From Parasitella parasitica NRRL 2501 (taxonomy: Eukaryota > Fungi > Mucoromycota), in NCBI GenBank assembly GCA_025201805.1, contig MU619335.1:64975-117550 (forward strand): a DNA stretch of 52,576 bases. Reading direction: 5' to 3'. Each line of letters begins with the position of its first letter. Position 1 is the stretch's first letter. Under the pieces are notes generated by a model. The model made no database searches. It was not told where the DNA came from and saw only the letters and a list, made by a program, of their open reading frames with translations. The position numbers were made by a program, and so were the translations under genes. Positions 1-52,576 of the stretch are shown here, one piece after another.

Positions 1-336
1 TAGTATTTTCCAAGTCTTTCTCGATGTTTCTTTTAGTAAAGCTCTTTTATAAACTGCTTAAAAGATATTAAAAATAACCTTAGACAATAAAAAATATTCA
101 GTAGAAAATCTACTATAGTGAATATATACAAGAATAATCAATTAACAGTATAAAGACACCAGTATTCAATGCATTAGGTACACTTTCATGTCAAATAACA
201 TAAGAGTTTATCCAATGATATCACTTTATTTTGTCAAAATCTGAATTTCAATTATTTTAAATGGGAGACCTCCAAGCTGGTTTCCCAGGCGAGTTTCCCA
301 GCATACTTTTTTTAGATAACTCTTATTTATACACAC

Positions 337-2152
337 CTCTCTTCAAAATTTAATTGTTTAACGTCTTCCATGTTGGTGACATCTGCAATACGAGTATAGC
401 CAGAGGTAGTTTTACAGAATTTTTCAATGGCTTCAAATATCTTCCAAGCTTTATCCTATAACAACATCATTTTTGAGCTTACATAAGGCCATATAATAGA
501 AATTATGCGCATGTGTTAGCTATTTACCTGGTATTTTTTGTCGCCAGTAATACGATAAAAGTAAAATAAGCTTTCGATCGTTTCTATCGGGACATGTCGT
601 GCAACTTGTTAATCTAGTGTAATGCATGCTGCAAAAAAAAAAAAAAAAAAAATTCTTACCTGGCCTCAAATCATAACCAGTATCTTGCGCAATGAATCCG
701 CTTCTCAGCATCATTTTTTGCATCACTTCAGGATAAGCAGCAATATTCTGGTCCTTGTCAATCCAGCTCCATGTTTCAGGAGCCAAACCAGTTGGTGTAT
801 TGACCCAAGCATCGTAACAGGAGTTCATCAATTCATGGGCGAGTTGGTTGATGCTTTCGTCTTTTAGATAACGTGCTCCCAGCAGCAAGTTTCCGGGCAT
901 AAAACAAACCTACCAAAGAGTAGCTTCAATAAAGCAGTATAAAAACATATACCATATATATATATATATACTATAACATACCAATTCACCACTTTGTAGC
1001 AATTTATAATGTTCTTCAAACTCGGCTAGATAGACTTTGCCACTATGCGTCTCAGAGCGCAGGTAATTTTGCATGCTGTCAACAGAAACCTTCCACATAT
1101 CTAACTGAAGGCTCTCATTGCCTGACATTAGAATATTAGTCTTGAGAAGATACTCGTAGTAGCTATCAGCACCGCCAGAAATTGTAACGTAGGCTAAACG
1201 GTGGTAAGTAAAGGACACACGAGATTACCATTTACAGGGCTTACTATTCTTGGGTGTGAAGCTTTCAAGATTCCAAATCATAGGGTATAGACCAGGAATC
1301 CTCGAAGGGACTTGAGACATTTTTTCCAGGATATGGTTACCTGCAGTTTCGTAGCGATCATCACCGGTTAATTGGGATAACCGAACAAGCTCTAGCTGAA
1401 GAGAACCGAATTCAGCCAGCACGATTTCGTTATGTTTTACCGGACGGCCACTATATAATATGTACTGCGTTTATTAACATCATCTTGCGTGTAATCAATG
1501 CCAACTTACGTGGTTACATTGACATATGCAGCCGGCATGCGGTTTGGAGTGTCAAAGGCAGGCATAATGACTTTCTCGGCCAAATCTACCGCCTTGTCAA
1601 GTAGGACTGGGTCAGGACGCAGATCATAAGCAGACAGGAGACCACCTAAATATCTAATATTGGTCTCAAATGTCTTTGAGGGATCCTTGCTCTTGGTCCA
1701 ATCGACGTTTTTTACATGCTCAAATGCTCTTTGATAGTCTTTTTCCAATCCCATGATGATCATGGTGTCAAGAGCGTCGAAAATTGAGGCTATATTTACA
1801 TTAGAAGACTAAATACATGCTCCACAGACTATAAATGTACCTCCCCATCCATTTCTATATATTTTGTATTAGCAAACAACTTTATACATGTATATTATAT
1901 ATATATGATATTCTGAGCACGCAAAATGTACGCATACCTAGAGTCAGTTGTTCCGTTTGTCATGGGCTGCAATTCATCGTGGCCATAAGCGAAGCTAGAG
2001 TAGCCTTGCCAGGCATGCCTAAATGCATTTTTGACCATCTCGGCCCTGAATGCTGTATCGGTAGCCGTAGTGGCGGATTCGGCTTTGGCGCATTGCAGAA
2101 AAAAGACAGCAAGACCGTATAGTCCAATAGAGATTTTCTTTACAGAGGGCAT
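337..2152 (-). CDS. Glycoside hydrolase family 47 alpha-1,2-mannosidase, multi-exon; final exon(s) not found in window
   Basis: Exons encode GH47 motifs AFRHAWQGY..AYGHDELQP, FETNIRYLGGLLSAY, LAEFGSLQLE, GGADSYYEYLLK, PTGLAPE and YDLRPE; N-terminal signal/anchor MPSVKKISIGLYGLAVFF. The last visible exon ends at a GT donor at 336. Confidence 0.9.
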
Positions 2153-2313
2153 GGAAGAATTAGAAAAAGAAAAGAGTGTAGGAAAGGAGGAGAGATACAA
2201 GAATGAAGGATATGGCAAATACATTGTTATGCAAAATCACATACTTTGATCGGAAGATATTAACATCGTTGCCACAAAATGCATGTGCCAGCTGTATTCT
2301 TTATTAAACAAAT

Positions 2314-3374
2314 CTATTCTAATGGATCTCCCCATTGGTTTCTTCGCGAGGGAGCGCCCCTTTCCAGAGACTCCTCTCGCGTGCGAGGTATTTCTCTTTC
2401 CCCACCATTTGTAAAATCGGAATTCTCACGTAGCTTATGCAGCCTTGCCGACCTTGCCTTTTCAATGTCTATTGCGCTCTCGGGTTTCGTTTGGGCCTCC
2501 ATTCTAATCTTTGTCCATGTGTTGTTTGGTAAATTCTCGGAGCGGATCTTGTCCCAAGCGCTGTTGGTGGTGGCAATAGGCTGATTGCGCTGCGTCTGTG
2601 ATCTGGAAAGTGGATCTGTCTGATCTGTAATGTCCATCTCGCCGCTGTGTTTGTTTGCATTTCTCAATATTTGTCTATTTCCCCATACTAACATGTAAAC
2701 CGGGAATTTTCGTTTAGGTAAACATTCTTGAGAGAATTTGTTGTTACATGGCTATTATTTACCTCCGTCTCCACTAACATTTTCGTTCATGTCAGGCGAA
2801 AATTGATCCTGAGGGCTTTGCGCTTCATGAAGCTCCTGGGGTGACATTTGATGAGGTCGAATTGTAGGAGCTGTGCTTGCACCACTTTGATTGGGTCCAT
2901 TGATACCCTGTCTTCCTTTCATAGCCTCTACCCTGAATCTACGGTTTTAGCAAGCATGCAAAAAAAAAAAAAAAGTTACCAATTAATACTTGCTGTACTT
3001 CTCGGACTACATTGATTAAGCGCTGAGGATTTGGTAGATTATTGATGGTTTTGACACCTGCCAATGCGCCAGATATCAGCCCCATCTGTGAGCCCATCAA
3101 GAATCCACCGCCTGTAACCGCCAGTAATTGAATAGGGTTGAATCTCTTGCTTTTAGCCAACAGAAAGGCTGCCGTTGCCCCTGTGAGACCGCCAGTGTAT
3201 GCTACGTAAAAGGACATTAGTTGACAGCTGCTGGCTGTTTGTCTAGCATCGCTTACTGTGCGTCTGCAGCTGGTCTCTGGCAGTGTCAATTGCCTTGATT
3301 TCTTGCTCTGTCAAATTATGCTCTTTCACTTTCTCGCGTACACGAGCATAAACATCGTCATTGATAGCTGCCAT
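2314..3374 (-). CDS. Hypothetical membrane protein, multi-exon
   Basis: ORF pieces 3243-3437, 2939-3289 and 2314-2694 join through GT-AG introns. Two Gly-rich hydrophobic helices, then a C-terminus with AWDKIR and RRNQWGD motifs. Confidence 0.7.
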
Positions 3375-3509
3375 AGTATTATTATTATTATTTCTAGAAA
3401 GAGGGAAAAAGCTGCAGTGCAAGACATAATCACACATTATTTACTGGCAGCAACAACTGGTTGCATCGTGTGACGTTGACGTGTAACAAGCTCGTTATGA
3501 AATGCCACT

Positions 3510-6067
3510 TTATTTGAATGATGATGAAGGATTGACGTGTGTCAAACTAATCTCCATGGTTTCTAGCCACCCGTTCAGGTCGTCCAAAGTGCCCCATATA
3601 GCATCATAAAACTGCTGCTGCGAATAAAGCCCATCAAGCGCAAGCGGTTGTATTGCGGGTATCACCACTTCTTGATCCTTTTGTTCGCGCTCCAGCTTCT
3701 GCTTGAAAATCTCTGCTTCAGAAGAAATTGCAGTGAGTGGAGGTATGCTTCGCTGATTAGGAAGCGCTCCCCTCAACATCTCTTGCAGCAACTAGAAAAA
3801 AAAAAAAAGCCAAAAAAAGTCAGCATGCAATCATCTAATTCAGGACCTCGACCGTATACCTTTTTATTAGAAGATGCATTGTCAGCACTGATACTCCTAC
3901 GATGTGAATCAGTAGATTGTCCTGGATTACGTGTGTCTGCATGGGTCGATATTGGCGATGACGGCGTCACTTGTATTTGCTGGTGCTGGTGCTGTTTGTT
4001 GTTAACCAAGGTTTTTTTGATATTATCTTGATCCGCTGAGGGTCTTAGCGTATGTGCAGATCGAACTCTTCTAGCCAACGGAGAGGATATATTAGATATG
4101 GCATTCTTCAGACTGGGTAAAATTGGTACAGGTTGCTGTGTATCGAATGACAATGCTGCTTGCGCATTTATCGAGTTTTGCTCTGTATGTGACCTGGCAC
4201 GTATCATAGGTTGCCCACCATCAGAGGAGCCAGATCTTGATAAAGGCACTAATTTAGAAACAGGCGAATTCATCAGATTACGAGGTGGCGGTGCGCCAGG
4301 CACCAATCTACCACCACTTTGGCTTGTCATGAACTCGAGCCCACTGTTCAATTGATCTGGCGTAAGGGCCATGTCTCTGATTGTGCTGGGCCTTGAAGGA
4401 AGATCCCCTAGCTGGCCATGTATATTACTTGGTGTGGCTGCATTAGGTGTGTTTGCGGTTGATTTTGTCAATGTACCATAATGGTTCGTATGCGCTGTTT
4501 CAGCTGTTTTGATGAGATTATGTACGCTATCAATATTGAGGTTGTTGGAATTATTGCTGGGTATGTTGAGGCTTTCGGTTGCTTTCTGTTCGTCTGTCAT
4601 AAACATACGAACAAGGGGCAGCGATTCAGGATTACGGGTATATGTTTGTGCCGCTTTCATTGTGGCGTCTGCAGTATCTCTTGTGTCAGTATTATCCACC
4701 CTCTTGGCCGTCTTTTGCTGGCTACTTTTGATGGTCTGCAGCATTAAAAAACGTGGTTAAAATTTCATACACAGTAGCCCTGATCAGAACCTTACGTCGA
4801 ATTCCCAAGTGTCTTCATTCATGTCATCAAAATCATCCATGGCAGGATCCTCAGTGTCACTACACGCAAAATCCTCAGTACTGGGGATTACTAAATCCTA
4901 CAACATGGGCTACCTTTCACTCAATTCATTCGAAATGATGCTGCACCTTTTGGATGCTTCGGTCGTTTTCTTCCATTTCTCATATCTCGCAATCACATCC
5001 CGTAACGCAGACCTTGGTACTTTGATTACACTTTTTATAAATCTAGATTTTAACAATTCATCCGCATTCAATCTCTAACAAGACAGGATGAGTCGCTTTG
5101 CATTTTTGCAATGTGTTTAGTATACCAACTTCGTTTGGATGCTCGGATAAACAGTAATCGACAAATTCTCGGATCGCAGGCGAAAATGAGTCGGAAAGTC
5201 TCGGTGGGGCTGATTTTGGAATCACTGAAATTGCACGCATTGGGTCTACGTTAGCCAAAGGCGGGTTACCTGTGGCCATTTCGTACACTGTTATACCCAG
5301 TGACCAAATGTCTGCTTTGTAGTCGTATGAAGCACCTTCCCTTATCACCTCAGGTGCCATCCAATAAGGGGTTCCTACAAACGTACTTCTTCTAATTGAG
5401 TTTGCAGCAGCAACACCAAAATCACACAATTGAACATTGCCCTCTGCAGTCAACAGAATATTGGCCGCTGGATATGTCAATTAGAAAGAAATGCCCAGTT
5501 TTGCCACTACAGTTGAATGTTTCTTACCTTTGATATCTCGATGGATGATTTGGTTTTTATGCAAATAAGAGAGCGCTAGTAAAATCTCACGAGTAATCAC
5601 GGCAATGTACCTTTCTTCCAAGATTCCTGCTTTCATCTAGCGATATGAGAGTCAGTAAACATATGAAAATGAGGCTTGAATGTGTGTGTAGATTACTATA
5701 GTTCGAACGCTTCCACCAGCAGCATAATCCATAATGATCCATAGTTTCGTATCGTTTAAAAAACTACCATAGTAAGGAGTGATGTTCTGGGATCGAGCAT
5801 GAGTTAATTGAGACAGCAGTGCAATTTCTCGCTGAATGTCGTCTACATCATCTTCTTCAGTGTCTAAATTCAAGACTTTAATGGCAATAATCTTGTTTGT
5901 GCGAGTATCAATCCTGAATGTGAAGCATATCAGTTGTAGTGGACGGTGGCAAAACGCTGGTTAATTTACCCTTTGTAGACTGAGCCGTATGCACCCTTTC
6001 CGACTTTTCTTAGTTTTTTGTAGAGTTGAGAAGCAGGCACAGCCGGTGCTGCCTGTTTAAAAGACAT
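3510..6067 (-). CDS. STE20/GCK-family Ser/Thr kinase (Kic1/Nak1-like)
   Basis: [38 protein letters not shown] and [13 protein letters not shown] across exons; long low-complexity C-terminal region. Confidence 0.92.
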
Positions 6068-6271
6068 ATTAAGGAAAGAAAAGGGTATTTTACTGTTCTT
6101 AAATAGAGTACAAACACAAGCACTCACACAAAGCATGCCGTGACCTTCCTCCCTCCCCTCAAATGACGTACAATAAAACACTTGCATTGTTATTAAATGC
6201 ATGACATTTTCCCGTAAATGTAAACCCTCCATTTTTCTTTTGCTTTTTTATTCCTTTTTGAGACCGCAAAA

Positions 6272-9200
6272 ATGACAGATCCTACATCGAGAAATGCCAA
6301 TTCATCAGAGCCTCTTCCATTGACAATCCTTCATGGAGAGGAGGAAACCGGCGCTCCAAGCTCGCCTCGATTGCCTAATAGAAAACTAGCTCAGCACGAG
6401 CAGAGCAAACAGCGTAGTCGCTACATACCTCAGCGAATGTAGGCATGTCTCATCTAATTGATTGATTCTATATGCTCACGACCGCTTACGGTTATAGCGA
6501 TGAGATTGGCAGCCCTGTGCGCCGTAATTTGGCGTATTCCTCATTGCCACCATCCCGAACTGGGTCTCCCTCGCCTGCGCCTGCAGTCAAAGAAGAGAGA
6601 CCAGCAACGCCCTTATCTCAAGCAGCAGGATCTCAGGATCCTCGATATCTCTTGAAGGCTGTCAAGAACTTGATGCGCACTCGTCATGGCAGTGTTCTGA
6701 CTAGAAATACCATTTTAAAAATGGACCATTTTGAAAAAGGTATACAGATGATAACTGATGAATCAGACGAAAGCTATATTAATAAATCTGCCAGGGATGA
6801 ACACAAAATTAGACTTTCATTTGCAAGGCGCACCAAATTTCCGGGTAGCAGATTTGAATGTGTACGGTGTAGCACAACCAACAGTATGTTTTTCCTGTAC
6901 TCCAACCCCCCCCCCCTTCCTCTCTCCCTCAGTACAATGCAACTAACGGCTTGATTTTGTTGTCAGGCAATCGGCTTATCCACAGTGTTGGCATTGTTGA
7001 ATTGCCACCCTAAAAGTAGTATCAAAACATCTTGTACATGGTAAGGATGTTCAAATATGCAAAGAAATTTCATGCTGAGAAATGATGCATAGGTTTTTGA
7101 CTCGCGAGGAACCATTAGGTAAGTGTTGTCCTGTATACGTATACTTTTGGTAATTTTTTTTTTTTTTTTTTTTTTTTTTTTCTTTTTTTTTAAAGTTTAT
7201 TTGAATGGTCATCCATATGTTTTACGGGATTATGCTGATCCGCTTCAGAATATGGTTGCATTTTTGGGCATCAATGCGAGTCGGCTGGAAAAGCTGGAAG
7301 AAAGATTGAAACATGATGTATTGAAAGAGGCCAAGGCTATGGGAGGAATGATTCTTGTACATCAAGAGTTAAGTACGTGTGTATCTTGTGTGTCAATTTC
7401 CAAGCTAAATGGGCCCATGTGTTTTAGGTGATGGTAGCATTGTTCCTTGCTTTATCGCAGCTGATCAAGTCCACACGCCTAGAGAGCGTATGTAACTTTA
7501 TACATGCACAAACATGACAGTAAACTGAAAACATCTATTTTATTGTGCATATCTAGTATTTGAAGAGTTTCGACAGCGTGATTATAGACTCAAATATTTT
7601 AGAATCCCAATTTCCCCGGAACAAGCACCTGAAGATAACTACTTTGATGAGTATGTCCGAGTGATTAAATCATTACAGCCCACAGACCCATTGGTTTTTA
7701 ACTGTGGTATGGGTGCAGTACGAAGTAAGTATCTCTTTTTTTTTTTTTTTTTGGCTTTTATTTAGTAGAAATAGATCTCAACATTTTTCACCATAGCCAC
7801 TGTGGGTATTGTTATTGCCCAAATTATTCGTCGCATACAGTTGCTGGAATTAAATGCACCTGATCCATTTCCTATCCCTGGTTGGAATTACTCTGATGCA
7901 ACTTTAGATTATTCTTATGATACACCAGCTAGAAACATTTCTCCTGAGCTATTTAAAGGGTGGGAAGAGGTGGATACAATACATAGTCAAAATCATGCGC
8001 TATTGAGATTAGTGTATATCTTGGAACAAGGTAAATATACATGTGGATCCTGTCTACATGCCTCACTAATGTTTATTTGTCAACATGGCAGGTCTTGGCT
8101 CCAAAATGTCGCCTCGATCAGCCATCGAGTGGGCCTTGGAACGAGGAACAATGATTGAAAATCTGAAAGAAGCTATTATGGGTAATTATCATGTCATTAC
8201 TGCCCTAACTGCAGTTTTAGACAGTGGTAATTTCAGTAAAAAGATGCTGGACGAAGTGATCGATCAATGTAAGACAAAAACACCCTATTTTGTTATCTAC
8301 ACGTATTAATTTATTCAATAGCTGACGCTGTTATCAATCTTCGTGAGGACATCTTGATGAATAGAATCAAGCAAACGACACAACCAACTGCAGGGTATGA
8401 ATCCAAAAATATATACATCTCGAAAGCTGCCGTTGGTCTTCAGCGCTACTTTTCACTGCTCTGTTTTACAGCCTACATCAATGAGTCTGCCGATGCACGA
8501 TTTGAATTAAAGTTTTCGGACTGGCTCAAAGCAAGAACTGAAATTTGGACCATGCTGCAGAGTATTCGACGCAAGAGCCCCAAGCTTTACTTGTTTAGGC
8601 CTGTAGATGATTTGCATCGTTTGATACACACCAATACATTCAGCGCTTCATTGAACTCGCATCGTCGTCATAATGCTTTGGGGTATGGAACTGGTATGTT
8701 TGAAATGACTGGAGCTGGTGGGCAGCTGGGATCTGTCGCTCCTGAAGTTGAGGAATTTGTACTCAAGGTACGTATATATATTTGTGCAGAAGGGAGAAGG
8801 GAGAAGGGAGAATGAAGACTTCTTGTTTAACCTGCCATTACTGAGCGATTATTATAGTCTCGCACTGGTGTCGTGCTTACTTCGCAGACCATTCTCAAGA
8901 TTGATTTTTGGAATGCTAGTCAGCTAAATGTCGATGAGCATAATCAACTGCAGAAACTACCTACTCCTGGTGGCAACACTATCGAGGAAGACAACTGCAG
9001 CAACATTGTCAGTAACAGAACCCAGCGCCACCATGTATTTCTCGTAGAGGGAGGGTCTAATTTCCGACGTATCAAGCACACGCATGTGTACGGCATTGCT
9101 CAGCCTACGGTTGATGGCCTTCGCACTGTTATTCGTCAGCTGCTGACTGATCAACCAAAGAATAACAAAATTCAATGGATTAATTTACGAGAAGAGCCTA

Positions 9201-11814
9201 TTATTTACATCAATGGCATCCCGTATGTACTTCGTGATAGATATTTCACTTTGCGCAATATCAAGGTTTACAAGGGCATCACTGGTGAAAGACTGGAGCA
9301 ATTGGAGGAGCGTTTGAAGCAGGATGTTATTCGTGAGGCCTTGAACTACGACGGCCGTATTTTGTTACACGGCGAGGATAAAGATGGTAATGTCTTGGCG
9401 GCTTGGGAGGAAGTGGATTCAAACGATATCATGACTGTGCGCGAAGTGATGACCTCAGTAGCAATGGAAATCGCAGACGAGTTGGACAGCGATACAAGTG
9501 GTAGCGATTCGTCTGTCAATAAAGCTACGCCTGACCATGCTGATGTTCTTGATTACTATCGTGTACCTTTCACGGCAGAAAAGGCCCCTGAATGGCGTGA
9601 TTTCGATGATATTCGAAATTTAATCACAAGCACAGATTTGTCTAAAACAGCATTGATCATGTATGTTTTTTTTTTCAAGAGCGATGTTTGACAACAATAT
9701 AAAGAGAGAGAGAGAGAGAGAGAGAAAGGGAGTCTAACTTTTGCTTTTATAGGAATTGCCAAGTTGGACTCGGTAGATCAACACTAGGTACGGTGATTGC
9801 AACTTTGATCACTCGATGGATTAAACCTAGTCATATAAGAGAAGGCAGCGATCCCCGGCACAACTGCCAATATCTGAACTACCAAATCATCAACAGTTTA
9901 TTGAGAGCCATAAAAAATGGATTGGAAATCAAGCACACAGTCGATGATGCAATCGATAAGTGTGGCGCATTCCTTAATCTGCGTGAAATGATTGAATCAG
10001 AACACATCAAATCCGAGCATGAGGATGATGAAGCTAAAAAGAAGGCTCATGTCAAACGAGGCATTGAAGCACTCCACCGCTACTTTGTCCTGCTGTGTTT
10101 TGAGGCGTACTTGGATTCCACATCACCGGAATCTCCCAATTCTACAGAAACTTTTAGATCATGGATAAAGAGACGCCCTGAAATCGGGACACTATTGGAA
10201 GAATTTGCACATCCCAATGAGCAGTTGATTACTCCTGTTGAAAAATCTATTGGCGATGGGGTGGCGCTCTCGAGTGAAATCATGAGCGTCGTTGCCTCTC
10301 GCCATGGACAAGTGTTGGCGCAGCAAACTATACTGAAACACGATGCTTTCCCTGGCTGCCAAAAGATGAGTTTAAAGGAAAAGATTGAAGGCGCTTACAA
10401 TTTTAGACGTGTGCAAGTACAAGATGTCAAATCCTGTGTCAGGCTGCCCATGAAAGCTGCAGATGAAAGTGGATTAGAAGCTGATCTAGAACGCAGCGAA
10501 GAAGATAAACCGGCGCCTCCTTACATTTGTGGATGTGCTATGCCCTCAAAAGATGCAATCAAAGCAGTTCTCAAGTCAATGAATGCTGGTCCTGGAGGTA
10601 ACAGAAAGGTACTTTGGACGTGTCTTCGAGAAGAGCCTGTTTTATACGTCAATAAGCAGCCGTATGTGCTTCGTTTGTTCCAAGACCCGTTGAAAAACTT
10701 GGAATCCACCGGCATCACGACAGATCGAGTCGAAGGAGTAGAGGAGCGAATGAAATTAGAAGCTGTGAATGAATGGAAGGAATACAACGGAAGACTGCTA
10801 CTCCATGACGAGAAAGCTAATGATAAGGGTGAATTTGATTTAGTGGTAACCAGTGTGATGTAGACAGCAATGATACACATTAACGGCCTTACGTAGGGAA
10901 TATGGGAATCAATTCAAATTGAAGATATAGAGACCCCCAAAGAAACATTCCAATCGATCATTGATGAAGGATATCAGGTCGATTATCTGCGAATTCCAAT
11001 GTAAGCATTCCCAAATAGATTTATGTTTCTTAGAGTTTTGTACAGCTTTTAAACATGTATTGGTTCCATGTAGCACGGATGAGCAAGCGCCAATTCCTGA
11101 CGTGTTTGATCAGTTGATTTGTAGAACAAAAAATGCTAACACAGGTGTCGATGTGCTGTACAATTGTCAAATGGGGTATAGATCCATCCATATGCATTTG
11201 CCGTGTGATATTCTAACGTTCTCTTCGCCTATAGACGAGGTCGTACAACCACAGGAATGATTACTGCCTGTTTGATGGCTATGATTATGAACAACGATTC
11301 CATCACGATGGATAAAAATGGAGCCGTCCTCATAGATTCACCACAATCCACGCGCAAATCATTCATCTACAACAGTGAGAACGAAGACTCGATGGAAGAA
11401 AGCTATCATAATGGCGAATTCAAAATTATCCTTCAATTGGTGAGCATGCTAACATACGGCAAACTTGCCAAACGCCTTACTGACAAGGCAATCAATATGT
11501 GCGATCATATGCAAAACCTGCGCAAGGCCATTTTTGATTACAAATTGCGCATGGATGCTATTGAAGATCCCAAATCACAGCAATACAAGGCTATCAAGCA
11601 AGTTGCGCTGAACTACTTGATCAGGTATTTTTATTTGATCGTGTTTGCGAACTATCTGCTTGAGCAATTGGCATTGGCAAAGGTACAGCAGTCAAATGAG
11701 ACTGAAGCTATATGCAACGAAACAATGGATAAGGCAACCACTTTTAAATTGTGGCTAAAGGGGAGGCGAGAGATTACAAACATCTTGAAACTGCAACCCG
11801 TTGAACTATCTTGA
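6272..11814 (+). CDS. Paladin-like protein with three PTP-like (inositol hexakisphosphate phosphatase-like) domains
   Basis: Three repeats of GAxNFR...xREEPxxYxNxxPYVLR...R(I/V)P, each with a Cys motif (FNCGMGAVRT, MNCQVGLGRST, YNCQMGRGRTT); about 15 introns. Confidence 0.88.
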
Positions 11815-12441
11815 TTGTAGTCGGGATGTCCAAGGATAATCATACAATACGAGTGATACATCTACATGCAATATCATTGAACTGTATTGCCAATATCTCT
11901 TCTTTTTTTTTATAAAAAAAACAAAAACGCAAATATACACATTTTTGATGCTATTATTTTCACGTTATTTAATCAAGGAAAGTATTCTCATGTTGAATAG
12001 ATTAAACCCCCCATGGAATTTCAAGAAAAAGTTGTCCATATCTCTACCAAGTATACCGGGTGTTTCCAGCTTAAATCTATACGATTTTTTCGCTTAATTT
12101 GATTGCTAATCCTTATGTTCTTCTCTTTCCATACGTAAAGCCGCTTCAGTTTTAATAACAATGTTGGTATATGTAATGAATCAACTTGATGTGCAGCCAC
12201 CACACCTTGGGAAAAAAAATAGTTCGCGTAATATCCAATTCAGTTGAGCATACTAAATGCCTGTGTCATTTTACCTTGCTTTCGTTATGATACGGTATAT
12301 CCATTCGTCTTCCACTCTTCATCAAGTATTTTACATGCAGTACCATAGATAAGCCACCATTCATTGTAATTTCAAATAAAACACGTAAAATAATCATCAT
12401 TCAAACGCTCTTTTATAACTACTCCAAAACCACAACTGATC

Positions 12442-13933
12442 ATGACTTTAACAGATTACCAACAACCATCGTACAGTTCGTAAACAACTTGACGATTATA
12501 TCTGTGGGCTTATCATCGGCAGATATCAAGCCAAACAAAAGATCACTCAAATTTCACGTGAAATGTGCTTGCCAAAGTCGACCGTTACTGATTGTGTCAA
12601 TCGCCACAATAAAACAGGAAGTGGAGTAATCCAAAAACGTAGCAGAAGGCCTCTTAAGTTGTCTGAAAGAGACCAGCGTACTGTTGTGCGCAGCTTTAGA
12701 GAGAAACCATTTGATTATTTTGTCAAGACTGGCATTCCGAGTTCCTGGAGAAGACTGATAAAGTCTTGATACGTGCCTGCCTTCCTACCATTGGTATTGA
12801 CCCTGTCATGTATGTCCCTGCCAGTAGACCATGCCGTAGCCGACTTGTTCGGTACCGCATGGGCTGGTTACCTGGTAAACCTCGACCTTGTGTCTGCAAC
12901 ACGGATCACACCTCTCGCCGTCATCTTGACGAATGCCCCTCTCTCCCGCCTCTCTTGATTTCGTCCTTGCCAACACCACCAGATTCTTTTCATGGTACAA
13001 TTATTGACCATGCATTGAATCTCTTAACTTTTTCGTCACCCAATGCTTGCAATAATGATCAAAAGATCGAATGCAATATAGCATTTGCTTTATTAATTCT
13101 TTATTTCATATTAATAAACAACCTAAATTTTCGCCTGATTATTTTGTCTGTCATAATGCAAGATTGAAGGCAGCTGGAATTGACATACATCCTCAAACGC
13201 TATCAATATATGCTGACAGACACGGCTTTGGGTCATATTCCTCAGCATCTGTACCAATGCTGAAACCCAAGCAAATCGAAAAAAAGACTTGCTTGGGCTA
13301 AAGAAAAGGTTAATTGGACAGCTGCACAATGGCAGAATGTCATTTGGTCTGATGAATCTAAATTCAACGTTAATGGCAGCGATGGAAGGGTCCGAGTATT
13401 TCGAAAAAAAAGGAGAAAGGTTCTCTCCAAACCATGTTCGAAAGACTGTGAAGTTTGGGAACGGTTCAGTGATGATTTGGGCTTGTTTCTGGGCTGACGG
13501 TTTGGGTCCTATTGTAACTATGAAAGGGAGTATCAATCAAGACGCTTATGTCAACTGTTTGTCCAACCACTTCCTTCCATGGTTGCAGGACTTGAGTGTT
13601 GAACATTCCAAGGAATTTATATTGCAAGAAGACGGTGCCTCTTGCCATACTGGGAAGTATACAACCTGGTATAAGCAGAGACATCAGGTCCAAGGGTTCA
13701 ACTTCTGGCCACCTCAAAGTCCAGACCTCAAGCCCATTGAACATGTCTGGGCTTACCTTGAAAAGCGGATAGAGAGTCGTAGATACCAATTGAAGCATAT
13801 AGATCAGCTGAAGACTTGTATTCGCAACGAATGGTATGCAATACCTCAATCATTTTTAGAGACTTTAGTCAGCAGTATAGGCTCTCGATGCAAGGCTGTT
13901 ATTGAGGCTAATGGTGGCAATACCAGATACTAA
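12442..13933 (+). mobile_element. Degenerate Tc1/mariner transposase (DD35E spacing), frameshifted and interrupted by an insertion
   Basis: N-terminal HTH (QISREMCLPKSTVTDCVNR..RPLKLSERDQR), then WSDESKFN, VMIWACFW, LQEDGASCH, WPPQSPDLKPIEHVW and AVIEANGGNTRY*. Frameshifts fall in A-runs near 13280 and 13405. No TIR pair found. Confidence 0.92.
12725..13135 (+). mobile_element. 411-bp insertion with a probable non-LTR retrotransposon C-terminal fragment, flanked by a 13-bp TSD
   Basis: TGATTATTTTGTC occurs at 12712-12724 and 13136-13148; removing the insert restores the transposase (KPFDYFV|CHNARL). The insert encodes RMGWLPGKPRPCVC..HTSRRHL.EC, a Cys/His cluster like those at the end of LINE-type ORF2. 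Confidence 0.8.
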
Positions 13934-14504
13934 TTTTGCTATATTATAAAAATAAACATGTTCAACTTTTTATACTTCAAATCTTATACAACATAGTTCT
14001 GATATTCCACTAATAAGCTTATTCATCAAAAAGCCGTTTTCAAAATTTGCATAAAATTTCTGACACCAAAAATTGACTTGTCTTCAGTGATATGTGTATT
14101 TCTCTTCCTTCTGTGCACACTAGAACAAACGCATAAATAATATATATAAAGCAACGTAGGAATTTCTCAAGCAAACGACTGGTTTTTCAGAGTAGAAGTA
14201 CGAGTAGCGCACATACTGTGAGGGCATTTCTTGCAACTTTTTAGCCTTGTGCTAAATCTAAACTTTACATTGCTGGAAGCACAATATACTTTTTCTCTTT
14301 TTTTTTTTTTTGTTTTTTTGAGACGGAGAAGATGATAACCGATATCAAAATTGTGTCATTGACCCTCAATGATGTATGTTGCCTGTTACTAGTCTTATCG
14401 TATCCAATTCCCGAATCTGCTAAAAAAGAATCAGAGAAGGAAATGTAATTTATAGTTTATTGAACAGGATGATGATATACAGGAATTAATAATACAATAC
14501 AGAT

Positions 14505-15464
14505 TTAGACACAAGTGTAGCCACCATCAACAAACAACTCGATACCTGTAACATAAGTGCTGGCATCACTAGCTAAAAATACTACAGCGCCCCTGAGCTC
14601 TTTAGGCTCGCCTACACGACCCATGGGAGTAAAATGGTTCCATTGCTTTTCCCACTCAGGGTTGTTTTTGAGAGTAATGTCCAATAATTCGGTTCTAATG
14701 TAACCAGGGCAGATGGCATTGACACGAATGCCTTTTTGAGCCCATTCGGCAGCTAAAGCCTTGGTCATTAATGTAGTAGCGCCCTTGGATGTATTGTACT
14801 AGGAGTAAACTTTAATAACGCGTGTTGCTCGGTGCATTGGCATTTTATACATGTACTTACGGCACATTGGGGTTGAGGACGGTTGGCCACATGGCCAGAA
14901 ATGGAAGATGTAATGATGACACTACCCTTGCCCTTCTCGAGCATGTACTTGGAAGCAGCCTGAATACCGTAAAATACGCCATTGACGTTGATATCCATGG
15001 TCTTTTTCCAGTCATTCAAATCGTATTCCTACAGGACATGTGAGCATATGTCGAGTCCTATGCCAGCACACGTTCTTACCTCAGATTTACCACCAATGCT
15101 GATGCCAGCATTGGCAACAAAGACATCGATGGCGCCAAAGTCTTTGTAGATTTGATCAACCGCCTCTTTGACAGCATCAGGGTCGATGATATCAGCCTTA
15201 TAAGCTTTACAGGTAACGTTATAGTCCTTGGCGATCTGGGCAGCTGTATCGTGGGTCTTGTCGCTGGAGACAAACATGATGGCAACATTGGCACCAGATT
15301 CAGCAAGGGCTTTGCTCATTTCCAAGCCGATGCCTCTAACAGCGTTTCTGTAAATAATGGTGTTCCTGTGCTCCACATTTAAAAACTTACCTTCCGCCGC
15401 CAGTGACAATAGCAACCTTGTCTTTAAGTGAGAATTCAGGGATAGTAGGAAGTGGAGCAGACAT
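14505..15464 (-). CDS. Short-chain dehydrogenase/reductase (sorbose/xylulose reductase-like)
   Basis: VAIVTGGGRGIG, VANAG, YNTSK catalytic motif, RVNAICPGYIRT and VDGGY; three introns. Confidence 0.93.
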
Positions 15465-15880
15465 TTTCAAATAATTTAATCGAAAAAGAAAAAATCTAGT
15501 GTGGTGTTTGACATGTTTGGCTCCTTTTATAGACGTTGAGAAAAGAAAAACCAAAGGTTTCACTTGTTAGTGAGGTTCTCAAATTTGGCATTACTAGATA
15601 TGGTCAAATCTCCTCATGTTTAGACTGTATTCTCCGTGGATATATGTCATTTTTTGGCGCTAATTTTCCGGTTGTACAATAGATTCTACAGCCTACCATT
15701 CATGTTTTATCTCAAAGAAATTAAAGTTAAGAAACTAATGTGAGAGACTAAAGATACTTTGCTTTAGGTTATAAAAGAGCAATTTATTTAAAATTACAAC
15801 GGGTTACCAACTATAAAATAAGTTGAGTTTTACCAAAACGCAAATCAAGTATTGTTGGTAAGTATAATTTTATGGTTTTT

Positions 15881-15886
<6 letters not shown>

Positions 15887-15914
<28 letters not shown>
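15887..15914. repeat. (GA)n microsatellite
   Basis: Direct reading of the sequence. Confidence 0.9.
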
Positions 15915-15918
<4 letters not shown>

Positions 15919-16029
15919 GAGATAGAGATATGAAAAAAAGTATGTGTTAGTGTATCAGTATGTTTTCGTGCTATGATTGATCAATAATTGCTTTGTTTTC
16001 TTTGATTGATTGCTAGGTGTAAAGTAGAC

Positions 16030-17500
16030 ATGGACTGAATCCCCTTCTCTTAGGTGATCACTAGTTATAAAGATGGATTAACTCGAGATAATGCAAATGT
16101 GTTGCCAAAATTAACCGCGAACTCTTTCTAGGGAATACAGGCTCTTAAAAATTTGACGAAGTTGCTTTGATTCTAGCAAAAAGCTTATCAGACTGAAGGT
16201 CCCCATCTTGTGTCCTAAAATGCATTTTTTATACCTGTACAATTGAACCATGCAAGTGGATTTTCCAGCGAAATCAAAGTAGCTAAATTAATCACCAGTG
16301 ATTTGGGTGAAAAGATGGATGTCACTTTAAATATAGACGTCGATCCTCAGGTTTTTGTTCTGCTGTTGTTGCAAAGTAGCTGCAGTGACCTTTGACTTTT
16401 TGAATTCAATGAAGCATATTTCTACATCATCTTTGTCTGCCTCAAAGTCGCACGTAACGAGGGTGCCAATTCGTCTTCCATAAGAAGTTTCGATTTTGTT
16501 AATAATTTGCATTCTTTGGGTTGATACAGATACCGTTTCACCTTCTGTCAGAACCACACGCGTATCATCCAAAAGAGGCCGTAAAGCACTGATAAATGCA
16601 TGCAAATGAGATGGTTCAGAAAGATTTGGTTCTCTCTTGCACCGTTTCCTGTTGTTGAGGCTGAAAAGAGGACCTGAAGTATTGTATTAGTCAATAAAAA
16701 AAATCGAAAACCTTCCAAATTCAGAAGGTGAATGAGCGAGTGCTGTTAATAATCGAGTGAAAGATAACTGAATGCTTCCCTGCATTTGAGACAGTAAAAT
16801 TAAGTCCTGACTTGCTACGAAATCTCGTTATTATTAGAGCCCTGAAGTTAGAAATCATGTATAAACCTTCACATTTTCGATTTATTCTATTAAAAAACAA
16901 TACATATCAACCACTATTTTGCTTGTTAATAATGTATCATCTATGTCATTCGCTTTTAATGGTCGCAAAAGACGCCTTATTGTTATTAATGATGAAGAAG
17001 AACAAATGTCAAATCAGTCGTCAGTCTTGCGGACAAATCACCACTTAAGCAGCTAATTCACTTTCATGATGCATGCACTCAACAAAGGTAAAAATTGGTT
17101 GCAAACACGACATCCCATGCAAAACTAGCAAGTTTTCTTTTCTTAGCTTCATTGTATGCCTGCCGCCAAACATGAAGTTCAAAAAAAGACAGTTAGAATG
17201 TTATGTTGCAGGCTCAACTATCATCAATCCTCCAGCTTCGTTTCTAAAGCCATCCAGTGGGCTTCGAAGCAAAGTCCAGACATCCAAAGAGAAAGCAGAT
17301 TACTGGAGTGCCAATGATTTCAAGACAATGAGCCGCGATCAAGTCTCAGCATTTGCAATTAGACTTGCTGGCCTTGGTTGCCTTTTGTTTGGAGTAACTT
17401 TCCCCTGCTTCGACCCAAACTCCACCACAGCGGAGCGCACACAATTCAACAATTTAGCCCTATCTTTTTTGAAGGCAAGTATATAAACAATAGAGAGGTG
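16030..17500 (-). pseudogene. Degraded gene with a PD-(D/E)xK-like nuclease motif, of a type common in Mucoromycota repeats
   Basis: Fragment EGETVS..YGRRI..D..DVEICFIEFKK..QQQQNKNLRI (16327-16605), surrounded by stop-interrupted frames. Boundaries are approximate. Confidence 0.5.
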
Positions 17501-18234
17501 GAGAAAAGCTAGTACACTCAAATATAACAGTTTGGAATAAGACAGGAAAAGGGATATGACGTCGGAGAGTGGAGAAAGTAGATAAAAGTAATAAGACCAT
17601 CAAGAACAGTAACCAACTGTGTAAGTCATCACTGCTTCGTCTATAAAAAAAAAAAGAAAAAAAATAAGTTAAACATATCGTTATACACTGCTTCCTCCAC
17701 CTCGCATGAGAACCCAAGTCAATGATGTTCATCCGAAGACTACTACTGCAATGGTTGGTATCATGATGTTCATCCAAAGGACTACTACTACAAGCAACTT
17801 GTTTGCTGAGGTGGTTAGGAAGCCAAAAGTATGTCAAGAAAATAAAGAAAAAGAATAAAGACTTACCAAAAATAGTAGCATTATAGAATTCTTCGAGGCA
17901 CTCATTGCTTTTGCCTATAATAGAAAAAGAGAGAAACCGAGTCAAAAAGTATGGTAATAAACCTGCAATAAATAGCATCAAGACAAGGTGTGATTGGGGT
18001 GGTAGTTCAAGCCAGACTTGGATCTGATGCCGTGGGAATGGGGATGTAGGAGTGGTTGGGGATGAAGTTGGCGTAGTGGGAAGGGTTTTCTTTCACCCAA
18101 TCTTCAAAGGCAGAATTATTATCAAATATTTCTTCTACAATAGACAGATGAGGTACCCAAGGTCATCAGATGTAGAGGCCATGATAATCTCTTATATTAA
18201 AATGATAGAAATCTTTTTATATTAAAATGATAGG

Positions 18235-19254
18235 CCACCTCATTACAAAATTTTTTGCTGATTTCTTGCTTGCTATTGGCAATGGCTCCTTCCCTATTCA
18301 GCCCAACACAGCTGACTTGATTCGTATTTCGTAATAAAAGATGCTTCTGCCTGGCAATGATATTTCTGTCCTTTGCCAACATGTATATGTCTACAACAAC
18401 TTTGCGCAGGCCATCCTGACACCGACCAATGCTTTTGTTTCTAAATTAAATGACTTCATGCTTGAGAAGTTTCCCGGTAAATTCACTGAATTCCTGAGTA
18501 CTGACACGGCGTTGAGTGAAGACGATGCTTTAGAGCTGCCATCAGAATTCATGAATTCTCTCAACTGTGGTAGTCTTCCACCTCACCAGCTCAAGTTAAA
18601 AATTGGCTCGCCAATCATGATGCTCAAAAACATCGATCCTACTCATGGTGTTTATAATGGTACAAGGCTTATTTGTCGAGCATTCACAAGGAACACTATC
18701 CAGGCTGAAGTTGCAACTGGACCTTATCAACGCAATGTTGTGCTCATACCCAGAGTTACCTTAAACTCGATAGTTGAGCAAGTCGGCGTAGACTTCAAGC
18801 GTTGTCAGTTCCCTGTCAGACCAGCTTTTGCCATGACGATAAATAAATCGCAAGGTCAAACTCTGGACTTTGTAGGGCTGTATCTTCCTGTCTCAATTTT
18901 CTCGCATGGCCAATTATATGTCGCTCTATCTCGAGTTAAAAGGCCAGATGACATCTCAATCATCATCAACCCCAAGCCAAGAAGGAGTATATACATCAAA
19001 CGTTGTCTGTACTGAGATTTTTCAAAATTAATCAACTTCGAGGATTTAAACAAAAAATACCAAATAATCATAATATATCGTATCTTTATACAATACATAA
19101 ATGCTATTTCCACTCAGTATGTTTTATTTCGTTTGATTTAGCATTGTATTATGTGGGACAGCCCGCTGCAGGCGCGAGCTGTGCACCCCCTCAATTAGAA
19201 CGAAGGTCGATTTTTTTCACCGTAGTTCGGAGGGGGGTGTAAAATAGCTCGTAG
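18235..19254 (+). mobile_element. 5'-truncated Helitron: C-terminal PIF1-like helicase fragment plus 3' terminal hairpin
   Basis: FADFLLAIGNG, LPPHQLKLKIGSPIMMLKNI, NGTRL, QFPVRPAFAMTINKSQGQTL and FSHGQLYVALSRV. Frameshifted C-terminus TSNVVCTEIFQN* ends at 19031. GC-rich inverted repeat at 19175-19251. Confidence 0.85.
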
Positions 19255-19846
19255 TAATAATATATGTTGTTATTCTAATACATTTTCTTGTGAAATAATA
19301 AAGAGTTGGAGTATTTTTACACATTAGCTCACTCTTCCACATTTGATATTCTGTCATTTATGAATGCTTTGTAATATCTTGTTTGAGGGTTTCAAAAGAG
19401 TACTTTTTAAATTAACTATTCACGTTATTTGTTTTATGATACAATGCGTAATTTAAGTCGTCTCAATAAAATGGTAAGTATACCGTATGGGACCGATTTG
19501 CTGTTCGTAGATTCGCCATTCTTGCTTGAATCAAGTGCAATCATTGATAGTAACTATAGGCATTGTTACTAATGTTTATAGCTGCTCCAAACCCCCAAAT
19601 TCCTATACATAAATGCTAGTCAGGAACAACCTCGTTAATCACGAAGGATCCGTATAAGTAAGTAAACAAAGCAGCTGTTGCTATAGTTCGAAACATCCCA
19701 TTTAATCAGTGCTTTTGAAGTGCTTCCAACTATGTTTAAATGGTCACATTTGGAAGTTTGAGCCCATGCCTGTGCAGTTATAAAACCCCTTCGCTCCCAG
19801 CAAAAAAGATCTTTTATATCCTTTCAATAAACCTTCAACATAAAAT

Positions 19847-20869
19847 ATGGCTCAATTACTTGGAACACTTGCTAAATGGGCAATCCCTGTCGGCCTTGCC
19901 TTTGGTGGTGCTCAATCCGCCATGTATGATGGTAATGTATCTTTCATTAACTTGCCCCCGAGACAACAAAATATTTTAACAATGTATTATAGTCCAGGGT
20001 GGATACAGAGCTGTCATTTTTGATCGTATCCAAGGTGTCAAGCCCTCCTCTATCGGCGAAGGCACCCACTTTTTAGTCCCTTGGCTTCAGCGCGCTGTCT
20101 TATTTGATGTTCGCACAAAGCCTCGCAACATTTCCACCACCACTGGCTCCAAGGATATGCAAATGGTGTCTTTGACTTTGCGTGTTTTGCACCGCCCCGA
20201 GATCAAAAACTTACCCTTGATCTATCAAAACTTGGGTTTGGATTACGACGAAAGAGTTTTGCCTTCTATTGGTAACGAAGTTTTGAAGGCTGTTGTTGCT
20301 CAATTCGATGCGTCCGAACTTATTACTCAACGTGAGGTTGTCTCTGCCAAGATCCGTGAAGAATTGTACAAACGTGCTAGAGACTTTAACTTGGCTTTAG
20401 AAGACGTTTCTATTGTAAGTGGTTTATATATGCATAGGACCGTTTACTGATTCGCATCCTAGACACACATGACTTTTGGTAAGGAGTTCACCAATGCTGT
20501 TGAACAAAAGCAAATTGCACAACAAGAAGCCGAGCGTGCCAAGTTTGTTGTCGAGCGTGCTGAACAGGAGAAACAAGCTTCTATTATCCGTGCTGAAGGT
20601 GATTCAGAGGCTGCCGAGATGATCTCTACAGCACTGGACAAGGCTGGTGAAGGGTAAGTGGACAAAATATTGTCATTTGCCTTGTTACTAAAACGCTTGT
20701 CTTGTTTTATATACATATATACATATAAATATATAGTTTCATTGCTTTCCGTAGAATCGAAGCCAGCAAAGACATTGCACAAACTCTTTCCCGAACTGAA
20801 AACGTTACTTATTTACCCAGCAGTGCTCAGGGTGGTAGCAATATGTTGCTTGGTGTCAATGCCCAGTAG
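19847..20869 (+). CDS. PHB1: Prohibitin 1
   Basis: [58 protein letters not shown] and [16 protein letters not shown]; three introns. Confidence 0.95.
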
Positions 20870-21030
20870 TTTAGTGGAGTCGAATTGGAATCTGTAATTA
20901 CACGTAAAAAAGAATATTCTCTTCCTCCACAAGTCTTGAAACAGCAAAAATAAACTATTGATATATAAATTTTGAAGGATCATTATGGGCTCAAACATAG
21001 AATCGAATAGAAAGAGGGATGTTTGTAGAG

Positions 21031-21210
21031 AAATGTTTTACTGACATGTCTAATGGCTGTTGGCAATCAGATGGGATAAAATGGGTGTAGCTGATCGTCG
21101 CTCGCCTGCATCCAACATTTGGGAATGACTGCGGCTTCATCGGTGTGGTTGCTCTGAATGCGAAGCCAAGAGGCCAAGAAATGGTTGCGTAATGACCAAG
21201 CACATTGTGT
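21031..21210 (-). ncRNA. Candidate box H/ACA-like structured RNA
   Basis: GC-rich intergenic island. On the minus strand it reads hairpin, AGAGCA (21150-21155), long hairpin (TGTTGG/CCAACA), then ACATTT (21031-21036). Folded by eye only. Confidence 0.3.
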
Positions 21211-21374
21211 TCTCTATTGCTTTTATTCCTTGCAGCCGCGAATTTTGTTTCTGTCATCAGGTGAATAGATTTTCCTTCAGGGCGAATTTTACTTTCCGGA
21301 AAGAGTGTAACATCAATAATCAAAAGAAAAATGGACGGCGCGAGAGCAGCTGCGTCTGCGTCTTTTTGACGAGA

Positions 21375-22040
21375 ATGGTTCACGTTCATTCAAGACTAAT
21401 ACAGCCGAACAGCCTTCACCCTAAAATAGCGACATTAGTTGACTTGAAGGACACCATCAGCAATGAAGGGTTGTGCCAATTGGATATTATCTATGTGCTG
21501 CCGCCAAGCGTATTCGTTGACCCATATCAACTAAAGGACTTGCAAGAAACCATCGGCAAAGCGACTCTGTTTGGTGAACATGACCTGGAGCTGCCTCTGG
21601 AGAAGATCAAAGAGACGCGAGGAAGCATTGTGTTCTTGCGACAGACTCGTATCCAGCCCAAATGGCAGCTGGAATTGCCTCTGCATCTTCGGTACCAACA
21701 GCCTTCTATCCACACTGACCATCAGACTATTCATATTGAATCGCCTTACGCAGGTTGGACATGCGGAAATGAAAGTCAGTCATGGCCACCACTTTCAGAT
21801 GAATACAGCCTATTGCCATCTATTCAAGCAAACAGCGCATCATTTATCAAGTTATCAGGCGAGCCAGCCACACTCAATTTAACTGTGCCCATCGGCAAAG
21901 TACAGGATGCATCCGTAGTGACATTTGGTACTTTTGGTGCAGTTGTTCTCTGCGCATGCTGGATCATTTATTCTGTTGGTTTATCAATTAAAAAAAGAAG
22001 ACGAACAGAGGCAAAAGGGAAAAGGAGGAAATCAGAGTAA
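21375..22040 (+). CDS. PIG-X/PBN1-family subunit of GPI mannosyltransferase I
   Basis: LPPSVFVDPYQL, GEHDLELP and LPLHLRYQ motifs; VPIG followed by a C-terminal TM helix and basic tail. Confidence 0.85.
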   Translation: MVHVHSRLIQPNSLHPKIATLVDLKDTISNEGLCQLDIIYVLPPSVFVDPYQLKDLQETIGKATLFGEHDLELPLEKIKETRGSIVFLRQTRIQPKWQLELPLHLRYQQPSIHTDHQTIHIESPYAGWTCGNESQSWPPLSDEYSLLPSIQANSASFIKLSGEPATLNLTVPIGKVQDASVVTFGTFGAVVLCACWIIYSVGLSIKKRRRTEAKGKRRKSE

Positions 22041-22069
22041 AACCAATGATATAAAATTATGTGTTCTGT

Positions 22070-24407
22070 TTACAGTTCAATCAAAGGAGCCTCTTCAACA
22101 TGTTGTTGCTGTCTATCTGAAGAAGTTTGTTGCGGATACTCGTGGCTTCCTGCGTTATACAAGACGCTGTCCTGATTGACGGTATACTGATGGCCATGAG
22201 TAGCTTGCATAGCTTGGGGGTGCTGATGTTGAACTTGAACAGGAGCGATTGCAGGCTGCGGTTGCTTTTGCTGGTTCACAGGTGGCCATACGTGCTGAGA
22301 CGGGTATGGATGGCTGGCATTTGGTATAGGTGCGATATACGGTTGTTGCGGTTGCTGTTGCGGTTGCTGTTGCGGTTGCTGTTGCGGTTGCTGTTGCGGT
22401 TGCGGATGCGGTTGCGGTTGCGGTTGCATATGCCCAATTACAGGTGTTGCTGTGAGTGGAGGTTGGGCATAAGCTTGCTGCACAGCAGGCGGTAATTGCT
22501 GAGGAAGAGGAAGGGAAATAGGTGTTTGTGGAAACAAAGGATACCCATTGGTAGGTTGAGCAGCTTGAGTGTAAGCAGGATATTGAGGAGGAGTTGGGTG
22601 GTTATAATAGGCCTGGTATGAAGACGTGCTCGTACGTTGAGCGGTATTAGCTAGCCTCTCTTCAATTAGTTTATCGTATGCCTTTACAGCTTGATTTAAT
22701 TTGGTGTGTAAATTAACGAATAGCTCTACACAAGAGATTTAGCGGCTTATTCCTTTTTTGTGCCAAACAAATTACCATGCTTCTGACTAGTATCGTTTAG
22801 TGTTTGAACAAGTTTGGGCTGAAGTGAACCAATTTGAGTGTAAAGCTTACTAATTTGCGTATCACCGGATATGTCATTTGCTGTTGATTGAACACGTTGC
22901 ATTAGCATAGAGAATAGCTGAATGTTTTCCATATCAATAGGAGACAATTCGTTGCTATTGTATTTTGGATAGTCTTTCTTGGCTGCTGATATTTTTATGT
23001 CTTCCAATGAAGCAGCTATAGCTGCTGCGATATTGGCGTCTTCTTCCTCTTCTTCTGCACTCTTTTTTGCGGCTGCCGGAGGCTCTCCCTTTCTCTCGTT
23101 GTTGTAAAAGCTAGTCGACTTCTGTTGCTGCTGAGATTCCTTCAAAGACATTTCAATGGCCTTTTTCATGTCATCCTCAAATCGGTCATCATTAAGAGCG
23201 GTGTTGCTACTATTTGTATTTGACGTAGTTGTCGTAGTTGTAGTGGTCAGTGCTTTGTTCTTAATAGAGGGTGTAAAGGTTGGAGTCAAAGATGAGGATA
23301 TAGAAGCTGGTGTCCCAAGCAAGTTTGGTACAGCATCCTTGTCAGCTATCTTGGCAAGCTTTACTTTGATATAGCATCCATCGCATACTCGAACAGAATC
23401 ATTAATACCGAGATGAGGCAAAGGAATGCTCTTTGATGAACATTGCTGGCAAAATGTGGAACCACATTGTCGGCAATGGTGCTATTTTTAAGGCAAAACA
23501 TACAAAAAAAATGGGGGGGGGGAGGGAAGAGAGGGAAGGGGCGAATGATGATATAGATTCAATACATGTGTTCAGACAAACATCCTCTCCAAAACTAACC
23601 TTTCTGGTCGTCAATGTAAAAGAAGTTCTGCATCGTTCGCAACAATCAGAGTCTGTCCATTCTGGTGCCTATTTGGGAGAAATGTGATTAGATATAAAAA
23701 AAAAGAGAATTGTGCCAACACACACATACCACTGCAGTTTCGAATAAGCTTGGATCGACCTTGTTAGTGATAGGTGGAAATGTGTATCCTTCAGCGCGTA
23801 GTAAGGTATAGGTATCTGAGATGTAACTAAGCGCAGGATTTCCTTTAGAAGCTATTCCCCACACTTGAATCAAAGACAATGCCTTTGTCTTTACATGACT
23901 ACTTCCAGCCTACGCAGTTAATACTGTTAGAAATGAAACGACGAGTTTCACGATAGACAAAAGTCTACATACAGGTGTCTTGATGATGTGTGTTACTTCC
24001 TCCATGAATTCTCGAGTCGCAACCTCTTTTACAAACGAACTGCCACTGTTTTTTACACAGGTGTCTACCAACTATCACACGAAAGTCTTGGCAATGAGAA
24101 TCGTAATGACTCTATACAAAAGTAGAGCAGCAGGGTCTTACCTCAAGCGTAGACATAACAACATTTGGGTTCTTGTGATTTAAGCGTTGTTTCAGCGAGC
24201 GCATCGCATCCTTTGCATTTACTTTCTTGCTTCTTATTTGGTCACTGATTTCAAGGTGAAGCGAAAGGTCAACTTGCCCAGCAGGCAATAACTCTGAAGT
24301 AGCTTTCTCTAATGCAGCATTAGCGCAAACTAATTTCCTTGAAGGTGTCGCAAATACTTACCAACGAGTTCATCGAGGCCATTTGATCCCCACCAAAACG
24401 ATCCCAT
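22070..24407 (-). CDS. VPS27: ESCRT-0 subunit Vps27/Hrs (VHS, FYVE, UIM, Q/P-rich tail)
   Basis: VHS domain ([19 protein letters not shown]), FYVE ([25 protein letters not shown]), two UIMs ([12 protein letters not shown]; [12 protein letters not shown]) and PQQQ repeats. Confidence 0.93.
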
Positions 24408-26874
24408 TTTAAACAGTTTTTGTACGGTAGCGGAAAAGAAAAACGAGAAAAGGGAGGAGCACCAGACACTCTTTTCTTAGCCAGTGTTCGGCCAATCATG
24501 AGAATTTGCGATGCTCTATCCAGGTGAGCCGTGGTGTAGATTTTCGTCAAACAATAAACCATAATCATTGGTAGTAATCAGACCATCCAGCGTCATACGG
24601 TCATAGACATAGCTCAAATTTGAATGGCATTATAGATTGCGTTTGTAGAGCTTGAAAAAATCAGCAATTCAGAAACTAGACTTTTTTAGCAGATGTTTTT
24701 ATCAACTGCTCAATACAATTCTATCATCAAATCACGTACGACAGCCAATTAAAAAATACTCAACATATCGTAAACCAGGTGATATAGCAGCTATGAAGAC
24801 GTGAGGGGATTTAGTCTAGTGAACATGCAAGGTTATTTTTACTTGACTTTGTTTATTGACCGAAAGCACAAAAAATTTCGACTCAAACACTAGTTATCTT
24901 GCACCATTCTGTTTGTCTGCTACATGCTATGTTATGAAATACACAGTGATCGAGTAACCTCCATTTATCTTTGTAATATATTCATTTTTTTTTTTATAGT
25001 TGAGCATTTGTCCTTCTGTCATCATTCTTAGATTATTAAATACAACGTTGAATTCTATTAGATTTTTAAAAATGATACCTGAAAAGTAGCGTGTATGCTT
25101 TCCCAAAATTTAATTCGTGATGACTCTCAGTAATAATATGTGTAAAACCATGATATGCTAACGTACTCCTTCTAGTCTTTGTGTTTTAAGAGGGCTTTCA
25201 TCGGATGATGTCAATGCAACAACCTCATCCTGGACTCTGTTCCAAGCATATGTATACAAACATAACGATATTCTGCCTATGGAAAATGACAAACTTGTTT
25301 TCAACTGCTACTTTATGTTATACATCCAGCATGAAAACACTGCTCTGCTATCCTGCTAAATAGTAGGCGATCTGCTATAATTGATAACGCTCTTTTTTTG
25401 AATTTCAACAAAAATTTGCAGGTTAGCGATGGAGCAACTGGACAATATTTGACACAAATAAATATTATAGGGTTTCCAATAAACCAGCGAAAAAGCGATA
25501 CTTTGTTTTTTAGCGGTGAAATGTGATAGTTGTGTAGAATAAATATTTAAAATGCTCTATCAGGACGGTATATTACAGTTTTCAACTTTTACAGAATTGC
25601 CTGTACGGTGCTATTTCCAGTTTTTTTTATTGTATTAGGTTGTTGATAAATTTGACATCATTAGATGGAGGTTTACAAGGAATAATTTGATTCACGTTTT
25701 ACCTACAGTTAAATGATTGTTCATGACATTTGCTAAAGCTTCTGATAGCGTATTTCACCCTGTGATTAAACATTTTCTGCTAGTTGAATTGTGCATAATG
25801 TTTGGATCGAAAGGCAGGCCTATTTTGGACATCACAAAGTTGTCACTTCTACACTTTACACGATAAAACTGATTAGTCATTTTTTATTCCATGTTTTTCA
25901 GTAACTTTTAACGGAAAATGGAGCTGCGAGAAGGTGTGGCTTGATTAAGGTTTCGAAACACGCATGAACATAACAAATACGTAAACCACTTGTCTAGTGT
26001 ATCTCTGATTGATCAGGCATTGTTTGCTAGCATGAGATCGTTAGTTCCATTGCAAGGATCAAAATCTTCAAGTAATATAGATTTTGACATGCTATTTACA
26101 TGTATGCCGCCTAGATTTCAAAAGTTTGCATAAAGTAGCTGTAAATGGAAATTTTCTGTACGACGAAACTTCCATGGATATGTCGTAGTTCAAGACGGAC
26201 ATGATTTGCTTGCGCGAACTAGCAAGATCTGGATATGCTAAAAAAGGCGACTTTGCTATTTTGTCTTATCTCTATACAGACTTATTAACCAATGAAAAGG
26301 TCAATGCCATCAATGTATTTCGCATGGATCTTTAATAGATAAATTTTTGCAACGCTAGAAAACAACATTTTGTAATTTGAAAGTGTGCAGAATGCACATG
26401 GACCATGCTGATATTTCAGAACATGCAATATGCAAGAATTACAAATCAACGCCCCTTCTATGAATTTTGCTGTTTGCGGGGAAATTACTGTGTGTGAATT
26501 CTGGGCAATACCTGCGTAGCAGATTATACTATATCTGACCATTGTTTGGATGCACATAAACTGGGTTTCATATATACGTGTAGGACCTGTTCGTTGGATG
26601 GATGGTGTTTTACATGGACAATGGCTATATTATGAATATATAATTTCACATTTAGACACACTATTTACGAGAAGGTTCAAACTCATTGGAAACGTTGTAC
26701 TTCATTAATGCCTGCTACTTGTGTATGTGGAATGTGGTTGCACCTGAATGACCTAGTTTTTGGCCGCCAGCGGATCCAATTTTGATCTCACATGCTTCCC
26801 TATTCCTGGATTCCCTTTGCATATTCTTTTGTAACTGTGAGTTTATTGAAATGTCAAATGAGAAAAAAGAGAAG

Positions 26875-26947
26875 CTCGGAGAGATACCTATAAAAGGGCT
26901 TGATTATTAGGGAAAACGTATTACAGCGCGATTTAGCGCGTGAGAAG
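26875..26947 (+). promoter_or_regulatory. Conserved upstream module of MFS copy 1
   Basis: CTCGGAGAGAT, AGGGAAAACGTATTAC and CGTGAGAAG are shared with the copy-2 promoter at nearly the same spacing. Confidence 0.55.
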
Positions 26948-27313
26948 TGAGTGTCTTGATACTTGTTTTCCTCATATTCATTTTAGGGTTTCTTCTTTGT
27001 TCTACATATTGTGATCCAAAAGAGGAATGTTTGTGCTTGTGAGTATATTTCTGATTCTCGGTTGACACTTTTCTGTTTAAGGTTTATTCGCTAAATGATG
27101 ATATAAATTATAATATACATTTAGTGCTCTGAATCTTGTATACGTGGTCATTATAGTACCATAGCTAAAGATGTTCTCACCCCCCTCCCCCACTGTCTTT
27201 CGATTCTGGGATAGCCATGATTCGTTTTCATATAAATACAGGCTGTTTCGGGTTCCTTTCCTTCTATTCTTTTTTTTTATAATTGTAACATAGCTTCTAT
27301 CGATTCTATAGTC

Positions 27314-28917
27314 ATGCCTACAATTGAAAAGCTTACGGATGACAAAGCTGCCAGCGTGTATAGCCACAATAAGGAAGGTGATCTGAGCAGCGATGATGAC
27401 ATTCGATCGGAACATCAAGCACCGTTTGTAAAGTCTGAAGCCGAAAAGAAGCTGGTTCGCAAGATTAACATGGCATTGATGCCGTTTGTTGGAGCTATTG
27501 TATTCATCCAGTTTGTGGATAAATCTACCCTGGGTATCTCTGCTGTATTGGGCATCATTGAAGACACTGGCTTGACTGGTAGTCAGTACAGTTGGCTTGG
27601 CTCTTTCTTCTATCTCGGTTTCATCTGCTTTCAGTTACCAAATAATTACTTTATCCAACGATTCCCCATCAGCAAATATCTTGGCACCCTGCTCGTTTTG
27701 TGGGGAATCACAATGGCTTGCACCTCTCTCTGTAACAATTTTGCTCAATTGGCATCCTTGCGTGTTTTGCTGGGTCTGTTTGAAGCTGGCACGTATCCAT
27801 GTCTATTGATCATTATCAACACTGTATATCGCCGTTGCGAACAATCCGCAGCATATGGTTTCCTTTGGTTCAGTAACGGCGCAGGAACGATGGTGGGTGC
27901 TTCTTGTGCATACGGTATTTCCTGGATCAACAATGCAAACGGGATTCATTCGTGGAGATGGCCTTATATCATTTGGGGGGCTCTGACAGTCTTGTTTGGT
28001 ATCATCACTTTCTTCTTCCTTCCTGATACACCACACTCGTTTATGTTCCGTCTCACAGAAGAAGAAAAGGCCATTGTCGAGGAGCGAACTCGCGATAATG
28101 CTGTTGTTCGTGTCTATGAAATCAAGATGCATCATATTTGGGAAGCTGTTAAGGAACCTCGTCTTTGGCTTCTTGCTTTTTCTACGTTGTGTAACAATCT
28201 CCATAATGGCGGCCTCGTTGTGTTCAGTACGATCCTTGTTAAGGCTTTTGGCTTCACTGTAAGTATTCCGCCGTCGTCTCTGTACATCACAATTTGCTAA
28301 TTCTCATGTGCATGTCTCTAGGGCCAAGAATCAATTCTGCTCCAAATCCCCAGCGGCTGCTCATCAGCATGCTTTGCTGCTCTTGCTGTAATCACAGCTC
28401 GTAAAAGTGGCCAGCTTTACCTTGGCGCCGCAGTTTCTACTGTCATCTCCTTGGTCGGTGTCATTTTACTCGCTGTTCTGCCAAACAGTGGCATCAAGCT
28501 CTTGGGTTATTTCCTAGCTTGGGCCATGAACGGAACCTGTAAGTATGCTTGCCTTACTTGCATGTGCCAGTATATTAACTATATTGATACGTAGCTGTAA
28601 TCTTGCTGACCATTGCTGGTTCAAATGTCACTGGATATACAAAGAAGATCTTTTATAACGCTGTCAACATGATTTTCTACACACTTGGTAACTTTATCGG
28701 CCCCCTCGTCATGCTCGAAAAGGAAGCTCCTACCTACAAGACTGGCATGATCATCTATTCCGTCGGAAACGCAGCAATCCTTGTGATGCTCTTCCTCGTC
28801 CGCCAGATCATGGCCAGAGAAAATAAGAAGAGATTGGCCAATCCTCCCGCCGAGAAATTGGACATAAAGGACGACTTGACCGACAAAGAGAATAGACATT
28901 TTATCTATAAACTGTAA
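27314..28917 (+). CDS. MFS transporter, allantoate/anion:cation symporter (Dal5-like), copy 1
   Basis: EKKLVRKI, QFVDKSTL, QYSWLGSFFYLG, LRVLLGLFEAG, NVTGYTKK, GNFIGP and DLTDKEN..F.YKL; two introns. Confidence 0.93.
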
Positions 28918-29391
28918 TTTTAATATTCCCGTCTTATTCCAACATAATAAATAATTTTATTCCAAGCAAAATCTGGCATGTATCGTATTGCAAATGTGTT
29001 TAATTAAAGTGCACAATCAATGCAGTGAGTGCCACGACAATGTTGAACAAGCGAAGCCAAAGAAGGGCGGAGAAACACACTTTCACTTTGTGGGGAAGGT
29101 GTGGGGTACGACCACTCAGCTGCGGTTTGCAATGTGTGTGTGAATATTTGAGTTGCATATGTATGGCAAGAGACTTGCGTACTATGAGTCAACAGAGAGT
29201 AAAGATCATTATGGCAGAGATACGATGAATATTCGAGATTGGTGGGGTGATTTCATTGTCGATGTCTTCTATATATGCTTAGTAGATAGATATGATGTGT
29301 ATTTGCCTCTCCCTCTTGTTTTTCTTCCTTCCTTGCAAGACGCTCCTTTTTGATCTGCATATTTTTTTTTTTTTTTGATAAAAAGCCATAC

Positions 29392-29465
29392 CTCGGGGAG
29401 ATGCCCAAACGCAGATTTCGCCTACAAGGGAAATCGTATTACTCTATCCTAATCCCCGTGAGAAG
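29392..29465 (+). promoter_or_regulatory. Conserved upstream module of MFS copy 2
   Basis: CTCGGGGAGAT, AGGGAAATCGTATTAC and CGTGAGAAG. Confidence 0.55.
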
Positions 29466-29800
29466 GCAAAAATGAGAAAGTGTCAAATTAAGACATTTCC
29501 TATTTAGCTACAGATGTAGAAAGAGAAAATGCATTTGTATAATTGTTTGAAAACCCTTGTGTTCGTGTGTATTTTAGTAGAACATAGTTAATTAGAGTTT
29601 TGCGGTTTAGTGTTACTCAAATAACCTCAATTGGGGTGGGGGGGCACTGGAACACTTTTGATGCGCTGTTGTCTCTGAATCATACAATGATAGACAAAGG
29701 TTCTTTAGTTGCTTAGGAAAGATCTCCTTTTTTTTTTTTTTGGCTATATAAACAGGCTGATTCTTATTGTCTTTCTTTCTCTGTACAAAACCATTTGTTC

Positions 29801-31430
29801 ATGACTGACACTCTTACACATCGCAATAACAACAAAGAGACGTTTGTGGACGACAAAGCTGCTAGTGTCTATAGCAGCAAAGGCGACCTTAGTGTGGATG
29901 AGCTGCCTGCAGACCCTCCAGCCGACTTTGTGAAAAGTGAAGCTGAAAAGAAACTGCTTCGCAAGATCAACTGGACATTACTCCCCTTTGTCGGGGCTAT
30001 TGTCTTTATACAGTTTGTCGACAAATCTACATTGAGCATCTCTGCTGTGCTTGGTATTGTCCAGGATACTGGCCTATCTGGCACTCAGTACAGTTGGCTC
30101 GGCTCCTTCTTCTATCTCGGTTTCGTCTGCTTCCAAATTCCAAACAACTACTTTATCCAAAAGTTTTCTATCAAAAAATACCTCGGCACACTCCTCTTTC
30201 TATGGGGTATCGTTATGGCTTGCACTTCTTTGTGTACAAACTTTGCTCAGCTGGCTGCCTGTCGAGTTTTGCTTGGCCTGTTTGAGGCCGGCACCTATCC
30301 TTGTCTTTTGATTATCATTAACACTGTCTATCGTCGATCCGAACAATCTGCTGCGTATGGTTTCCTCTGGCTGAGTAATGGCACTGGTACTATGGTCGGC
30401 TCTGCTTGCGCTTATGGTATCTCGTACATTAACAATGCAAACGGGATTCATTCCTGGAGATGGCCTTATATCATTTGGGGAGCCCTGACAGTCTTGTTTG
30501 GTATCATCACCTTCTTTTTCCTTCCAGATTCATCGCACTCATTCATGTTCCGTCTTACCGAGGAGGAGAAGGCAATTGTTGAAGAAAGATCCCGAGATAA
30601 TGCTGTTGTTCGTGTATACGAAGTCAAGAGACACCACATGTGGGAAGCTGTCAAGGAACCCAGACTCTGGCTCGTCTGCCTATCAACACTCTGCAACAAT
30701 CTCAGTACTGGTGGCCTTGTTGTATTTAGTACTATCTTGGTGCAAAACTTTGGCTTTAACGTACGTGCTGCTTGGATTTATGTCTACATGTTGCATCAGT
30801 CTGATTAACCCCCGTTTTTACTTTTATAGAGTCAAGAATCAATTCTAATGCAAATTCCATCTGGCGCTGTTTCTGCTTTCTTTGCTCTTCTTGCTGTGTT
30901 TGTAGCTCGTAAATCAGGCCAACTGTATCTTGGTGCAGCCGTCTCCACTACGATCTCTTTGGTCGGCGTCATTTTGCTAGCTGCATTACCCAACAGCAGC
31001 ATAAAACTCTTGGGCTATTTCCTCGCATGGGCCATGAATGGATCGTAATGTCACTATTCTTCAATTTTGATCATTTCCTAACTATCATTTTTTTTTTTTG
31101 CCAAATAGTGCTGTCATCCTCTTGACAATCGTAGGTGCCAATGTCACTGGCTACACAAAAAAGCTCTTTTACAATGCTGCGAATATGATCTTTTACACAC
31201 TGGGTAACTTTATAGGCCCCTTGATTATGCTGGATAGTGAGAAGCCTACGTATAAAACCGGCATGATTATCTATTGCGTAGCCAATGCTGCAATACTCAT
31301 CATGCTGTTTGTCGTTCGTCAAATAATGGCTCGAGAAAATAAGAAGAGATTGGCCAATCCTGCTGCTGCTGTCGACTCCAAGGAGGATTTAACTGATCAA
31401 GAAAACAAGACATTCATTTACAAATTGTAG
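29801..31430 (+). CDS. MFS transporter, Dal5-like, tandem paralog (copy 2)
   Basis: Highly similar protein with the same two intron positions as copy 1. Confidence 0.93.
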
Positions 31431-31915
31431 TAGTCTTGCAACACATTTTTCTCTCAACCTATATCTAATAATATCTTTGTAACACTACCATGTAAAACTA
31501 TATAAAGTATATAATGTTTTTTTTCCAACATATATTTACCATATTTGAAATGTAAGAGTGCGCTCGGTGTGCGACCATGGATTGATTGGGGGGGGGCTTT
31601 TTTTTTAACATTGCTCTGTAATACCGTATCCTCATCAAAAATCGAGGTTCTTTATTGCACAAGTTTTCTGTTTCCGTTATGATTGCTTGAACGAGTACAT
31701 ATTTGTGTGCTTTCTTATTTAGTTGCAAGTTCACCAGAGGAGTCATATATAAACGATTGCTTGAGGCTGTTGCGCACATATTAGTGTATAAGCTGCAGAT
31801 TATGCAATAACGGTATTGTGTCTGACGTGACTGATAGTGTCGCGCGAGCTCGTACAAACGAGGTTCAGCAGTGTGATCAGCCCGTCCTCTTCTCTTGATA
31901 ACTACTTGCAATAAA

Positions 31916-34900
31916 ATGTTTCCATGCAAAGTCCTCATGGTAGTGTCTTTTTCAAGTTTTATATCAGCAAATGAACCCCACTAATGTATAATTGAAGGTG
32001 GCTGAAAAGCCCTCATTAGCCGAGTCTCTCAGTCGATTGCTGGCTCCAGGCGGACAGGTAAATGACAACTGCTTATATTATGACAATTTCTTCAGTTGCC
32101 AACGATCATATTCAGTACTCCACCCATAAAAACACTACCCCCGTGCATGAATGGAAAGGTACTTTTCGAAACGAACCAGCAGAATTCCACTTTACGTCTG
32201 TCACTGGACATGTATACAGCCTAGACTTTACAAAAGAGTTCAATTCCTGGGACATTGACCCTTTGAAACTGTTTGAGGCCAAGACGGTTAAATCAGAATC
32301 AAATCCTAAAATGCGCTTGGGCCATCATTTACAATCAGCTGCCAAGGGAATAGACTACTTGGTGTTATGGCTGGATTGCGACAGAGAGGGCGAGAATATC
32401 TGCTTTGAAGTGATTGAAAACTGCTTACCGTCCATGAAACACCCTCAGCATGGTGGTAAAATGAAGAATGTATTGAGAGCCAAGTTTTCAGGTACGGGCC
32501 ATCAGCGACACAGATGAATTACAGAGCGCAAGCTTATATAGTCGTGTTTGTAGCCATTACCAAGGAGGATGTTCGTCGAGCCATGGATAATCTGAGCGTG
32601 CCTAATGAAAACGAGGCAAGAGGTACTGTCCTCGAATGCAAAAACAAGCCCTGACATACTCTAACAACAAGCTAATGCAAACATGTTTTCGTTATAGCTG
32701 TGGATGCTCGTCAGGAGCTTGATTTAAAGGTTGGTGTTGCCTTTACTCGATTCCAGACGCGCTTCTTTCAAGGCAAGTACGGCGACTTGGACTCAACTGT
32801 CATCAGCTACGGCCCATGCCAAACTCCAACTCTTTCGTTTTGCGTTGAGAGACATGATCGCATCCAGGGGTTTCAACCAGAGCCTTTTTGGTCTGTTTCG
32901 ACAACAGTTACCAAGTCTGATATTCCCATCAGACTATCTTGGCTTCGAGAGCGAGTATTTGACAGACAAGTGGGCACCATGTTTGCCAATATCGTCAGCG
33001 ATGCCAAATCATCAGGCGCAAAGTAAAGTAGATGCAATGTAATGTTACTGTGGTGGTTACTTACAAGACTGTGGATGTCTCGTAGGGTTTTGAGGATAAA
33101 TGTCCAGAAAAAGTCAAAATCCAGACCTCATGCGTTGAATACTGTAGGCTTTGCAATATCCCATGCATAAATCTCCATTCAAATTGATTCAATAATGTAG
33201 GTAGAAATGCTCAAACATTGCTCTTCCGGCCTTGGTATTAGCCCAAACGAATGTGTACGTATATTCCTACCTGTGCAAATAGCGGAAAAAAAAAAAGTCG
33301 CTCACCGACTCCAACTGATAGATGAGTATAGCAGAACGTCTATACACGCAAGGTTATATCTCATATCCTCGTACCGAGACATCCAAGTACCCTGAGAGCT
33401 TTGATCTAAACAGCGTGCTTCGAGAGCAGTCGGATCATCCAGATTGGGGCCATTTCTGCACGGATTTATTGAGTCATGGCTATGAAAGACCCTCAGGCGG
33501 AACTGACAGTGGAGACCATCCCCCAATGTAAGAGGCAAACACTGTGCACACCGATTTCCTTGTTCCGCTAACGTACATACAATTGGATTAGCACACCCAC
33601 ATGTCTCGCTCGAGAAGGGGAATTGGGAGGGGATTCGTGGAGATTATACGACTTTATCGTCCGCACATTCATTGGCTCTATCAGCCCTGGGTTGAAATAT
33701 ACGACAACAAATGTCATATTTGGTATCGGTAACGAAGAGTTTGAATGCAAAGGAACCAAGGTCACCTCGCCTGGATTCGCGTCTGTTATGCATTGGATAA
33801 CAAAATCGGATGAATATATTCCTGACTTCAAACAAGGAGAGGTTTTGACGATTGCATCTGTGAATTTGACAGAAGGAAAGACGAGTCCTCCGGATTACCT
33901 GACGGAGGCTGAGCTGATTGGACTGATGGAGCATAATGGTATTGGAACTGATGCTTCGATTCCTACCCACATCAACAATATTTGCCAGCGAAATTATGTA
34001 CAAGTGTCTGGGGCAGGGAGAAAGCTCATACCTACAAACCTTGGCATTGTGCTGATTCATGGGTAAGTGAAAATTCTATTTAGTGGTGAAATGTATATGC
34101 ATGTGGATTAATCACGCTGTATAGCTACCGTACGTAAACAAGACAGGAAATTCGGTTCAAGTGATACTAAACACTGAATATAGAAAAGATTGATCCTGAA
34201 CTTTCATTGCCCACAATGAGATCTGATGTCGAACAACAGCTGAACCTTATTGCTTCAGGTAAAGCTGCGCACGGCGATGTTCTGCAATACTTTTTGAAAA
34301 TGTTTGCCAAAAAGTTTGCATATTTCACAAAGCAGATTGAGGCCATGGACGAACTTTTCGAAGCCACCTTTTCCCCTCTTGCTGCGACTGGCAGACCGTT
34401 ATCCAAGTGTGGTAAATGTAAAAGGTGAGCACATGGAACAGGCTTGTTGCAACGCTTGGCTGACTGTTGTGGGAAATCAGATACATGAAATACATTTCAT
34501 TAAAGCCCAATCGACTCCATTGCAGCACTTGCGATGAGACATACTCTCTCCCCCTCAATGGTCATATCAAGCTATACAAGGAGCTTCGATGCGTAAGCAT
34601 ATATATAGTCGAGGACTTTATGATCCCATCTAATGTGCTTTTGTAGCCCCTAGATGATTTCGAGCTGGTTCTATACTCTACTGGTTCAAAGGGCACTGGA
34701 TATCCCATCTGTCCTTGTTGCTATAACAACCCGCCCTTTGAAAGCTTTAAAAAAGGTAATGATCGGTAATGCGAGATAATAATGTGTGTTTCTCAATCGT
34801 TGTAGGAATGGCTTGCAATCATTGTCCTCATCCCACATGTCCTCATTCCATGGTAACAAACGCCATATGTCCATGTCCTGAGTTGGAGAGCGAAACTGAT

Positions 34901-35400
34901 CCTTGCAAAGGATCGCTCATCCTGGATGCAACATCCGCACCCCGATGGAAACTAAGTTGCAATGAATGCAATGTTGTATCTTCCTTTGTGGATACGGTCA
35001 AAAGTAAATTTGCTTGTGTACGTATGTGCGCTCCCCAAGTAGATCACTTACTATTTTTTTGTTTTTTTGTTTTGTTTTGTATAGATGTCACTATACAAAA
35101 AAATCTGTGCGATTGTGGATCTGTCATGCTCAAAGTTGAATTCCGCGAAAATCAGAATAGGGAACCGAAGATGGGCTGCATTATGTGTGATGATGAGATT
35201 GAAGCTTTATTGGATACAAGGTAGCAAAAGAAAAACTGAAGCAAAACTCTTTTTCTCTCTTTTTTTCTAAAAAAAAAAATTGTATGTTTCGATATAGATT
35301 TGCAAGAAAGAACGTGAGAGCACGATATGGCGGTAAACGAAGAGGCAGAGGAAAGAAATTTGATCCCAAACTTCATAAGCTGTATGCTGATATGCGATAA
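31916..35400 (+). CDS. TOP3B: DNA/RNA topoisomerase III beta
   Basis: VLMVAEKPS, TSVTGH, LWLDCDREGENICFEV, SYGPCQTPTL, GYISYPRTET and GIGTDASIPTHI; Cys-rich zinc-finger C-terminus and an RG-rich tail, as in TOP3B. Confidence 0.93.
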
Positions 35401-35542
35401 ATAAACAAGACGCTGTAAAGCAACGATTGGCCACCCCACCCCCTACAACCCCTTAATTCCATCATTAATGGATGTTTAATTGTATATGCACCCCTCCTTA
35501 ATTCAAACAAACGCATCTCTTTTTTTTTTTTTCTACAATTCA

Positions 35543-36108
35543 ATGTATCTTGGGAATTCGATTGTTTTGCTAGCTTTGTCTATAGCTGCCACATTAGTAT
35601 CGGGCGATGTTCAAGGTGAATTTGAACAAAAGTAAGTAGGTCTGTGTTTGGGTTGTTGTTCGTAGCCCGTGTCTAAATAACCAGGTGAAATTGCAGACAT
35701 ATGAACGAAGCCCACCAAATTGAGGTAACCGATGAAGTTACTTTTTTCAAATTGCACGACTTGGATGGTGATGGTTTTTGGGATGAAAAGGAGCTACAAT
35801 CAATGTATGGCTTGGAAAGAGACATTGACCCCAAAACAAGCCATATTAAACTTATCATTGATCGCGTCTACAAGGAAATGGACATGAACAAGGATCGCTT
35901 CATTTCGCTGGATGAATATATTACAGCAAAGCTGCCCTCTCTTTCTCAAAGGGAGGAAAATCTGGAAAAAGAAATCAAGAAAAATGCACCACCAAAAAAA
36001 AGCAAAAAGAAAGCTCAAAACAATAGCAAGGCTGAGCCTATTGTCAATAACAAAAGATCGAGTAGCAAAAATGCAGAGGGCGCCATTCCTAATAAATACA
36101 GAGCCTAG
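35543..36108 (+). CDS. Secretory-pathway EF-hand protein (Ssp120/MCFD2-like)
   Basis: Signal peptide exon, then FFKLHDLDGDGFWDEKEL and DMNKDRFISLDEY EF-hands. Confidence 0.8.
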
Positions 36109-36637
36109 AATTCCAGCTTTCATACTACAAATCGTAAAATCGCAAGATCTGGAAAATACGGCTAGAGAATAAGCTGTTGGATGTTTTTTTTGTATCAGAT
36201 CTGCTAATAAAGGTTGTCAAAACAGAAAATTCGGGTATCAAGGAAAAATAATGTTTTAGAGCCATGCTGGCAGATTATGAAGGAAATGGGTGCCAAATGC
36301 TTTGACTGGGGATACAATCCAAAGTCGCCATTTGATCATTACATTTATGCAAGTATCTCCCCACCACCAAATCGGTGTAGGGTAATAGCAGATAAGAAGT
36401 ATATTGAATTTTAAGATGCTGAATTATGCTCAAGAACCCAATTTCAATGTTTTTTCGAGTTGATACTGAGCAGAAACCAAAATAGCTGCCATCTTGCCAA
36501 TGAAAGGTTCAACAGTTCCTTTAGTGACGTAGATTAAACAGCTGGATATTTGCAGGGTTAAGCTGATTGTAGGACGACCTGAAAATATTTTTTTTTCGTT
36601 GTGTTTATACACTTTCAAGCTTACATTGTGTTAGATC

Positions 36638-37063
36638 ATGCTTTTCAACCGCCCCCTCTTCCAAGCAGTGACCAAGGTAAGCATTAAAAGAGAGAATCAG
36701 AGACATTATCGCTGAAAAAAACAGGTCTCTACTCGCATTGCAGGCGTTCCTGTCCATCCAAATCCTCGTCCTCATTTAATCCAAACCTACAACACCACGC
36801 TTGAAGCATTAGCTCGCATTCCCAGCACTGCTGTTTACAGACAAGCTACAGAATCCTTAACCCAACAGCGCTTATCCATTGTCGAATCCACTGAGGATGT
36901 CCAAGAGATTGAGTCAAAGATCAATGTTGGTCAAATTGAAGAAATCATCATGCAAGCAGAAGACGAATTGAAGATGGTTGCAAAGATGGAGGAATGGAAA
37001 GCCTGGGAGCCTCTTGAAGCCCCCATCCCCAAGGGCCAATGGGTTTATCCTTCCAAGGAGTAA
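36638..37063 (+). CDS. NDUFA5: Mitochondrial complex I subunit NDUFA5/B13 (absent from the ORF track)
   Basis: MLFNRPLFQAVTK|VSTRIAGVPVHPNPRPHL..IPSTAVYRQATESLT..GQIEEII.QAEDEL..M.EWKAWEPL; one intron. Confidence 0.9.
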
Positions 37064-38110
37064 AAGTGCTAAATTTTACCGTAATTGCCAATCGTTTCTA
37101 AATCACACCTATACAACTTTTGCGATTATTTTGTATACATCATTAAAAAAGAGAAGCCACGGAATACATTATTAGATTATGGCAAACATTATTATCAAGG
37201 ATAGATTTTGGGATATATTTTCATGTAATCTCGGGAGGGAGGGTATGCGATTTGGGGTGGATCTGAGCTTTTTCTGGTTATTTGAAGATAGACCCCAGAG
37301 TACGCTCTGGTAACATAATAGACAACACGCCAGACATTAGTGAGATGCAACGCCTACATATTTATGACGTAAAAAATTGATCTATCGTTTTCAAACAATT
37401 GTAAGGATCAACTAGCATGTATTATGCAGCATACTTTATAAATAGACGTTCAAGTTCCATCAATTGCTCTTGTGTATCGTATTCTGTTAAGGAATCAAAA
37501 CACTTTACTCACCGCAGGTACATTATCATGAAAATATGATATCCCTCAAGCCTGCTTACATGTTTGCTATTACTTTATTTTTCGTGCTTTATCAATTGCT
37601 TAAAAGGATAATAATGATATTTATACTGGAGATACAATTTTGTTGACAACAATTATATTACGAAATCAATTTGCTTATGTAAAGAGAGAATTGAAGGTTA
37701 ATGAGTAAAACAGAAGAAAATCCCAAACAACAGATTCATCAAGAGTCCAAAGCATCAAAGTACATCATTATTTCGGTAGACAGCTCCGCATGTTTGTGAA
37801 AATCAAGAAAACAAGCAGTTTCAAATAGTTTAGCTTCTCATAGTTGTTATGAGCTCAGATGCCAAGAGTTATCAAAACATTAGGACAAAACAAAATTTAT
37901 TGCTTTTTTTTTGGGGGGGGGGCTTTATATTTTGTGTTATGATATTAACGGAAATAGCCAGAGAAAGAGGATCGCGTATGTGTATATTTGTGGTATATAA
38001 CTCTTTTTCAAATATTACAGCTGATTACAGCACTGCTGTCGATCGTTTCTAATTCCGTCATGTCAACCCATTAATAGATTTCTAGTAGTCTTATACAAGG
38101 ATAATAGTGT

Positions 38111-39105
38111 TTACAATCCAATAGTACCATCGTCGAGGCCAGACAGCGCACCATTATTAATGGGGCAAGCAAATGTCGCTGATGACGATATCGTTGGATG
38201 CACTGTGATGAAAAGTACTTTGGCTGCGAGTCGGATAGTGTAGTCGATCGTGATGTCCTTCTTTTCGTTGCCAGAAAGACCGCATTTATCCACTAAATCT
38301 GTTAATACCGATTGATCTTTGTCGTAGCTTGGATCATACTCAAGAGCAAAGGGAAATGTAAAGTTGAAATTGCTGTATTTTGGAACATTTTGCTCTGCTA
38401 GATAGCCCTGCCCAATGTATGTATGACCACCATTTCCATCAGGATAATAAGCCTAACAGTTTATGAAATGTGTCAGTAATACAAACAAAAAAAAAGGAAT
38501 AATGTTGCAGAAAGTCTAGATTTACCGTTGCGTTAATGTCAGAGAGGCCTATACTGAGCAAGTTTGGATTATTGACGGCAACAACGAGACCGAAATTTAT
38601 GCTTATGCCATCCCCTGTAAAGCTCAGCTGTGAGCTTGTATTAGATGTTGTTGAGACGCCTGCCATATCTACAGTAGGCATAATGAATGTGCCTGCAATG
38701 GCGCCAATAACAATGACAATTATAATGATAGCAATGACAATGAACCATATAATACCAGCGCCCCAAATAGGCAAGCAGCAAGCACAACACAAGCAACGCA
38801 CACAACAATTTCTGTCGTCCATGCGTCTCTTTTTTACATTTGCACTACCGTCCTCTATGTCTGTTTCACTCTCTGATATTTGGCTATGTCCTTTTAAATG
38901 TCAAGCAAAATTAATGACAGGTTCCGACGAATGCTTAATATATTTTACCTTTATCCTGGAATTTATCCGAACAAAGATGGTCTTCAAAATGGTTTGTTTT
39001 GACTGTTGGTGTGGGTGAAGGCACTATGTCATGATGGTTGGCAGGTGGGCTATGGGATCGCCCAAATGTGGATGAAGCACGGTGGTCAGTATTTAGGGAA
39101 GCCAT
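38111..39105 (-). CDS. Single-pass membrane protein with Cys-rich juxtamembrane segment and LEA-2-like domain
   Basis: CCVRCLCCACC, then a TM helix, VNNPNLLSI.LSDINAT and a beta-rich C-terminal exon. Confidence 0.7.
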
Positions 39106-39398
39106 TTTTTTATGCAAACCTCTAACTAAGAATAGAGGAAGAGAGAGATAGAGGGAGAAAAGATAAAGTACAGATAATCACTTGTATTTTTAGCTTTTAA
39201 ACCAGCAGATTCGGATCCCGGATAATGTTTCGATTCATATCGTTTCAAGAAGAGAATGAATGATGAAATGCGTTTGGAACTTACAGCATTTGCTCTATGA
39301 GCTTAATCGGGTTTCAAACTCAACAGCTCATTAATTCCATTATTCTGCTACGATAACAATAGGCATCGCCAACAATGAAATGTTTATTAATCAATTAA

Positions 39399-40733
39399 TT
39401 AGAAAATACTAACAAAGTAACTAGGCTTGCCTTCGAGATAATTGACTATAATGCGATAGAACGAGAACCGCTCCATATACAAATATCCAGTCAGAATATA
39501 AGGTACCACAAACAAATGACATGTCACTGCCATGCAAAAGATAGTGTATGCTCGTCCCATGAGTCCCCTGTTGAAGAACTTGTCTCCAATGCTGATGCCA
39601 CATACCTGAATAACAAAGAACGCGAATTGAAGTCCACAAGCAGGTAATGGCGATCCAAAATAAAGCGAAGGTCCAGTGGCTGCGTACAAAAAGTATTCAT
39701 GCATGATACCTGACATGACAAACACAGACAAAGCAGGCAGCCAGCGAGGAGGTTTGCAGTGAAAAAAGAGCTGCACTGTTGCACGGATAGGTTTATAGCC
39801 GAGTCTATAGAAACAATCATTGTAAAACGTGTGCCAGCGTCGACCCCAGAAATCACGAAGTGAATGAGCTGTCCAAGGAGAGTCAAAGAGCACCTGCATA
39901 CTGAGAGTGCTTTCAATATAGCCCTTCGCTGCACGGATACCGCGAACCCTTTTCAAGATGGCCTTTGTTTTGACAACATTCTTCGTGTTTAGCTTTTGCG
40001 AATCCTTTCCTAGTTGCCATCTTTCCAGTGCAGGCAAACATTTATAGACAACAGCATAGGCTATCATAAACGTATCATAAGTCACCTGTAACTGAATTTG
40101 GATATACACGCAGAACAACATGCTCATAAGCACACTGATAGTAATGCAGCCATAGGTTAAAGGCTCAGCAGATGCTAATGATGCTGCCTTTTCGCTTTGA
40201 CCCAACACAGAAAAAATTTTGGACAAGAAGACCGAGAACACACGGATCGGGCGTTGGGCATCAGCATAATTGAAGGCGAAATCAATGATATCAAACAGAA
40301 TCTCATGCTTCAAGAGAGTCCAGATTAAAGGCCCAATTTTGACATCCACATAGTCAGAAGTTGCACAAGGCTCCAATTCCAAGGTTTTTGGGGCGTTCTG
40401 ATTGCGCTTTCTCCAGTCAGACAAAGTAAAGACAAACGGACGCTGACGTCTTTCTGCCATGGTCATGCTAAAGACCCACACACCCATTTTCATGGAGGTA
40501 GCCCATGCCCAGACCGATGTGCTAATCAGACAAAGATAGGAAAACTGGCCTGCGTAGTAAATTGGGATGGCTAAACCTGCAAACCAAAGCACAGCCAGCA
40601 TGGCATCCTGGATAATATTTCTTCGTCTTACTGGTAAGGACAGTGCCATAAATAGAAAGCTAGGTGTCAAAACAGTGGCAACATAGGCTGGTATACTCAT
40701 TGGGTAACTATCGGCCAATGTTGTGGTTACCAT
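39399..40733 (-). CDS. Membrane-bound O-acyltransferase (wax-synthase-like MBOAT), intronless
   Basis: 444-aa ORF with FDSPW.A.SLRDFWGRRWH and FVMSGIMHEY. Confidence 0.88.
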   Translation of the reverse strand: MVTTTLADSYPMSIPAYVATVLTPSFLFMALSLPVRRRNIIQDAMLAVLWFAGLAIPIYYAGQFSYLCLISTSVWAWATSMKMGVWVFSMTMAERRQRPFVFTLSDWRKRNQNAPKTLELEPCATSDYVDVKIGPLIWTLLKHEILFDIIDFAFNYADAQRPIRVFSVFLSKIFSVLGQSEKAASLASAEPLTYGCITISVLMSMLFCVYIQIQLQVTYDTFMIAYAVVYKCLPALERWQLGKDSQKLNTKNVVKTKAILKRVRGIRAAKGYIESTLSMQVLFDSPWTAHSLRDFWGRRWHTFYNDCFYRLGYKPIRATVQLFFHCKPPRWLPALSVFVMSGIMHEYFLYAATGPSLYFGSPLPACGLQFAFFVIQVCGISIGDKFFNRGLMGRAYTIFCMAVTCHLFVVPYILTGYLYMERFSFYRIIVNYLEGKPSYFVSIF

Positions 40734-40773
40734 GGTGATGGATTAAATGATTGACGGTTGGTTGGTATGAATG

Positions 40774-40810
<37 letters not shown>

Positions 40811-40813
40811 GAA

Positions 40814-40846
<33 letters not shown>

Positions 40847-42521
40847 TTTCTTTTCTCTATCAACAGATGAGCAAAAAATAAGGGAAAAATGTCTATGAAT
40901 GTATCAGAGAGAGAAAAATTTTCTAACGATTTCAATACTCTTTCTTTTTATACCTTATTTCCGGTAAAATTTCTCCGGCTAAATATTTGCAGATAATCTC
41001 TAATACATTATCAACAGTGTACAGTGTGCCCTGACTGAGCGACAAGATAAAGACCCAGTCCCTCCTATTGCCCCTTATTATTGTAACAACTACAACTGCC
41101 CTTGGGATGAAAGAACTCAAATATCTCTGTTTTTGGCATGCCAGAAGTAAACTAAAATTTTTATTCATAATCAAAAAAAACTAATTCGTTAGGTTGTATA
41201 TTGCCAGATCATGCGATGATTACAATCAGCTAAATATTAAACTGTCCATCACGACTGTATTTTGGTTACACACACATGAGCTACTCAATAAGTTTAATGT
41301 GTATGATATGCTTTTTTAATGACGGTAAACATTAGACATCTGATAATGTCTGTAACCCCAAAGTTTATTGTAGAATCCGCATAGTGGCATTTTGGTTACA
41401 CGCCATAGCATGAGAAGAAGAAGAAAAAAAAAACTCCTATTTAAAGAAAGGCAAAAGCATTTATAATATTTATTCATTTGTAGTGTTTTTGCTTGAACAA
41501 CAGAGATTCTTTTCCCCAAGATAAACTTGAGTACCATTTTATAAGGAACGGCTATTTCGAATTCGGAAATTGCCCATGGCAACTTTGAGAATTTTAAATT
41601 TATATTATTGCATAATTTAGATCTTTGCAAACATTAACCTGAGATATATTCAATAAAAAGAAGAAGAATTGGATAAATAAAGATTGCCTCTACCAAGATT
41701 ACTGCTACATTGGATCCGTTAAACAGGAATTATAACCTGCTGACAACACCTACAGAAGGACGAATGAATATTCGTTGATAAAATTCAAGGTCGCAGATGC
41801 TTCATCTTGTTTTCTGTTGTAGGAGCCATGGTATTCTCCATTTGAAACAGACTCCCAAGAGACTCTCAGTAGAAGTTTCCTAACTAATTCTTTAAACGAC
41901 AAGGTCTTCGAGATGCTTTTTTTTGTGCTGATCGTTCAATGTCTTCAAGATGTTTCTCCTTGCTACGTTGATTTAGTGCTGCTCTTTTAGTCTTGTAGCG
42001 GCTTTGTTCTTCCAAGATGCCTACTGCTTATTTCTCAAGGCTCTTTCAAAATTGTATTGACGGCTCTTTTTAATGGCTCAAGAAGTCTAGCAATCCGGCT
42101 ATTTGATCAACTCTCTGTTGTTCATTTGAAGCGCTATTTGGATCTAAGAATGCGTGATTATCCTTTGATTCTGATAACTGCATTGAAAAATTAGCTGTTT
42201 ACACTCTCTGGCATGGTTTGTTGGGATGATGTATGTCCCTGAACGTAAATTTGTCGTCAGAAAAGTATTTTATTTTACAAGAACAGTAAAAAGACTTATA
42301 AATTTGGTACAAAATGACTTTTTTTTTTTCTGTGACAACATTGAACAGATATTGCAATGAACCATTCTGCTGCACTGTTCATCTTTGTCATTACACAAGG
42401 CCTCCAGCATTTGGTGATTGTACGCCAAGGTGATTGGACAGTGATGTAGTTCAAATACACCTCACGCTCGCACATCTTTATTTATTTGTACCTCTTTTTC
42501 TTTTATTATTTCAATCTTCAT

Positions 42522-44143
42522 ATGAGTTGCCCTACTTTCAAAGTATCTGTTGGGTTCCCTGTCTTTGGCCTCGGCTTTACTGCTGACAACCAACTCATTC
42601 TCTGTGGAGGAGGGGGCGCTTCTCGTTCAGGTGTCAAGAATAAACTGGTATTGTCGACAAGACATATTAAAAAGCACTGCAATATATTTATCTATCTATA
42701 GGCTGCCTACAAAATTGACGCTCGTCGCAAAGATTTGGAAGAGGACGCTACGTTTGAATTTGCAGCTACTGAGGACGCGCCCATGTGTCTCAGTGTACAC
42801 CCTTCTGTAAGTAAATCGCCATATCGTTTGTTGATTATCTAAATTTGTGGTAAATTATAGAGCCCTCATGTTGTCGTTGGGGTCAATGAATCTGAACAAG
42901 ACATGGAGCAAGGCACAAATAACAATTGCCGTACATTCAAGATTTTAGAAGACAAGTAGGTTTTATAGAAATATCGGCAACCTTAAGTATTGAATTCACC
43001 ATTTTAATCTGGTAGACTCGAGCTGGAGAAAGCTATCAACACATTGAAAAGTAACAAAGCAAAGGATTATCAAAAGGTTGTTCGTTTCAACGAGAAAGGA
43101 ACTTTGGTTGCTACAGGAACTACAGATAGACAAGTGCAAGTGTTTAAATACCCTGAATTCGACAGTGTTTCTCAAGCAATTACAGTTTCCGAGGACGAGA
43201 AAGAGGAAGTTTTGGATGTCGACATCAACCTTGAAAACGAAAAACTTACATGCGTATTAGCAAACAACTTAAAATTGATCAACCTTCGTGGAAAGAATGT
43301 GGGTCAAGTTGTTCAAACAATATCCAGTTCTACAATCATCATCAGAAAGAACACGGTTAAATTCAGAGCGTTTAGGTAATAGAGATATTTACGTGTGCGT
43401 TATACACATCTAATCACAAGGAAAAGATATGGCCGTGGTTTCAGCAAGGACTTTGGCTTTGCCGTTGCAAATGGTTTTACAAAACCTGGAGCTTACATTG
43501 CTAAATACGACGCTTATTCACTCGATCAAATCAAAGTTGTCAAAGTTGGGAACAAACCTATTACTGCTTTTGCCATTAGCCAAGATGGCGCTGTGTTGGC
43601 GTTTGCATCTGCAGACTTAAGCATCACTTTGTTGGATGCTGCTTCATTCAGAGTAAGTAGCTGTGAATCTTCAATTGCATTTCAGTATTAAGAAGTCTCA
43701 TTTAGATTCTCACACGAATTAAAGACGCTCATGGATTCTCAATTACATGCATTGCTGTCAGCCCTGATAGACGTCTAATAGCGAGCGCTTCAGCTGATAA
43801 TACATGCCGTATTGTCTCCCTTCCAATCCAATTCGGTAACGGCTTATCCATCAATCCTATCTATACTCTTGTTTTGGCTTGTACAGTTGCGGCCATTTTA
43901 GTTTGGATTCTAAATTTTGTCGAACTTCAACCACTGTTTAGACTTGAAGATGACAACAATGCTCTTGAGGTGACTGATGCTACCAAGACAATTGTGCCAC
44001 AAATGTCTACATCTCTTTCTTCTATCGATGATGAAATCGCTTCAGAGATGCCTGTCATTCAAGTTGTTTCCGAGCCTATTATTGCAGCCGATGACTCCAA
44101 AACTATCAACCAAGATGGAAATACTAATAGAGATGAGCTGTAA
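42522..44143 (+). CDS. SEC12: Sec12/PREB-like WD40 GEF for Sar1 with C-terminal TM helix
   Basis: GGGGASRSGVKNKL K-loop, DYQKVVRF, WD repeats (AFASADLSI; AHGFSIT..SASADNTCRIV) and a TM segment. Confidence 0.85.
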
Positions 44144-44244
44144 GCCTGCCTATAATATCAGCCACCAAAAATAAACATGTAGATTTAGTTCATTCAATTC
44201 GCTTTTATTTATGTGCGTATCGCCGTTATCGTGATGCTTCGTAT

Positions 44245-44695
44245 TTATTGTTGATCTTTGAATTGTTTAGACCACTATAATCGAGTTAGTGGGTGATAAA
44301 CACGCTACTCACAAGGAGATAGTTACCATCATGGAAGGAATCCAGCGCTTAGGTTGTTGGTAACGAACCTAATGACTATTTAACAATCCAATACTATCAT
44401 TTGCCAGTTTCAATATTGTACCTCTTTATCAGCAGATACTCTCCAGACAGCACCAAGGGTAACTGCCATACCTAACGCAGCAACAATAGTGTTAGCTTTC
44501 CAGGTTTTGGGTCTGGACCACCAACCACCAGCAGGAGACCTATGCCATTGTCAACAGAGACGTGGGGAAATGTACACATTCAAATACTAATTACCAAACG
44601 TCTTTAGGATAAGGATAACGACTAACAGCACCCTGAATTGTTTTCAATATTGGTTAGTTTGGGTTACTTTCAAGCAGTCTGTCAGTATTTACCAT
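44245..44695 (-). CDS. Small mitochondrial membrane protein, likely a fungal complex I accessory subunit (NUUM-like); five exons, absent from the ORF track
   Basis: Spliced product MGAVSRYPYPKDVWSPAGGWWSRPKTWKANTIVAALGMAVTLGAVWRVSADKEVRYQQPKRWIPSMMWSKQFKDQQ*; all introns GT-AG. Confidence 0.75.
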
Positions 44696-45293
44696 ATTAG
44701 ATAGTGTAAGGATTTAAGAAAAGAAAATATTACGGCGAATTAGTACTTCTGCCCTGGGGTCCAGTAGTCAAAACCTGCTGAGAGTCTCGATACGTCATCC
44801 TCTCAAATATCCCTCAAGAGGAAATCATCTCTGATCTCAAGGAAAGATAAGGATTCACAACATGAAAAATTCAGAGATGTATATGAGATAGCTTCCATAG
44901 CTTTTAAATAGTTTATTTCTTAATATATTTTCTCCAGTACTAGAAAAAAACCTTTCAAAGTTTGCAAGGGGCCTATTCGCTAATTGAATACTCGATATTA
45001 TAGTGTCTATGATTAAGTGATATCACACAATAAAAAGGTAGCTATAGCGCAAATCAAAGACTCTATTTCCTCTTATTGCTGATTATTGTAGGCTCCCTCA
45101 TGATTAAAACAAATAATCCATTATTTCTCAATCATATGAGCAAAAAATGTGATCCCAAAACAATAGAAGTGGTATTGGGAATCTCCGCAACATTGATATA
45201 CGTAATCGTTTGATTCAATCCAACTTGCACGAATCCATACATCCATCCATCCATCCTCAGATCCTGTTTATTTCATCTTTCTAAACAATAATA

Positions 45294-45953
45294 ATGGCTG
45301 ACACTGAAGAAAAGAAGATTATCAACCAAGTAAACACATAATACGCACGATTTGGCAATGCAGACTCTGTGTAATAACTAACGGTTCCTTTTATTCAGGA
45401 AGAGGAGGAAGTTGAATCCCCTGATGTTCACTTTGAACCGCTTGTCAAATTAGAAGAGGTCGAAGTAAAGACTAACGAAGAAAATGAAGATGCTATTTTC
45501 AAAATGTAAATAATTTGAAAAACGCGTTAAATTCGAACTGTTGGTATCCTAACAAACAAAAACAGGCGTGCCAAGCTGTTCCGTTACCATAAGGAAAGCA
45601 AAGAATGGAAGGAGCGTGGTACTGGCGACGTCAAGTTATTACAGCACAAAGAAAACAAGAAGATTCGTCTTTTGATGCGTCGTGATAAGACTCTTAAGGT
45701 TTGCGCCAACCATTTTGTTGATTCCACCATGAAGCTTAGCCCCAATGTTGGCTCTGACCGCTCTTGGGTTTGGAATGCCTTTGCTGATGCCTCTGAAGAA
45801 GAAGTTTCTGCCGAAACTTTTGCTATCCGTTTTGGTAACTCTGAAAATGCTAATCTTTTCAAGGAAGAGTTTGAGAAAGCTCAAAAGAACAATGAAGAGC
45901 TGAAGAAAGAGGATAAGAAAGAGGATAAGAAAGAGGATGAGAAAGATGCTTAA
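45294..45953 (+). CDS. YRB1: Ran-binding protein 1
   Basis: [30 protein letters not shown] and [14 protein letters not shown]; two introns. Confidence 0.95.
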
Positions 45954-46531
45954 ATTCAATAAATTATGCAAACCACACCACTACCTTCACCGCCTTCACC
46001 ATAATCACCACCTTCTCCCTTTATTAAATATACTTTTTCTCTTTGAATTAAGAATACATGCGACTATATATCGATAAATCTTTTTTTTTTTTTTTATTTC
46101 GTTCATCAATGTGGAAACTTTCGATGACCAGAATAACAGATCTTGCCCTAAATTTTGAGCCAATTTGGCATTAATACGCTATTCCCTGAGCTGAAAATGT
46201 CTCTCTTTTTATGTTCAAGCTAAGGTAGTTGACTTTTGGCAGTATTTAGATATTACTGTTGCCTTTGTAGATATTGCTGCCATTTGTATTAATTTAATAC
46301 GGCCGGAGCGAAAAGCTTGCTGACAGCTTACATTAGATACATATTAAAGCAATCTTATCAAAATTGAGCAGCTAAATAGCACAGGCCTTTTATCCACAGC
46401 ATAACAAAAGTTGGTTACTGAATTTCACCTGTTTAGCTTTGCTTATGTTGCTTTTCTTAATTAGAGGCCTTACAGTTGACGAAACTAGGTTGGGTCAATG
46501 AAAATAAATTTTGGTCATTTCCAAATTGAGT

Positions 46532-46664
46532 TGGGACACGATTACAAAAATGGGCCACTACTAGGAAAATGGGTCACGAATACGAAAATGGGACGTTAAT
46601 ATGAAAGTGGGACATCGACATGAAAATGGGACACATAAGAGAATACGAGACACGAACACAACTG
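46532..46664 (+). repeat. Left subterminal array of 19-bp units (TGGGAC-N9-AAAA), 6 clear units plus 1 degenerate
   Basis: TGGG starts at 46532, 46551, 46570, 46589, 46608 and 46627, an exact 19-bp period. Confidence 0.9.
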
Positions 46665-47340
46665 TGGAACTATACCGAACAGATTCAAAGAGTTTTTTTC
46701 TTGGTTCAATTTGAGGGCGCAGCCCTGAAAACAGCAACCTTTTATAGAACTTGTATCATATTCTAGTACTTTATGATCTAAGTGCCAAAGTCAAAATTTA
46801 TTTGTGTACTATTTTTACTTGGCTAACAAGGCCTTTAAGTAATAGCTGAAATAATTCTGCTCAGGTCTAAAAATGAATTGAATATGTTATCTTGTTTTTC
46901 TATTGTTGTTATACCCAATGCCAAAATGGGTGCTCTTACCAAAAAAGAAAAAAAAAGCATGATATACATCAGTATCGCGATCGAAAAAATCAATCAGGTT
47001 TGTTGGTTAATTGAGTTGGTAAATAGATAGAAAAGTAGATTGACAAGTAGTACTTCGAAAGCTTTGTATAGATTCATTTCAGTTAAAATCTAAATGAGGA
47101 TATTCTCGATGAAAACTAGCTAGGTATTTATAATTTATTAAAAACAGAGTCTGGTCTTGATATACAATATAACAACATTGGCAGCCGGGCGATATCAGTA
47201 ATTGGATTAGAAAATATATCAACAGGTGGGACCCATGTGTGTGCATTCTCTTTCGGATCTCTCGATCGGGTTGACAAGATTTGATCTAGTTGACAGATAA
47301 ATGTTGTCTTGAACTCTTTTTACTTCTTTTCAATTAACCA

Positions 47341-49960
47341 ATGCCACGCATACCTATTTACCCTGAAGTGGAGAAGTTCATAATCCTCAAGAAACGTACA
47401 AAGCTAGAGGAGGTCGAATCTGATAACAAGAAAGAAAACTCTACCACTCAGACCTCAAAGAGAACATGTAAGTAAAAAGACACTTTATGTGATTCCAAGG
47501 TTTTACAAGCTAATGCATATAAAGCTACCAAGAGGAAGGACTCTCCTGCTTTAACAACAGCAAAAAGGAATGCAAAGAAAAGTCGCCAAGCTAGTACTTC
47601 AGCAGCATCATCCTCTAAGAATAATTGTAGCTCTTGTCAAGAGGAAGGGCATAGCTCTGCAAGAAGTTCCCAATGCAAAAACTATAATCCAAAGCTACCG
47701 GAACGTCTACAAATCAGACTTGGATCCCATCAAAGATACACTCTCTCTGTTCCATTTGAAACTCTTTGTAATGATACTCCAAACAAAGCCAATGCTTTAA
47801 AAAAAGTCAAGGGCATATCAAGCTTTGTCTGTGAAGTCTTGTTCAAAGCTCAACTATTTGTAAACCATTTTATTCTGCAACATCCAAACAAGCTGACAAA
47901 TGACTTCTTTGATCAAAATTTTTGGTATACTATTTCAAGAGTTATTAGGGGCAGCTCAAATAAAGTAAAGCCAACTCTGCAGGCTTACAAAGATACGAAA
48001 AAGGAACGACCTGCAGGATAGAACCTAGATGTGGATCAACTTGCGAGCTCTTTTGTTAACTTGTCTGCTACTTCAAATGGTAGCTTATTTGTTTCAGAAA
48101 ATGGATTAAAGAATTATGGACAATCTCTGTCAACTGCATGCGAGACTGTCGCAACAGCATATAACAACTACTATATTGAAAACTTTGAAAAAATCATATG
48201 CGACTACTTCATATATACACTGAAGACAGAGTACCCCGTAAGTAACGAGACATAATAACAAGCACTTCAATATACATGTTCAATTTCTCAAATTGTTATA
48301 CTAAAATTACATAAACTAGGATGCGAAGATCAGCTGTATCAAGAACTTGGTATATAATCACGTATACAATCAAGTGCTTACACATTCCCAACCTTCATCT
48401 GTATCTGTTGATATTCTTGCCCTATTTGATCCGGATGTGGCCAGTAATCTTACAATTTTCTTAAATCCTTTGATTTTAGAGGTCAAAAATCGCATTTCCA
48501 CGCTTCCATTGACTAAAGAAAGCTTAAACAATGAACCCTTCAAAATTTTACCGCCATTACGGTATATCCTCAACAAATACGATGATATATACAGGACCCA
48601 AGCTGCTCAAAAAGACAAGGCCGACTCAACGAAGCCCCCGCTTCCAAGACGTTTTAGTTTATTCCCAAATCCCTCATTGCACTGGCGGTTCATAAAGATT
48701 GATGCCCAGAACCTGACCGGAATTTTCCCAGAGGCCAAGCAAAAGAAGCAAGCCAATGAATCCTCTTTTGATCATCAACAAAGGTGCTTCTATCAAGCTT
48801 TTGCTTTCAAAAAGCTGGGTATTCAAAGGCAAATACTGCTAATACACATACCTATGAATCAAACTGCTGATAAAAAAATATATAGTTGTGAAAAGCTTCT
48901 AACATTGCCTGAAGAAAAAGGAAGAATGTTTCTTAACGGATTGTACACTGATGGCTATACGTGCAGAGTTTTATTTGCTAGAAGAGTGCTTCCATCATCT
49001 CCAGAAGACAATACCTGTCTAGAGTTGGATGATTTTTCAAGCGAAGAGGTGAACAAGCATTTCCGTCCATGCACTGTAGACCCGGGAAGACGGGATCCTT
49101 TCGTCTCTTATCATGGTGGTACTGACATACGTCGCTTGTCCTCAATCGAATACTATAATATGGGTGGAAGTGTAACAAGAATGAAAAAGCAACAGAAACA
49201 CAAACAAGAACTAGGCATTGAAAAGATTGAAACAGACATTCCCTCGCCTAAAACTGCATCTGTGGAGCAATTTGTTCTGNNNNNNNNNNNNNNNNNNNNN
49301 NNNNNNNNNNNNNNNNNNNNNNNNNNNNNNNNNNNNNNNNNNNNNNNNNNNNNNNNNNNNNNNNNNNNNNNNNNNNNNNNNNNNNNNNNNNNNNNNNNNN
49401 NNNNNNNNNNNNNNNNNNNNNNNNNNNNNNNNNNNNNNNNNNNNNNNNNNNNNNNNNNNNNNNNNNNNNNNNNNNNNNNNNNNNNNNNNNNNNNNNNNNN
49501 NNNNNNNNNNNNNNNNNNNNNNNNNNNNNNNNNNNNNNNNNNNNNNNNNNNNNNNNNNNNNNNNNNNNNNNNNNNNNNNNNNNNNNNNNNNNNNNNNNNN
49601 NNNNNNNNNNNNNNNNNNNNNNNNNNNNNNNNNNNNNNNNNNNNNNNNNNNNNNNNNNNNNNNNNNNNNNNNNNNNNNNNNNNNNNNNNNNNNNNNNNNN
49701 NNNNNNNNNNNNNNNNNNNNNNNNNNNNNNNNNNNNNNNNNNNNNNNNNTAAGCCATGACAACGAAGAAACCAAAATCCATCAGGTATTGAAGTGTAAAA
49801 CTTGAATATTTACTGGAATCGCGATGCCATGGCCTCAAAGAACATGCTCACCATTGCCACATCAATTTGGTGTGGAAATGGCCGCCCCCAGGTCTTCAAA
49901 AGACATACCGCCACCTCCAATGTGGTTGTTGCTGCTCACTCCGGTGAGTCAGCAACTTAA
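47341..49960 (+). pseudogene. Fanzor1-type (TnpB-derived) RuvC nuclease gene, multi-exon, apparently inactivated in this copy
   Basis: RRFSLFP.PS...RFIKID, LYTDGYTCRVLF, RuvC-I TVDPGRRD and EYY..GG. After the gap come HQVLKCKT[C] and RuvC-III WNRDAMASKNM..GRPQVF. Introns at 47468-47524 and 48238-48319, probably also 48829-48885. In-frame TAG at 48019-48021 and a 1-bp deletion near 49805. Confidence 0.88.
49280..49749. other. Assembly gap (470 N), expected to hide the RuvC-II motif
   Basis: Run of N. Confidence 1.
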
Positions 49961-50185
49961 AGATATTGCAGGTAAGAAGCTGTAACAATTCTGATTCTTC
50001 TGAAAGATACTAACATTGTCTCCATGTTCGTACTCATGTCCCATTTTCATCTTGTTGTCCCATTTTCGTATTCGTGACCCATTTTTGTAATCGTGTCCCA
50101 ACTCAATTTGGAAATGACCAAAATTTATTTTCATTGGCCCAACCTAGTTTCGTCCGTCAACTGTACTAGTGTACTTGAATCGTCA
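49900..50185 (+). ncRNA. Candidate Fanzor omega-RNA precursor (scaffold overlapping the ORF 3' end; guide from right flank)
   Basis: 12-bp hairpin at 49928-49956; position matches the known TnpB/Fanzor layout. Boundaries are inferred. Confidence 0.55.
50018..50100 (-). repeat. Right subterminal array of 19-bp units, 4 clear units plus 1 degenerate
   Basis: CCA unit ends at 50024, 50043, 50062, 50081 and 50100. Confidence 0.9.
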
Positions 50186-51082
50186 TATTTTTCCTGAAAG
50201 CCAAGTCAACGAAAAAATACAAACAACACCTTTTAAAACTATTATCTATTTTTTAGATAAAGATAATTAATGTCAATTAAACTATGATAAAGATATGAAC
50301 CTTGTTGTGTCCATAGAGTACCATGGCTACCACTATTTCAACTCGGTTGTCATGGCAGTCATTCCTGATCTGATCTTGAGGCTAAATGTCACCGTGTTAC
50401 TGTATTCTATTACAATAAATAGAAGTAACAATAATAGAGTGTCGTGTCGTATAAGAAATCATCTTAGGTTCTACTTATTAAATTACGAAGTTAAGCTTAC
50501 CGATGAATGATTCACATTCATAATGATTACCTGATTAAATATAGAGATAGGTCTTGATCTGGCTACTACTGTGTTATGCTCTTGTTTGACAATTAAAATG
50601 TCAAACATGATTAGATTGTATTCATTGACTGGCTCATAAAGAATTTATTCTAGTTTGAATAGACAACCTCATGTCAATCAATGAAATTAATAGCTTAGTA
50701 TCTGGTAAATTAAGTTTTTATTACTTTCTTTTTCTTTCATCATATACAATCACCCACTTTACTCATTTTCAAGACTGATTTATCAGAATGAGAAATTATT
50801 CAAATAAAACGGTTGTGAATTAATCAGGTTAAGATCTCGTTTATTACATGGAAAAATGATGATTTATATACTAGTGAATCTAAATGGACTGAGGAGGGGG
50901 ATAAGATATAAGTGCGAGACATGCTGTAAACTAGAGAATGGACGATAGATTTTATCTATTGTCCATGAACATGTCATGTTAAGTTATAAATAAGGAACAT
51001 GATCCATTGGGATATGTTCCTAAATTGTGTTCAGGATTGAGTTTACTAGAGTTTGACTTTCGGTTGGGAAATCGACACATCA

Positions 51083-51587
51083 ATTGCTTGGGATACATTT
51101 TAGTATAAATAGAGATCATATCTTATATCAATAAAAGTCTTAATAACTTTCTTTATTTTGACATTTACATAACATTTCGCTGGGTCCTTTGACACTGGCA
51201 CAACAGAGATGAATTGTCTTTTTGGAAATAGATGTGATTGTTTTTGATTTATGCCTGACAGGTTCATGACACCCAGTTACGGGATCCGTGTAGCTTTATC
51301 TCAAAATAATCTGTTAGACAAGAGAATTATTTAAAAAAAATAGTTCCTAAAACATCAGACATATCCCTACTACTTTCAAAACAATTCTAGATTATTATTT
51401 CATCTTGTAAAATTATATAAATTCGATATAATGTTGTGCCAGCGTCAAAGGGCACAGCGAAATGTTATGTAAATGTCAAAATAAAGAAAGTAATAAAGAC
51501 TTTTATGAATAAACCAGATACAAAACTGAAGACTTTTATTGACATAAGACATGATCTCTACTTATACTAAAATATATCCCAATCAAT
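51083..51587. mobile_element. Foldback/MITE-like element with long inverted arms
   Basis: 51083-51205 is the reverse complement of 51433-51587 (e.g. TTTGACATTTACATAACATTTCGCTG vs CAGCGAAATGTTATGTAAATGTCAAA), with an insertion of about 30 bp in the right arm. No ORF. Confidence 0.75.
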
Positions 51588-52576
51588 GCTTATCCACATA
51601 TCATCTGATGTTTGACAAGAAGTGTTAAGCCTTTTTAAATTACAGCATTTCCAGGAGAGACCTATCTTCATTTTACATTAAAGAGAAGATTGGGTAGGAT
51701 GTCTTCCCGACACCCCGCGATCTGATCTAGATATATTCTTTGAATAAGCCTGGAACCTTACAAGAGGTCCAATTACAACTTGTAGCTTATTCCTTTTTTT
51801 TAAAAGGAATTACCAACAATTATTATCATGATCCGTGCATTATGACCAAGTTAGATATGACTGTGAAATACATTCACTATGATGATCAGCATTCCACTTC
51901 TAGATTCATGCAGTTACCTTAAATTGATATAGACTACATATGCGCACAGATAATAAGATGTGCAATACAGATTCATACTATATAAGATATAAGCTAGATA
52001 TGGCACCATGAGGATGGATGACGCTTTAGACTGATACTTATATGTCGACACGAGCCTTAGACATCTACTAAATCTAGTGTATGCTACGAGCTTATGTTAT
52101 ATAAGATTTATGCTTCAGATGCTTACTCCCAGTTTCTAGATACGCACTATAAGACATTTACTTATATCCATGATACTAGCTACAGATACATTATGTACTA
52201 CAGACTTGTACAATATGTGCAATGCTATAGACATGATGTAGACATGCTAAATATACCGATATATGCAAAGATGAATACCAAGTGATATACACTCAGATAT
52301 TTACTATTAATATAGACTGGTGGATAAGACTATACAAGAAATGATATACGCTTATGGGTCGATATTAATAATCTTCGTATAGAAGATTGATCAGGGTAAC
52401 TCGGGTAGAGTTTGTGTCTCCTCACTCAAATAGATTTAAGTTATCTTGAGTCTGCTGATATGTTGGTTATGATCTGCCATAATTATAGACAGGAGATCAT
52501 GGCAATGTACTTCAATTGAAGATTGAAGATTGTCCAATGATGTGATGTGATACGCTTGTGTAAATTGGAGAATAAA

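Follow-up and report, generated by a model that had tools for sequence, protein, structure and literature searches.

Positions 46473–50163 of the window (the whole analysed stretch of DNA, 52,576 nucleotides) hold an element that is flanked by TA, has long inverted ends, and contains a single intron-bearing gene. With a probability of about 0.88, it represents the decayed remnant of a Tc1/mariner-type transposon that is non-autonomous and present in multiple copies, and whose only gene is an intron-bearing Fanzor1. Fanzors are, to our knowledge, the only RNA-guided DNA nucleases native to eukaryotes.

As written in the window, the element reads TA|CAGTTGACG...CAACTG|TA, and this boundary reading places the two copies of the TA target-site duplication (TSD) at 46471–46472 (preceded by CCT, where the family consensus is YAT-TA) and at 50164–50165. 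The left terminal inverted repeat (46473–46610, plus strand) has the tip CAGTTGACGAAACTAGG, whereas the tip of the right terminal inverted repeat (50022–50163, minus strand) contains a copy-specific tandem duplication of CGTC at 50151–50158. Over their first 82 nt the two ends differ at a single mismatched position and by 4 nt inserted into the right tip. The matched repeats of about 82 bp and the TA duplication reported in the preliminary description are real. The inverted arms (46478–46610 and 50022–50154) have a length of 133 nt each and are 88% complementary. The terminal inverted repeats have a CAGT-type tip as in Tc1/mariner elements, and together with the TA duplication they agree with the Tc1/mariner-like nature proposed earlier. 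Five subterminal direct repeats of 19 nt (46532–46645, plus strand; pattern TGGGnCAC...AAAA) are likely to represent transposase binding sites.

The end sequence of the element family is CAGTYGACGAAACTAGG. Its terminus pattern has 78 matches across the 32.8 Mb genome and none in the reversed control, and the family was estimated to comprise approximately 28 copies. Paired termini are spaced 3.3–3.9 kb apart, and TA precedes all termini that were read with their flanks in this and two other genomes. The true length of the element is approximately 3.86 kb with inverted ends of about 135 nt.

Of the copies and the autonomous partner that a genome-wide search with the inverted repeats had been expected to reveal, only the copies were recovered. 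No partner sharing the family ends was found among the genome termini and Tc1-like frames examined; transposase frames of the latter type reach 405 amino acids in this genome, and none of them lies between ends of the family. Among the candidates rejected as partners were L083, a 5.3-kb relative on contig C125 whose transposase belongs to a nested 1.3-kb Tc1 element with its own ends, and L070, a copy on contig C185 with a nested Tc1 element of other ends within its right repeat. The 4.4-kb elements with a TCGAC tip carry another Fanzor as cargo and no transposase, and a 5.2-kb relative in Mucor flavus lacks a transposase ORF. Since no transposase was found in the gap-free copy L051 either, the element is probably non-autonomous, as had been assumed. 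The confirmed boundaries lead to the empty site predicted earlier, and a search for the corresponding empty allele found no joint 46472>50164 in four sequencing runs. A joint 46097>50780 was discarded, having sides of 21 nt that lie in repeats.

All parts of the gene are located on the plus strand. An intron in the 5' UTR (47124–47184, GT..AG) is documented by a joint in an RNA contig, with boundaries uncertain by 2 nt. Coding exon 1 (47341–47467) starts with an ATG, and the annotated protein model P0001 begins identically. It is followed by intron 1 (47468–47524, GTAAGT..AG; RNA joint 47467>47525) and by coding exon 2 (47525–48237), which encodes a basic tail, a CCHC knuckle (47626–47676), and REC helices; P0097, a full-length relative, is colinear with this exon. 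The junction across intron 2 (48238–48319, GTAAGT..AG) agrees with the YP|DAKISC join of P0001. Coding exon 3 (48320–48828) is separated from exon 4 by an in-frame GC-AG intron of 57 nt (48829–48885), to which RNA loose ends at 48828 and 48884 correspond and across which P0001 reads GIQSCE. This intron resembles coding sequence in the raw ORF. The first part of coding exon 4 (48886–49279) contains RuvC-I (TVDPGRRD, Asp codon at 49079–49081) and runs into an assembly gap (49280–49749), behind which the remainder of the last coding exon (49750–49960) extends to the family stop codon at 49958–49960. The RuvC-I motif VDPG, the CxxC remnant KCKT (approximately 49790–49804), and WNRD of RuvC-III (Asp codon at 49823–49825), all of them recognized previously, were located in the window.

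The assembly gap is written as 470 N, but this length is wrong because DNA contigs of three runs contain 644 letters from 49279 to 49750. Nearly all copies in the assembly contain N gaps; the sister copies L031, L070, and L051 are gap-free. The copy in Mucor flavus has two frameshifts. In the sister copies, the region completes exon 4 and then runs through a 68-nt intron, the RuvC-II exon of 202 nt, and a 65-nt intron into 43 nt of the last exon, which also brings in the first CxxC and preserves the reading frame. The gene carries five coding introns in addition to UTR introns, and in intact relatives it has a length of approximately 821 codons.

The window exons yielded nothing significant in Pfam when searched exon by exon, and a single-sequence search of the PDB retrieved matches with E = 1 only, so that a profile was needed for identification. 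The family profile had SpuFz1 as its sole match in the PDB (E 1.6e-15), extending from RuvC-I through RuvC-III. A phmmer search with positions 48320–49279 (exons 3 and 4 including the in-frame intron) returned 296 hits. The relatives P0097 and P0077 exceed the threshold of Pfam family PF07282, whereas the last exon of a sister copy searched alone remained below threshold (E 0.005). For the fold comparison, the full-length relative P0097, which aligns colinearly with all exons of the window and the sister copies, was used in place of the spliced protein of the element. The seven best Foldseek matches of its AlphaFold model (pLDDT 66) were SpuFz, PpFz, and GtFz structures (E 1e-8 to 3e-3), and the next match dropped to E ~1. 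The RuvC/TnpB fold expected for the protein was thus recovered with this relative.

TVDPGRRD in the window aligns with VIDPNKRD of SpuFz1. RuvC-II falls into the gap of the window copy; in L031 and L070, PLVVFGDG is followed 42 residues on by VDINEFKTSK-ICNNC. The sister copies have a glycine at the canonical RuvC-II site and a glutamate 7 residues ahead of the first cysteine, so that the glutamate anticipated within the closed gap is present, and such a rearranged RuvC-II with an inert canonical site and a shifted glutamate has been described for all Fanzors (PMC10530073, PMC13565253). The zinc finger and RuvC-III read CNNC...CKTC and WNRD in the family. Judged by sequence, the cargo is a Fanzor1 with a Fanzor-type rearranged RuvC site; the profile match to SpuFz1, the fold of P0097, and the relatives recognized by PF07282 corroborate the earlier assignment, and the association of the inverted repeats with a Fanzor ORF was found in other copies of the family as well.

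The family is transcribed and spliced, as RNA contigs contain the GT..AG joints 47467>47525 and that of the 5' UTR. One RNA contig jumps from 49971 directly to TTTCGTCAACTGTA; this contig, with an overhang of 14 nt, is the evidence for a 3' splice, and an RNA contig extends to the TA at the right end. The corresponding 3' intron (49972–50147, plus strand) has the donor GTAAGA and a branch site ACTAAC at 50009 and is free of AG until 50146. Its excision would take out nearly the entire right inverted repeat and thereby place a stable hairpin near the flank. Of 25 copies, 23 retain an intact donor; the branch site and the AG-free tract, whose occurrence by chance is modestly unlikely (P 0.014 and 0.04), are conserved. 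Two further elements, L082 and L084, have an equal layout and carry other Fanzor families. The hairpin at the end of the ORF (49928–49956, plus strand; −19.7 kcal/mol, z −6.0) is a candidate core of a guide-RNA scaffold, and the 72 nt preceding the donor have a folding z of −3.6. The entire unspliced 3' tail (z −1.2) and the left end, when folded as RNA, were no better than shuffles, and a search of Rfam produced only one sub-threshold chance match.

These observations permit two views of the 3' intron. It may be an ordinary UTR intron, with the guide derived from unspliced transcripts and the inverted repeat itself acting as scaffold, which we consider a serious possibility at somewhat less than even odds. 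Excision might, for instance, prevent double-stranded RNA by freeing the mRNA of the inverted repeat. In favour of this view, there is overlap between published fRNAs and the right inverted repeat (PMC10530073), positions 50028–50224 retain low-depth coverage by RNA contigs, and the active guide RNA of PpFz1 holds an unspliced GCAG|GTAAGC. Against it speak an acceptor positioned 8–12 nt from the tip in each of three families whose repeat sequences are unrelated, and a stable hairpin located 13–15 nt ahead of the donor in this family, in L082, and in the PpFz1 guide RNA; the shuffle-like folding of the unspliced tail also argues against the repeat as scaffold. In the literature searched, we came across no reference to a Fanzor guide being processed by the spliceosome.

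The flanks of the family members are markedly asymmetric. The left flank reads YAT-TA, with T at position −3 in 28 of 28 copies and A at −4 in 21 of 28, whereas T at −3 occurs in only 5 of 29 right flanks (Fisher test left versus right, 2e-11), which show no preference. The window copy, with CCT-TA, agrees with the family motif at the invariant T, and the TAM ending in CCTTA suggested by the preliminary description is in line with this pattern. The one-sided motif fits a putative TAM that includes the 5' TSD, and the 28 independent insertions provide a natural candidate TAM logo that is one-sided as predicted by the homing model. On the opposite side, the 3' TSD belongs to the scaffold in published Fanzor1 structures (PMC13565253), and the guide is therefore expected to start at approximately 50166, within the range of 50164–50166 given previously. 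The predicted guide of a read-through RNA would accordingly comprise flank positions 50166–50185 (plus strand).

A preference of the transposase, or an asymmetric transpososome, could also have produced YAT-TA, in which case the Fanzor would be a passenger without a role in spread. We regard this as rather unlikely, although a one-sided T at −3 was also found in the related TCGAC-tip subfamily, whose Fanzor is a different one, and in a gene-less miniature copy of 183 bp. Moreover, all copies carry the motif, which pure survival after excision would not predict for the newest insertions. The protein shows no sign of selection between copies either, since copy-to-copy substitutions at the three codon positions amount to 4.1, 4.3, and 6.0%, compared to 5% in introns, with a weak third-position excess. 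On the other side, Tc1/mariner transposases function as symmetric dimers whose known preferences form palindromes centred on the TA, unlike the motif observed here with its indifferent right flank. The motif furthermore lies exactly where Fanzor1 TAMs are located, including the 5' TSD, and resembles known Fanzor1 TAMs in being AT-rich and 4–5 nt long (PMC13565253), and PpFz1 from a related fungus has the TAM ATN (PMC11423790).

The window copy itself has several defects. An in-frame TAG (48019–48021, plus strand) replaces a CAG that is found in the Mucor flavus copy and in the collapsed contigs of four runs. A missing C after 49804, unique among 15 copies, causes a 1-nt frameshift before RuvC-III, and the RNA contig contains only the version with this C. 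Read depth hinted that about half of the DNA lacks the C, but this figure was treated as an artefact of summed contigs because the C is present in 14 of the 15 assembled copies. Of the zinc finger and RuvC-III, the first CxxC falls into the gap, the second is broken, and WNRDAMASKN is out of frame. The CGTC duplication in the right tip has no counterpart in 25 other copies and is genuine, as DNA contigs of two runs match it with 0 differences. Due to the stop codon and the frameshift, the window copy cannot make a working nuclease, and with its altered right tip it is a relic that does not act as a nuclease source any more. The earlier view of a complete element with exact ends thus holds for the boundaries and the TA duplication but not for completeness. 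That the locus is a working Fanzor homing system, as in the preliminary description, in which this copy makes the nuclease along with a guide directed at its own empty site, is highly improbable. In its favour are the ends, the TA duplication, all three catalytic motifs, the transcription of the family, and an upstream transcript that matches this locus with 0 differences and enters its left end, but the TAG in place of CAG, the displacement of RuvC-III by the missing C that the RNA contig retains, and a right-tip duplication unique among 26 copies contradict it.

For intact members of the family, a mechanism can be outlined in which the 3' intron takes part in guide formation. A Tc1-like transposase encoded elsewhere would mobilise the element, while intact copies would supply a nuclease whose RNA component comes from the 3' tail of the nuclease transcript. 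This transcript would continue past the right end into the flank, and removal of the right inverted repeat by the spliceosomal intron would leave the terminal hairpin approximately 27 nt from the TA (31 nt in the window copy, owing to the CGTC duplication); splicing would thereby link the hairpin at the ORF end, via the last 8–12 nt of the element, to the flanking DNA. The complex would then recognise YAT-TA beside a match to the right flank, i.e. the emptied donor site, and cut it, and repair would restore the element. The cutting of empty donor sites is an idea drawn from the literature on TnpB and Fanzor. We tentatively propose, well short of even odds, that in at least three Mucorales Fanzor1 families the right repeat lies in a spliceosomal intron, splicing builds the guide, YAT-TA is the footprint of the TAM, and the element has moved between distant fungi. 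If this is true, one DNA stretch serves both the transposase (as repeat) and the nuclease (as guide scaffold), and the conserved intron would allow long transposase-binding repeats to coexist with a compact guide scaffold beside the flank. Should the spliced RNA turn out to be the real guide, heterologous expression may have led to native Fanzor guides being drawn incorrectly.

A Fanzor-carrying, transposase-less mariner-type element is of a known kind. Mariner elements with Fanzor1 as their only gene, e.g. PUl-4, were described by Bao and Jurka (2013; PMC3627910), and Fanzor1c is associated with Mariner/Tc1 (Jiang et al., 2023; PMC10530073). The family shares with these elements the TA duplication, mariner-type ends, a sole Fanzor1 gene, the lack of a transposase, and multiple copies, but differs by its Mucorales-type host, its sequence family, its 135-nt ends, and the 19-nt repeats. 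It also has five coding introns in addition to those of the UTRs, and a 3' intron across the right inverted repeat; this 3' intron is not described in either publication (PMC3627910, PMC10530073) and is the new lead. The window locus as a dead copy adds little, whereas the family offers three testable handles, namely the flank motif, the intron, and the spread. With regard to the last of these, copies in Mucor flavus and a third genome are 94–98% identical, whereas host genes are only 68–87% identical, which bears on the suggested travel of Fanzor elements between Mucorales.

Among characterized nucleases, SpuFz1 of Spizellomyces punctatus (PDB 8GKH, 9CEU–9CEZ), the sole PDB profile match and best fold match of P0097, has RuvC-I, the shifted RuvC-II glutamate, the zinc finger, and the WNRD RuvC-III in common with the family, and its TAM CATA ends in TA like the family motif. 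It differs by an identity of only ~16% in the fold alignment and by a guide RNA of unrelated sequence. The TAM ATN of PpFz1 from Parasitella parasitica (Mucorales; PDB 9CF0, 9CF1) resembles the AT at −4/−3 in this family. The 71-nt PpFz1 guide RNA contains a small hairpin followed 13 nt on by GCAG|GTAAGC, an arrangement similar to the hairpin and GCAG|GTAAGA of the family; this GTAAGC is too close to be an intron since it lies 33 nt from the end of the guide RNA. PpFz1 belongs to another protein family, with a fold match but no profile match, and has an FRI insertion not seen in the window family; the genome analysed here lacks a 35-nt piece of the PpFz1 guide RNA.

The TnpB and omega RNA of IS605/IS607 elements, known for restorative homing, follow a common logic with a nuclease gene, a guide that reads from the right end into the flank, and a TAM in the left flank. 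IStrons, in which the guide RNA and a group I intron overlap (bioRxiv 10.1101/2023.11.20.567912), share with the family an RNA usable either in spliced form or as a guide. The family differs from both IS605/IS607 elements and IStrons as a relative of DDE-type mariner elements in a eukaryote with a spliceosomal intron, and splicing in the family may serve to build the guide instead of competing with it.

The element, already delimited in the preliminary description as a TA-flanked transposon with matched ends of about 82 bp, occupies 46473-50163 and reads TA, CAGTTGACGAAACTAGG...CCTAGTTTCGTC(CGTC)AACTG, TA, with the duplicated target site at 46471-46472 and 50164-50165. These boundaries follow from the inverted arms (46478-46610 and 50022-50154; 133 nt, 88% complementary) and the five 19-nt direct repeats (46532-46645) detected by a repeat finder, and from a global alignment in which the first 82 nt of the two ends differed by one mismatch and one 4-nt insertion, the similarity past 82 nt being due to the 19-nt units. 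The upstream neighbor gene (45300-46485) is strongly expressed, has two confirmed introns (45330-45398 and 45506-45565), and gave rise to an RNA contig that extends 13 nt into the left end. On the other side, the DNA-run depth of 10,000–25,000 at 50600-51200 and 51137-51500, compared to about 32 for single-copy flank, indicates a repeat present in very many copies; paired 69-nt inverted repeats (51137-51205 and 51432-51500, 93%) bound a small TIR element, some 364 bp long.

The proposed genome-wide search for the ends was productive. The left end matched 41 places in the assembly of the same strain (32.8 Mb, 450 contigs), a 24-nt terminus pattern retrieved 78 sites (0 for the reversed control), and most termini paired 3.3–3.9 kb apart, with about 28 copies having a recognizable left end. 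The element thus is a repeat family and not a single event; nearly all copies contain long runs of N in this assembly. Termini of a second subfamily, whose tip is near-identical (TCGAC for TTGAC), paired at 4.4 kb and in one case at 5.9 kb; the subfamily also has two miniature copies, of 183 bp (C6:288606-288788) and 221 bp (C9:221993-222213), made up of its two ends alone. Its 4.4-kb member L082 (C39:33219-37625; comparable pairs on C42, C9, and C56) carries a different Fanzor-like gene, which reads VVMIDEYLTSQICPRC. The Fanzor that accompanies the TCGAC tip in Mucor flavus is 81% identical to that of the window family, which indicates an exchange of ends and cargo. A 5.3-kb element with related long ends (C125:67264-72583) contained two ORFs of about 210 amino acids without Pfam match, as well as a perfect hairpin of 246 nt and, nested in it, a Tc1 element of 1.3 kb.

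Exons were searched one by one without joining, and Pfam gave no match for individual window exons. A phmmer search of 1.84 billion representatives, with 48320-49279 as query (exons 3-4 together with the in-frame intron between them), yielded 296 matches, chiefly fragmentary gene models. The relatives P0097 (full length, 690 amino acids) and P0077 scored above the Pfam threshold for the zinc-finger domain of TnpB/Cas12f (PF07282). P0097 is colinear with all exons of the window and sister copies, including the N-terminal CCHC knuckle, and a profile built from this alignment had a single PDB match, SpuFz1 (E = 1.6e-15), spanning RuvC-I to RuvC-III. The AlphaFold model of P0097 was mediocre (pLDDT 66); its seven best Foldseek matches were nevertheless to the three solved Fanzor1 proteins (E = 1e-8 to 3e-3), the eighth having an E-value of about 1. 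The RuvC/TnpB fold postulated for the cargo was recovered by structure search through a relative, and the association of the ends with a Fanzor ORF was borne out for the family.

The RuvC-II glutamate had been expected within the assembly gap. Two sister copies have real sequence there (L031, 97-99% identical to the window copy on both gap sides, and L070), as does L051, a gap-free copy in another assembly. DNA contigs of three runs place 644 letters between 49279 and 49750, so the written gap length of 470 is wrong. In the fill, 266 nt complete one exon; a GT..AG intron of 68 nt separates it from an exon of 202 nt (...KSKMPLVVFGDGLKNK...LLLVDINEFKTSK), and a further intron of 65 nt is followed by 43 nt belonging to the last exon, which begins ICNNC. 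The canonical RuvC-II site is glycine (VVFGDG), and the glutamate is present in the family 42 residues on, directly ahead of the zinc finger. The family thus has the catalytic layout of Fanzors, all of which have been reported to show this rearrangement (PMC10530073, PMC13565253).

RNA contigs of run X7, judged to be RNA by GT..AG joints in the neighboring gene, confirmed intron 1 (47468-47524); RNA contigs also gave a 5'UTR intron (about 47124-47184) and an in-frame GC-AG intron (48829-48885), through which the raw ORF runs uninterrupted and with which the annotated model P0001 agrees. Intron 2 (48238-48319) was placed by GTAAGT..AG and the join YP/DAKISC in P0001. From the combined exon lengths of the window and sister copies, an intact family protein would have about 821 codons.

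The window copy itself is a dead relic: the boundaries and TA copies of the supposedly complete element stood, its integrity did not. An in-frame TAG (48019-48021) is CAG in the Mucor flavus copy and in collapsed contigs of all four runs. In the second CxxC, the C of TGC is deleted after 49804, which puts WNRD (RuvC-III) out of frame; 14 other copies have TGC or TGT, and the C is also in an RNA contig. The CGTC tandem duplication in the right tip, missing from 25 other copies, is real, since the stretch 50125-50530 is reproduced without any difference in DNA contigs from two runs.

Non-autonomy was supported by L051, which contains no transposase. Tc1-like transposase frames occur elsewhere in the genome, but the autonomous partner sought by its ends did not emerge, as none lay between this family's ends among the termini examined. 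Two nearby transposases were rejected as partners, both being in nested Tc1 elements with other ends; 12461-12715 (+ strand) weakly matched (E = 3e-7) a Tc1-like transposase in its HTH part. The observation is real and its naming correct: the Fanzor sits in a mariner-type element that lacks a transposase, and such elements have been known since 2013 (PMC3627910). The value of the finding lies in family-level leads: the flank motif, the 3' tail, and the spread between fungi.

L051, L084, and L086 belong to BAABUK01, Mucor flavus KT1a (PMC11385716). Over 3.2 kb, non-coding parts included, the copy on L051 and the window copy share 94-97% identity, which is within the range among the Parasitella copies, whereas for host genes flanking the L051 copy the identity to Parasitella is 68% in a gene of 2.8 kb and 87% in ribosomal protein exons; no copy was present at the syntenic Parasitella site. 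A third assembly contained a fragment 97-98% identical, adjoining a host gene 75% identical. Across the regions compared with 46473-50163 (L051:5137-8993, L086:1804-6991, L088:5274-5967), copies 94-98% identical beside host genes only 68-87% identical point to recent horizontal transfer as the simplest reading. Element parts were present in runs under several species labels; one run under another species label had copies mostly 95-99% alike but lacked this locus.

For the flank motif, 8 nt outside every terminus were read, sides being set by side-specific matches, tip variant, and pairing. The left flank had T at -3 in 28/28 cases, A at -4 in 21/28, and Y at -5 in 16/18; the right flank had T at -3 in 5/29 (A5, C8, G11, T5) and no preference at -5 (Fisher's exact test for T at -3, 2e-11). 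In Mucor flavus, two copies conform with CAT-TA and GAT-TA on their left side, and the window copy reads CCT-TA, as the predicted TAM had it. A symmetric transposase should not leave a one-sided motif, and Fanzor1 TAMs occupy the same place, the 5' TSD being part of the TAM (PMC13565253). The PpFz1 TAM is ATN (PMC11423790); CATA, reported among characterized Fanzor1s, likewise ends in TA. One-sided T at -3 also occurs in the TCGAC subfamily and in one gene-less miniature copy, so that the motif may instead be due to the transposase.

At the 3' end, an RNA contig over 49750-49971 continues with TTTCGTCAACTGTA, the element's last 12 nt plus TA. The skipped 49972-50147 begins with GTAAGA, has ACTAAC at 50009 and its first AG at 50146 (chance of no earlier AG given composition, 0.014), and takes out almost the entire right inverted repeat. 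The donor is intact in 23/25 copies and the branch conserved in all. The 72 nt ahead of the donor fold stably (z = -3.6) and include a hairpin (z = -6.0) ending at the stop codon. Two elements with other Fanzor families share the layout: L082 (GTAAGT, ACTAAT, first AG 12 nt from the tip) and the intact P0097 element L084 (GTAAGC, ACTAAT, AG 8 nt from the tip). The latter (L084:2547-5865, Mucor flavus) is TA-flanked, 3.3 kb long, and situated between two CotH genes; it holds an apparently intact 690-amino-acid Fanzor1 gene, whose 3' tail has two successive intron-like units, GTATGT..AG abutting GTAAGC..AG. Splicing of the 3' intron may build the guide RNA, a lead with a probability of roughly one third; on the rival reading, the unspliced RNA is the guide. 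No description of spliceosomal processing of a Fanzor guide was found in a literature search. In the published 71-nt guide RNA of PpFz1, GCAG/GTAAGC stands 13 nt beyond a hairpin, an arrangement resembling the hairpin and GCAG/GTAAGA of the window family.

Follow-up and report, generated by a model that had tools for sequence, protein, structure and literature searches.

The omega-RNA of TnpB in bacterial IS200/IS605 elements is encoded at the right end of the element, takes its guide from the flank and originates from the 3′ part of the nuclease transcript. These elements have no long TIR and no spliceosome, and their scaffold directly adjoins the end of the element. The guides of Fanzor and TnpB have to lie next to flanking DNA, yet in eukaryotes many Fanzors are carried by cut-and-paste elements whose TIRs are long. 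Host splicing is known to shape non-coding RNAs, as in mirtrons, intronic snoRNAs and the 3′ end of fission-yeast telomerase RNA.

The closest described systems are the omega-RNAs or reRNAs of Fanzor1 (SpuFz1, GtFz1, PpFz1 and the SfAV Fanzor1), which lie at the 3′ end of the nuclease gene, overlap its stop codon, begin with a conserved stem-loop, vary in the middle and have their last stem beside the guide (PMC11423790, PMC10711439, PMC10432273). The TIR end and the target-site duplication (TSD) are part of the Fanzor1 reRNA scaffold, with a guide of ~15 nt beyond the TSD (PMC10711439; review PMC13565253). PpFz1 has the smallest scaffold, in which a 7-bp SL1 is followed by a short SL2 and then by the guide; the sequence of its omega-RNA, given in Table S3, comes from a prediction based on heterologous expression in S. 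cerevisiae: SL1 is followed by a 7-nt linker that includes the stop codon, by TGCAG/GTAAGC and then by colinear sequence (PMC11423790).

Here, we describe a Fanzor1 locus in a window of 52,576 nt from Parasitella parasitica NRRL 2501, the window being the whole stretch of DNA that was analysed. The locus resembles the Fanzor1 systems in having a putative guide RNA where the nuclease gene ends, overlapping the stop codon, with a first stem-loop that is conserved, a middle that varies and a final stem predicted to lie beside the guide; the TIR end and TSD would likewise belong to the scaffold and the guide would come from the flank. With IS200/IS605 TnpB it shares the right-end RNA gene, the predicted flank guide and the 3′ transcript origin. 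The described Fanzor RNAs are colinear with the DNA and the IS200/IS605 scaffold lies directly at the element end, with no long TIR in between, whereas here 176 nt of TIR between scaffold and terminus are spliced out. In mirtrons, snoRNAs and telomerase RNA, what results is either the intron or the product of first-step cleavage; at this locus the exons, once ligated, would make up the functional RNA. IStrons, which combine a group I intron with TnpB, are reported to place splicing and guide-RNA formation at the same transposon end (PMC10690162, PMC13521648); their self-splicing intron is reported to compete with formation of the omega-RNA, whereas the spliceosomal intron considered here would be needed to create the guide-adjacent scaffold. 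In the literature searched, no Fanzor guide-RNA gene was described as having a spliceosomal intron. Our analysis points to the spliced 3′ region most likely being a Fanzor omega-RNA precursor with the flank as guide, a reading to which we assign a probability of roughly 0.6.

The element that carries the locus has the following parts.

46473-50163 (3,691 bp), + strand: TIR transposon with Fanzor1 as sole cargo, non-autonomous and Tc1/mariner-like (from TIR arms, termini and copies)
46471-46472, unstranded: TA target-site duplication, left copy (sequence reading)
46473-46650, + strand: left TIR with an array of 19-bp units at 46532-46645 (repeat comparison)
50022-50163, + strand: right TIR (inverted-repeat comparison)
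50164-50165, unstranded: TA target-site duplication, right copy, which closes SL2 in the spliced RNA (sequence reading, folds)

The termini are inverted (CAGTTGACG...CGTCAACTG) with TA on either side, and the TA duplication together with the CAGT..ACTG inverted ends is of the Tc1/mariner type. The TIR arms match each other over 46478-46610 and 50022-50154, with a 19-bp array in each. No transposase (DDE/D) gene was found in the element, nor any ORF or Pfam match beyond Fanzor; since the Fanzor gene fills the 3.7 kb, the element is non-autonomous, a cut-and-paste transposon of Tc1/mariner type that lacks a transposase. The source genome (32.8 Mb) holds at least 24 copies, 94-99% identical and with unrelated flanks, and all 24 have CAACTG/TA as their right end. 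The TIR motif CTAGG (46487-46492; 50143-50147) reads as AG/GTTGGG close to the left terminus and as CCTAG/ close to the right one.

Four public runs were compared with positions 46400-50400 as small contig-level sets (X1, X2, the metatranscriptome X12, and X13, which is DNA). From such data the presence of a junction can be read, but not RNA ends, levels or spliced/unspliced ratios. Together with the reading frames, they define the gene as follows.

47124-47184, + strand: 5′ UTR intron, GT..AG, 61 nt (X1 joint 47121>47183, cut +2)
47341-47467, + strand: coding exon 1, with the ATG at 47341 (reading frame, X1 contigs)
47468-47524, + strand: intron 1, GT..AG, removed in X1 and X2 (joint 47467>47525)
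47525-48236, + strand: coding exon 2, with an in-frame TAG at 48019-48021 in the window copy (frames, run contigs)
48237-48319, + strand: intron 2, the exact cut uncertain by 1-2 nt (X1 loose end 48238, frames)
48320-48828, + strand: coding exon 3 (frames, run contigs)
48829-48885, + strand: intron 3, GC..AG type (AAG/GCAAAT...ATATAG/; X1 loose ends 48828 and 48884, frame kept)
48886-49960, + strand: last coding exon (exon 4), with RuvC-I TVDPGRRD and a C-terminal NRD motif (sequence reading)

By its RuvC-I motif the cargo is a Fanzor1, for which the window's own sequence offers weak support: exon 4 aligns weakly with SpuFz1 (8gkh) around the RuvC-I aspartate, at E 0.28. For the homologues P0147 and P0014, SpuFz1 is the only PDB match (E 1.8e-4 and 9.3e-4). 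The C-terminus, read directly as ..NIYWNRDAMASKNM.., contains the RuvC-III RD motif that is conserved among relatives and ends with the stop codon TAA at 49958-49960. The visible exons of the window gave no Pfam family because the diagnostic domain is masked: the zinc-ribbon region falls in a stretch of N (49280-49749, 470 bases in the Fanzor gene), and homologous stretches are masked in most other copies too. The zinc-ribbon/TNB domain PF07282 is carried by the relative L039.

The window copy itself is dead, a pseudogene with an in-frame TAG, a 1-nt deletion and a 4-nt terminal insertion. Position 48019 is T in the window copy, giving TAG, as opposed to C in X1, X13 and X2, which makes CAG in the transcribed copies; the deletion lies near 49804, before the NRD motif, and a C is present behind 49804 in the same three runs. 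The transcribed copies read through where the window copy is interrupted. The 5′ UTR intron is spliced in X1, and therefore transcription starts upstream of ~47060, implying a start inside the element, yet beyond the left TIR.

A further intron follows the stop codon at the right end.

49972-50147, + strand: spliceosomal intron, 176 nt (GTAAGA..CCTAG), containing the right TIR's 19-bp array and the greater part of that TIR (X1 contig)
50008-50014, + strand: TACTAAC, candidate branch site, 133 nt from the acceptor (sequence reading, copies)
50148-50163, + strand: terminal mini-exon, the element's last 16 nt (12 in other copies), predicted loop and 3′ arm of SL2 (X1 contig, copies, folds)

An earlier note, made from the letters of the window, had claimed a donor CAG/GTAAG (49972), the motif TACTAAC (50008-50014), an AG-free tract (50007-50145) and TAG/ at 50147, and had remarked that the one left-array unit bringing AGs onto the + strand is missing from the right array. 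All of this is indeed found in the sequence: the donor reads CAG/GTAAGA at 49969-49977, placing the intron 11 nt past the stop codon, AGs occur at 50005 and 50146 with none between, and the unit at 46551-46569 has no right counterpart. The same note had predicted junction reads of the form ..GATATTGCAG/TTTCGTC.. and, as a result of the splicing, the loss of the 19-bp array and most of the TIR. An X1 contig of 415 nt and depth 901 bears out both. It runs from 49750 to 49971 and continues directly with TTTCGTCAACTGTA, the last 12 bases of the family plus the TA duplication, matching the predicted junction exactly; no X1 contig covers 49972-50042. X1 is RNA, as four other introns of the same gene (the 5′ UTR intron, intron 1, intron 2 and the apparently GC-AG intron 3, the last type read from loose ends) are spliced in it. 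Hence the intron is real, and its GT..AG borders and exon-exon junction in RNA are those of a U2-type intron. The transcript reaches at least the TA duplication, because the contig stops at TA, where the copies diverge. X12 contains a single colinear, unspliced contig of 151 nt, which must come from unspliced molecules or from DNA.

A DNA deletion derivative or an assembly chimera could mimic such a junction without any RNA splicing, and it could be argued that the junction rests on one contig with a 14-nt overhang from a library whose type is not on record. This is scarcely credible, since the deletion occurs in 0/24 genomic copies and the skipped part has exact GT..AG borders; moreover, the contig has a depth of 901, a chance match of 14 nt has a probability of ~4e-9, and the four other introns are spliced in X1. 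Very improbable, too, is intron mimicry of the introner-like kind, in which splice sites at the ends would remove the element from host read-through transcripts. Removal of the whole element is conceivable given the AG/GTTGGG and CCTAG/ that CTAGG provides at left and right, but GTTGGG is a poor donor, the run contigs contain no joint of the left end to 50148, and the donor actually used is internal, beside the Fanzor stop codon, and conserved with the scaffold.

The distance from acceptor to terminus is 16 nt in the window copy versus 12 nt in the other 23 copies, owing to a 4-nt insertion (50152-50155). As for the idea that the donor and the AG-free tract are kept across the family, exactly one AG follows TACTAAC in 24/24 copies, but the length of the tract is not exceptional: five AG-free runs of at least 140 nt occur on the + strand of the window, and length was dropped as an argument. 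Among 37 substitution variants in the tract, ~4 AG-creating changes were expected and 0 were seen, which is weak evidence. Conservation within the family says little because the copies are 94-99% identical, too young for it to serve as a sign of selection, and it was likewise dropped. What counts as the main evidence is the RNA junction together with the diverged lineages described below.

The RNA on both sides of the junction was folded, with spliced RNAs joined for folding only.

49910-49926, + strand: SL1 of the putative omega-RNA scaffold, GCCAC pairing with GUGGU (covariation, folds)
49928-49956, + strand: second hairpin, 12 bp with one bulge (folds)
49967-49971, + strand: UGCAG, exon end and predicted 5′ arm of the junction-spanning SL2 (folds)
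50166-50185, + strand: host flank, predicted guide segment by analogy with Fanzor1 reRNAs (PMC10711439)

The exon upstream of the donor (49908-49971) folds into two hairpins with a z-score of -4.47. In SL1 (49910-49914 with 49922-49926) compensatory changes have occurred in 3/5 pairs across lineages; all lineages have a second hairpin, whose sequences are unrelated to one another. With its structured RNA and conserved SL1 at the gene's 3′ end, this exon resembles the known Fanzor1 omega-RNAs. Rfam returned nothing at the gathering score, and two sub-threshold matches on the minus strand are due to chance. In every lineage the spliced RNA folds into three hairpins, of which the last spans the junction and is closed by the TSD: URCAG and the first bases of exon 2 form pairs with the terminal (A)CUG and with the duplication's UA, right after which the flank begins. 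For the window, the stem of UGCAGUU with AACUGUA that the earlier note had proposed forms in the minimum-energy fold. By contrast with the scaffold exon, the RNA of the intron has less structure than shuffled versions of it (z +1.43), and the unspliced RNA therefore has no fold that joins scaffold and flank.

An alternative stem, UUGCAG with CUGUAA, is possible in the unspliced window RNA (49966-49985), where it mimics the arm made of terminus plus TSD; an internal arm of a comparable kind occurs in the published PpFz1 RNA. The stem could be a decoy or a switch between two RNA forms. The sequence after this stem, an internal 'guide', matches only the homologous position in the family's own copies and was dropped as a candidate.

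To extend the comparison beyond the family, a profile-free search was carried out with exon 4, the protein exons being searched one by one. It gave 216 homologues, and loci were compared for nine. The lineages with defined elements are listed below.

Window 46473-50163, + strand: window family in the source genome, to which L040 (2135-5997, GCA_040367835.1) also belongs
L031, 1336-5390, GCA_025094135.1: ends verified by TIR and TA duplication
L033, 4231-7984, GCA_025094135.1: ends verified by TIR and TA duplication
L039, 4547-7863, GCA_040367835.1: ends verified by TIR and TA duplication

The earlier note had proposed a look at related elements, and donor, branch-like motif and near-terminal acceptor indeed recur in four diverged lineages. 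These lineages with verified ends, at 36-57% exon-4 protein identity to the window, have a plan in common: the stop codon is followed by a conserved linker (UUAAAGAU..), an exon end URCAG and a GU donor, the intron encloses subterminal repeats that are quite different between lineages and contains a branch-like motif, and the acceptor AG lies 8-12 nt from the terminus, which is followed by TA. In the window TACTAAC lies 133 nt upstream of the acceptor with no AG between, while the other lineages have ACTAAC or ACTAAT at 17-50 nt. The distant L034 and L038 neither support nor contradict the design, because their element ends are not definable.

These data bear on the question of whether the intron serves the guide RNA or merely the mRNA. 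If this were simply a 3′ UTR intron of the Fanzor mRNA with no guide role, the omega-RNA, if one is made, would be colinear, with its end within the element, or would arise separately. The spliced contig runs on without a break from the coding region and may be just mRNA, for which a junction 11 nt past the stop codon is harmless. In addition, unspliced PpFz1 RNA works in vitro, cutting DNA (PMC11423790). On the side of a guide role, that RNA, made in yeast, carries the same TGCAG/GTAAG unspliced at the matching place, behind a 7-bp SL1 and a linker. By our own count its 55-nt scaffold would close with UGCAG and CAGCA inside the would-be intron, so that the second stem, too, falls there. The colinear contig in X12 and the unspliced stem available in the window point the same way; furthermore, a CAG exon end and a CTG mariner terminus pair partly by default, and the window copy itself is dead. 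Against a plain 3′ UTR intron, a colinear guide would consist of sequence from within the transposon, the same in every copy and with a match to the element alone, and the intron RNA has no structure to bring scaffold and flank together. Nor does such an intron account for an acceptor 8-12 nt from the terminus despite unrelated intron contents between lineages, or for a TSD-closed junction stem in all of them. We regard a plain 3′ UTR intron as rather unlikely, though far less so than the two alternatives discussed above. The unspliced RNA may work in vitro with a 'guide' that is then transposon-internal. The PpFz1 omega-RNA was absent from the visible part of the source genome when searched with two patterns of 30-31 nt at up to 3 mismatches.

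The claim that the host spliceosome matures the omega-RNA thus holds in part: the splice is present in RNA, the design is conserved and the scaffold hairpin covaries, but the continuity of the spliced contig with the ORF leaves room for an mRNA. Under the omega-RNA precursor reading, a Pol II transcript would run through the right end into host DNA. The spliceosome cuts out the 176-nt intron 49972-50147, and the spliced RNA lacks the subterminal 19-bp repeats together with the greater part of the TIR, both of which the DNA needs for transposition. Splicing joins the scaffold, made up of SL1, the variable hairpin, the linker and UGCAG, to the last nucleotides of the element. UGCAG(UU) would then pair with (AA)CUG plus the UA of the TSD to form the last stem, with the host flank directly after it. 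Fanzor would presumably bind SL1 to SL2, 5′ and 3′ trimming would follow, and the flank after TA would act as guide. The single TA of the empty site would probably lie in the TAM, and A-T-A fits the published TAMs CATA and ATN.

If this reading is true, an intron that removes the TIR from the RNA explains how both needs are met, that is, how one element can have both long TIRs for transposase binding and a guide taken from the flank. A guide RNA assembled by joining exons of a Pol II transcript would be made by a new route, and Fanzor activity would be tied to host splicing. Pipelines that predict colinear omega-RNAs would mis-call scaffolds and guides at such loci. RNAs in their native form may perform differently in editing, because the published PpFz1 RNA carries the same unspliced donor. 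A wider generalization is tentative, and we put it slightly below even odds: across a broad group of Fanzor1 transposons in Mucorales, perhaps with the structurally solved PpFz1 among them, the spliceosome would be an obligatory guide-RNA maturation factor, and the ligated exons rather than a colinear transcript would be the native omega-RNA. Omega-RNAs defined by heterologous expression would in that case be unspliced surrogates.

L040, found in another assembly, is a member of the window family with ~96% protein identity and an intact donor, TACTAAC and acceptor; it reflects either the same species or a recent transfer. Its assembly, GCA_040367835.1, holds both L040 and the distant L039 lineage. 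L032, L035 and L037 are decayed copies. L035 (2857-7735, GCA_025201335.1) has a nearly identical TIR terminus (CAGCTGACGAAACTAGGTTGGGCCAAT), no 19-bp array and a 72-nt intron; apparently, the array can be lost while donor and acceptor stay.
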